Shown: positions 1 through 64,000 of the stretch, one piece after another
How positions within the stretch are numbered: position 1 is the stretch's first letter
How the letters are laid out: every line of letters starts with the position of its first letter
Assembly: GCA_028023455.1 (NCBI GenBank)
Contig: JAQFVV010000002.1
Location: 30,380,001-30,444,000 of the forward strand
Direction: 5' to 3'
Source of the DNA: Epiperipatus broadwayi
Taxonomy: Eukaryota; Animalia; Onychophora
Length of the DNA: 64,000 bases
Translations under genes and position numbers: made by a program
The notes under the pieces: generated by a model
Database searches by the model: none
What the model was told of the DNA's origin: nothing
What the model saw: only the letters and a program-made list of their open reading frames with translations

Positions 1-245
1 ATATAATGAACAAAATAAAATACATAACTATATAAATAATAGCATAAAAAATGTAAACAATAAAATTAATAAAAAAAGAATAAAATAAAAAAAACTAAAA
101 AACAACATAAAATATATATTTTATTATTAATTTTGTTTACATTTTTATACTATTATTTATATAGTTACGTATTTTATTGTGTTCATTATATCATAGCTCT
201 GAAGAAGACTGCAGGACAGTCGAAATGTAAAATTGTGTATGCATA
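1..245 (+). repeat. Palindromic Penelope-pLTR-like remnant (family C) with HHR-like core, truncated by the window edge
   Basis: 1-72 is the reverse complement of 121-191. It is followed by CTGAAGA(199-205)-A-GACTG/cagga/CAGTC-GAAA(222-225). Confidence 0.6.
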
Positions 246-1423
246 TATGTACAATAAAAGGTTTTTTTGCTAAAGTGTTCAAAGTAGAGTGGATAAATTG
301 TATTTATAATAATTCTTAAAATGGGATTTTTTTTTTTTTTTTTAAAAAAAAGAAAAAATTAAAAACAACTTCATTACCAACTTTTATCTCATTAGCTACT
401 CATTATTTAAAAAGGGAACTTTTTTTGACCATGATGTAACTTTAAACTTTTTTAAAATTAAGACTATTCACACTTTCAGAGATCAACTGAAATATAAAAT
501 AAATGACCTTTTTTCATTACTATTTTTAAAATTAAAAGTTATATTAATTATTTTTTACAACAAATTAATAATGAGATAAAAACCATTTATTAAAAAAATA
601 ATTATATCTAATCACTATAATTAGTATTAACTCTGATTTTTTTAAACATAAAATTACTGTAATATTAAAATGATATATATATATTGTACATTATGTATAT
701 ACATATACACAATTTGCAAATAATAAAAGTAGAATATTTTGAATTATAATATCTGAATCGTACTTAAAATTAATGACCAAAGTATATAGTTTATTCAGTA
801 AATACTCATTAAATTGTTTCTTCTTTGTAATTTTTAACTGGACTTCTGTTCTATCATTTTTATGTATCTATTATTTATTTTTTCTGGTCTCTTGGATAAT
901 GATGGATTAAGAATTGATTCTACTTCAATCTATGCTGTTAAATACAATACTAGGACAGGCAATTAAGAGATAATTGGATTTTTAGCTGAACAAAAATCTT
1001 TTTTTTTTTTAAAAAAAAAATCTTAAGTTAGTTAGTTGTATGCTCAATGTGCTGATAATGTCTAGATCTAATTATAAATTTCTTGCATTCTTAAAGTTCT
1101 TGGATGGTAATGGAAGCTTAAATAAACATTAAATGTACTTATTACTGAAGTCATTCTTAATTTTAATAAATATGGGATATATAAATTCATATCATTATCA
1201 TCAAAAATAATAATAATGAACTGCATTTTTTCCCCATCTTGCTCATTTTACTTTGAATTATCCCCCCCCCCCACTCTTTTCTAATAAAAAAATTAAAATC
1301 ATGAGATAAGTAGAGTGACTGAATAAATTTTTTAACAAAGAGAAAGTAAATATATAGCATTCATGTCTACAAGGGATATTAATTTAGAGGTATTTGCATA
1401 AATGTATGTATATATATCCATTA

Positions 1424-1736
1424 TCATCATTATCTATCCACTGCACGAAGAAGGGTCTCTCCAAGTTAATCCACCTTCTATGATCTCTAGCCTTTTTATC
1501 ACATCATCCCAGCACACTTCCTTATTTCATCCATCCATCTTACATGTGAACTGTTTCTAAATCTTTTATAATCTCTTGGAATCCAGTTTACAATTTTAAC
1601 TATCATCATTTCTTCTAACCATATGTCCAGCTCAACTGCACTTCAGTCTCTTAATTCTTTCAATGGTATCAGTAACACCTTTTCATTCTCTTGCCCATGT
1701 ATTTCATTATCGATCTCTTTTTGTTACTCCTAACAA
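1424..1736 (-). mobile_element. RTE-clade LINE 3' fragment
   Basis: Reverse complement matches the RTE 3' region at 9620-9940, including the ...CTTC.TGCAGTGGA..GATAATGATGAT tail. Confidence 0.8.
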
Positions 1737-2029
1737 TTTATATACATCATGAATTTTATTTTTTACTTAGAAAAATGTAGAGAAGATGAGACCAATGTCT
1801 AAAAAGTTGATATAATCTAGCAACTAAAAAATAAAGAAGAAATATGCTATTTATATTAATAGGATATAGATTAGGAGCAGAATTCCACAGGGAAGTATGG
1901 TCCGGTACAGCCAGTATATTTATTTATATATATACAAACCTATACACATATTTCAGTCATGTAGAGAAAGAACGATTTATATAATCTAGAATAATTTTTT
2001 TTTACCCTCTTTTTCTACAATAATTGTAA

Positions 2030-2568
2030 GGATTCAAAAAATGTTAAACATTTTAAATAATAAAACAGGTTTGAATTTGGAATGAAGAAAATTTATTTAA
2101 AGCTGAGTGCTTTCAATACTGAATAGTACCATAATCATAGCATCATGTGACTAAAAGAAGTTGAGATCTAGATTTAAAGTCACGTTTGAATATTAAATAA
2201 TAGATTATCATCAAATTGAATATTTAGAAGTAGATTTGCATGCTAATAATGAAAATAGTTGCTACAAGTGCCATTTTTTTTAGAAAGAGAGGTGCTAGAG
2301 CTCTTTTTACTGATAACGAGAGAAAAGTGAAGGAAGTGGTTAGTAGCTGAAGATCACTTGCAGCAACTACTTTCATCATTAGTATGTAAAGCTATTCCTA
2401 AAAATTTAATTTTATGATAATCTATTATTTAATATTCAAAAGTAACTTTAAATCCAGATCTCTCTTCCCTTAGACACATGATGCTATTATTATGATCCTA
2501 CTCAGTATTGAAAGCACTCAGCTTTAAATAAATTCAAACCTGTTATGTTGTTTAACATTTTATGAACC
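2030..2568. repeat. ~540-bp foldback (inverted arms 2030-2270 and 2355-2568)
   Basis: The arms are clear reverse complements, e.g. agctgagtgctttcaatactga versus tcagtattgaaagcactcagct, with an 84-bp spacer. Confidence 0.75.
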
Positions 2569-3494
2569 ATTATATATACATATATACTTTAAATGATTCA
2601 GTAATGTGTGTAATATATTGCTCCTCCAGCCCCGAAGAATAATTGATATAAGAATATACAAAAACTAAGTCAATAAATATCAATGTTTCATAACAAATTT
2701 ATTCAATTAGTTATGGCGTCTAATCATCAAATGTTCAATATTTCCTTCTTATAATTGAATTGTATCTACATTGACGATGATTCTTCGAATCTAATTTTTA
2801 AGCATTATAGATTAAACTTGCTCTTAACATTTCTTTTTATGAAAAATAAATAATTATTCATAAATTGTGAAACAAAATTTCACAAAACTCTTAACTTGGT
2901 AAAGATTTGTGCACATATAGACTCCACTTTCAGAGTAACATTGTAAGTGTAAAATAACTTCTTAAGACGACTATTACATTATAAGGAGTAATTGTTAATG
3001 GGAATAAAGCTTATTGAAATTTTTTAAAAAAAATGTGAATAGAGCTTAACTATTCATTTTAAAGATGTCAGATATAAAATAAATATCCTTGATGTACGAG
3101 CACACACAATATATATACCGAATCAAAGTACATACGAAACTTTAAATTTAATGTGAGATGACAGCAATAAAACACCTTTTTCCTTAACATAACTATAGTA
3201 TATACAAGCGCTTTAAAACGCTGGGTGAGAAAGCTGTTAATGGCAAACAATCAAAATAAATCAATGTAGGCTAAGCGCTGTCAAGGTGTTATCCCTCATA
3301 ATCATAGTCAAATTAGATTATAAATCATTGTTAAATAGTAATGTATGCAAATGCAGATGTAAATTTATCAACTCATCCATTTTTTGAAGATAGCGAAGCA
3401 TGTGCTGCGATATTAATAGCGTTATTGTCATTGATGTGAAAAATATCCAGCTATCATTCTCTTTTTTACACTGCAAAAGGAAGATAAAAGCGTA

Positions 3495-3650
3495 TTTCAT
3501 ATGGGATTAAGTATTTTTTACAGTACAGCTATCTAACAAGTGAAAAAATTTACATTTTTAATTTCATATGGCATTCAGTATTTTACGAGTGAAAAATTTA
3601 CATGTTTAATTTCATATGGGATTCAGTATTTTTTACTCTACAGCCATCTA
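3495..3650. repeat. Short degenerate tandem repeat (~49-bp unit)
   Basis: The motifs gtgaaaaatttacat and tttcatatgg.attcagtatttt recur 2-3 times. Confidence 0.5.
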
Positions 3651-3932
3651 CGGTATTAAAATTGTATAAAAACTTTCTTCGTTCATATTTTCTGGATTTA
3701 TATAAAACTAAATAGCAGAAAATAAAAAATAAATTTAAAATTCATTTTCTTCAGCACTCACAGTATTCTTCATATTTGGGACCAAAAATAAGCGTTGCAC
3801 TTTTATTTAAAATTTTTAACTTAATACTCTTCAGCCCTTCCTTTTTTTATTTTTGGTCATATAATACCAAGAATATTGTAAAAGTTGAAATTTTATTTTT
3901 TAATGCATTTTTATAATGTTTTCAGCATAAAA

Positions 3933-5103
3933 CCGTGTTTCCCTGAAAATAAGACCAGGTCCTTATATTAATTTTCGCTCCAAAAGACATCGTAGGACTT
4001 CCTTTCAGAGAATGTCTTATTTTTACATGTATAAAAATCTATATTTATTCAAGTATAAAAAATGTACATTTATTCAAGAACTTCCTTTTCTTTACAGAAA
4101 GCTGTAAGATTCTTACCCTGGTAATCATACCTAATTCCTCTCTTGTATTCACCGGATTAGTTCTCTCTTTTTGCACTCATCTTGTCTGAGGATCAAAATA
4201 TTATTCCTTTTAAATTTACCATTAAATCAAGTATTAATTGAAGATTTACAAGACATGAGTGGTAACAAAAATGATTACAGCTAAGAATAATTTGTCCACA
4301 CAAAAGAATTTTAAAAATGCAGAAAATGTTTCTGTATTTTATATGTGCACATTAAGTATGTCCATTTACAAAACTGGTCGTCAAGCATTGGTGGTCGAGA
4401 GGTCAGCGACGGCTGCTTTACAAGCAGTTGTCCCGGGTTAGCGGGTTCGCTTCCCGAGGCTATGACACATGAGAAAAAAAACTGGCATAGTGAATTATGA
4501 AGATTCATATATAATACAATCATGTCCATCTGTTGTCAAGTATGAACATTGTAAACACTTTCCAAGTTACTGTAATAGTCCTGGCTTGGATATTCTTTGT
4601 AAAAACTTTATAAGAAAAATCGATGATTTAACTTAAATTTAAACTTTGATCATTAAAATCACTTCCATCATTTAAAATCTTGTAGAAGGAAAAAATGTTT
4701 AAGAAATCTAACTGATTTTTCTTTTATCGTAAATATTTAAAAGCTACCATGATGCAACTCTAAACCTAAATCAAGCATTTTAAATCTAAGCATTAGATAA
4801 AAATAAAATAAGTACCTAAAAATATATAAATAAAATTATAAATTGTCCGATATACTGATTGATAGGAAAATACGTAAGACCCATATAATTTATATTATTA
4901 TTTATTTTAACCATTTGTATCAATAATATTGTTTATTTATACATTCATTACTTCATAATTCAATCTGTCTACCATCAAGTGTTTCTAGAGGCAAAAAGCC
5001 ATCTATCTGGACGATGATCTTAACTAGGCTTATATTACGAACATTCTGAAAAATTATGCTAGAACTTATTTTCTGGTTAGGTCTCATTTTTGGGGAAACA
5101 TGT
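3933..5103. mobile_element. Non-autonomous pogo/Tigger-like (Tc1/mariner superfamily) element
   Basis: TIRs CCGTGTTTCCCTGAAAATAAGACC and GGTCTCATTTTTGGGGAAACATGT followed by TA. A related copy in the opposite orientation lies at 46580-47527. Confidence 0.7.
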
Positions 5104-5339
5104 TAAAAGTTTGTATTTAAAATATGAAAAAAGACTATAGATTAATTATTTGAATTTTGTATAATTTGAAATTCAAAGCTTAATTCTCATTTAATAGTGA
5201 TTTCTCAAAAAAAAAAAAAAAAGAAAAAAGGTGCATTTCTAACTTAAACAAGATTTTATATTTTTATCAATTAAACTTTCTGATAAATTATTTTAGTATT
5301 TCATGTATTTTTTAAATAATTATATAAAATACCATAAAG

Positions 5340-5560
5340 ATTTCTTTATTTTGCTATATTATTTTATATAAATGCAATCATATTCTTTTCTTTAAGCATT
5401 TTATTGCAAATTTTTATTCATTTCATTGTTTTGTCTTATTATTTATTTATTTCATATTATTTTATTCCTGTTAGTTCTGAAAAAAACTGCAGAGTGGTCG
5501 AAACATCAGTTTATATACAAAAGTTTGCAATGTAGTGTTTAAAAAAGGAGTATGATTGTA
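5340..5560 (+). repeat. Decayed family C remnant with eroded HHR-like motif
   Basis: TAGTTCTGAAAAAAACTGCAGAGTGGTCGAAACATC (5472-5507) aligns with the 192-230 motif; the downstream ttgtatttata is also shared. Confidence 0.4.
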
Positions 5561-6289
5561 TTTATATAAAATACATAAATATGACTTTCTTATGATAATT
5601 TAATACAATTATTTAAATGCTTGGCACAAATATAAAACTCTACAAAGTGATCAATTCAAATTCGAAACAAAATAAAAATATTGAAATTTAGAATTAATTT
5701 TAATTGATCCTTCACATCCAAGTTGGGAAAATATTAGAACTAATTACAAAATAGCAATCAACTTCACCGATATTTTCATTAAAAAGTGGGTAATCAGTAA
5801 TTTCACAACACTGTAATAGCAATATAAAAAATAATAATATTACAAACTATACGTACATTTTTTTAATTATTTATATAATGAAAATAACAATGACAGGAGC
5901 TTAAAAATTATTTAAAAAGATAATTATCTCTCAACTTTCATCTTGCAGGCAAACTTAACAAAACTTGTATATATCCACTCAATTCTGCAAATTTTTGCAT
6001 AAATTAAATTTTATCGTTAGAGACATGTTGTAGAATATGAAAATATTTTTTTAGCACATAAAAATCAAGTACTGCAATATATTATAAAGCATGAGTCACA
6101 CAAGGATTGAGAGTTGTTTGAATCGTAAGTCAGATTTTTCAAGCATTACGCATTTTATATATATTTCTATTTATTTTATATATATTTATTTTATATATTT
6201 CTATTTCACCAGCTGTGAAATTTATATAAATTTAAATATAAAAAGAGAGATGATATCATGAAATGGGTAAGACTTCTATCAAGAATTAT

Positions 6290-7159
6290 ATAGTTATAAA
6301 GAACAAGTACCTTCTATATCTATTATATCTTCTGAATTTCCCAGAATTTTAGATGAAGAAGTGAGACATGCAGTTAAATGTATAAAGAAAGGAAAGTCTC
6401 CAGGTAATGATGGAATTATAATTGATATATTAAAAGAAGCAAGTGAAAAAATAAATTTCTTTTTAGCAAAGTTATATACCAAATGTCTAAATGATAAAGA
6501 TGTACCAGATGATTGGAAGAATGCAGCATTAATATTAATATTTAAAAAAGGTGATAAAGAAGATATGAGAAATTACAGACCCATCAGCCTTTTATTAGTT
6601 TTATACAAAATTTTTCATAATATAATTACAACTCATCATCTACAGAAAACATTGGATTTCCACCAATCAAGAGAACAAGCTGGAGTTAAAAATGGTTTTA
6701 GTACAGTAGATCATATCCAAGTATTGAGAGAAGTTATAGAACGGACAAATGAATATGAGTTGCCATTATGCTTTGGATTTGTAGATTATGAAAAGGCATT
6801 TGATTCTATAAATATTTCTTCAGTGATTAAAGCATTGGTTCATCCAGGATATTGTCATATTTTAAAAATATTTATAAAAACGCAACAGCAATAATTAGAT
6901 TACATAATGATACTAGGAAAGTCAACATTGAGAAGGGTGTAAGACAGGGCGAGTCCATATCTCCAAAACTTTTTATAGCAGTGCTGCAAGAAGTATTTTG
7001 TGGATTAAAATGGTAAGCTAAAGGAGTGAAAGTAAATGGACATTATTTAAGTCATTTAGATTTTGCAAATGATGTAGTTGTTTTTGCAAATAATGCTTTA
7101 GAACTGCAGGAAATGTTGCAGGAGTTATCAGATGAAAGTAGAAAAGTAGAACTAAAGAT
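6290..7159 (+). mobile_element. 5'-truncated RTE LINE, reverse transcriptase N-part (decayed)
   Basis: ORF 6361-6894 contains KSPGNDG, NYRPISLL and FVDYEKAFDS. It continues through frameshifts as GVRQGESISPKLF and HLDFANDVV. Confidence 0.9.
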
Positions 7160-9261
7160 TGTAACGGTATATGCCGTTACATTAATTTAAAATTAGAATA
7201 AAAACGGTTTTAAGTTCGTAAATAAAAAAACTAAAAACTAAAATTAAAGAATTGTTCGATGTACGTATATATATTCGCACAGATGCAAAACTTCAAAAAT
7301 TATTTTCTTTTTTAAAAAAAAAAAAAATATTTGAACGTACTAAGTACATTATAAAAGAGTACAAGATCTAAAGATAAAATATTTTTGTAAATGGAAATGA
7401 TGTGTTTATTAATTATCGAAAAGCAAGCTGGCCCTTGGGAATCTTACACAAAAAAGCCAGATGAAATATAGATAAGAGAACAAAAATAAATTAGATGTCC
7501 AATAGAAGCAGCAATGAAGGCTCAGACCATAACGAAAAATTGGAATAGGAAACCATTGTTCAGTAAATCCGGACGATCGGTATAAAAGGAACAATATTGA
7601 AATTAAGAACAGTTCCAGCTTGATTTTGTGAGAAGAGCGATAAGACGCACTTGTCGGTCTCTCTCTCTCTCACTTATTTCAAATGAAATGACTGTAATAC
7701 CAGGATTGAACCAGCTAAGGCCACTTTCAGATAGATCGGTCTTCAAATAAAGACTTTGTGGGAATTGACAACAGGAACCGGGAGCTCTTCTACTGTAAGA
7801 TATAAACGGACAAATTTTACTACAAGTAATTAAGAACTTTAAAGATTTGACAAGCTAAACATAATTTTTTTTTAAATGAACTTTAATCTGACTTTTCAAA
7901 TCAATTATTAATGTTTAATTTTTATACATTTGAATTTGCTAAAAATCATTTCCATTTTTTTTATATTTATTAATATTTGTTGTATAAATTATTTAAATGC
8001 ATTAAATTTAATCTGGGTATAGATGCTTGCATAGATTTGTTAACGTTTAATTATGTTTTTGTTTTCATATTTGATTAGAATATATAGACATTCGGTAAAT
8101 AATGATACCTTACGGTGAGTATCTAAAATGTATTAATTTGGATGTCTTTTAAGTTATTGGTGTCAATGCGGCATCTTATGATGAATGCCCTTGGGTTTCT
8201 TGTAAATTTCCCTCTGCAATTCCATCACTGACTTTATATTTTGATCGTTTATGTTTATTTTGAAATGTTTTTAACCATGTAATCTATGTAGCCGATCTAT
8301 ACTCAACATTATAAAACAAACTTTTATAAAATTCATCTGTGCGAAATTATATAAATGTTAAAAATAAGTCGGGCATGAATGGCTATATAGATTTGTAAAG
8401 TTATATTAGTTAATTAAGTGAGGGTTAATCTTAGGTTATTTGTTTCGTAGTTGGATTGGGTCAATGGATTGGATATATCGGTGTAATTAGTAAATGTAGT
8501 ATGAGGTCCGCCACGTGCAGGATCGCATTTTACGCCGCACACCCCCTTTTTGCCTATGGAAAAAGATAGTAAGACGGAAAACGCAGTCCCTTCCTATGGA
8601 GTTTTTTTTTTATTATTATTGTTCTTGCCAGACAGATGTAGCATTCCTATCTGGATGAGAGTCAATGTCTTCTCTAACCATGCTGTTCAGATTTACATTC
8701 CTGACAGTATGATATTTTGTGCTGTCATATTCATGTTGCATTGAATACATTGATGTATCAGATGGATTGACGTCGGTTTGACTGTGAACTTTTGGCCTAA
8801 GGTTAAATAAGGGATAGAATATTTTCTTTTCAAATGCAATCTATGTAGTTTATTCATACTCGACACTCTTAAAAAAATATTATTAAATTCGCCTGTGAGG
8901 ATGGTTTAAATTTTTAAAATAATAATTTAAATTAAAAGTTAATATTAAAATCTAAAATAATGTTATTCCTCAAATTTTAAATATTATATATGTGCGTTAA
9001 TAAATGTTTGTGTATTAATTGCTAGCAGTGGTGTATTTTATTTTTTATATTTAAGATATAAATTAAATAAAGTTATATATTATTATCTCTGCATCTCACT
9101 GAGCTAGTGGCAAGGGCTAACGGTCTTAATAAATAAAAGTTGGATCTTTAACAGCGCGTATCTGCCTACTCTATAAATTTTCTAGGTTCAAATGGCCTAG
9201 TGATGCCCTGTAGCGCAGATACGGTAAGACTGCAACTTCCACTAACTCCTAGACCATTATA
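7160..9261. mobile_element. 2.1-kb solo-LTR-like insertion interrupting the RTE
   Basis: Begins TGTAACGGT and ends ACCATTATA (reverse complement TATAATGGT). Flanks are agat/agag, a near-perfect 4-bp TSD. The RTE reading ...KVELK|INVKKTKVM rejoins when the insert is removed. Confidence 0.75.
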
Positions 9262-9940
9262 AGAGAAATGTTAAAAAGACTAAAGTAATGTTAAATGGAT
9301 TTTTTCAAAATATAAAAATAAAGATTGATTATAATGAGTTAGAAGACGTTAACAGTTACAAATACCTTGGTCAGATTATTAATACAGATGGAAACATAAT
9401 GGATGAAATTAATCATAGAATTAAACTTGGTTGGAGTGCTTTTGGTAGAAATAACTTGATACTAAAAGAAAATATGCCTATGTGTTTGAAAAGAAAGGTT
9501 TTTAATAAATGTGTTTAACCAGTTCTTACTTATGGATCTGAGACTTGGACACATAATAGAAAAGCAATACAGAGACTTTAGATCACTCAAAGAAGTATGG
9601 AGAGATGTATGTTGGAAGTAACAAGAAGAGATCGAAAATGCAATGTTTGGGTAAGAGAACAAACAGGTGTTACTGACCTCATTGAAAAATTAAAAGATTG
9701 AAATGGAGTTGGGCTGGACATATTGCTAGAAGAGATGATAATAGATAGAGAATTGAAATTTTAAACTGGATTCCAAGAGATTGTAAAAGACCCAGAAAGA
9801 GACCACATGTGAGATGGATGGATGAAATAAGAAAGTGTGCAGGGGTGATGTGGAGAAAAGATGCTAGAGATCAGAGAAGATGGTATTGAATTTGGAGAGA
9901 CCTTCATCCTGCAGTGGACTGATAATGGTTGATAATGATA
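9262..9940 (+). mobile_element. 3' continuation of the interrupted RTE LINE
   Basis: Encodes YKYLGQ, RIKLGWSAF, VLTYGSETW and WSWAGHIARR, and ends in a gataatggttgataatgat tail. Confidence 0.9.
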
Positions 9941-11374
9941 TATGTGGGAATTGTTTACAGAAGATGAAATTTATGAAGTCTATCTGAATCTCGGAAAAAG
10001 TTAGTACTATCACTTTTTTTGCATTTTTGACTGTTCATGAAAATAGAAACAACATATTTTCATCAATCTCCATAGTAATGCTACTCAACTTGTTAAATGC
10101 TAAAATGGCATTCCCTCTTTTTATTCTGATTAGCTATTATGAACTCAAAGCATGACATGACCTAACGATGGATTCTAAATAATAATGCCCAAACAAAGCA
10201 TATTAGTTTCTGATTCGTGGAGGCACAACTTTGCATTATGATTGGATAGACCAACATATTTGTAAAATTTCTAGCTATTAATGCAAATGGCTGCTGGATA
10301 GCTGTAGTGCAAAGTGGGGTCCTAAATTGTTCCAAGGAGGATGGCCAGTTACTAGGTGAATAGAATTCTGCTTTGCAATAACAACTTTCCTTTATCTTGA
10401 TATAGACAGCTCAAAAAGAGAATGGTTTGAAGTAGATTGGCGATAAATGCAGATTAAATTTGTCCTAGAGAAAGTATATATTACTCTTATTTTAGTATAT
10501 AAATTTCTATTTCTCCAACTGTGAAATTTATATAAATTTAAATACAATTATCACTTTCGCAACAGTATATTTCAGTTTGAACTTCTGATTTTGTTTCCAT
10601 TAAAATTTATCTGTGTATTAAATTATTATTCTCTATTTGTAATATAAAGACAATTACAGTAAATTCAAAATTTATGATATATTTCATTGCAATGGGTTAA
10701 AAATGACATTCAATCTCTCTCCTGTTGTAGAACTAATAGGTTTATACAATTCTATTAATAATTTATATTTCGGGCACCCAATAGATTGAAGCCTTAATTT
10801 CATTACAGTGGGCAAAGGTTGGCTTATATATAAATTAAGCTCTAAGCACAAATGTATACTTATGCTTTTCAAATTGATGCTTACGGGACAGCGCAAAATA
10901 GATTCATAAAAGTGTGTGACTGGAGATTTATCCTCTCCTTATAATAAAATATTTGATGTGAGCAGAATACTTATAGATGACTATATACTATTCCCAATCT
11001 CTGTTTTATGATACTTTTATGTCATGTTTATATAAATATATCAACAAAAATTATTATTGCATTACTAAGTGATATTAAACCAACATTGAATTTTGATGAT
11101 TCTATAAATGATATACAGCAATTACAAAAAAATAAAACAAATTAAAAGATACCTAAAAATCTTTTTTGATAATAAAATTATATTCATTATAATTTCTGAG
11201 AATGGATAATATAACAGGAAGTGTTATTTGTAAATCAAAAAAATATTTTCAAATATTTCATAATACATTTACTTAATTGTTGATCTGAAGAATATTTATC
11301 AGAATTAACACTGATAAAAATGTGGTACGTGAGATTCCATCTTACAAAAACTTTCTATGGCAGTTTCATGAGTA

Positions 11375-11522
11375 AAATTTGGTAAATTTTATTGTTCCGA
11401 GTATATTTTCAATGCTTTCAACGCTTTTGGGTCATATTCATGATTAGTCTGCAGAAGACTAACAATGAGTATGATGCGCAAGTGTTGAAAGTATACTCGG
11501 GACAATAAAGTTTGCTAAATTT
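11375..11522. repeat. Short centre-out palindrome with the 3' half of an HHR-like motif
   Basis: Arms 11375-11450 and 11456-11522 are reverse complements. The right arm reads GATGC-GCAA-GTGTT-GAAAG-TATA-CTC-GGGAC-AATAAA. Confidence 0.7.
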
Positions 11523-11689
11523 TATATTTAAACTCTGTTTTAGTATTTTTTACATTAATAGTTAGAATGGCAGAGTATCAAAATGTAATGAATAAAATTA
11601 GTAATAGAATTAACCTTTGATGAAGTTCTTTCAAAAGAAGTAATATTAAAAAAGAATGTGACTACATTCTTGATGTGTTTTTCAGTACG

Positions 11690-12068
11690 TATGTTCGACC
11701 AGTGTTTTGTTATGGATCTACAACTTGGATATTTACGAGAATATTACGGAAACCACAGATCACAGCAAACTATGAAGAATAGAATGTTGGGGTTGAAACA
11801 GAAACACCCAAATGATAAAATCAAAGATCTCATTAATACTTTTGAAAGAATTAATAAACTGAAATTCTAAACGTATTTCTAGAACGAATGGCAATAGACG
11901 AGCAATCATCCTCCTAAATTAGATTCTAAAAAATTAGAGGCATAGAAGAAGAAAACATACGAGATATATGGAAAATAAAGTTAATTGGAATAATAAGATG
12001 TTATAAATCAGCGAAACTGGATTAAACAGAAGGACCTTCATCATGCAGTGGATTGTTAATGATGATAA
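11690..12068 (+). mobile_element. Degenerate RTE 3' fragment
   Basis: Shows a YGSTTW-like motif and the tail gaaggaccttcatcatgcagtggattgttaatgatgat. Confidence 0.7.
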
Positions 12069-12167
12069 CAGTCATGGAAATTATGCACATGTATATACCC
12101 CCCCCCCCCCAGAAATTCATGCTTCAGATTAATATAATTTATTACAAAATTAAAACAGGCAAAATTC

Positions 12168-12352
12168 ACTATACGTAATGCCACACTGCAAGCTAGAGTA
12201 ATTAATGGATGCCAGAAGGTTTGTGCATAAAATCCCCATCTAGTGCCTACTCATCCAATATCCCCAGACTAGTTTTTTGGCTTGTGGCCTTTGTCAGTGA
12301 GGAGCCTTGGATCTGAGAGCACTGGACCTAGATCTTAGGATCTAGGTGCAAT
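12168..12352 (-). mobile_element. Family A HHR-bearing repeat (core decayed)
   Basis: Homologous to 50299-50500. The minus strand reads UCCUCA-CUGACAA-AGGC-CACAA-GCCA-AAAAC-UA-GUC-UGGGGA. Confidence 0.8.
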
Positions 12353-12777
12353 ACGTATAGTGAGTTTTGCCTGTTTTAAAACAGTTATAAGCAAGCACAA
12401 GAAGTGGTGGTCAAGTGATGTTTATTACAAGATATAAATGAGTATTAACTGTTATAAAACAAAATATTAATTTCATTTCATGCTGCTGTGTGCTGTAAAT
12501 AATTGCCAATTATAGTATATATTTTTATTATTAAGAGGAAAAAAATGAATTAGATTCTATTAAGATGAATTTCTAATGTTTACTTATAAATAAACAATGC
12601 AAATTAAAAAAAAAATTTATAATACCAATTAGTTACAATTAAATTTTCATTGTATCAAATATTTATTACTGTAATCCATAAATTACTTATTTCAACATTT
12701 TGCAAAATGAATCAACCCTCTTATCAAAGCAATAAGTTGCTATAGTGATATTTAAAGAGGAGAGAAAATATACTTAC

Positions 12778-12834
12778 TACTAAACCATGCGGACATTCTA
12801 TTAACGATTTCAATTCACTGAGAGCTGCATCAGC
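12778..12834 (-). CDS. WDR26: WDR26 next coding exon, 57 bp
   Basis: The minus strand reads cttttgttttag|GCT GAT...TTA GTA|gtaagt and translates to ADAALSELKSLIECPHGLV, matching human AENDLNELKPLVHSPHAIV, which directly follows DWDK. Phase 0/0 is compatible with the upstream exon, and a ctaat branch-like motif lies upstream. Confidence 0.9.
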
Positions 12835-15035
12835 CTAAAACAAAAGATGAAATTAACATTTCCATAAATTAGGTTAATTATTTTGGTAATTATATAGTAA
12901 GATACATTTTAAATGCATTTACCTCTTTCCCTCACATCTCAGAATATATTTAAAAAAGCACAGAAAATGTTTATAGAAATATGAAATAAATTTAAAAATA
13001 ATTAATTTTAATTTGCAAACAATCTAATCATTACATAAAATATTGAATACACAAACATATATCAGCATATACTGCCTTCTAATATGATTTTATTCTAATT
13101 ATTTTGAAATAAGATCGGGGTGGGGGTGAGACTAACAATAGATTACATGAAATATTGAATAAACACACATGGGGAGGGGGTAACCAAATACTGAACACAC
13201 ACACACACGTATACAAACATACACTACATACAACTGTTCTAATTACTTTGAAATAAAATGGGGGGGGGGTAATATATTACATGAAATATTGAATGCTCAT
13301 ACATATACAACCGTATACTGCACACAACAATGATTTTATTATAATAATTTTAAAATAAGATTAGAAAAAAATGACACACACATCAGAAAATCAAAGAATA
13401 AATCCTTGTAATGCAATGAATGAAAGTTAGATATGGTGAATGAACGATGGAAAATTACAACTGATGATGATGAGTGGTATGTTCTGCTGCCTAGCAATGC
13501 CAATCTGCATTTGGACAGAAAAACGAATATATAGCGAAAGTAAATTTGAAATAGGTCTAAAACTTTAACAAAATATAATTATAGAATAGAAAAATCATTG
13601 GTAGAATCTACTGTTTGTATAGAGGAAAAGTCATAGTGATTTCTTGAATTTAAACCCACTACATTGGTAGGTATAGATTGGTAAGCAACCATACGAATAA
13701 ATCACATAGTAAATGCAGTTGCAGAGACAAGAACATAAGGAGCTGAAATTAGAATTTTCTTTGTTTTCTTCTTTTAAAGCCACAAAGAAGAATTTAAAAA
13801 TTGCCTTTCAATTAACTACAAACTTTTGCAGAACCCTTATTCAAAATCACATATGCACACATATATATTGACAAAAAAAAAAAAAGACTACAGATAAAGA
13901 CCAACGAATAAGATGGGTAATTTGATTATTATTTTGACTATGAATGATATCTAAGGTTCCATGTTCATCTTTCAATATCAGCATAGTATTTCTTCAGAAC
14001 AAGAATAACTGATATTTCAAAATAAAGCCTAAATGTAAGCATATCTATGCAGTGTTAATAGTGCTGTTAAATTGTAAATTAAATAATAAAGAGAAAACAA
14101 AAGAAAACGAAATTATATTACAATATATTGATAGGAACCATGATGTGAAATTTCTTTCAAATTTCGTTTTGATTTTTAAATTGATCAGATTAATAGATGA
14201 CTGGAAAAAGAGAAAAGGATACAAGAATGTTGTCAAGCAGAAACCTATTTCCTTTTGACATGGCTAAGATTGGAAAAGATATTTGTAAGAGATGTCAGAG
14301 AAATGCACAAAGGATTCGTTTTTAAAAAGGTTATATAATATGTGGTAAAACCGATCCATTTATAGAAAATATAGTTTTCTCACTCTCTTTTTTGTCTTTC
14401 CATTGATTAATTGGAAATGCAACAGTCTTTTAACATTTTTAAAAGTTAATTTTAGACTTCTTTAAAATAATTAATATGGCCCTGAAGAAAATATAACTGT
14501 GATGTATGTGATGTGTATCATCAAAATAATGATTAGGATAGTTTTCAAAATTCCTTACACCTACTCAGTCTCTATATACATAGTTCTGTGTCTCTCTGTA
14601 CACATACACACAAAATATCTGATATATTTATGGTGATAATACACCCTAATTATATTTAAATCCTAAAAATCTTGAATGTAAATTCAAATTTCTTGTATTT
14701 TTTTTTTTTTTAAAACTAACTAGCAATTTGTAAAAACAATTACATAATTAAAAATCTTCTAATGCTAGCATAAAGTAAATTATAGTATTTCATAAGTGCT
14801 AATAAGATTATTAAAAAGAAATGGATTTAAAGTGAATAATTTATACATTAATGATCTCACTTCTAGATACTTAAGATTGGCTCATATAAATGCATGTGAG
14901 TTTGAAAACAAGATGGTCATTCTTATTTTCTCAGTCTTTTCTTTTATCTTGTCACTGGGGTGAGAGTAGCCCCTACAATAAATCGCCGTTTAATATTATA
15001 GCAGTTTAATATTATCGCATGACGCTAGTAAGGAG

Positions 15036-15932
15036 TGATAGAGGTCCCCAAACTTTTTTGTCCTGTGGACCTCTTTCCAAATAATTTTTTCGCCATAGAC
15101 CCCCTTTTTTTGTCCTGTGGACCCTTTTTAGTGAGAAACTGGTTTTTTTTATATAAAAACTTTGACTACCCCCCCCCTACAGGTCATGAACTTGTTTACA
15201 GTTTTAAATCTTACATTTTTACATTGCTTTATTAAATCTTAGTAAAGACAAAAGCCCCAGGTGAGTAATTGATAAATAGTTCTGATCCAGCGATTTTGTC
15301 TTTAACTTATTTTTAAATTTATTTTTAAAATTTCTACTCTTGGTTCCCAGGTGCGAGTCAGGATGATTTCCAAGAAACAAATCTTTTTTTTTTTTAAAGA
15401 GAGTTTTAAGTTTTGTTCTTTTATATGTGTAAATACAGACACTTCTGGAATTGAGATTTTATACGCGAATACAAGCAACTTTATAAACTAAATTTCTAAT
15501 AACTTAGAAATGAAATAATTTAGAAGAGTTGCAATGTTTATAAAATCTACATTACAGTTTTCTTCGCATATATATGTAGGTGCGCTTCTACACACACAAC
15601 AACGTTTACACAATTTACTTAAATTATTATTTACAGATATTATTAGCTAATGTAGGTAATATATAAATGCACGCACATACATGCTATTATACCTTATTAT
15701 CCAATAATTTATGTTTAATTTCAACTAATATACTTAAAAGTTTACAAAACGTCTGAAATAATGATTTCGGTGGGTGGCCCCCCAAATTTTTGTCGCTGAC
15801 ACGGACCCCCTGAAAGTGACAATCGACCCCTAATGATTTCGGTGGATGGATCCCATTTACATCTCATGGACCACCTGAAAGAGGTAATCGACCCTTGGAG
15901 GTCTATATTGATTACTTTGAAAAACACTTCTA
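15036..15932. mobile_element. Probable hAT-type non-autonomous element with subterminal repeats
   Basis: Left end GAGGTCCCCAAACTTTTT, right end CTTTGAAAAACACT. Repeated tttgtcctgtggacc and atgatttcggtgg/atcgaccc motifs lie near the ends. Boundaries are approximate and no TSD was confirmed. Confidence 0.45.
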
Positions 15933-16579
15933 TATAAATGAAATCATTTCTAGTAATCGACGTTTTATTTCTATTACAAAAAAGCAACCATTGTCCATCA
16001 TACGCATTCACTTCTTTGATGCACTTCTTTGATGTTCATCACAATTAATTGCAATAATAAACCTTTTTAAAAATAGAACATCAAAACAAGTATTTCTTAT
16101 CTAGTACTCATTAATATGTTGGAATCCGTTGATTGTGGCTCAAATCTGCCACTTTCGAAGATTAAACTTCTTATGAATTCTCAAGCAATGGCCCATTTGA
16201 TAATTTGCTTACAATTTTCCAGTCCACTTAAACCAGCTTAAAATTATCATTTCAAATCAAAAACATTTTGGAAGTAATCCTTTACTCCAATGTATCCTTT
16301 CTTATTTAGATAATAACAAAATGGAAGAAAGATTAACTAATATTGAACTCACTATCAAACTTAATCCACCCACAGCTCTGATATGATCCACTCTAAATAA
16401 ATACATTAATGATTATTACTAATCATTTATTAAACTAGAGATCATTCCTAGCAGATATAAACCTTAAATATCAATTAAAGATTAATATCTGTTTTTAATT
16501 AAACACACACATATGGATTAATTCAACTTCATTCCTCTTTTTCCATGTGTAACATCTTTTATAAATGTACTTAATAAAC

Positions 16580-16710
16580 TCTCCACTCTGCCACACCTTC
16601 TTAAAACACATGAATAAAGATATCTTAAAAGACAAATGATTCCCAAGTTGCATTTCATACTGAACCAACACTCATTAGTTGGTTCAGGTCACAATCTCTC
16701 ACATATGTCT
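16580..16710 (-). mobile_element. Family B HHR repeat, decayed copy
   Basis: The minus strand reads CCAA-CUAAUGA-GUGU-UGGUUCA-GUAU-GAAA-UGCAAC-UUGG, i.e. a G5A change and a stem III deletion. The flank matches 24240-24450. Confidence 0.7.
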
Positions 16711-16765
16711 TTATCATATGTTCAATATTTATTAATAGTAAATTGTGTTTTGATTTAAAACCCTT

Positions 16766-17047
16766 GGCAGGATGGCTCAGTTGGCTAGAGCCTTACCTTA
16801 AAATTCAATACTCAAGAATCTAAGGGTCCACGTCCAAACCCCATGCTAGTACTGTCACTGATCAGGCCAGCAACACCTGAAGAAGAAGGGAGAATAATAC
16901 CTCTCGAAACATTGGACATATACTAACCTGTTTGATGTGCTATTATTAACAGCTTATGGTATTTGGAATATTTAAATAAAGTTAAATTTCTCTAAAGACA
17001 TTCAATACTTATATTAGATGATGGAAATAGTCCAATATAAAAACACA
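16766..17047 (+). mobile_element. tRNA-derived SINE with HHR/Penelope-like tail, copy 1
   Basis: Colinear with 52607-52890. A box TGGCTCAGTTGG, decayed B box, and CACCTGAAGA...CGAAAC. Confidence 0.8.
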
Positions 17048-17049
17048 AC

Positions 17050-17322
17050 TACATGATTACCATTTCCTATGCTTACACAAGCTGTTACAACAGAGAAACA
17101 AACTCCCCATACAGTAGTACTACCCAGTGCAAGCCTTAATAATCAATGCATCCAGCATCTCCAGATTAGTGCTCTCAGATCCAAGGCTCCTCACTGATGA
17201 AAGCCACAAGCTAGAGTCAGGATATTGGACGAATAGGCACTTGATAGATTTTAAATATAACCTCCTTGCACCCATTAATTACTAAGGCTTGCACTAGGTG
17301 GCACTATTATGGAGATTTTGCT
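17050..17322. mobile_element. Family A inverted doublet (partial minus arm 17050-17157, plus arm 17160-17322)
   Basis: ctccccatacagtagtactacccagtgcaagccttaataatcaatg is inverted relative to cattaattactaaggcttgcactaggtggcactattatggag. The plus-arm HHR has CTGATGA at 17194 but a 5-nt deletion in GAAAC/stem III. Confidence 0.8.
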
Positions 17323-18214
17323 ATTATTATTATTTGGATTTCCAAGTGTATACTGATAATCTCTAACTAATCAATTACTAAACCAGATTATCCCTAACCA
17401 GATATACATTTTAAATCTTAGTTAAAGATTAATGTATCTGTTTTTAATTAAATATGAACAATTTGTTAAAATTTATTACTATACAGTTTTCTGTAGAATT
17501 TTCCCACTCATCTCTTTTTAATTTATTAATAATTAATTATACAAACTTTTCTTGATATTATCGAAATAACTTCAATACCAAGATGTTGTTTTATATCTTT
17601 ATGACTTTTATTTTCTTTTATAGCATTTCTTACTATTATTGCAATCACATTTTCTTATCATTAATTCTTCCACATCAGAGAAGAGAATTTCAGATCTTCC
17701 ATTCTTCTGAGTTTACACCTCCGACAATAACAAAATGTAAATTTTAATTTTCTTTTTAACACTTGATTTAACAAATGGCTTTATTCAGTTAAAATTTCCA
17801 AGTATTACTTCAAGTACTTTAATTATAAATTCCTTCATTTTAACATGGATAGTCTCTCACCCAACTTACTTAAATTCACCTTCTCATTCATAAATATCAT
17901 ATATATGGATCATTTTTCAAACTTCACAATACTTTCCCCATAAGCAATTATAATGTCTTTTTTTTTTAAAAAAAAAAAGAAGACAAAAATAATGATGAAT
18001 ATATAAATATCACTATATAGATGGATTTAATTTTTTATTTCCTACAAACTAATCAATTATGGAGTAAAAAAATCTCCAACATTCGCAACAAATTAAATAC
18101 ACATATTATATAATTCAACATGTAACAAAATATTAAAAATAAACACATTTTCCTTTTTCTTTTTTGATTTAACTATACGACTAAACTAAATATGGAAAAA
18201 TCAACTTAATTGAA

Positions 18215-18500
18215 ATATCATCATCAATAGTGTTCTGTCCAATGGACTGGTCCAGTGAGTAGTCGCATCATCAATTCACCCATTTTCCCACTCCATTCTC
18301 TCTTCTTTGCCCAACTCTTCAATTCAATGTAACTCTTTCCATCTCTTATATCATCCAATAATGTCAATTTTTTCCAACCTTTCTTCTTGTTTCCTCTCAC
18401 CATTTCCTCCAAACCATTTTTCATCAAACTATTCTTTCTTTTTAATATACTCCATTGAAAGTAAGCCTCTTTCATAAGCTTTTCAATGCATTCCTATAAT
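18215..18500 (-). mobile_element. RTE-like LINE 3' end of a second family
   Basis: ORF 18224-18475 ends ...LLDDIRDGKSYIELKSWAKKREW...GPVHWTEHY*, followed by a (tga)n tail. Confidence 0.6.
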
Positions 18501-19449
18501 TTGGAAACTTCTACTATTTACACAAAATTATGAAAATGAATATGAATTTTTCATACATTTATTATCTTAACACAAGTTATACTTTAATTTTATTAAATAT
18601 TTTAAAATTTAATCTTTAATATACTCACATAAAAGCAAACGTAATAAAATAAATAAATCAATATAATATACATATTTAAAAAATAAAAACAGTTCGATAA
18701 ATAATGAGTTTTATTTTTCTTAGTCCAACAATTCTACTTTTATTCACGATTTTGAAAATAACAACTGAATAACTAAGATTTCTGTAGTTGATCTTTATAA
18801 AAAAAAGACTAAATCTAATTGACCTTAAAAATAAAAATGGATTTAGGAAGGGGAGGGGGATCAATAAACATTTGATTTGATTATTATTGTTTTCGGGGAT
18901 ATTTAATAAAATTTAAAAATCAATAAATATAATACAGTAAAATTCAAGCAATATGTCAAAATTTAAAAAATGAAATGATAACATAATGTTTGTTTATTTG
19001 AGAAAGATTATTTATAATTACAATATATATATAACTGCAATAAGTTTTACAAAAACTAGTAATCCAAAAATGCATAAAGCTAAACTGGTCATAACAGAAA
19101 TTATTTCTACCAAAACAAAGTTTAAACAATCCAGCCAATCAAATTGCCATTACTATATAAACCAACTTATATCAAAATTGAAAACCTTAATAACAGTGAT
19201 TTGTTTGGCTGTATTGCTTGAACATTGTTTGGGAGTAATTAATTTACTGTGTATATATATAAATAAGTATATATGACGTAAATTTTCAGTGAATAATTAA
19301 TTAATACATGAATGATAATAATTTACAATAATTCAATTATAAATCATGAGTTATACAGTAAGAGATAGAAAAAACATTTAATTATCTGTCTAAATGGCAA
19401 AACAGGTTGAAGATTTTATGTGTGTGATGATATTTGTTTAAATAAAAGG

Positions 19450-19773
19450 AAATAGAGGGGTTTGAGCCTTGGATTTTCAGTCTACATTCATGTGAAAAAA
19501 GATAAATGATCCCCAATATACATATTACATGCAGAACTCGCACTCATCAGTTGGGCCAGGTCATAATCCCCCACACATATATACAATCAGTGCTCGTCTT
19601 ATATGTGTGGGAGATTATGATCTGGTCCAACTGATGAGTGCTAGTTCTGCATGAAATATGTATATTGGGGATCATTTATATTTTTCACATGTGTGTGGGC
19701 ATGTGTATCAGTTATTTGTGATGGAGTGGAGGATGAATATGGACTAAAAATCTTAGTTCAAATCCCTCTATTT
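19450..19773. mobile_element. Family B palindromic doublet (arms 19450-19581 and 19600-19773)
   Basis: The arms are near-perfect reverse complements around an 18-bp spacer, with a ~40-bp extra segment in the right arm. Each arm carries an HHR motif reading outward. Confidence 0.9.
19617..19675 (+). ncRNA. Type I hammerhead ribozyme motif (family B), predicted cleavage after A19664
   Basis: AUGAUCU-GGU-CCAA-CUGAUGA-GUGC(UAGUUCU)GCAU-GAAA-U(AUGU)A-U-A^UUGG-GGAUCAU. All core nucleotides and three stems are present. Confidence 0.85.
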
Positions 19774-20176
19774 ATTTACAATAAACATTCAGTATACTGA
19801 ATGCATAGGTTAATTAAATAAAAGTAACATTTCTAAACATTCACAAATGTATTATATAAAAAGAAGGCTTTTGAAAGTTAAGAAATAACGCCATTTTAAT
19901 AAAATACATCCTTAATGAAATGTAATCAAATTGCTTAATGTTTAAGTTTTTCTTTAATTAGAGTAAAATAAAACAATAATTAATGATTAAAAAATTAGGC
20001 AAAAGTTATTAGAAATAATGGTATTGATACTATAAACACACATAGCCTGCTTTTACTGAATTTTTGCACACCATGTAAACACTATTAGATAAAAATCTCT
20101 ATAAAAAAACACAAATATACGAGGTGTGACAATTTAACTTCCGGAATGGCTGTGTGGTGTCACCCATGACCTAAAT

Positions 20177-22800
20177 CAGTGGTCTTCAACTTTTTCACAC
20201 CTGCGGACTAGCAAAAATAAGGATAAGATTTCGCGGACCGGCAGAAGTCTACAGATAAATTTTCTTAAAGATTTAAACTGCTTAGCCTTAGATGAGCATA
20301 ATTGTTATAACTGGCCAAAACAACACCCTAATTATTGTGCATTGTAATGGTGTTGCTTACCTTCACATGCTGAACACTCTTTCTGGAATTGCACAGTCAT
20401 ATTACTACAGAAAACAGTACGTTCTCATTAATGTGCCCCTGCATTGCATATTATTTCATTGTTAAAACATGCAAGAATAAAATGTTATTCACCTGAATGT
20501 TGGGAAATATCACAGCTAGTGTAATTACATGACAATGATTAAGATAAATGTAATACTTATATTTAATGTTAAATATACAAGATGAAGTTATAATCTATAA
20601 TATTAATAAGCCAATAAGCTAATACACATGCACTTTGCAGATGTCACTATATAAATGAATACTCCCACTTTTTCAAACACAAGGTAAAGTCTTTAAGAAA
20701 ATATAGAATGAATCACCTATATTTTCGACCCAACCGTATATGTATGGGCAAATCTGAAGTGTTTGAAATGAAGAGCGTGAAGTTATTAATTGATCACTTT
20801 AAATTACTTTTTTACTACGTAAATGAATGACGCCTATGAAATTTCTAGAATTTACGATACGTCATTCTTATAATTAAACATATGTAAACAAGACATTTAA
20901 ACACTTCAGATTTGCCCAGACATATACGGTTGGGTCGAAAATATAGGTGATTCATTCTATATTTTCTTAAAGACGTTATCTTGTGTTTGGAAAACTGGAG
21001 TATTCATTTATATAGTGACATCTGCAAAGCGCATGTGTATTAGCTTATTGGCTTATTAATATTATAGATTATAAAAAAAAACATTGCGCTATATAAAAAA
21101 ATTAATGTCTTGCTTACATATGTTTAATTATAAGAATGACGTATCGTAAATTCTAGAAATTTCATTGGCGTCATTAATTTACGTAGTAAAAAAGTAATTT
21201 AAAGTGATCAATTAATAACTTCATGCTCTTCATTTCAAACACTTCAGATTTGCCCATACATATACGGTTGGGTCGAAAATATAGGTGATTCATTCTATAT
21301 TTTCTTAAAGACTTTATCTTATGTTTGAAAAAGTGGCAGTATTCATTTATATAGTGACATCTGCAAAGTGCATGTGTATTAGCTTATTGGCTTATTAATA
21401 TTATAGATTATAAAAAAAAAACATCGCACTATATAAAAAAATAAATGTCTTGTTTACATATGTTTAATTATAAGAATGACGTATCGTAAATTCTAGAAAT
21501 TTCATTGGCGTCATTCATTTACGTAGTAAAAAGATAATTTAAAGTGATCAATTAATAACTTCACGCTCTTCTTTTCAAACACTTCAGATTTGCCCATACA
21601 TATATGGTTGGGTCGAAAATATAGGTGATCCATTCCCATATTTTCTTAAAGACTTTATCCTGTGTTTGAAAAAGTGGGAGTATTCATTTATATAGTGATA
21701 TCTGCAAAGCACATGTGTATTAGCTTACTGGCTTATTAATATTATAGATTATAAAAAAAAAAAACATTGCGCTATATAAAAAAATAAATGTCTTGTTTAA
21801 GATGAAGTTATATATATATGGAGTTTGTATAATATAAAACTATTTTTTTAATTTTGAATTTTTTTAGAAAAATAATAAAAAAATTTATTCTACCCCCCCC
21901 CCCCATAAACACCTGTGATAACTAGAAAAACAAAATTTATGTATAATTGATTAGATTTTATTTTCGTTCTGTTTCTTTTTTTTTAATTGGGTAAAAATGA
22001 GATTAAAATAACAACAGATTGCATTAGTTGTTTACTCTTGAAGTCACCTGGGGACCCCCTGTAAAGCCACTGGAAACTGAGCTGAAAAGTTGTTTTGGTA
22101 AAGTGTTACATAACTTCATTTGACAAAATTTCGGAACATACCACACACAAAGGCCCTGGTGATGAACAACTATGAAACCAAGTTTTAAATACTCCTTACG
22201 TGTAATTTCTAATAAAATGAGCTTTTTTGTTTTTGTTTTTTCCTGCAACATCCTGAAGTATCAACATATCAGCATCATTTTTTACTGGAATATTATCCTT
22301 GTCTCTTCTTAAGAAGGCCAAAAAAAGTTTTGCTGTTTGACTTTTTTTGTTTCCATTTTGTGAAGTTTACAATTTCAAAAAGAAATGTCACACCCAAAAT
22401 AAAAAGATGATACAAATGCAATAAAACATTTTGCTATATGTGACCAATAAATGAGTTGACGCAATACAGAAATTCCTATTAGGTATAGAAATTGACGTGT
22501 AAGGAGTGGTCCATTGATCATGAGATTGACACTTTGTCTTTTAAAGATTGCATTTTCAGATAAATTCCTTCAATTATTATTTAGTAATTATAGTATTATC
22601 TAATAATTTAAATAAAATTTTGATTTATAATTATTTTTATTTAAGCAGTTGCGATGAAAAAATAAATAAAAATTGTTTATATTAATTAAGAGTTTAAAAT
22701 CTTATTATTTTGTTATTACAAACTTTCCTGCCAGTCTAGCGCAAACCAGCAGAAAATTTCTGCGGACTGGCACCCGTCGGCAGACCAAGGAAGACCAATG
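20177..22800 (-). mobile_element. Internally deleted hAT (Charlie-like) element
   Basis: TIRs CAGTGGTCTTC/GAAGACCAATG with a perfect 8-bp TSD ACCTAAAT (20169-20176, 22801-22808). A minus-strand remnant EYLKLGF...CVVCSEILSNEVM lies near 22110-22200. Confidence 0.85.
20593..21798. repeat. ~338-bp unit array: one inverted unit plus ~2.7 direct units
   Basis: Direct units start at 20899, 21237 and 21577 (periods 338 and 340). 20593-20898 is a reverse-complemented, permuted unit. The array is flanked by the direct repeat AAGATGAAGTTATA (20579-20592, 21799-21812). Confidence 0.9.
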
Positions 22801-23339
22801 ACCTAAATGTATCAAAATCACATGAATATTGGACATTTGTGTTTGAACATGTTTAAGCTAACAAGTGTGTAAGTTTTAAACTGATAAAGCTAGTGGTTAA
22901 TTAGCTCCTTGAGAAGATAATAAATATCTGTGCGTATGCTTTAGTGTAAAAATGGATGATCGAAAATCATAGTACACTCATTGTGAAACTTTGTGACCAA
23001 AAAAAAATTGCCCAACTAGACTATCCTGCCTATTCACCTGACTTAGCTCAATGTAATTTTTGTTTATGTCCAAAATTAAAAACTGTGCTGAAAGGATAAA
23101 TATTTTCTACTATAATTGATATCCAAAAGAATGTGAGACAGCTGCTCAACAGTTATTCCTGAAAATGAGTTCAGGGTGTGCTTTCAGAAATGGAAACGCC
23201 ATTTTAATCAAAATATAAATGCACATGGGACTATTTTGAAGGTGACAGTAGCCACTACACTTTCACATGCAAATTTTATGAAGGTGCATTCTGGTAATTA
23301 AATGGTCAAACATTGTACACTTAAAATAATAACATTTAA

Positions 23340-23655
23340 TTATCATCATCAATTTCAACCATTATCAATCCATTGTGAGATGGTCTCTCTCTGATCTCTA
23401 GTCTCTCTTATCATCCCAGTATACTTCCTTATTTCTCCATCCATCTCACATGTGGTCTTTTTCTAGGTCTTTTATTACAATCTCTTGGAATCTCATTTAA
23501 GATTTCAACTGTCCATCTCTTATCATCTCTTCTAACCATATATCCAACCCAACTCCACTTCAGTATCTTAATTCTTCCAATGATGTCAGTAACACTTGTT
23601 TGTTCTCTCACCCATGTATTTCGTTTTTGATCTCTTCTTGTTATTTCTGAAATCA
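23340..23655 (-). mobile_element. RTE LINE 3' fragment
   Basis: ORF 23429-23656 WVREQTSVTDII...WSWVGYMVRR...RPHVRWM; same family as 9262-9940. Confidence 0.85.
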
Positions 23656-24239
23656 TTGAGTGGTCTGAGAGTACTGAATATAAAAGAAATTTATATTATG
23701 TGATCATTTACAATTGCAGATTGTTGGACAGATCATCCATTAGTACACGTTCCAAAGTGAAAATAATATTTGCATTAAAAAAATGTCTTATTTCATCATT
23801 TACATAATAAAAATTGATGTTCATTTTTTAGGAGTATCTATTATTTGTGCAAAATTTCAGTAATAAAATACTAAAATTGATAATTTGGAACTTCAGGACT
23901 GTCATGTTAATGAAACTGAACTTCTTTTAAGGGATGTGCTATGGATACACATAAATCTACTTTTGGCTTTGCTAAAAAAGCGAACATCATAACTATTTTT
24001 CTATCATATTTCTTAGTGATTTTCATAAAAAAAAGAAAAGTGACTTTGTGCAGGGCAGAATAATAAATTGAATGTGAAGTATCTTAATAAATAAAAATTT
24101 AAAAATAAAGTTCAATGACTAACAGAATGTTTGCTATTTGGTCTCTGTTGGTGTTTTTTTTCTTTTTCTTAATACAATAATTGAAACACACACGCTTATT
24201 ATATACCTGTGTCTATATATGTAATATATAGGGTATATG

Positions 24240-24450
24240 AGCACAGACTTTCACACGACCCACCACTCTCCACACTACCTCATAACACAGATACACAGAC
24301 TTTCACACGACCCACCACTCTCCACACTATCTCATAACACTGATACACTTGAACATATATATGTTGAAAAGATAAATAATCACCAATATACGTATTTCAT
24401 GCTAAACCAGCAATCATCAGTTGGTTCAGATTACCATCTCTAAGCATATA
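24240..24450 (-). mobile_element. Family B HHR repeat with internal 52-bp tandem duplication
   Basis: Homologous to the right arm of 19450-19773. cacagactttcacacgacc... is repeated at 24242 and 24294. Confidence 0.8.
24376..24434 (-). ncRNA. Type I hammerhead ribozyme motif (family B), predicted cleavage between 24387 and 24386
   Basis: The minus strand reads GUAAUC-UGAA-CCAA-CUGAUGA-UUGC(UGGUUUA)GCAU-GAAA-U(ACGU)A-U-A^UUGG-U-GAUUAU. The core is intact; the first stem II pair is U.U. Confidence 0.78.
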
Positions 24451-24819
24451 TGCTATAAGTGCTCAAATATATATTAAGATAGCCAATCCTCATACTTTAA
24501 TGGACAGGCTTCAATCTACTCCACACTCCAACTTTTCAACCGTCCATCCAATTGAAAATCTGAAGATGGAATGCTCAAAGGCCACCCTGAGGCCGAGATT
24601 CTTGTCATACCCATGGATAATACATACATGCCTAAAAACAGTATCACAATCCTAATAAATCCAATAATGACACTTTTATATGATGACAGTGATATTTCAA
24701 CCAGATGGAAAAAGAATTTTGATCGTCTTTTTGGGAAAAATGGATGTTTTTTTTTAGGAATACATAGACTCAAGGTAAGAATGTTCTATTGTTCTAATTT
24801 TTAAAATTAAAGACAATAA

Positions 24820-25000
24820 CTAATGTGGAATATCATTTTATCAGAGACTCAAGAAGCAGTATTGACATGAAATTAATTACCAAATAAATGGAAGAAAGAT
24901 ATTGGACACAAAAGAGTTGGTTAAAAAATGCTTTTATTGATTTAGCCAAGGCATTTGGATCAATTAATTGAATAGGCCCATGACACCATTCGAAAGCTAT
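24820..25000 (+). pseudogene. Decayed non-LTR RT fragment
   Basis: gcttttattgatttagccaaggcatttggatcaatt translates to AFIDLAKAFGSI, an RT motif. Confidence 0.55.
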
Positions 25001-27326
25001 CAAGGTTTATTCATATTTACAGTATTACATGATAGAATGAGACATGGTAGAATGAAAGGAAGTGATGCTATTGTAGGGGTAAAATATGAAGCACCTTAAG
25101 TGGGAATTGATGTTAAAACAAAGATATATATATTCTCCAACATTAATTTTTATGACAGTAGTCTTTGCAAAAGTTTACATGTGGCTTAATGAATAAGGGA
25201 TCAAGATGCCACATAGGTTTGACAGTAGAAGTTTTAATTTGTATTTCTTAAAGCAAAAACAAAAACATTTTTGGGGGGATTGTTAATTTACAGTAAGCTG
25301 ATGGTTGTACTATTTTTGCTAGTTCAAAAAACAATCTAAAGAATGTATTTAATGTTTTAAACATAACATGTAATTGCTAACTTAGTAGTTAATATTCAAA
25401 AACCTCAAGTTCTTAATAAATCATCAACTCGAACATGTAAGCTAATTTAATTTACGTAACACTTGGACATAAAAAAATTTACTTTTGAAAAAACATCTCA
25501 GAACATGCACCCAAATCCAATTTAGAACTAGTATAAAGGTACCGAAAATTGTGAGCTTGCACAAACATAACTAAAACTCCATGATAAGAAATTTACTTAT
25601 TTTCTAACTGAAGTACAATTATTGCTCTTGTAGTGCTAAATTTAAATGATATCAACAGTTGCCAATATAGCAATCCAGACTTTCAGGATACATGTTTTGA
25701 TATTCAAAATATACTATATTTTAAATTTAATATTATAGAAAGTGCATTTCCATTGATAATACTTTAACTTATATCAGTCCAAATTTGAGTTTCCATAAGG
25801 TTTTTACAAATTGAAAGGCTGTAGATGAAGAACATAGTCCCATATATCTGTCCATGATCACATAGGAAACCCAAAACAATATTGTACTTTATAGCACTTT
25901 ATTGTTGTTTATTACTAATTACAGTGTTATTACAAAAATGTAACTATGTCGAATGATACTTACATATTAAATCTGCTGCCTGTGTGTGATAGCAGAAAGT
26001 CGTAGTTGTGACTTTTTTACTATGATATTCTGCTGCCATAAATACCCCCCCCCCCCCGGAGAAAGAATGCTGTCACAAACACAGGCAGGATAGCATTCTT
26101 TCTCCAGCGGTGGGAGGATTGTGACATGTTTCCTGTGAATGTATGTTTCTTCTTAGGCTGTCATGTGTCAAATTCACAACCAATTAAAAAAAAATTACGT
26201 TTGCAAAGGAAGTAATTCTGCCGTTAATAAAAAATGCTCGGAAAAAAATCAATACATGTGCTTTTAACTGTTGTACAGAACTGAATAGATATAGTATATA
26301 AATTGTGATGAAAAATATGATTACAATACATAAATTCATGTTTGAAATATGATATTTAGTGGAGGGAAAAAATAGATGCTATAGTACAATATTTACATTC
26401 AGTTTTGGTTAGTGTATAATTGAAATACAAACGACAGCTTTCAAGTAGGTGAACAATTCTCACATGTATTCCTATAATATTAAAATCTTGTTAATTTATA
26501 TTAAATCTTTAAAAAAATTTGTTAAAGCAACCAATTAAAAAAAAAAGACGGCTTTTACATAGGCAGAGTACTGCTTGTTCAAATTTATCGCCTTTAATAA
26601 AAATTGAAATAATGAATAATGTCTCCGCAATTCCAAATTAAAGCTATTGCACATGAGTGAGTGATTTAATTCAATCCTGTAAGCCCAACCCATCATAAGG
26701 TTTGAAAATCAGTTATCAAGTTTACTTTATCCTCTATTACTTGTTCATGATGCGTCATATATATCTAGTGATCATTATAATATTTTATTTATCAAAAACG
26801 TATGGCAAAATATCTCTCACTGTCATGAATATTTTAACGGAATGTTTCACAAGTTTTAACATTAGAAGAGTGGAGTGTTTTCTTCATTATAAGATTTATC
26901 ATATAAATTATTTGTTCATCGATTTTATTTCCATTAATATTGAAAAGAAAAAAATACATGTTATAAATAATCTAGAGATGCATAAAAAAAGTATAATTTT
27001 ATTTAATAATTATATAAAACATAAATGTCAAAGTTTTAAAGTCTTTGAATATTATAAAATAAGAATAGTATCTTTGAATATTATAAAACAAGAGTAGTAC
27101 ATGTGCATAAAAAGAGAATGCTTATTAAAAATATCTATTTTGTAAATTTTTTTTAAATATCTATTTTAGAGAAGCATTTCTATGTATGTACATCTAAAAA
27201 TTGTTGACATTTTAAATATGATGTTAAAAGTACATGTACAAAGTTTATTTAAGCAAAAAAAAATTTTGAAGAAATTATTCTTTGTCTAAATTTAATTTAT
27301 CATTAAAATAGACATATCAATTACAG

Positions 27327-27617
27327 CATGGGTCCCCAACCCTATGCTGGCAGACCATTTTACGTGTGCCCGCCGCTATCCAAACACGATAAAAAATTAT
27401 TTATCTGATACAAATAAATTTAATTTTTAAAATTTCTTATAAATTATTGTATTATATTGTAATCAAATTGTAGGGCATACTATACTTTTACAGCGTAAAA
27501 GGGTCTATCATTAACAATGTCCAATTATAAATTTTACATTGAAAAAATAAATGATGCCCACCACCTGGCCAGTATTATAGAATGTGCTCTTAAGTGCAAA
27601 AAGGTTGGGGATCGCTG
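27327..27617. mobile_element. 291-bp hAT MITE
   Basis: TIRs CATGGGTCCCCAACC/GGTTGGGGATCGCTG with an 8-bp TSD aattacag/aactacag. Confidence 0.8.
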
Positions 27618-29556
27618 AACTACAGTATATCTTATATAGGATCATACAGGTATTTCTTACTGCCTGTGGGTAATTTCATTATTTGAAATCTAAATACATT
27701 ATAGTAAAATTGTATACTGTCTTATGTATGTTATATCTCAGAAGAGGCTGAGGTTGGATATTCATTGTGATTGTATTGATTTTATGAAAAAAAAAAATGT
27801 ATAAAATGTTATTTATAAAGCTGATCTAATTCCTTCAATAGTCATAAAGTATCCTACAGATACTGAATTACTACTTATATTATCAGAAAAGAAAAATTCT
27901 ATTTTGATTAATAAAATATATTTCTAGAATTTTATATATAATAGAAATGAGAAATTCTATTTAATTGATATGTGTTTCAGAGTTATATATATGTTGAAAG
28001 CATAACATGGATTGCTTACAATGCGGTTGAGATGCAGTATGATCGATAATGTGAAAGAAGTGCGACTAATATCACTTAATTTGCAATTTTTATGCGAACA
28101 AGTTTTATCTATTTCCACATAAGCTGAAACTATTTTATACTTTAGTAATCATTCACATTTAATAAAATAATAAAGAAATTTCTTAAGGTTATTCTCAATA
28201 ATATGTGCGCTCCGTGTCTTATTCTATTTTATTAATAAAAATCTTTGGCAAATGTACGGTTTCTTACTATAAGCACTAATTAAGAGTAATTCAATCTATG
28301 TTTTAAAACTAAGGTTAGTACTTTTAAATACAAAGTTGAGCAATGATTTATCTCAGGGTTGTATAAAATAAAAAAATGGCATAGATATCAAGTGTGTTTA
28401 TGAATTCTACGATACAATAATACAAAAGGGATTTTATGTACACTATCCTATCCAATACTTTTATATTTCAAATAGCATTAATACAATAATGATGTATTTA
28501 ATCCAGATAGATTTTACGTGTAAGTTAATATCTCAAATATGACCTTTATATCGTGAATATGCAATGATGATGTTTCTTTAATAATGACAAAAGATAAATA
28601 TTGAAAAATTAACAATTACTTAATTACCCAATATAAAATAAATGATAGAACAATAACAACAACAACAACAAATTATATAACAACTAATAAATATTACTCT
28701 TTATTTCCTAAATCTAATTTGAACTTGGGATATGAAAAACGTGTTACGAGATAGTGTCATGAAGATACTAACATTAAATAAGAATAAGTTATTTACTATT
28801 TCAAAATAATCTTCAATTTAAATACTGGAGGATAATAATTATCATCATCATTAAAGATGTTTTACAGTCGTTCTTAATTAGTTTGTTTCACTAATTAATC
28901 AATCATTAATCAACCTCAATAATGTTTTCACTCCGTTAAGAAAAGCAAGTACAAATCATGGCTTAGCAGACCTAGATGATATTTACCACATTTGGCTTAT
29001 TTATTTTGCTTCAAGATTCTTTACAGGATTCAATTGCAGGCTTAAACGTTAGGAGTGTTACTCTACTGATAAATTATAACTAGATCATTAGAATGCCTTA
29101 TTATATACTATATAACAATGAAAAATTAACACTAACATATGAGTGATGCATAAAATATTCCTTACAGATCTACGTATCTAAATAAGGCTGATTAACTCCA
29201 TTTAATTTTGAGGTTGAAATTTAAGCACTTATAAAACATATTTGCCATATAGCATAGATTTATATAAATTTAATAATTACTTATGTTTGTACAACCTAAA
29301 CCTAAGGTAAACCCCATTTAATACCATTCAATCTCAACAATAACAATATTAAATAAAAATATTATCTGTAATCTGAGCATAGTAATATCTGGAAAGACTT
29401 GATTCCATTAATAACAACAATAATATTAATTAAATAAGAAAGAAGCAATTATAAAAAAATGCATTAAATAATCCATCCAGTTTATTGAACAATTAATTTC
29501 ATTTTTGTAATGTCATCTTTTCTGGAAACAACATAAAGATTAGTAAATTTTACTTA

Positions 29557-30740
29557 CCATACTTGATAATCCAGAATAATATATAATTAAAACATTAATC
29601 CATTTTTAAGACTGCTTATAACTCGGACATTTATCATATTTCACATTGGCTTTGATAATCCACAATTCAGGAGTGGCATTTAAATATTTAGCTTCAGAAT
29701 CCATTATCCATTGAATGGTATTTAAATATTCAGCACTGATAATCCATAATGCAATTTCTTAAGGACAGGATACAAATTCGTACTTTATTCCAGCTTATTC
29801 CATGCAGCGATTTAATTTATTTGAACAGATGTTATGATTTTAACCAAAAATTAGCATTCCTTACTTCTTTGAGATATAAAATTAATTTATTCATCTATAG
29901 ATCTTTAATCCATGATACCAGTAATTCTGATCACATCTCTGATAAAGAAAATAGTTTACTAACCTTAACAAAATGACTTTCATTATTTTTTGAACCAAAA
30001 TTCGTTTCTCTAAGCAACAAGTTTATATGGAGACATATTTGAATTGAAAAAATTATTGTTTAAAGTTTTTCCTTACATAATTAAGGATGAGACAATTCAC
30101 AACATTGAGACGAATATACATCCTGTCTTGTAGTGAAGAAAATAATTATTTTTATAATAATTTGGAAAATAAGCATCGATAATTTGTTTGAAATTAAGAA
30201 ATATATTTTTCCAAAAATATATCAGCTAATTACCATTACTTTCAATTGAAGCAATCCAGCAATTTATTGTTGAAATAGTGAGACAGCATACTACAGGTCA
30301 ATTTGTCCATTTTCCCACTAACAGTTGATTGTAATAAATGAGATTTCTTGAAATAAAGAATTAATGAATCAATTAATGATAGTTTTTTGATTTATCCATT
30401 GTTGTTCATCTTTCTCCTAGAACAATGAGAAGTCATTTGTCTAGAAAAGGCAACTGTCAAGCTGTTTTTCTAGCCAGTCACCATAGGGTAGATGACAAAC
30501 AAAACGGCTAAAAATTTGAACCTGTTTAGGTCCTGATTGCAATGAAAATTTGTAAAAGACTGTCTGGATTTTCCTAACTTCAGCTTTTATACCAGTTATC
30601 ACATGATGTCTGGATTACAGAATATTCTCCGTCATGCATTGGGGTTTCTTCATTTGTCATGAAATATTGGAAGAGGTCATCATGGTTTCTACCAGGCAAA
30701 ATGGTAGATGCTAAGATTTTTGAATGAAGGTAGTAAAACT
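29557..30740 (-). pseudogene. Decayed exon-like coding remnant, possibly a transposon-borne Ulp1/C48 protease
   Basis: Bounded by acceptor-like (...tttctaaag) and donor-like (tg|gtaagt) motifs. Broken frames give SLQDRMYIRLNVVN...CDQNYWY/GIMD...FVSCP*EIALWIISAEYL, in the order of Ulp1 motifs, with many stops. Confidence 0.4.
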
Positions 30741-31444
30741 TTAGAAACACCGTTCAAAAATGAAGAATAAAAAAGAAAATAATAATTTTGGTCTTTTTCA
30801 ATGGCTTCACTTTTTTTTCTGGGTTTTAAAATAACATTATAAATATTTATTTAAAACAAATAAATCATAAACTTTAAAGTTCTGATAATTATTCCATAAA
30901 CTTTAAAGTTCTCAGATATTGATTCAATTAATTTTAAAGTGAAATTGGCCCGTTAATAAATAATTTCTTGTTAAATAAATATTCTAGCAACTAAATCAAT
31001 GTGCTAAATAAAAATCTAAACATGTATGCTTACACATGCACACAAAATACAAGAACTGTTTATTCTACACAAATAAAATATTTTAGGATTGTAATGTTGG
31101 ATTTATAATTCTATTCTATATTTCTATTTTTGAATTATTTGTTTTTGTACATTGTGAGCTCTTCTTTTGTTTTATTCAGTTGACAACTTTATTCCTTAAT
31201 AAAAATAATGAAATATGAGCAGATATACTTTTTTTATATAAATATAGAAGTCTATAAAAAAAAATCTGCCTAGAAAGCTATTCAAAAATAAACATTAGTA
31301 TGAGAGACTATTTAAATGTGATAATGATTATATTCTATGTTATACAACTAATGAGAGAGATGAATTTTCTTTCTTATTACATTGCCAAATCCATTTAAGA
31401 TAATATTAATATCATTTATGTTCTTTATTATTTTTACAGTGCTT

Positions 31445-32222
31445 TTTGCGACCTACTATTGGATGGTTTCGATTGCCCCAACCATCTTCTTCAGAACTAT
31501 AACAGACACTATACCAATACATGATTACAAATATAAATATGCATGAACATATAATTTTACATTTTATATATATTCGATCTTATAATCATTATTTATATAC
31601 CCACATATATCTTTATATACCTCTCTACATAATTATTACCTTTTATATATTATACATTTTATCTTTTTTGATATTCTATATTTATCAATCAATATCATAT
31701 ATATATTATTTTTATTTCATTTATTTTTTATTTTATTCTTATTAATTTTTAATATTTAATTCTAACATTATATATTCATATTTTACATTATTATTTATTA
31801 TATTAACATTCAATATGTATAATTTTCTTTAACTTATAATATTATTTTTAAATATATAAAATTTATTCATTATTCCATCTTATTGGATGATCACGTTAGC
31901 ATGTTTAAGGCATATCTGTTGAAGGCATTAGCTTTCACATTATTACAATATTATTTTTTTAACATATTTTTTATACCTATCTTCTAAGTATTTTCAAATT
32001 TTAACTGCTATCAATTCAAACTTTTACATTATACAGTTATATTTAGTGACTCCCTCTTTCTATTTTTTTTCTAATTAAATCTATTTTTTTTTATATATCA
32101 AAATTTTTTTTGCAGCCTAAATCTCTATTTAATACTGGCTGAATATATATAAGGTATAAAAAAAATGTTAAAATATAATATTATAGATTAAAGAAAATTA
32201 CACATACTGAATGTTAATATAA

Positions 32223-32276
<54 letters not shown>

Positions 32277-32510
32277 TAAAATATAAAAATATGAATATAT
32301 AATGTTTGAATTAAATATTTAAAAAAATTAATAAGAATAAAATAAAAAATGAAATAAAAATAATATATATATATGATCATAGGAAGTATTGATTGATAAA
32401 TATAGAATATAAAAAAGGTTAAGATATATAATATATAAAAAGGTAATAATTATATAGAGGTATATAAAGATATGTGGGTATATAAATAATGATTATAAGA
32501 TAGAATATAT
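31445..32510. repeat. Family C inverted doublet (arms ~31568-31850 and ~32170-32510) with an HHR-like motif at 31445-31500 (-) and (AAT)n at 32225-32275
   Basis: The arms are reverse complements (e.g. ataatcattatttatatacccacata). The minus strand reads AUAGUU-CUGAAGA-A-GAUGG..CAAUC-GAAAC. Confidence 0.8.
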
Positions 32511-35359
32511 GTATTGTGCCAGTCATATACATTAATTTTATTTAGCTATTATTTAAACTATAAAATAAATGAAGTTGTCTGTGTATATATTTTTTTTAAC
32601 CACACACACACACAAGAATATTAACTTCTCAAAGTGTAAATTGATGCATAATGTTATATATGCGTACAATATTTTTGATTCATTTTATTTTTTTTATAAA
32701 TGTAAATATATTACTTGTATAATTTTATATTATAGTTTATTGATTTTTTTTTCTGTAAAAAGTTGTTTACGTGTTGGAACATGTTTTAAAAGAAATAAAA
32801 ATAGATAAAATAATTAGAAAGTAATTATAGATGTTCTAACACGTGATATATTTTTTTTAATTAGCAGATTTTCGATTAATCCATTAAGAAAAATCAGATG
32901 GCTATTGTGCCACCAAATATAAAAATGCACTAATGTATTTTTAGCCATTCTGCTTTGTACTCTTATTTTTACTAACAAAAAAGTGCAGAGAAATCGGACA
33001 CCAAGAGAGATAGAAAATCTTGTTAATTTTAACTCTATAGCAAAATATTTTTTTTTCTCTTTGTATGTAAAGTTGAAACTGATGTTATCAATTAGCGGTC
33101 TGAGTCGCCCAGATTAAGTTAAATTAAATATTGTAAAATTAATTAAAACTAACATTCTGTAAGAAATAAACTATGTAAGTTATTTTTAAATCAATTAGCC
33201 ACCAAGATATAAGCTTGAGGCAATGATTTGAAGGGGGGTAAACAAATTGACCATGTAATGGAGTTGCTATATATACTGTTCACCCGATGCTGGGCGATCA
33301 TTATCATTATTCTCTTATTCTTTCTCTGCTTGTCTGGTTCGTTTTTCCAGAGAGACTTCAAGAAATAATTCTTTATTCTCAGTTGTTTTTCCAGAGACTT
33401 CAAGAGACTATTTATTTAATGGTATGCTTCTTCCCAGAGAGATTTGTAGATATATAATCAGAGAGATTGAAAAAACAAGCTAAGCTATTTTAGAAGATAT
33501 TTTGCATGATCATTGCAGGCCGACTAGTATTATATTTTAGTCTCTGCCAATATTTCATGACTTCCAACTAAAGCTGAGGTTACTTATGCAGAAGACCATA
33601 GCTATGGGGTAAAGACTTAAAATAATAACACTGCATAAATATTTAAATAAAAATTGGAAATGTTTTATCTTGATTGACGTTTTCACTACCAGTTGAGAGT
33701 CCTTAGCAGCCGCATGAGTTATACTTTCAATATTTCATTTTAAAGATTAAATCTTTATTCTGCATTATCAATAAAATGTATGTTATTTATTAGAAATACA
33801 AGTTTGCAAAGAAACATTCTCAAAAATGATATTTCAATTTTGCAAATATAAAAAAAAAATTAACTGAATACTTAATCAGAACAATAGCATTTTTTTTTAT
33901 CAGATGATTGCCACATTGATGATAAAAATATTTAATAAATTAAATATTTGTTATTTGAACTCCATTTCTAAAATCCTAAAGAATTACTGTTAAGTCATCA
34001 TAAAACAACAAAATTTTGTTCTAAAATTTAAAATTGCACTTATAATTATTAGAAAATAACAAAAAAACAACTTCTAAAATGTTTGTAAAACTATTTTTTC
34101 AAAACAATTTTTTTACCATGAGCACATTTTTCTTGACTTTTCTTAAAAACAAACATTTTCTAAGAAAATTTAAATGTAATCATGAATATTTTTATTTTAA
34201 AATAAATATTTTACCAATATTTTGCAAAAAAAAAAAAAACCCTAAATATATAAACTACGGAAAATGTAGGAATTTTTCTTTTTGAAATGAAACCAAAGAA
34301 ATGACACTTTCAAAAGTTTTGCGTTCTCAGGGCCTAAAAACAAATAATCTTCTAATCAACATCTTGTTGGCTCATTTTTTTAAAACTAACACATCAATAT
34401 ATGAGTTTATTTTAATTCCAGTTTCTGCCACCAAAATGTAAAACTGCCAAATGAACACTACAGATAGGAGCAAGAGTGTGAAGATAAAACCAAAAGCAAT
34501 CACAAACGCTGCTGGTAGTGAGACCATTAAAATAACTTCATTACAAAAAAAAAAACAGTAACAATAATGTACGTTTTTGTGTAGTTTAAATTAACAATGC
34601 ATTTCTATTCTTTTTTTTCTCTACAGTTTCGATGGTCTAACAAACTTCTTACAGCTGAAACAGTAAGAAAAAACAGTATACAGTAACAATAATATACACC
34701 GTTAATTTAAAAGTGAAAGAAAAAGTAAATTATTTTATTATGCATAAAAGCAATGCAAAAAGAGTAAAACAACATCATACAAAAAAGACACTTATAGCAA
34801 TATTTGCAGCTATAGTTACAAGACGTACAATCTTAAGATTATTATTATTATAGTCTAAAAATTTAACAATATTCATCATTAGTCTTAACATTAAAGAGAA
34901 AAACAATTCATTACATAGCAACAAAGACATTTCCTGCTTAATACTGAGAATCGATGCGATACTGTTTTTACTCATATCAATTGAAAAAATTAAATATACA
35001 ATTTCTATTTAAACAAAACGATTTATTGCAAAATTTAGCAGTCAACTTTCATTCAATCAGCATTGATTAAAATGTCTTTGAATTATAGTTATATAGGACG
35101 ATCACCGATTCTTTTTTTTTTCCTAAATGAATTGAACACAAAAAAATTTCTTGACATTATTTTTTAAACTTATCCAAATTACTTGATTTTAAGGGACCCA
35201 TTAAATATTTAATACTTTTTTGGCTTCCATAATTAAAACCATTATACAATGAATATGGGTGATAGTTGTATGTACGAATTAATTTAAATTAAATACTCAA
35301 TCTACATAAGACTGAAATAAACAACTGTTTTATGTAGATTGATTATTTAATTTATATAT

Positions 35360-37301
35360 TGTAACCCGCCCCCTGCTGGCTTCCGTACCGAAAGCCCAGT
35401 AAAGTCACGTCCTTTATATCTGGACGCTTTTGCCGTATTCCTACGGTGACATTCTCATGTTTTGGTTGATGGTTCACTTCTATGAACCTGCTGTGTTCTT
35501 GCGTCTGGGGGATTACATAATGTTCTGTGAAGATAATTTCAAACACATATACACGTACGCTTTATTTATTTTATACGTAAATTCGGATTGAATCCAAGTA
35601 GTAGGCGCCAGGAGAACTTTTATAAGAGTCTGCCATGTATGTGCATAAGCTCACTCAACTATACCACAAAACATGCCTGTGCATCACTCCAGTCGGAAGC
35701 AAGAAACGAACACAGCCTATATTGCCTTTCAAATTACATCGTATATGTGATCTTTCACTCACGATCAATCAGACTTATCATATTAGGGCCCGCCCTATAT
35801 CCCACAGAATAAATTAATCAACACTTAATATTAATCTAAGAAAGCATAATAAACATAAATATAATCAAATCCCAACAACAAAAATATCAAATGCATTCAT
35901 TCATATACAAACAAACTTGATCGCTCCAGCACTCATTCCCTATTACATAAATTTATGTTGAAATTCCAAGCAATTAATAACAAAAAATACTAGTTAAATA
36001 AATGTTTTATTTTAATCTGTTTAATAACAATTCATGCAGGTATATGACCGGCAAGCCGAGATAATTTAAATATAGCTTTCAAGGTGACTTCGCACATATT
36101 TTAAAGAATGTTAATCTGTAGGCAAACTTATTTGGTTAGGTTCTCTAATCGTTCATTAATGGTCATGAGTAACTTTATCATTTTAGCTTAATGTTTTTAA
36201 TAGTTCTTGGTTTTTAAAGTTATTTTACTTTGGTGCATAAATAAATACGATAATTTAAAGGTAGCTACCTGTGGAACGTAGAAAGACTGTAAGAGGGATC
36301 CTGAGCGATGATTTCTTCTTTAACGAAGCATTCTGGCAATTTGCAAGGTCTCAAAAGCGTGTGTGGTCCTTATGTGAAGTTTCTCCGGTGTTACGAGCAT
36401 CCTAGGGGCAATCAGCTGAGCTGGACGTGGAGGTCCGGCGGTCAAGCCGCGAATTTTAGGTTCAGCAACGCATCTCCGTTATATTTCTACACGAAAGTTA
36501 GATTTTATTTCTTCTAATTCTAATTTAATAATAATCCATAATCTAGCGCTGTCCGGCCTTTTTGATCTCTTCCTTCCCGCCCTCACACCTTGAATTTTTT
36601 TCACCCAATCACTCCCATGCACCTGTGAGTCCCTTCATCTTATAAGTCCATCGAGTATTAACTCAATTCAGTGATTTCTGGGATCGTTTGTACCACTTTG
36701 AAATTTAACTCAATTTGACCATTTTTTCAGGTATTGTTTCGCTGGAGACAGAAGTCTGAGTTGTACAATAGCAGTGTACACTTTTTCTCACCTCTGTTTC
36801 TAAATTCGGCTTATTTTATCTAGGCGTACCAACGCATATCCTGCCTATTGTTTCAATTTCTCTAATTTTACATTTACTAATTACTCCCATTTAAAATAAT
36901 TTTAGATCGCTTGGAATTTCAGAACATATTGCAAATTAATTAATTCATTTTCCCTTTTTGTTCCAAATGATTTAATAAAAATGTCAAACTTGCGTTCAAT
37001 CATTCATCTTTATTTAATTAAAAAAAAAACACAAAAAACTTACAACTAATGATTCCAGATTTATCCTTAAAAAAAAACAAAATAATAAAAAAACTCTTTT
37101 ACTTTTTTATTTCAATAAATTTGACAGGTACTCCTATATAGCTGCGATCATGCTTTAGAAACGGCTGTATCTCGTTTATTATTAAAGCAAGACCGCTTTT
37201 TTTAAAAGTTTTGTTCCTGTCATTCATTTCGTCAATTACATATATGTTGATATAACCTCATATGCCTGGGTTCAAATCCCATGTAACGCTATTCCGTTAC
37301 A
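35360..37301. mobile_element. 1.94-kb solo-LTR-like element
   Basis: TGTAAC...GTTACA termini with a perfect ATAT TSD on both sides. It is GC-richer than its flanks and has no ORF of note. Confidence 0.75.
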
Positions 37302-40300
37302 ATATATATATATATATGTTACCACATTGCAGACAGATAAATTATACTGAATATTTGACCATTACAGTTAGTTATGTATTAGACTGTTGGTCGACCACTA
37401 TCCATCTACATACCAAATAGCATTTGAATATGTTAACTGCTAAACATTTTTTCCATAAAAAAATCAAAAACAAACAGAAAAAACACGAAAATAACAATTT
37501 ATTTCAAAACAAATCTGAAAATAATGTACTTAGTGAACAAACATTTAGAGTAGATATAAAAAAATATTTATAATGAATATTTTTATTTATGGTTACGCGG
37601 ACTTGTTTCTTCAATTGCAATTGAGGTTTTTATATTTAATTTGAAATAAAAGTGTGGGGGATCCAGAAAAATGTTGTAGTAACTATAAATAAAAGTGTTT
37701 ACTTTATTTTATTTATATCTATTATTTTTAACTTTGGCATTCTGATCTTTTTCTCAATTATTCTAAAATAACAGCTTCATGTTTTAAAGTAAAATCAACT
37801 GTATTAAATAAAAATCATTTACAATAAATTATTTGGAAAGAATTTTTTAAAAAAATAAACTTTTCCAATGAAAAGATAAAAATGTTATACACTTTTTAAA
37901 AAAGTGAACTTTTACAATCAAAGATTTGTTTTTATTTCAATTTTAAATGATCGCTATAATATTTTTTAATACAACTTTCTTTAAAATGTATATATACGTC
38001 TCTCTCACATGCATTACTGAAAACTTATTGTAATGATATAGATATAATTGAAATTTGATATCAAAATATTTGATATTACATCCACTAATAAGAAACTAGG
38101 TAACATAAACTAGTTAACTTATCTAAATTATTTTAGTGTCATATTGCATTGCTAGTGATTTATAACAGATGTACAAAATTTAAATTTTTTTTATCGAATA
38201 TATTAAATCTAGGTTAAAAATTTTTGCCCAAATAAACAAATTAATCAACCGACAAACAGATTTTATCTTAAATAAGAGTTTAAAAAACAAATATTTTAAA
38301 AACGTGCTGGGAGAAATAAAATTAGCATTTGATACCACTAATCTAATTTGCGGCGTAATGTTTGCATTCATCACACTTATTTGTTTTTCAATCTTTGCTC
38401 GATTTATATTACTTAAATATTTTTAAACATATTATTTACATGGTTTTTTTGCTCCTTTATTTATATAGTTTACCATCATTGCAATAAAATTTCTCACTGA
38501 AGTTTTACTGAATATACTTATTGAAAATATTTATTTCTCAAACATCATCTGTTTACTAAATATACATTTGCCCTTACTGCCAATTTAATTTTTCCCAATC
38601 ACTAAAAATATTAATTTCCAGTTTATTTTCATGTGTCTCTATGGTGGCTTTACAAATAGGTAGCATAAATATAATTAGCACCAAATACAGTATTCTTATT
38701 TCAAAGTAAATTATTAATCTTAAAAATAACACTACATTATATTATTTTCTGACTACACAATCACTTGTTTAAACAGTTGTGAATATATGTGGATTATTAA
38801 TATGTAAATGATATTATTTTCTAACATTTAAAAAAAATGTAAATAAATAAATGAAACTGAAACAGATTTTACATCAATATTGTATTAATACATAAAAAAA
38901 ATTTTTTTTGCAATGTTTTATTATCCCTTTCAGAATAACATATACTTGTTACTGAGGCTAATGTAGATCATTATTCTTACTGACATCTAGAAATTTACTT
39001 TAAGTACAACTTTTTTTTTCATTTTCTTATTTACCTATTAAGTATACTATATAACGATGAAAAAACAAAATCATATTTTCTTGATAATCACACACATATT
39101 TATTTGCAAATGGAATTTATTAATTTTAATAGCAGAAGGGTGGTATATATCTCTATACGAACCACATGATATAAATCTATCCACAAGCACATGCATAAAA
39201 GAAAATTCATTTATATTTAAATGATCAATTATTAGTTATATATGTGTAAATGTTTTGTGCATATTTATACTTTTGTCTTTACTATATTTAACATAGCATC
39301 AAGGTTTAATTTTTTTTTTTAATTTATTTTGTGGCATATGTTAAATAGCGAACATATATTGCTGATTTGTCACCTATTCTGTTAATCGTTCTACTGTTAT
39401 TTTCCACTGTTTACTAATCGTTTTTCTATGTGCCATAGTATGATATATCACAACTTTCACAATTAATTTTATAAACTATCTCTTTTATTTTTATTTTGTC
39501 TTTTATTTTAGAATTAAATATTAATATTTGCAGTTTTTTTACTGAAGTTATAGTTAAAAAAAATCTAGATGTCACTAGGTATATTGGTCTTAAATGTTCT
39601 TAATAATGCAATATATATATATATTACACCAAGGAAGGTAATAAAATGTTGCCGAGAAGAATTTTTTTTTTTTTATATTAAACAATGCAATATTTGTTGC
39701 TATATATATTGTGGTGTTACAAAATGGTTTGAAGCTACAAAAGTACTAAGATTACACAGATTATAGTAGCCGGTATGAGGGTGCCACTAGGCAGATAGTT
39801 TAGCACTAAACCGAGATGATTATTCTACATAATAGTGTTTATTTATATACATAACATGGCCACAATCTTTATAGCATAATCTTTCAAGGACTCTATTAAT
39901 TCCAGTAAATTCTCTCTCCAGAGGACAATATTGATGTCAATACTACAGTTATATCCTAAACTATCAAGAGAGACATACAAGTATGAATATACAATAATCT
40001 TTATTATACTTTTCTTTTTTTATTTCTCTTCTAAATCCCATTTAAATGCAATCTGAACTGACTCGATCTATTTTAAAATAAAATACTTTCCAATTAACGC
40101 AATCGCTTACCAAATGTTTAACAATACTCTTATTCTCACATTACAATAATCTTCCCCATGGAAATACGCCCATCACTAACCTACGACCAACAAAGGTCCA
40201 ACTTAACTGTTGACGGCCTGTCCAAATAGGGGTCAGTCCAGGTATATAATATAATAGTAAATTAACTGTATATAGCTTAACTCAAAAACTCTCCACTGCT

Positions 40301-42849
40301 AATGTTAAATAATTTAAGCTTAACCACTAAATGACAGCATAAGTGTCTTTTGTTTACTTATGTCTGTTGATTTTACTTTTAAATCCACTTATTATGACAT
40401 AAGTGTCTTGTGTTTCATATGACCGGTATTTAAACTGACTATAACCTAATTTTTATCTCTCCTCGATCAAGCAGTTCACATTCGTGAAACCAAAATCTAC
40501 ATATGCATGAGTATAACAAAGATAATAAAATATAAAATAAATAAAAAAACATGAAATCAATATAAAAACCTACCCCCCCTAAAATTATATCAAAAATAAT
40601 GAATAAATTATTCAAACTAACCCCATACTCTATTGCTGAAACTTTACAAATCTACAGTAGCTTAGATACTTAGAACACAACTGATTGAGTCTATAATTGT
40701 GTTTCGCTAATCATAGAAGAAAAGTTCACTTTATAAACAGTTTATAATTACCCACTTATTGATTTGCTGTTAATATGGATTAAATTGGCAATGACCATCC
40801 ATTTCCCCAAATACTGGGCAGCTATCAGGCCATCAAATTTAATCAGAAGGGTACAGTCCATGGGTTGATCTTTTTCTGCAAGTTCTTGTGCGAATCCTGT
40901 AAGCCCTCTTTCTTCTGAAAACATCTTCGGCTAGCTGTCTGGTTTCATACTTTTCCGGAGATAAAAAAGTCCTCAGCATATTTCAGGTGCGGCTCAGGAG
41001 ACATTTTCCCCCAGGAGAGAAACCATTCTCTCTAGCCAGAGAACATTATCATAGCAACTTGCAGCAACAACTTTCAATAAAGTTTTAATAATCAATCCTT
41101 TAACAAAAGATTCTGTAATATATCCTTTTTTCAATTCTCTCCTTCTCTCTCTGCACTTTTAATTAATTTTATTTTCTGAACAGGATTCACACCTTTTTGG
41201 CTTATCTATCATTTTTTCTTTCGGAATTTTTAATTTTAAAAAGTTCTTGATTAATTAACGAAATTTACACTGAATAGACTCTTACAATACTTTTAATTAC
41301 AAATCAGTATTTAGTTTGGGTTTCAACAATAAAGTTTAATACGACCTTTTCTAATTTCCCCCCAACCATTTCAACAACAAAAAAAAGCTTTTATTAAAAA
41401 AACTTATAATTCAAGGCAACTATAATCAACTTAAATAAATTTTTAAAAAAATATCAAACTTGATAATTTGATTTCTTAGTGAGATTAAAAAAAAAACTTT
41501 TACTAAATTAATTATAAGATAATACATTAAATAATTTTATAAAATTCTATTTATAAACTAATGAAATAACTACGAAATTAAATATATATGTATTTACATG
41601 AGATGGCAGAAAATACAATCTCAATATATATATATATATTGGTTTTACTCGTTTATTTGCATGCAAAAAAAAAAAGCATAAGGAATTATATTTATCACTT
41701 TATAATTATCATATTTTGTAAAAATTAATATAATAATATAACAATGGCAAATGTGAAAAAGCAGTAATGCGTATTTTGTAGATACTAATCGAGTTGACAT
41801 TGTTTATTGAAAAATGACTAGCAGTGATAATCTCCTTAATAAAAAGAAAAAACATTCTCGAGCTGTAAACCATTTTAATCAAGTGGGCTTCAATAGAAAC
41901 AAATGACTTAAGAACTCACTATATATCAGTAAAAAATAAATAAATTTAGATTTTAAAGTAAAATTTAAGAATTGTTTAAAAAATATGAAATAGAAGTTAT
42001 TATTACCAAGTGTAATTCTAAAAATTATGATTAAGATACTAGCAAAAAATGGTAAACATCACTAATAATGATCAACTACTAGACCGTTTTCTAGTGTCTA
42101 ATTAACTCAATCGGTCGATCATCTATTACTGCTTGGGCGTAATACTCTACTATCTTATTAATTTAATCAATCAACTATTAGTAGTCAATCTTAATAGTTA
42201 ACTTGATCAATTGAGCAGAAAACTTGACATATATGCATTAATAATTATGTCAACCCAAAATAATAGGAAAAAAAAATGTCTAAAATACAATTTGCATACC
42301 CAAAATGGTGAATTCACTGTGTCCTTTGTAATCGCTCAAAAGATAATCAATAGTTCAGCAGCAAATTTGGTCTGAAGATTGAGACTTTCAGGCATTAACT
42401 GCCAAAAAAGACACAATTCTTTTGTGATTGCAAGTTATCATAATCCCCATAATCAAGACTATATCATGACAAATCCACTTCGACTTATATAATAAAATAT
42501 TAATTTGAAAGTTTAGTTCGGTTTGTATTTTAGGATAAAACAATCGACTACAAATCTGTCAAAATTAATGAACAAAATAAATAAAACATCTTAAACTCTC
42601 TTTGGCAAAAGTAAAACATACATAGTTGAATTTGAAATATGTAATTAATTTTTAAGAAAATTATGTTTTAGATTATATTAATAACCATTAAAAAACAAAA
42701 AAAAATTAACCAGTGTGGTAAAAATTATGTATACACAACTATGATCTTTCTTAAGGAAGTATTTCTTTTTCTAGCCAATCCACCAAACCAAATTGCCCAT
42801 CTCTACATATTTAAATGAAGTTAATAAGATGTTATTACATGTCCATCAA

Positions 42850-43209
42850 AACATCACATGATCACCATTTCATATGCTTACACATGCTGTTAATAAGAGT
42901 ACCAAACTCTCCATACAGTAGTGCCACCAAGTGCAAGCTTTCATAATCAATGGATGCAGAAAAGTTTGTGCATAAACCTACTCATCCAACCTCCCTAGAC
43001 TAGTTTCTAGCTTGTGGCTTACATCTGTGAGGAGTTTTGGATTTGAGAGGCTCCTTACTGATGAAAGCCACAAGCTAGAAGAAACTAGTCTAGGGATGTT
43101 GGTTGAGCAGGCACTAGATAGGGATTTTATGCACAAACCTTCCTGTATCCATTGATTATGAAAGTTTGCATTTGGTGGCATTACTGTATGGAGTTTGGTA
43201 CTCTTATTA
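42850..43209. mobile_element. Family A palindromic doublet (arms 42891-43047 and 43049-43209)
   Basis: taataagagtaccaaactctccatacagtagtgccacc is inverted relative to ggtggcattactgtatggagtttggtactcttatta. HHR motifs point outward. Confidence 0.85.
43052..43096 (+). ncRNA. Family A minimal type I HHR motif with a 3-nt insertion
   Basis: UCCUUA-CUGAUGA-AAGC(CACAA)GCUA-[GAA]-GAAAC-UA-GUC^UAGGGA. Stem I pairs fully; activity is doubtful. Confidence 0.5.
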
Positions 43210-43282
43210 TGTGACTAATTAATTACATAATACATTATTAAAAACATAAATATCACAAATTTTAGTAACTAATTAAGCATTA

Positions 43283-43820
43283 TTATTACTATTGTATATG
43301 CACAGTGTGTCCCTGTAAAAATGGATTGTTCCCCAAGCTACTTGCAAAGCCATCCTTGAATTTACATGTGTTATGTAGCAACATAATTTAGCTATATAAC
43401 AAAAATTTTAATGCACTAGTATGTCTGGATCATGAGTTATGGCATGAAATGTGTTGCTGTATTTCATGTTTTTGTAGATTGTTTTTAATGCTTTCTGCGC
43501 CATTACAAAATCTTGAAAAGTCATTTAAAAATATTCTTGCGACTCATGGCTTCATTGCCATGCACACTTTAAATCATTTCAAACAATTCAACAGCAGTTC
43601 TGCCAATTTAAAACAAAATTTAATGTTAGGACATTGTTCCATCATGGATTAAAGCTTGATACACATTATCACATTTGATGTCATAACTTGAAAACCAGAC
43701 ACTTTAGCGATTTAAAATCGTCGTGATGAATAGCTAAAATATATCACTACTGATTCAGAGATGAGCTATAGGCAGCTTGGAAAGAGAAGTAATCGCCTTT
43801 TCAATGAGATATACTGTGTA
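43283..43820. mobile_element. Possible Tc1/mariner-type non-autonomous remnant
   Basis: Weak terminal inversion cacagtgtgtccc / gagatatactgtg; the internal sequence resembles mariner MITE subterminal regions only by impression. Confidence 0.3.
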
Positions 43821-46579
43821 ACATAAAAATTAAAATAGTATTTTGTAAAAATCAAAAAAATTTAAGGAAATTCTATTCATTTGACAGTATTAATATTTCA
43901 CAAGAGTCAACAAATTCAATTCTAAAATAATAAACTTTCAATATTTTTTGACTATTAAGTATTAAAAATAATTCTTTCATTTACACAAAGATATCTTGCA
44001 TAGTTTAGAGAAGTAGTCGAGAAAAGGGTTAATCAGCTAAAGGATCCAGATTAGAGCTCAAATCTATTACCTCTGATACTCAAATGTCATATGACTTCCC
44101 GAGTGATGAAAAATTTGATTAATTAACAAATGGTATCAGAGACAACTTATTAAGCAGGATCAAACATAATTTAAAAAATATTTAGAACACTAAAGTCAAT
44201 ATTATAATGCAGATTTAAGATAGGAAATGAATGAATCATTTATTAAAAGAATATAAAATGGCCTTGGATAAAACTTTTATTTAAACATGCACAAAGTGCA
44301 TAGTTCAAATTAAGAGTTAAGTAAAATAAAGTATTTATTTTCTTAATTACATCCAGTCTTCATAATAGTTCTAGTTCATTCTATAAGAGGTGTAATATTC
44401 CAAGAAATTATCTATATTGGGTGGTTTATACGACTACAGATTTAATCTATAAAGCTGGGGAGCATTTTGCTTATTTTTATAGTGATTTTCACATATTAAT
44501 TGTACATTGCTTTATTTTTAATTCTCAAAAAAAATTATGATCCTCATTTAAAAAGGGCGGGTTTAAATTGACCTATCAGCTGAAAAGATTGTCCATCTCT
44601 AGTGACTAGAGATAAATTAATTAAATCTTTGATCAAATATAGCAGGCTAATTTTTAAGTTGATAATTTTGTATGGCCTGCAAATATTATAAATATCCAAA
44701 TGGACCTTGACAGAAAAATTTTTCCCCATCCCTGACTTACATCCATATGATGTTTGAGCAGCAGTGTCCAGCTGAGGACACTAATTCTATTCAATTAACC
44801 AAACTGAAATTTCTTTTTTTTCCCCCACAAATGAGAATCAATCTAGGAATATTTTGTCAGAGTCTACCATTCTACAGCAGCAGTAAAGCAGAAGATATTT
44901 AAAATAATTGGAGCTTATTATGAAAACGTACAATGTAGCTCTATACGCATAGATGGGAAAAAATGAAAATTTGAGTACTACCGATAATACGGTAAAAATA
45001 AACATTAGATAGAAAAGATTTCGGCAAATAGCAAAAACAAATAATGATCAATGAATTGAAGCAATTTTCAACAGACTAAAACATAACAAAGTAAATAAAC
45101 AAACAATCTAATAAAAAAAAAAACAAGTTGAAATGATATCAAAATATTTGATAGATAATTATAAAAAAAAAAATTAATAAAAATTATGATAAAAAGTGTT
45201 TAGTTGCCTGAAATGGAATGTTAATAACAAATAATGCTTTTAATTAGGCAATCATAAAAAGAACTTTCACTAATTACAACTTCCCGTTCACTCACAATAC
45301 GATTAGAAGCAACAAAATAATAGACAAAATTTTATTTATATAAGTAATCTATTCAATGGCTATTTACAACATCAAATTAGACGTTCCCTTCAGAAGCATA
45401 TTTACTATTAGTTATGGCACAAAATACAAAATTATTTTTTAACAAAAAAAACAACAACATAACGGTACATTACAAAAAAAATGTCCACAAAGCATAAAGC
45501 ATATAAGAAATAAAAATTGTATTGATTTGTATGTCACATTTTTTGAATCATACATTGGTAGAAACAGAAAAATTATTGGATCTAATAATACTGGTTCTGT
45601 GAATAGTCTATCATTACTGAATTTATCCTTTGAACAGAAAAAATTATTTGCATCGATACTTTAAGCAATAGCATCTTATGGATTATCAATTTGAATTTTC
45701 AAACTAATCATTATATTGATCAGATAGCTCTATTATTAAATTTTAACAAAAAAAAATCATCATACTTTCTCTGAGAATAACTGTATTGTTAGAAATTTGA
45801 TTAAATAGAAATATGTTATTCTTTATTTGATCGAGTAATAAAAATAAGCTTCATAAATATAAGTAAATAAAGATATAATAACCGATTATCGGAATAAAAT
45901 TGCTGAACATGGTCACTTGAGATCTTTTATTTTTGTGACATAGTGAAAGTAACATATTGACTTGAAAAATGATAGTGAATCCTATTATATTAAAAGTTGG
46001 CAACTTTTAAATAAAAATAATTTTAACAGATGGATAATTTGCATTATCTTCTGAGTAATGATTCAAGAATTCAGATTACAGTACTGCATTTAACTTGTAT
46101 GTCCATATACTAAGGCATTTATATCTGGATTAGAAAAGTTATGTGTGCAAATAGAATTCTTGAAAAATGTTTTACAATATGATACTAGTAAGTTAAATCA
46201 AAATTATTACAATTATTTTTAATATTGTCTCGTGTCATATGATCTGAAGGATGCTTCTGCTGTTGCTTTTATAAAAATAAAGGAGATAATAAGTATTGCA
46301 GTAATTATTGAGAAATATATGTTATTCATTATAATAGAATTGTGGATATGAACGTTGCTGCCGAGTCACCAAAAGTGTGATTTATATGCAGCTTTCATCA
46401 AATCAGCCAAAGCATTTTGACATAATTAATCGGGAAGATTGTGATAACATCTGAAAACAGCTAATTACATAACAGTATAAAATAATGTGTTATTACCGAT
46501 AACAAAAAAACTTGAAATATTTAAGAACTTATGTTAATCAGGGATATTAGTTACAATTTAATTTTTCATTTTCATGTTA

Positions 46580-47527
46580 CTGTGTTTCCCTGAAAATAAA
46601 ACCAAAAAATAAGCCATAGCATGATTTTTGAGAATACTTATAACATAAGCCCTACTCCAAATATAAGATCTAGTTAAGATTCGCAGCCTGATAGACGTTT
46701 TTTGTTTATCAATTGAAACTTATGATAGAGATATTGATATAAAGTAATGAATGTATAAATAAATATAATTGTTGATATTAATGCTTTAAATAAATGGTGA
46801 TATAAATTATGTGGTTCTTTTATATTTTCCCCATCGACTATTTTCAATAACGTAATTCTACCTGTTCAGAGAAACAATTTATTTATCACAAGTCAGTATA
46901 TCGGACAATTACAATTTAATTTTTATATTTTTACATCCTTATTTTATTTATATTTAATGCTTGAGTTAGTCTTAGAATTTTAGCATGGTAACTTTTAATT
47001 ATTTAAGATAAAAGAAAAATTACTTTGATTTCTCAAACATTTTTTTTTTCTCTTAAAAGACTATTAAAATAACGGAAGTGATTTTATTTATCAAACTTTA
47101 ACTTACATTAAATTAGATTTTTTTCCTCCTATCCAAGCAGGGCTATTACAAATAATTTGGAAAATATTTACTATGTACATACTTGATAACGAATCGACAT
47201 GGTTGTGTCACATATGATTCGTCGTAATTCAATATGCTGTATGTTGTAATAGAAATACTATCTCACAAGTTTTCAATTAATACTTGATTCAATGGTAAAT
47301 TTAAACAGAATATTCTGATAGCAAGATAAGATGCATGCAAAAAGAAAGCTATTCTGGAGAAAGAAATTGTTTGTGGGGGATGGGGGGCTTCTGTAAAACG
47401 AAGTATTTGAACAAAGATTCATTTTAATACTTCAAATGTAGATTTTTGTACATGAAAAAATAAGGCTATAGTGTCTATTGGAGCAACAATTAATATAAAA
47501 CCAGGTCTTACTTTCAGAAAAACACAC
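46580..47527. mobile_element. pogo/Tigger-like non-autonomous element, second copy (inverted relative to 3933-5103)
   Basis: TA|CTGTGTTTCCCTGAAAATAA ... GGTCTTACTTTCAGAAAAACACAC|TA. 46580-46700 matches the reverse complement of 5000-5103. Confidence 0.7.
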
Positions 47528-48079
47528 TAATGGTTTTTATAATTTATATATGTAAATGTTTTGAATGTTTAACCGAAAAAAGGTAATACCATTTTTATTA
47601 TCGTTATAATTTGCTGAGCATGCTTTCGACATCAACAATAAGAATCAAAGCTCTCATATTTTGCCACAGGAAGCAATGCGACATTTAAAAGTCCAATATA
47701 AAAATACAAGTAGAACACCATCATCACAAACCTTCAAAGAAAATCCTATTTACATATTCCATTTCTTTGATAAGGCAGCATTGGATTCTTTTTTGTTTAG
47801 AACGTGGGGTCAGTAGCAATAAGCCATGCTTCTTTGAATTTATGCTTCCTATTGTAACAATTTTTGATGGCTTCATAAAACAGGTATCAGGTTGGTTATA
47901 TAGATTTAATGATGGCATTTTATAATTCCAATCAATTAAAAGCAATCTTCTTGGCTCCTACGTTTACAATCTGCAGTCAACTGTATTATTTTTAAATGTT
48001 TTTAATGCAACTTGTACAAATTTTGGTTTAATAACTAATGTTTAATATCAATAAGCGAGAAGAGAAAAGTCATCAGGAA

Positions 48080-48330
48080 ATGGACAAATAACTTGAAAAT
48101 ATGGATTATTTTAAATATTCTGGTATCTTTCTAGATAAAAAGATGGTCTTGGATGCAAAAGTACAGCACAGTCTCCATGTGTTGCCACTACTGCTCTAAA
48201 TTAGTTGTATCAAAAGCTGTTATTCAGCCAAATTCTTTGTATGGATGAAAGACATGGACCATAAGAATAAAAAAATTTCTTTAAAAAATGCTCTGTAATA
48301 TTGAAAAATTACAACGGAAGATCATAAGAT
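48080..48330 (+). pseudogene. Decayed RTE-like RT C-terminal fragment
   Basis: LENMDYFKYSGIFL...VIQPNSLYG*KTWT resembles the FKYLG and PxLLYGxETW motifs. Confidence 0.5.
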
Positions 48331-48950
48331 CAATTATTATATTCTTCAACTTGATGGCGTGTTTTATATTAACTTATAACAACACATTTTTGGTTAGGCA
48401 TATGAAATTAATGAAAAGTAATAGACTTCTTAGTAATATTTTGTGGCGAACATGCGCATGATTTTTAAGAAAGAAGTGCAATATCACCTACTTTCATGTT
48501 TCTTGAACTGATTTATGTAGTCATAACAAAAGGCATCTTTACTTTTTTCTTTTTTTTTTGGTTTCTTCTTTGTCTTGGTTTTATTCTTTTATGAGTGGAT
48601 AATTAATGATAACAACCTGTATATTCTAAAGAAAAGTATTTTTTTTTCTAACACTAAGACATTCTTCTCTTGCCAAACAATAAAATATTTCCTGAGAAAA
48701 TAAATGTATAAACTTTATAAGATTTTTTATTCTCATTGTCAGAATGTAATCGCACAACATCAAAAACACATGGAAGTAATAAAGTCTAATGAAAAATAGT
48801 AAACATCTTAAATATATGACAAAGTTCACTGCAATTTTTAAGATGACTATTAAAAATCAATTAATAGACTACTCAGGTGAAAAACAACAATTTTATGCTT
48901 AGATAGTATTTAAAATGCTTTAAACATTACGCAAAATCATAAATATCAGT

Positions 48951-50298
48951 ATGTGATGTGATGTATTTGGCTTCTCCTTAAATGAAGTCAAGAATATCTC
49001 AGCAATTATGCCCAGATAAACCTGTTAGCCATTTTATTCTCCATTCCCCACTCTTAAATCTTCCCATATTCTGCCCATCCCATTTCCACAACATAAACTT
49101 TGTCAACTCTATGGCCTTTATATCTAAATCCCCCTTACGTCTTCGCAGACCCAACATAAAAACTAATAATTCACTTTCTGTATAGTCACATTGTTCATGT
49201 CTATCCTCCCATAACTTCATTATGTGTACCCTATCTGCCTTCAAGCATTTACAGTCAATCAACAGGTGCCTAATATTTTCTATACCTTCCTTACACAATC
49301 TGCACACTAAATTATCCATGGTTTTCCATTTACATGTACATTCTCTTGTTGCTAAAGATCCCGATCGAGCCTAAAATAATAAACTACTTTCCTTACTATT
49401 ATCATAAATTAACTCGAATCCAATATTCCGTTTACTTCTATATATATTTAAACTCTTCTTACCCTCCATACTAGTTCTCCATCTCTCCAACTCCCTATTT
49501 TTTATTAATGCTTCTATTCTTTTATCCCATTCCTTACCACTATAACACTCAACAATCCTCCTAACACAATCATCCTACCTTTTATACAAGTATACTGATA
49601 TAAATTCTTTATCCAAATCTTTCGCATACCGCATTACCTTTCTCACCCATCTTGTTACCTGCCCTTTACTCATAACCCAATTGAACACTATTTTTGCTAT
49701 TCTTTTACTATCCATAAACTGCAATCTACCAAACATTTTCATTTTATTTTTTGCATCTCTCATATAAAAACTTGACCATCCCATTTCTCCTTGAATTGCC
49801 TCCTTTGCTGTCCACATCTCTGCATCTAATGCATGTCTTCGTACTTCCCTTTGTACTTTCTCTAAATAATCTAATACCCTTTTACTAACACATAATGCAT
49901 CATTACCATATGTTAACCCTGCTACTGCAACTCCCTTCCATACTATTCTAGCTACATCATATTTATTATATGAAAATACTGTTAATTTCTTTACCAAACA
50001 CTTTCTTTTCTTTGCTTCATTTATCAATTTTTTCTCCCATTCATCCAAGCAATTTTCCTGATTACATAAGATGATTCCCAAATACCTATACCTATCCACC
50101 ACACTTAACTTTATATCCCCCAATAAAAATTCTACATCTTCTCTTTCCCCAGTATTAACCATCATTATATTTGATTTTTCTTCACTAAATTTAATCCCCA
50201 TCTCTTTACCCACCCTTGCACATGTCCTCAACATAATTTCCATAAATCTTCTCTTCTTTCTGCACACAAAAAGATATCATCTGCAAAAAAAAGACCCG
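48951..50298 (-). mobile_element. 5'-truncated RTEX-like non-LTR retrotransposon
   Basis: GLFFADDI at the 5' junction. ORF 49575-50267 has YRYLGI and WKGVAVAGLTYG, followed by YDNSKESSLLF*AR and a C-terminal CRLC-x4-E-x3-H-x4-C zinc knuckle. It ends in a (CACAT)n tail at 48951-48964. Confidence 0.85.
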
Positions 50299-50500
50299 AC
50301 AAACTCTCCATACAGTAGCGCTACCTAGTGCAAACCTTAGTAATCAATGGATATAAGAAGGTTTATGCATAAAATCCCTATCTCGTCCCTATTCATCCAA
50401 TATCTCTAGACTAGTTTCTAGCTTGTGACTTTCATCAGTGAGGAGCCTTGGATCTGAGCGCACTGCATCTAGATTTTAGGGTTTAATGCAACCCTCCGTC
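50299..50500 (-). mobile_element. Family A HHR repeat abutting the RTEX 5' end
   Basis: The minus strand reads UCCUCA-CUGAUGA-AAGU(CACAA)GCUA-GAAAC-UA-GUC^UAGAGA. The core is intact, but stem I has two mismatches. Confidence 0.85.
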
Positions 50501-50699
50501 AGGCACCTTTTATCTACTTGCTTAACTATAAAGCTACGAGTCCAAAACCAAAACACAATAATGTTTTCAATCCAAGTTCATTCGCTTGTTTAGTCATATA
50601 GATATGAACCCAGTTCAGTATCGATATATTTTAATGTCTGATTTTTTTAAAAAATCACAGTCACCATCAACCTATGGGCAGGATTGGTATAAAATCACT

Positions 50700-50950
50700 G
50701 ACATCACATGATCATCATTTCCTAAGCTTGCACAAACTGTTAAAACAATAGCAAATTCTCCATACAGTACAAAGCAAATCTTAGTCATAAATGAATGCAA
50801 GAAAGTCTGTGCATAAAATCCCTATCTAGTGTCTACTCATCCAATATTCCCAGGCTATTTTCTAGCTTGAGGCTTTCATCAGTAAGGAGCCTTCAATCTG
50901 GAAACACTGCACTTAGATCTTAGGATGTAATACAACCCTCCAGCAGCCTT
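50700..50950 (-). mobile_element. Family A HHR repeat (cleavage triplet mutated)
   Basis: The minus strand reads CUGAUGA-AAGC(CUCAA)GCUA-GAAAA-UA-GCC. It shares the catcacatgatca extension with 42850 and 17050. Confidence 0.85.
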
Positions 50951-52606
50951 TAAATAGTAACTAAGAATTAAAAGTAAAAAAAAAAAAAGAATATCTCTCT
51001 GATTTCCTGTATATAACAAAATATTTTAAAAATACTTAAAAATCAGTCAAATAACCCAATAATCCATGGTTAATAAAGGCTAATTTTGACCCTATTTAAT
51101 TTTTTCATTGACAACTCTCAAATTATTAAAAAATCGTTATGTGTTTACAGCTATTATCAATTATCCGAGAAATTAGTGCAATATTTATTTACTTAGTAGT
51201 TAATCAAACAAGCATTTAACCAATTGGTTCCAAAATAAAATTTACTCTGCAACTATACTTCTCCATTCTATTTCAAGTCGCAGACCCTATAATATTTTAT
51301 CACTTCATCCCTAACAACCGGTTATCTAACTTCTCTAATTTATTTATCAGCCTAACATTCAATTCCTACATTATTCTTTAAACCTACTAGTCTTAGATAC
51401 TTAGTGATAATTATATTGATGTTTATAACAGCATTAAATTTATTTCCCTTATTTAATAATATAAGCACAACAGTTCGTGCAATTGACCAAACTAAGATTT
51501 TATTTTAACTTTTGTACGATTCTTGACTCATACGTAATTCATTCCCTTGCATAAGTTCAAATTTTATAAATCCGATTTCCTTTGACATTCCTATTATTAT
51601 ATTTAAAAAAACATTTGGAATTTTCATATTATCACTTAGGAAGTGAAAATCTTTAAATAAGTTAATACGTGTTATTACAAACAAAATATGGAAGAAATAA
51701 TTATTCACATTTCCGCATTCTAAATTCATTTGTCGTAATAAGCTTATAATATCTGACATGACCAGAGTTGACCATTGCCTACAATATTTCAAAATATTAC
51801 GAAGATAAAGTAAAAACAGCGTTTAAATAGGTCACTCAAGCCAAAGTCTTATCAAACAACCCTCCAAAGAAGAATAGTAAAGAAAAAATGAATAAATACA
51901 GACTCTCCGACTGCCAGATGAAAAAAGATTTCAGTTATTTCCATCCTTAATTTTAGATTGATTAGATATCTATTTGCTTATCAATAAGCTATGAGACAGT
52001 TAATTAAAAAAAAAAAATTCTGAACCATGTCTAAAAAAATTCCAAGTTTTTCCCCGTGAAAATTCAAATTCAAGTCATGAGCATAGTAGTTGGATATGAA
52101 AAGCATTACGTCACAAGATCCTCCTGCATACATATATATAAATTTATTATTTAACTATTAAATTAATACAAAAATATTGTTAAAGTGTAATTCAAAAAAA
52201 AATAAAAAAGATTTTCAATATTTAAATTTCTTCGGAGTCACAAGGCAAACTGGAGATATTAAATATGCTAATAAATTTATATTTATTCTAATATATTCCT
52301 AACTGTGTAACAAAACTATTTATTTTCTTATCATAATTACTCCGAAACATTTCTTTGTTATTGTTTTTCTGAAGGTTTGTGATGATGGTGTTGAATGTTT
52401 TTAGAAAAGTTTAATTTTATTTAAATATTCCAAATGCATTCAACTGTTACTAATATCACAGCAAACAGATTATCACAGCAAACAACTGTTAGTAATATCA
52501 CAGCAAACAGGTTAGTATATGCACAACGTTCCTCGGAGCAAAAAGTGGAGAAATCAGGAGGAACCTCATAGATAAGTATATGAAATTACTACATACTGTT
52601 GCCTTT

Positions 52607-52890
52607 GGCAGGATGGCTCAGTTGGTTAGAGTGTTACCTTAAAATTCAATAATCAAGAATCTAAGGACCCAGGTTCGAATCCCATGCTAGTACTGTCACT
52701 GGTCAGGCCAGCAACACCTGAAGAAGAGGGGAGAAAAATACCTCTCGAAACGTTGTGCATATACTAACCTGTTTGCTGTGATATTACTAACAGTTGAAGG
52801 CATTTGGAATATTTAAATAAAATTAAACTTTTCTAAGAACATTCGACACACATATTAGATGATGGAAATAGTCCAATATAAAAATACAAA
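52607..52890 (+). mobile_element. tRNA-derived SINE with HHR/Penelope-like tail, copy 2
   Basis: A box TGGCTCAGTTGGTTAG and B box GGTTCGAATCCC, then CACCTGAAGAAGAGGGG-AGAAAAATA-CCTCTCGAAACGTTGTG and an A-rich end. Confidence 0.85.
52715..52757 (+). ncRNA. Minimal HHR motif in the SINE tail (foldable only as a dimer)
   Basis: CAC-CUGAAGA-A-GAGGGG(AGAAAAAUA)CCUCUC-GAAAC-GUU^GUG, with a 3-bp stem I and a zero-loop palindromic ACGU stem III. Confidence 0.5.
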
Positions 52891-54074
52891 TTTTTTTGTT
52901 AAATTGTCAAGGTTTTAGTCTTGCAATAAAATAAATATGTCTGACTACAATAGCAAATCTATGCAAAACTACAAAAGTTAGTATGAAGATGTAAATTAAA
53001 TCTTTAATCACCAAAAATCATTGCTTGGTCATAGTATCTTACTACATAGAAATCTCAACTTGTTTTTAGGCAGGGAACTTAATGTATATATAAACAAATA
53101 TAACAAATAACAAAAATCATATGCAACCGTTAATATAAATATATATTAATCATACATAAAAATCCTTTTTCGGCACAATTTAGTGTCCTTTTCAAATGTC
53201 AATCTATTATAGTGTTAACCAGGGATGAAGTGTTCATTTATTGAACGGAATGAGTGCTTCCGTAGAAAAATTCACTAAAACTTTCAAAAACTTTAATTCA
53301 AATTCGATTTAAAAAATTCACTTCAACAGCTGAATTGTTTTTATATACTTAGAAAGGAAATGGAATGACCTCGACGAACTCATTCTCGCTGATTATAAGA
53401 AATTGAAACAATGCAAAGATCTAATTTACAGTTAAAACATTTACGAATGTTAAAAGGATTTGGAAGATAAAAATATATTGATAAATATATTTTCTGATTT
53501 ACAGATAAGAGTTTCAGATTTTTCTACATGTGTGTAATATATATATATATTAGGTGCTATTACGTAAAATTTGTTGTGGCAAGTGAAATAAAAACCATTA
53601 TAAAAAAAAAAAAAGTGCTTCCATTCCTAAAAAAGTCATGCTTCGTCACTATATATATATACAATAACAACTAGTGTTCCACAATGGAAAATAAAAAAAA
53701 TAAAATATTAATATAAGAGAATAAAACCTTCATATAAATCCAATATATCTTTAAAAAATTGGCCATATAATATAACAATATACAAAACAAATTATGTATC
53801 ATACAACTTTATATTGTAACCAGACAAGAACCAATCTCTCTCTTCGTTGGTTTTATTTCCTGATGAGCATATTGCAGGAAGGAACTATCGATTGGCATTC
53901 CCCAATGCAGATGTCATCCCACCTACAACAATATTTCCTGTTTATCAGAGGATGTAGCACCATAGAGACTGGAAGCATCTAAAAATTTATGTGTTTGGTT
54001 TCCCAAATGGCATCACTAGAGTTCCACCTCACTACAACCTTACTTACCATCATCTGGTTATGCCGAACATAGCT

Positions 54075-54248
54075 CAGTTCAATTATGAGAAGTCATTATC
54101 AAGTCCTTCTAATATAGTTCATTATTTGTATCCATGTGAAAACTCATTTTCAGTTCAATTATGATAAGAAGTCATTAGCAAGTCCTTCTAATATAGTTCA
54201 TTATTCGTATCCATGTGGAAACTCATTTTCAGTTCAATTATGAGAAGA
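54075..54248. repeat. Tandem repeat, 76-79-bp unit, ~2.2 copies
   Basis: cagttcaattatga starts at 54075, 54151 and 54230. Confidence 0.85.
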
Positions 54249-54348
54249 AATCTACAAAGCCTTTCAAATAAGTATACATATACAATTAATGCATGAATGT
54301 TTTTAATTATTTGTTCCAGGTCTGTATGTCCTTTTAGATAGGTAAATG

Positions 54349-54873
54349 GGTAATATCAGCAGTTCCAGGTTTGTGGAGCATTTCATTTTATTATTTTTAA
54401 GAATCATTACAGGTAGGCTAGCAGGTAATATCAGCAATTCCAGGTTTGTGGAGCATTTACGTTTTATTACTTTATTAAGATATAGCTAACATGCATATAA
54501 GTATTTATGATTCATATAGCATTTTATTATTTTTTAAGAATTATTGCAGGTAGATAAGCAGGTAATATCAGCAATTCCAGGTTTGTGGAGCATTTATAAT
54601 CCAATCAAGTATAGGTGTATATTTATACACATACGTTTTATTATTTTATCAAGATATAGCTGACATGCATGTATAATTCATATAGCATTTTATTATTTTT
54701 AAGAATCATTACAGGTAGGCAAGCAGGTAATATCAGCAATTCCAGGTTTGTGGAGCATTTATAATCCAATCAAGTATAGGTGTATATTTATACACATACG
54801 TTTTATTATTTTATTAAGATATAGATAACACGCATATAAGTATTTATGATTCATATAGCATTTTATTATTTTT
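54349..54873. repeat. Modular tandem repeat with unequal units (75, 137, 165 bp, plus a partial unit)
   Basis: ggtaatatcagca.ttccaggtttgtggagcattt starts at 54349, 54424, 54561 and 54726. Confidence 0.85.
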
Positions 54874-57617
54874 ACCATAATCTTTGATTGACATTTCCAT
54901 TTAGCTGGTTCATTTAAAATAATTATTACAATTATTATTAGAAGTATTTCTATTATTTGAATGTATCTTATATTTTATGAAATAATTGGCATTTACTAAT
55001 GAAATATATAACACATATATATGTGTGTGAGTATTTTTAATTAAATAATAACGATTTTAATTTCTTGTTTTCATTTTTAAATAAAGATAAAAAAAAACTA
55101 TCATCAACTTTTGACTTAGGTTAATAATTGAGATTGTGAAAACTTTTCTTAAGACTAATAATATAACATTTTCTCTGTTTTATAAAAATTAATAGCTATA
55201 ATTTTAATTCATATTTTATTGTAATTGAATCATTTCTAATTGCTTATCTCTAAATTTCATGTCTTCATTTATTACTGCATTACTAAATAACTGGGGTCTG
55301 TCTTGAATGGCACATTAAAACTTCTAGGCAAGGCTTGGAGTTCACATAATTTGCAGATGGAGGACAAGCAGTCTCTAGCCGACGGTTATATTAGGATTTT
55401 TCATTAGGCTGTTTGATGGTTCCATTAAGTCACTTTTTCAGTAGTCTTGTAGCTAAATCTTGTATCTCTGAATCAATTAACTATAATAATAATAATCTTC
55501 CACTGATTTTCCACAATATTTATATTTTTTCTCTCTGACAAACAGATTCACCTTACATGCCTGCTGAATTCAATTGGTTTTGGTGTGTTTTCATCCATGT
55601 TCGCGTTTTTTAATCCCCCAGATCATTGGACAGTTTCTCTTTGGCGGGAACAGACTTTTAATCAGTGACTATTTTCGATTATCTGCCTTCATGTGTTTTC
55701 GAATCTTAATTTTTTATTGCCTGCGGCATGGTGATTTGACACCTACAGCCATTCTGTCTTAAAAGTTTTCTTCAATCTGAGTTTTAATGCTTGAAAATTT
55801 TTTATTTAATTGATTTTTAACTTGAATTTATTAACTTAAAAAAGAAAGATTTATACTTTCTTTAATTGCAAATATAAACATATTTGCTTTTTTTTTTTCA
55901 TTTTAAAAAGTTTGATTTGCTTTTAATTTGACCAAATCGTTATGAAATAACAAATTCTCATTTTAATTGTGGTCAAATTTCATTACTACTTCTTTTTCTT
56001 TAAAATATTTAGTTTTCCTTAAAATGTTATTAGTCTTTTTTTAAAAAAATATTACTAGTCTGACTTAAAATATTATTAGTCTTTTTAATTGGGGGGAGAT
56101 CTTTCTAAACATATACATGAAACAGTGTGTCTGTTTCAATATATATATTGTCTTATATCATTTTTCATTCATTTCCAATTGACCAGTTGTTAATTAAATG
56201 TATTGGCTCTATATAAAGGTTTTATTCTATTATACTAATATTTTATTATTATTATTATTATTATTATCTTACTTCTCATATGGAACACTAGGTTGCATAC
56301 ATATAATAGATTAACATTTGAAAAAAGCACCAAACTATGTGCTGAAAGACTTATTTATCTTAATTTATATTTACATTAGCTGTATATGATTTTTATTATT
56401 TGTTGATTGGATTTCATTATTTCTATTTTTTGATGATAAACGAATATAAATAACAATTACAGTAAAAACACAACCAATAAATAAATTGGATAAATTTTAT
56501 AATATATATTCATTTATCTTTTCAATGTTTACTTATCAACGAATGACCGCAAAAAGATGTATAAACATTCAATAATTCTGCTTTAATGATACTGTTATAA
56601 GCATTTATAAAACTGAATATAGTAATTAAAAATATTCATTACAAAATCTAATTAGTATAATAACAAAACAATTATTTAAAACTTTTTTCATTTTTTTTTT
56701 TTCAAAATTATTAATAACTAACATAGCATATGAGTATAAAATAGGTTCTATTTTAATTTGTGTTTTAGTTCTCAAAAGGTAACAACAAAGATAATTACTT
56801 ATAATGCAACTTAAAAAAAAAATATTAGTAATTACCGAATTACTAAAATCTTACACACCCACAAAAAAAAAAAAAACAACTTAATTTTTTCGTAAGTTGT
56901 TTTAAAATTTACAAGTCTAAAAAAATAAAATTGAAAAATTCTATTTTCAGTAAGAAAAAGGATAAATGTTCAAAAATTGAAAATTTCTGTTTATTAACGA
57001 ATAGTAATTTATCAATTTTTGTAGATATGAATAATCAAAATGAAGAAATGCATGTATAGTTCAATCGTTAGATGAAAATGGCAGTGTTTTTGTATTCAGA
57101 AAGATGTATACATACTCTTGCACAAAGATAAACAAATACAATTTGTGTGCGTATATGTAAATTATCATAATATATTATTCGTATTTTATAAACTTAAAAA
57201 GTAAAGTTTAAAAAAATGTTATTCACTAATCTTTAATAATAAATAATCACAATCTTTTTAAATATCTGTAATTGAAAAGCGGAAGTTATGATTATTTATT
57301 ACAATTACTAAACTTTAATTTTATGTTCAGTTGTTAAAAGTACAACTCCTTCATCTTGTGAATATATTAATAGTGATTGAAAAACATTTAGTGTGCACGT
57401 AAATTAGAACAGTAAGACAGTATTCACCCTATAATTTAAGAACCAAGTCAAAAACTAAGCTTACATAACAACAGAGCCTAAAGATAGAATGCTATCATTT
57501 TATCATTTCATTGTTTTTTGATGCCACATAACTCAGTGGGAGGTATTACTTCCGCTTTTCAATTTTATTATATTCAAAAGCATAAAATTTAAAAGCCCAT
57601 ATGATTAAATGACTTAC

Positions 57618-57717
57618 TTTTTCCCATTCTCCGTCCATAACATACGATCGAAATTTTGCTGCAGCAGGATGCTCTAAAGAACAACCAGATTCTTGCATTA
57701 ATTGTTCGGCAGTATGA
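57618..57717 (-). CDS. WDR26: WDR26 internal coding exon (end of LisH into CTLH region), 100 bp
   Basis: The minus strand reads ttttcttttccgcag|T CAT ACT...GAA AAA|gtaagt and translates to HTAEQLMQESGCSLEHPAAAKFRSYVMDGEWEK. I recognise this as orthologous to human WDR26 [33 protein letters not shown]. Splice sites are canonical and the exon ends in phase 0. Confidence 0.93.
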
Positions 57718-59860
57718 CTGCGGAAAAGAAAATAGACATCCTATTAAAAAGAGGCTTGCAATTAAAAAATTAATTTAGATAAAAAAATATTTAAACAATT
57801 TTATATTTTAATATAATTATATAACTTTATATATATAATTTATATAAATACTCCTAAAATGTCTGTATTTCTTAAATATATATATATTCTTTCAAATTCC
57901 AACAATTTTAAATTATTAGCATGTGATAGTCATTAATTACTTAATAATACAAATGGTTTTTTAAAGGAAAATGATTAATTTTTTGCTTTGCCTATGTATT
58001 AGAGAATGATTAAAAAGTGTATTATTTATACGATAATTAGAATTCAAAATTAAAACTCTCAAACCAATATAACACTCAATATAGTTGTAAACGCCGTTAA
58101 AATCTGCCGTTAAGTTTTTTGGTCTTTCCTGATTAACAAATTTGCTAAATTAAGTAAATCAGTGTTTCAATATTGTATCTTTTACTTTATTAATATAAAC
58201 CACCCATGTTTTTAATGTACTGTTATATGTTGCTGAATATCTTATTACATACAATTTTGGATATATATTTAAACGTTGTATAAATTAAGTTTATTTTTAA
58301 TAACGATATGAAATTGTAGAAAATGTGATACCTTTATACAGAAATAATGCAAAAAATTTATTGAACAGACTCCCATCCCCCAGCTTTACTAAAATAAATA
58401 TCACTATTACTATTAAGTGAAACACATAAATTTATAAATTTGCATAACATCTACTGTATTGTTATTTAAAACTCGCCACGAATTTTAGCTGCTGATTTTA
58501 AGTGCTAGGAATTTGACAGATTAAGCTGAAAGCATGCTCAACTACATATTGAAATTTTAAAACAAAATTAACTTTTCTTTAAAAGTGGATAAAACGCTCA
58601 CGATAGAATTACTAAGAAGTATTTTTATATTATAGTAATATATATATATAAATTGATTTTTTTTTCTGTCTTTTCATTTAAAATGTAAATTGGCTTATTT
58701 TGGCGATTTGCTTTTTTTAAAAATACCATTGCGTGAGAAATTCTGTTTGCTTGTTTGGTATAAATTTGGAAACCAAAAATTAATAGTTATATCATATGGA
58801 TTTCCATCAAATTTTGTATGTTATAAATCGATGATAATATAAAATGGCAGTGAAATATTTCAAGGTAGTGCCCTCATTTGTTCATTGTTGATGTGTTGGT
58901 GGATCTAATTCTCTACATAATATCAATTCAATAAGTTTTCAGTAATACATACGATAGAGCAGTACATATATATTTTAAAAAACTTTAGATTGAAAAGTGT
59001 TAAAGATCCATTAAAATAAAATCTTGTCTGTAAAAGCTGGGCTTTTTAGACCCTTGTTTCGTAAACGATATTGTAATTGATTTTTAATGCGCATAAATTA
59101 GTTTATAATCTCCATTTTAAATTTTGAATTGGAATAATTACAAAAAATATTCGAATAAAGAAACAAAATATTGGATTTTTTTTTTTTAATAAAGTTAACT
59201 TTATTAATAGCAAATTATATATTAATATTAACGTATGTATAAAAGAATAAATTTAAATTAAATAGCATTTACTACGCAACATAACAAAACACAGGCAAAC
59301 AATTAATTTCCAAGCAGATGAAAAATGATTCAAATTTGGAGAAAGTAATATCTTCTGTAGGTGGATGAGTACTTTGTTCGCAATTTAATTACATTGTATA
59401 TAATTGCAATGCGTAAATTTAATGTTGAAAATCTACAACTCAGAAAAATATTACATTACCAAATTTTGTTTATAGTTTTTGTAATAGAATTTAAGAGCAT
59501 TTAAATATATATTAAACCACTCTTTATCATTTTTTGCTGGAAAGCCATGTGATTCAAGGAATCAATTTTTAATATGTGATTTTCTTTCAAGTATTAAACA
59601 AACTACGACATTGCGATAATTCTTTATTTTAATTAAAATTGAAATAATTACATTCTAATACCAATAGAAAAATAAAACATGCTTTCATACCCATTAAAAT
59701 TTTCTATTTATAGATATTTATTGAGATGTATTTTTTCTCTAATTATATTTCCAGATATACATATTTATTACTGTATTACTTTGAATTTAAACTGCATTTT
59801 TTATTCAAATTTTGAAGATGTAAACTTAGGGTGCAATTTAAATTCAAAGCAAAAATTTTA

Positions 59861-60180
59861 ACATCTTATTTCTGCCATTCTCGCATTCCCCAACCCTCGT
59901 GTCTTTAACTTTATGCTTTACACATGCACGCAGTATTACGATCGTTGATAGTAGTTTATTCGTGATTCCCCATTCATACTTTTCTGAGTTAATTCAATTG
60001 CTGTTTAAATAGCAAAATCATGTCATACTGGCAATATTTTAATTTTTTTTTACTATCCATACTAATTCGAAGCGAATATTTTAACATTTTATTTCTGCCA
60101 ATCTCACATTCTCCAACAATTGTCTATGTTTTATGCCCTATGCAGTATTATGACTGTTGATATCAGCTGTATAGAGTCAT
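59861..60180. repeat. Diverged tandem duplication (~220-bp period)
   Basis: ttatttctgcca.tctc.cattc.ccaac...tgcagtatta.ga..gttgata occurs near 59865 and again near 60090. Confidence 0.5.
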
Positions 60181-61129
60181 ATGATATCTGGACGTATTTT
60201 AATTTTGAAATTTCTTTATTATCCATACTCATTAATGGTGGGAAAACAGTCCACATATGATGTTGAATTTAAAAGAAAAGATATTAGTTCCTATTTATGT
60301 AAATAAAAATGTTTCATATTTTTCAAATCCTTAACTATTACAAAATCATTTTTTGAGTTTTTTCCAAGCTTAAAATCCTCCTGAGGCTAAATTCAGGGCG
60401 GCTTCTATTCAAAGTGATGCAGTAATATATTTACTTTACTGTGATTATTATTTTTCCAAAAGCTGTTATGTCCTGAGCTTATTTAATTTAATAGTAGTCA
60501 GGCAGCGACTATATAAATATTTGTTTAACAAAGTAAAAAGTATAAAAAATTGATAGACCATTTAAATCAAATAAGTCTCTATAATCTATCCTCGAATGAT
60601 GTTTAATTTTTCATGCGCAAAGAGTAAAATTAAATACACATTTGTAAGTCCAATTTCTGTCTCTTTAAACCAAAACGTACTTTAATTAGATAAATATAGC
60701 ATTTTAGAAGCAACAAATTTCTAGCATTCAAACAATGCGCTTAACTCTATATAGGTTCTCCTTTGCGGGCTTGCCTAGCACACACCATTTAGGCATTTTA
60801 TTAGCCTAAATACAGTTACTAACTTCTCACTATAATCAGATTAATCCATAGTTACTTATTACTTTATCAATATATTTTTACAAGACAGTAAGTACATACC
60901 ATGTTAAACTGCAAGTTTGTTTTCTTTTTACCATTCATGTGATTGCATGAAAATGATTTATTTACATACAAATTCTATTCAATTTGATTTGCAATCTTAG
61001 CAGGTACATAAGTAGATTTTTCTAGAGTAGTTAAATGAAAAATAATTAAATACTGAAATAATCTGTATGTATTTACAAAACAATAGATAATTTTTATTTA
61101 CAATATATATCTTATATGCACAGAAATTC

Positions 61130-64000
61130 AATTCTCCCCCCTACTCTAGAAATCCTAGCCCCAATGACATACAATAGGCGTGGAGTTTGGGAAAAGATCT
61201 TTCTTCTTCCTCCATTGGAATAGTTGTATTGTTCTTCATCATTTAAAAGATCCTCCTTTTGATCATTTGACTGTTCTTGATCATTGTCATTTCTCCAATC
61301 AACTGACAAAGTATTTTTTTTTCCTGCTTAAACATCCAGTGATGGGTCATTAAAACAAGAACATAGGTGATTTATATGTTTTCTCATTTCCCTTTTTACC
61401 AGTCACTACCAGTCATAACTGTTTTGATAAAGTCCTCAATATTCCACCTGCCATCCATTTTCTTTTGAGAATATTGTGCATCCGTACACTTTCTCCAATT
61501 TTGAATCTTTCATATTCAAAATAAATAAATAGCACAAAAACTCGTCAGATAATAAAAATTATTCTTCATGTATAAATTGTGATAAACAGAGTAGCAAAAA
61601 TTCAAAAAACATTAACTACTAAAACTATTTTGCCAAGAGTTTTCGGTACTGTGTACAAGAATCATGGCAACATATTGAAACTGAATGGTTAATATTCCAC
61701 TGAGCATGTTTATACATGAAAGATAATATTTCAAAACTATTATTTTTTTCCATAGTGACTGGTAATAACGTACCGAGATGAAATACAAAACAGATGACAC
61801 ATTAATATCTCTGCTGAAGTGTTATTAGTTGCTGTAGTGGAAGTAAAATATTGACTAAACATAGAGTCAACTAAGAGTTCTGGTATATCCTTAAACCCAA
61901 CTTTTTTCAATATACACTTTAGATGTTGAACTGGTTTCTCTGCAATTTCCATTACTCTTAGGATGATAAGGTGGAATAAGAATATGCTTTATCCCTTTAT
62001 CCTGTAAGTAGTCCATGAATTTCTGTGAAATGAAGCCAGTTCCATTAACCATTACTATTATCTTCAGATAACCATATGTAGAAAAAATTTCCTTCCAGCA
62101 CTTTTATGAAAGATTCCACACTTGTGTTTTTCACTATTCTATATTCTGTCCAAAGAGGGAATGAATCAGCTAATATTAAAATTATATATCCATGTTACGT
62201 TCTGTATGATCTAAATGGAGATGTTTTGAAGGGATTGTGAATTTAATCCAAGTTTCAAGATGTTTAGGTGGCAATTTGCTGACAATCTGTACATTTTTTC
62301 ATCATCTGTTTGTCATCATGTCAGATGTATCCACCAAATGTATGATCGAGACAAATGTTCATAAATATGATTCCAGGATAACCTTAATGACGAAGATCTA
62401 ACAAGTGCTGCCTACCTTTAGATGGAAAGAATATGCCATATATCATTAGAATACTTCCACGGAAAACTGAAAGGGTATATCGCATGTTCCACATAAGTTC
62501 TACAATTTCCAAAGGATGTTTTAAATTAGCCATATTTTATCCATTTGGATATATCACTTGTCCTGTCTAGTTCATTCAGCTATAACTGAACTATTAAGTG
62601 CCATGAAATTTAATATAATTATATATTTGATTTCACTAATGCCATATTCTTTTGTTATTAGGTAGCTATGATACAGCATCAGAAAATCCCATTTATCTTT
62701 CCATCTTACAAACTAATTCATAATTATAGCACAGCAAAATCATAACATGCATTGGTTTACATGTTCAAGAATTTTTTCCCGGTATCAAATATTCCTATTT
62801 TAGTGATGATTTGTGTAGATTTGGAATTTTTGTTCATAGGTATATTGATGGGATTTCTTAATGGCAAAAATAACTGCTAAGATTTCTTAATCAATCTACC
62901 TGTAATTTTTTTTCCGCCTGACTCTTGAGACTGGCTATCAGACATTCACCTCCATAACACTGAATGGAAATGACAGCTCCAACACCATATTCTGATGCAT
63001 CAGTCGTAATAATAACATATGGATCACTGTAGTTAGTGTACCAACAATTTATTATGATGTTAAAAGATCTTTGGCTTCTTGAAGAGCTAAATCCTGTTAA
63101 CTAGTCTATGTCCAACATTGTTGATACAGAGTGATAACAGATGTTACTATGCTTTTAAAAAGCTTTTATAGAAGTACAATAATCCTTGAAAAGCTTATAA
63201 TTCTTTTACATTTTTTGGTCCCTCAATATTTTTTAATATATTTATTTTGTCTGAATTAGGATATTTATTATTTACATTATGTCTGGGAAACTTTATTTCC
63301 TTAATAGACCAAAAATGCATTTTTCAATATTTATATTAGCTTTTACTTTTTCCAACCTTGAGCAGATTATATCTGCACTTTTCTAACTCTGGCCGTCTTA
63401 GCAATGACCAAGACATCATCCAAATAGGGGATAATGATATCCAGAGATTTAAAAAGTATCCACTTTTATCTGAAAAATATTCAGCAATACTGTAATACCA
63501 TATAACAATTTATTGCACTTATACAGACTCCTATGCTTTATTAATGTTAACATTTCCACTGTTTTTTCAGTCACAGGAATCTGGTGGAATGCAGTGTTAA
63601 GACTTATCTTTGAGAAAAAAGCAGCTTTTTGTAACACTGCTAGTAGTTTGCATACATTCGGAACAAGAACTTTTATTGATATATTTAATGTGAATCAATA
63701 ATCTTTGCACAATCTTAGATTTCTATCTGGTTTCATTATAGTAACTACAGGACAAATCTTCTGTCAGCATTAAGATTTCCTCAGAAACCATTTTATTGAA
63801 TGTTTTCTCAAATTTCTCTTATTGAGTGTTTTCTTGAATTTCTCTTTCAAGGCAAATGGAACCCTTCCAGATTTACAAATATTAGCTTGCACATCTTTAA
63901 TTCCATGTTGACTGATCATGTTCTTAGATCTGCCGATTCAGACTTGAACATCCGCAATGGAGTTTGACACGGATTCCTAAAGTTGCAAACCAGTTCCTCC
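61130..64000 (-). mobile_element. Decayed Ty3/gypsy pol (RT-RNaseH-integrase), running off the window end
   Basis: YLDD at 63415-63426; FSKISLNTAFHQIP; RNaseH TTDASEYGVGAVI (~62993); integrase HLHLDH, VNGTGFIS and PPYHPKSNG (~61950); purine tract agagtagggggagaa near 61132-61147. Many stops and frameshifts. Confidence 0.9.

Follow-up and report, generated by a model that had tools for sequence, protein, structure and literature searches.

Genomic context of the motif

We analysed a 64,000-nt stretch of the Epiperipatus broadwayi genome (hereafter the window; G+C content, 27.7%), the minus strand of which carries two exons of a WDR26 homologue. The upstream exon, which encodes the CTLH region (57618..57713), was assigned by homology and is followed by a GTAAGT donor that starts at 57617. 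It matches WD repeat-containing protein 26 (PDB 8qbn chain 7) with an E-value of 5.7e-10, has 203 relatives at E<=0.001 in a representative library, and gives tblastn E-values of 1e-9 to 1e-14. The next exon (12778..12834, minus strand; ADAALSELKSLIECPHGLV) lies between a ttttag acceptor and a GTAAGT donor. In tblastn it gives a weak E-value (~0.2); the piece is in phase and continues the previous exon residue by residue in several WDR26 relatives. A tblastn search with these relatives detected no WDR26 exon in the window besides the two.

The intron derived from the flanking exons is 44,783 nt long (12835..57617, minus strand) and holds all four copies of a hammerhead-bearing repeat, designated as family B. 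The copy studied here has its hammerhead at 24376..24434 on the minus strand. Because the exons at 57713..57618 and 12834..12778 flank it, the motif is intronic and lies on the sense strand, 33.2 kb into the intron and 11,551 nt before the 3' splice site. The first-pass annotation had placed it on the WDR26 sense strand about 11.5 kb upstream of the next exon; the enclosing minus-strand exons bear out the former statement, and the measured distance agrees with the latter, the downstream exon being the one with the weak tblastn E-value.

The intron is packed with transposon debris, including RVT_1, zf-RVT and other fragments. Just upstream of the WDR26 exon, at 61.9-63.1 kb, an LTR-type element has left RNase H-like and integrase fragments. 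A tandem array at 20894-21799 consists of 2.7 copies of a 340-bp unit with 94% matches, and a pattern search found no hammerhead box in it.

Anatomy of the hammerhead motif

The motif is of type I and was recognised by reading the sequence, by a descriptor match, and by a score of 91 bits in the covariance model of its family. Read 5' to 3' on the minus strand, the first strand of helix I consists of GUAAUC (24434-24429), a UGA bulge (24428-24426) and ACCAA (24425-24421), and leads into the CUGAUGA core box (24420-24414). Helix II (24413-24399) comprises the pairs U.U, U-A, G-C, C-G, U-A and G.U, closed by a GUU loop, and is followed by the GAAA core box (24398-24395). Helix III (24395-24388) is formed by A15.1-U16.1 and U15.2-A16.2 around an ACGU loop, with UACGUA at 24394-24389. 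U16.1 and A17 occupy 24388 and 24387, the cut is predicted between 24387 and 24386, where self-cleavage of the hammerhead kind would produce 2',3'-cyclic phosphate and 5'-OH ends, and the second strand of helix I (UUGGU, 24386-24382; GAUUAU, 24381-24376) completes the motif. Helix I thus has 5 + 6 pairs, helix II has five with U.U at its base, and helix III has two.

The invariant core is complete, with its 11 invariant letters distributed over CUGAUGA, GAAA and the UA at 24388-24387, and the three helices meet at it in the right register, helix I being open and helices II and III closed by loops. Helix III sits in a perfect 8-nt palindrome, AUACGUAU, in which the loop CpG is kept. Our reading of the minus strand recovered every element that had been reported earlier, namely CUGAUGA, GAAA, the UACGUA palindrome and AUA^, each at its given position, and likewise the U.U at the first pair of helix II. 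The base of helix II is where the motif departs from its class: G10.1-C11.1 is highly conserved in canonical hammerheads (PMC4209133), and U.U stands there instead.

A hammerhead descriptor matched the window three times, as compared with a mean of 0.14 in 100 first-order Markov simulations, and a looser pattern gave nine overlapping matches against 2.2 expected. These counts bear on the possibility that no ribozyme motif is present, the match being due to chance or to an intronic C/D-box snoRNA. CUGAUGA does contain a C box, an intronic sense location is typical of snoRNAs, and relaxed Rfam scans returned weak SNORD113-like matches (13-17.5 bits, E 0.8-3.7) on stretches of 91-311 nt. However, these scores are far under the gathering score of 36 bits, no D box (CUGA) was seen before the 3' terminal stem, and a sibling copy in the antisense orientation gives the same match; the snoRNA-like matches were rejected on these grounds. 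Against chance stand the descriptor count and the four homologous copies that keep the hammerhead helices in register (see below), and we regard an explanation without a ribozyme motif as almost certainly wrong. The sequence comparisons thus confirm 24376..24434 as a real hammerhead-ribozyme motif, beyond chance.

Family B in the window

When the locus was compared with the window by blastn, three further copies with 76-78% identity were found, and a covariance model built from the four copies and run over the whole window with filters off recovered exactly those four and no others. The homology to these three copies and the 91-bit score uphold the earlier assignment of the motif to family B on the minus strand. 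The family consensus rests on these four sequences, all from the 64-kb window.

The studied copy (24371-24438, minus strand) has an intact core with U.U at 10.1/11.1. The copy at 19613..19680 lies on the plus strand, antisense to WDR26, also has an intact core, carries G10.1.U11.1, scores 93.7 bits, and forms the right arm of a doublet. Its left arm is the copy at 19501..19568 (minus strand, sense; 94 bits), which has G.U at the same pair and a core broken by a change of GAAA to GUAA. The fourth copy (16631..16696, minus strand, sense; 76.7 bits) likewise has G.U, and its core is broken by a change of CUGAUGA to CUAAUGA, with a 2-nt deletion and substitutions in helix III. The core is therefore intact in two of the four copies and broken in the other two, and three of the four are in the sense orientation to WDR26.

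Beyond the hammerhead itself, blastn within the window and alignment delimited a repeat remnant at 24320..24464 (minus strand) that is homologous to the other family B copies. Tandem Repeats Finder and a repeat search revealed a tandem duplication of a 52-nt unit at 24242..24348 (minus strand; 2.1 copies, 96% identity). This duplication lies in the tail of the studied repeat, directly 3' of the hammerhead on the minus strand, and is absent from the sibling copies. The same kinds of search found no tandem unit at the studied locus that would supply a second hammerhead, and the nearest copy on the same strand is 4.8 kb away. The studied copy is thus solitary, and its helix III is left without a tandem partner to lengthen it.

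The four copies also bear on how the motif has changed. U10.1 is private to the studied copy and G is present in the other three, so that the change from G10.1 to U is, on the alignment, a derived one in this copy and the family state is G.U. Across the four sequences, 89% of cells pair in register, as compared with 32-46% when the partner is slid by 1-3 columns. At three helix pairs both sides have changed; in distal helix I, for example, a G-C has become A-U, and the fifth pair of helix I reads A-U, U.G or C-G among the copies. With four sequences, this conservation of helix register gives modest support to a genuine hammerhead family. Where the studied copy has the C of UACGUA, two siblings have U, a difference that would be consistent with CpG decay in these two. 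Variants private to the studied locus are U at 24413, C at 24392 and U at 24382.

The studied copy differs from its siblings at 12-25% of sites. By our arithmetic, about 12 invariant positions would all come through neutral evolution at this divergence with a probability of roughly 3-20%, and an intact core in one copy of four is the outcome expected of neutral decay. Where copies are as numerous as in this genome, some such cases should lie on the sense strand of introns even in the absence of selection.

Exact-pattern scans for family B relatives gave no matches in metagenome contigs (two patterns) or in viral contigs. A search for sequencing runs gave four DNA runs and four possible RNA runs, and the RNA candidates contained only 4-7% of the words sampled from a 6-kb stretch.

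The doublet at 19496-19685 consists of two 5'-truncated family B copies arranged head-to-head, with 86-nt arms that are 93% complementary and separated by 18 nt; within the WDR26 pre-mRNA these arms would pair to give an extended, almost perfect hairpin. Head-to-head pairing of 5'-truncated copies is typical of Penelope-mobilised elements, and the doublet resembles the inverted-copy insertion footprint reported for them. Just upstream of the 16.6-kb copy, the stretch at 16745-16800 (minus strand) contains a string that reads as the reverse complement of a tRNA-like A-box region (GCTCTAGCCAACTGAGCCATCC). A SINE derived from a tRNA may begin here on the plus strand, although ARAGORN found no tRNA upstream of this copy.

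Relation to known hammerhead systems

Judged from its sequence, the motif belongs to a class already known, the canonical metazoan type I hammerheads of retrozymes and Penelope-associated repeats. Like the metazoan non-LTR retrozymes (Cervera and de la Pena 2020, PMC7229834), it has the type I topology and lies in an AT-rich, non-coding repeat context. In both, an internal bulge interrupts helix I after about 5-6 bp, helix II has 4-5 bp, and a palindromic tetraloop closes a helix III of two pairs. [quoted passage not shown] The closest counterpart in detail is the axolotl HHR_Amex2, which begins helix II with a U.U mismatch and closes a 2-bp helix III with a tetraloop; in family B, by contrast, U.U is the private decay of one copy and the consensus is G.U.

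With the Penelope-like hammerheads (Cervera and de la Pena 2014, PMC4209133; bioRxiv 10.64898/2026.07.22.740005), the motif shares palindromic helix III positions implying dimer action. The massive copy numbers and high within-genome sequence variability of these hammerheads may be counted as another likeness, as may the sibling locus at 19.5 kb, a head-to-head 5'-truncated pair. The minimal hammerheads of Penelope-like elements differ in that they lack helix III and loop-loop contacts and keep G10.1-C11.1, whereas in the studied motif helix III has two pairs and helix I contains a bulge. Penelope-like hammerheads are located in repeats on either side of an ORF for a Penelope reverse transcriptase with GIY-YIG. 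Neither a Penelope reverse transcriptase nor a GIY-YIG ORF adjoins the copy: the two flanking ORFs (23432-23695 and 24519-24785) gave no Pfam matches, and the other reverse-transcriptase fragments in the window are of the RVT_1, zf-RVT or rve types and lie kilobases away.

In its placement on the sense strand of a long intron, roughly 10 kb from the next exon, the motif recalls RECK and other amniote intronic hammerheads (PMC6155905) and the HDV-like ribozyme of CPEB3 (PMC10919898). Those ribozymes are single-locus, conserved across orthologues, and cleave fast when measured, whereas the studied motif comes from a dispersed repeat, shares its intron with decayed siblings and has a weakened base of helix II. 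Finally, the hammerhead of newt and salamander satellite 2 (Epstein and Gall 1987; Forster et al. 1988), as cited in PMC6155905, is also of type I, with an unstable helix III and a palindromic loop. According to the same citing source, its monomer has little activity, whereas the tandem dimer is efficient. Satellite 2 forms long tandem arrays there, so that a partner is always present in cis, whereas the studied copy has no partner within its unit.

Database and folding tests

No hammerhead family in Rfam matched the window at the gathering score. Relaxed scans at E<=10 were applied to stretches of 311, 111 and 91 nt; those of 311 and 91 nt at the studied locus gave no hammerhead match, and the better sibling copy gave only a mis-registered 14-bit match to Hammerhead_3. 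The Rfam models may simply not cover a form with a 2-bp helix III.

The minimum free energy of the monomer is unremarkable against shuffles (z = -0.44). The hammerhead fold of the monomer was calculated at -1.1 to -5.2 kcal/mol against a minimum of -10.4, and the double hammerhead at -18.1 kcal/mol against a dimer minimum of -32.1, the latter using a competing hairpin, CUGAACCA/UGGUUUAG. On these models the active shape would be thermodynamically disfavoured, in monomer and dimer alike, a result to which we give little weight because nearest-neighbour models ignore the tertiary contacts of hammerheads.

Cleavage rate and consequences for WDR26

At a Pol II speed of 3.5-4.1 knt/min (PMC10919898), the 11.6 kb to the next exon would take about 3 min. 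Published relatives give widely different rates. The axolotl HHR_Amex2 showed 22% cleavage in 1 h as a monomer and did far better as a tandem dimer, while a coral retrozyme hammerhead with a 2-bp helix III is fast as a monomer, with a kobs of about 0.8 per min (both PMC7229834). By our arithmetic, about 1% of transcripts would be cut in ~3 min at the former rate and about 90% at the latter, so the outcome hinges on the cleavage rate.

At the fast end, the copy would cleave itself within minutes during transcription, cut the intron 11.5 kb before the exon, and lower or tune WDR26 mRNA in the manner of CPEB3. The intronic ribozyme of CPEB3, located 9,931 nt before the exon, tunes that gene (PMC10919898), and by analogy it indicates that regulation by intronic cleavage exists in principle; the geometry is close to the 11,551 nt found here. 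The sense orientation, the intact core, the plausible three-helix fold and the rate of 0.8 per min in coral retrozyme hammerheads of similar architecture also speak for such tuning. Against it, the U.U at 10.1/11.1 is derived, the published analogue with U.U is slow, the active fold is disfavoured, and the copy is part of a repeat family, other members of which have decayed within the same intron. Moreover, as summarised in PMC2995048, introns cut co-transcriptionally by a hammerhead splice as efficiently as intact ones, and only a fast HDV ribozyme aborted splicing (Dye et al. 2006 and Bentley's group). Xenopus introns are depleted of retrozymes (bioRxiv 10.64898/2026.07.22.740005), a pattern that points by analogy to the purging of harmful insertions by purifying selection, not to recruitment or domestication. 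We therefore consider regulatory cleavage on the scale of minutes very unlikely. The route by which it might arise, fast folding in the nascent transcript despite U.U, aided by the bulged helix I and by contacts of the helix II loop, with cleavage within minutes, has a slimmer chance still. If fast cleavage were true, WDR26, which is one of the CTLH E3 ligase subunits, would carry a built-in brake in the form of a hammerhead derived from a transposon, much as in CPEB3, and sense-strand intronic hammerheads could be a widespread layer of gene regulation in the genome of E. broadwayi.

Cleavage could also occur without consequence. The copy might cut at least 10% of the intron RNA, alone or by pairing of its palindromic helix III with abundant family B RNA from other loci. 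The upstream exon would remain tethered to the polymerase all the while, and the intron would be removed in any event. Dimer action is implied by a short, palindromic helix III (PMC4209133), and the perfect 8-nt palindrome together with the intact core would suit dimers; the published results on exon tethering and the very high abundance that retrozyme RNAs can reach in animal tissues (PMC7229834) point the same way. A double hammerhead, however, needs an intermolecular helix I, and the distal helix I of the studied copy has diverged, with A-U for G-C relative to the other copies, and would therefore pair more weakly in trans. We think such harmless cleavage unlikely.

The reading that we favour, with a probability of roughly 75%, is that the WDR26 intron harbours one old, solitary copy of a short retroelement with a hammerhead, and that this copy cleaves slowly or not at all and has no measurable effect on WDR26. 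By this account, the retroelement copy would have been inserted by chance, in the sense orientation, into the transposon-filled 44.8-kb intron. As inferred from the published class, the ribozyme would have served the life cycle of the family by cutting unit-length RNA from longer transcripts. In the studied copy, the 11 invariant core letters survive, while the pair under the core has decayed from the G.U of the family to U.U. With a helix III of only 2 bp, a palindromic loop and no tandem partner, cleavage would probably be weak, so that WDR26 pre-mRNA would be cut not at all or in ~1% of transcripts before the next exon is made, and no measurable effect on WDR26 expression would be expected.

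Several observations count against a decayed copy: the core is fully intact, helix I shows compensatory changes, and the loop CpG of helix III is kept within the palindrome. Should U.U be only a slight handicap in this copy, the majority of transcripts could be cleaved before the polymerase gets to the exon, if the analogy with the coral hammerheads applies. The first-pass annotation had further proposed that self-cleavage could affect the splicing or expression of WDR26. We found no sign of this: the helix II base is U.U, the copy is solitary, Rfam gave no match, and the active fold is disfavoured; on the published side, the U.U analogue cleaves at 22% per hour and introns cut by slow hammerheads were spliced normally, as summarised in PMC2995048. 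Meaningful cutting of WDR26 pre-mRNA, or an effect on WDR26, is thus unsupported and unlikely.

As it stands, the locus matters little, being one more decaying copy of a hammerhead retroelement that is intronic by chance. A wider question worth asking genome-wide is whether intronic hammerheads in the sense orientation with intact cores are costly or regulatory for their host genes; the single WDR26 locus offers no special handle on it.

Other hammerhead-like sequences in the intron

The same WDR26 intron contains a second, unrelated hammerhead-like family, designated as family A, with copies at 43058-43092 (plus strand), 50401-50438 (minus strand) and 50845-50882 (minus strand). Its two sense-strand copies look degenerate, one having a poor helix I and the other C at position 16.1. 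The layout of the family, with CUGAUGA, a short helix II, GAAAC-UAG-UC and a palindromic, minimal helix III, is that of the Penelope minimal type.
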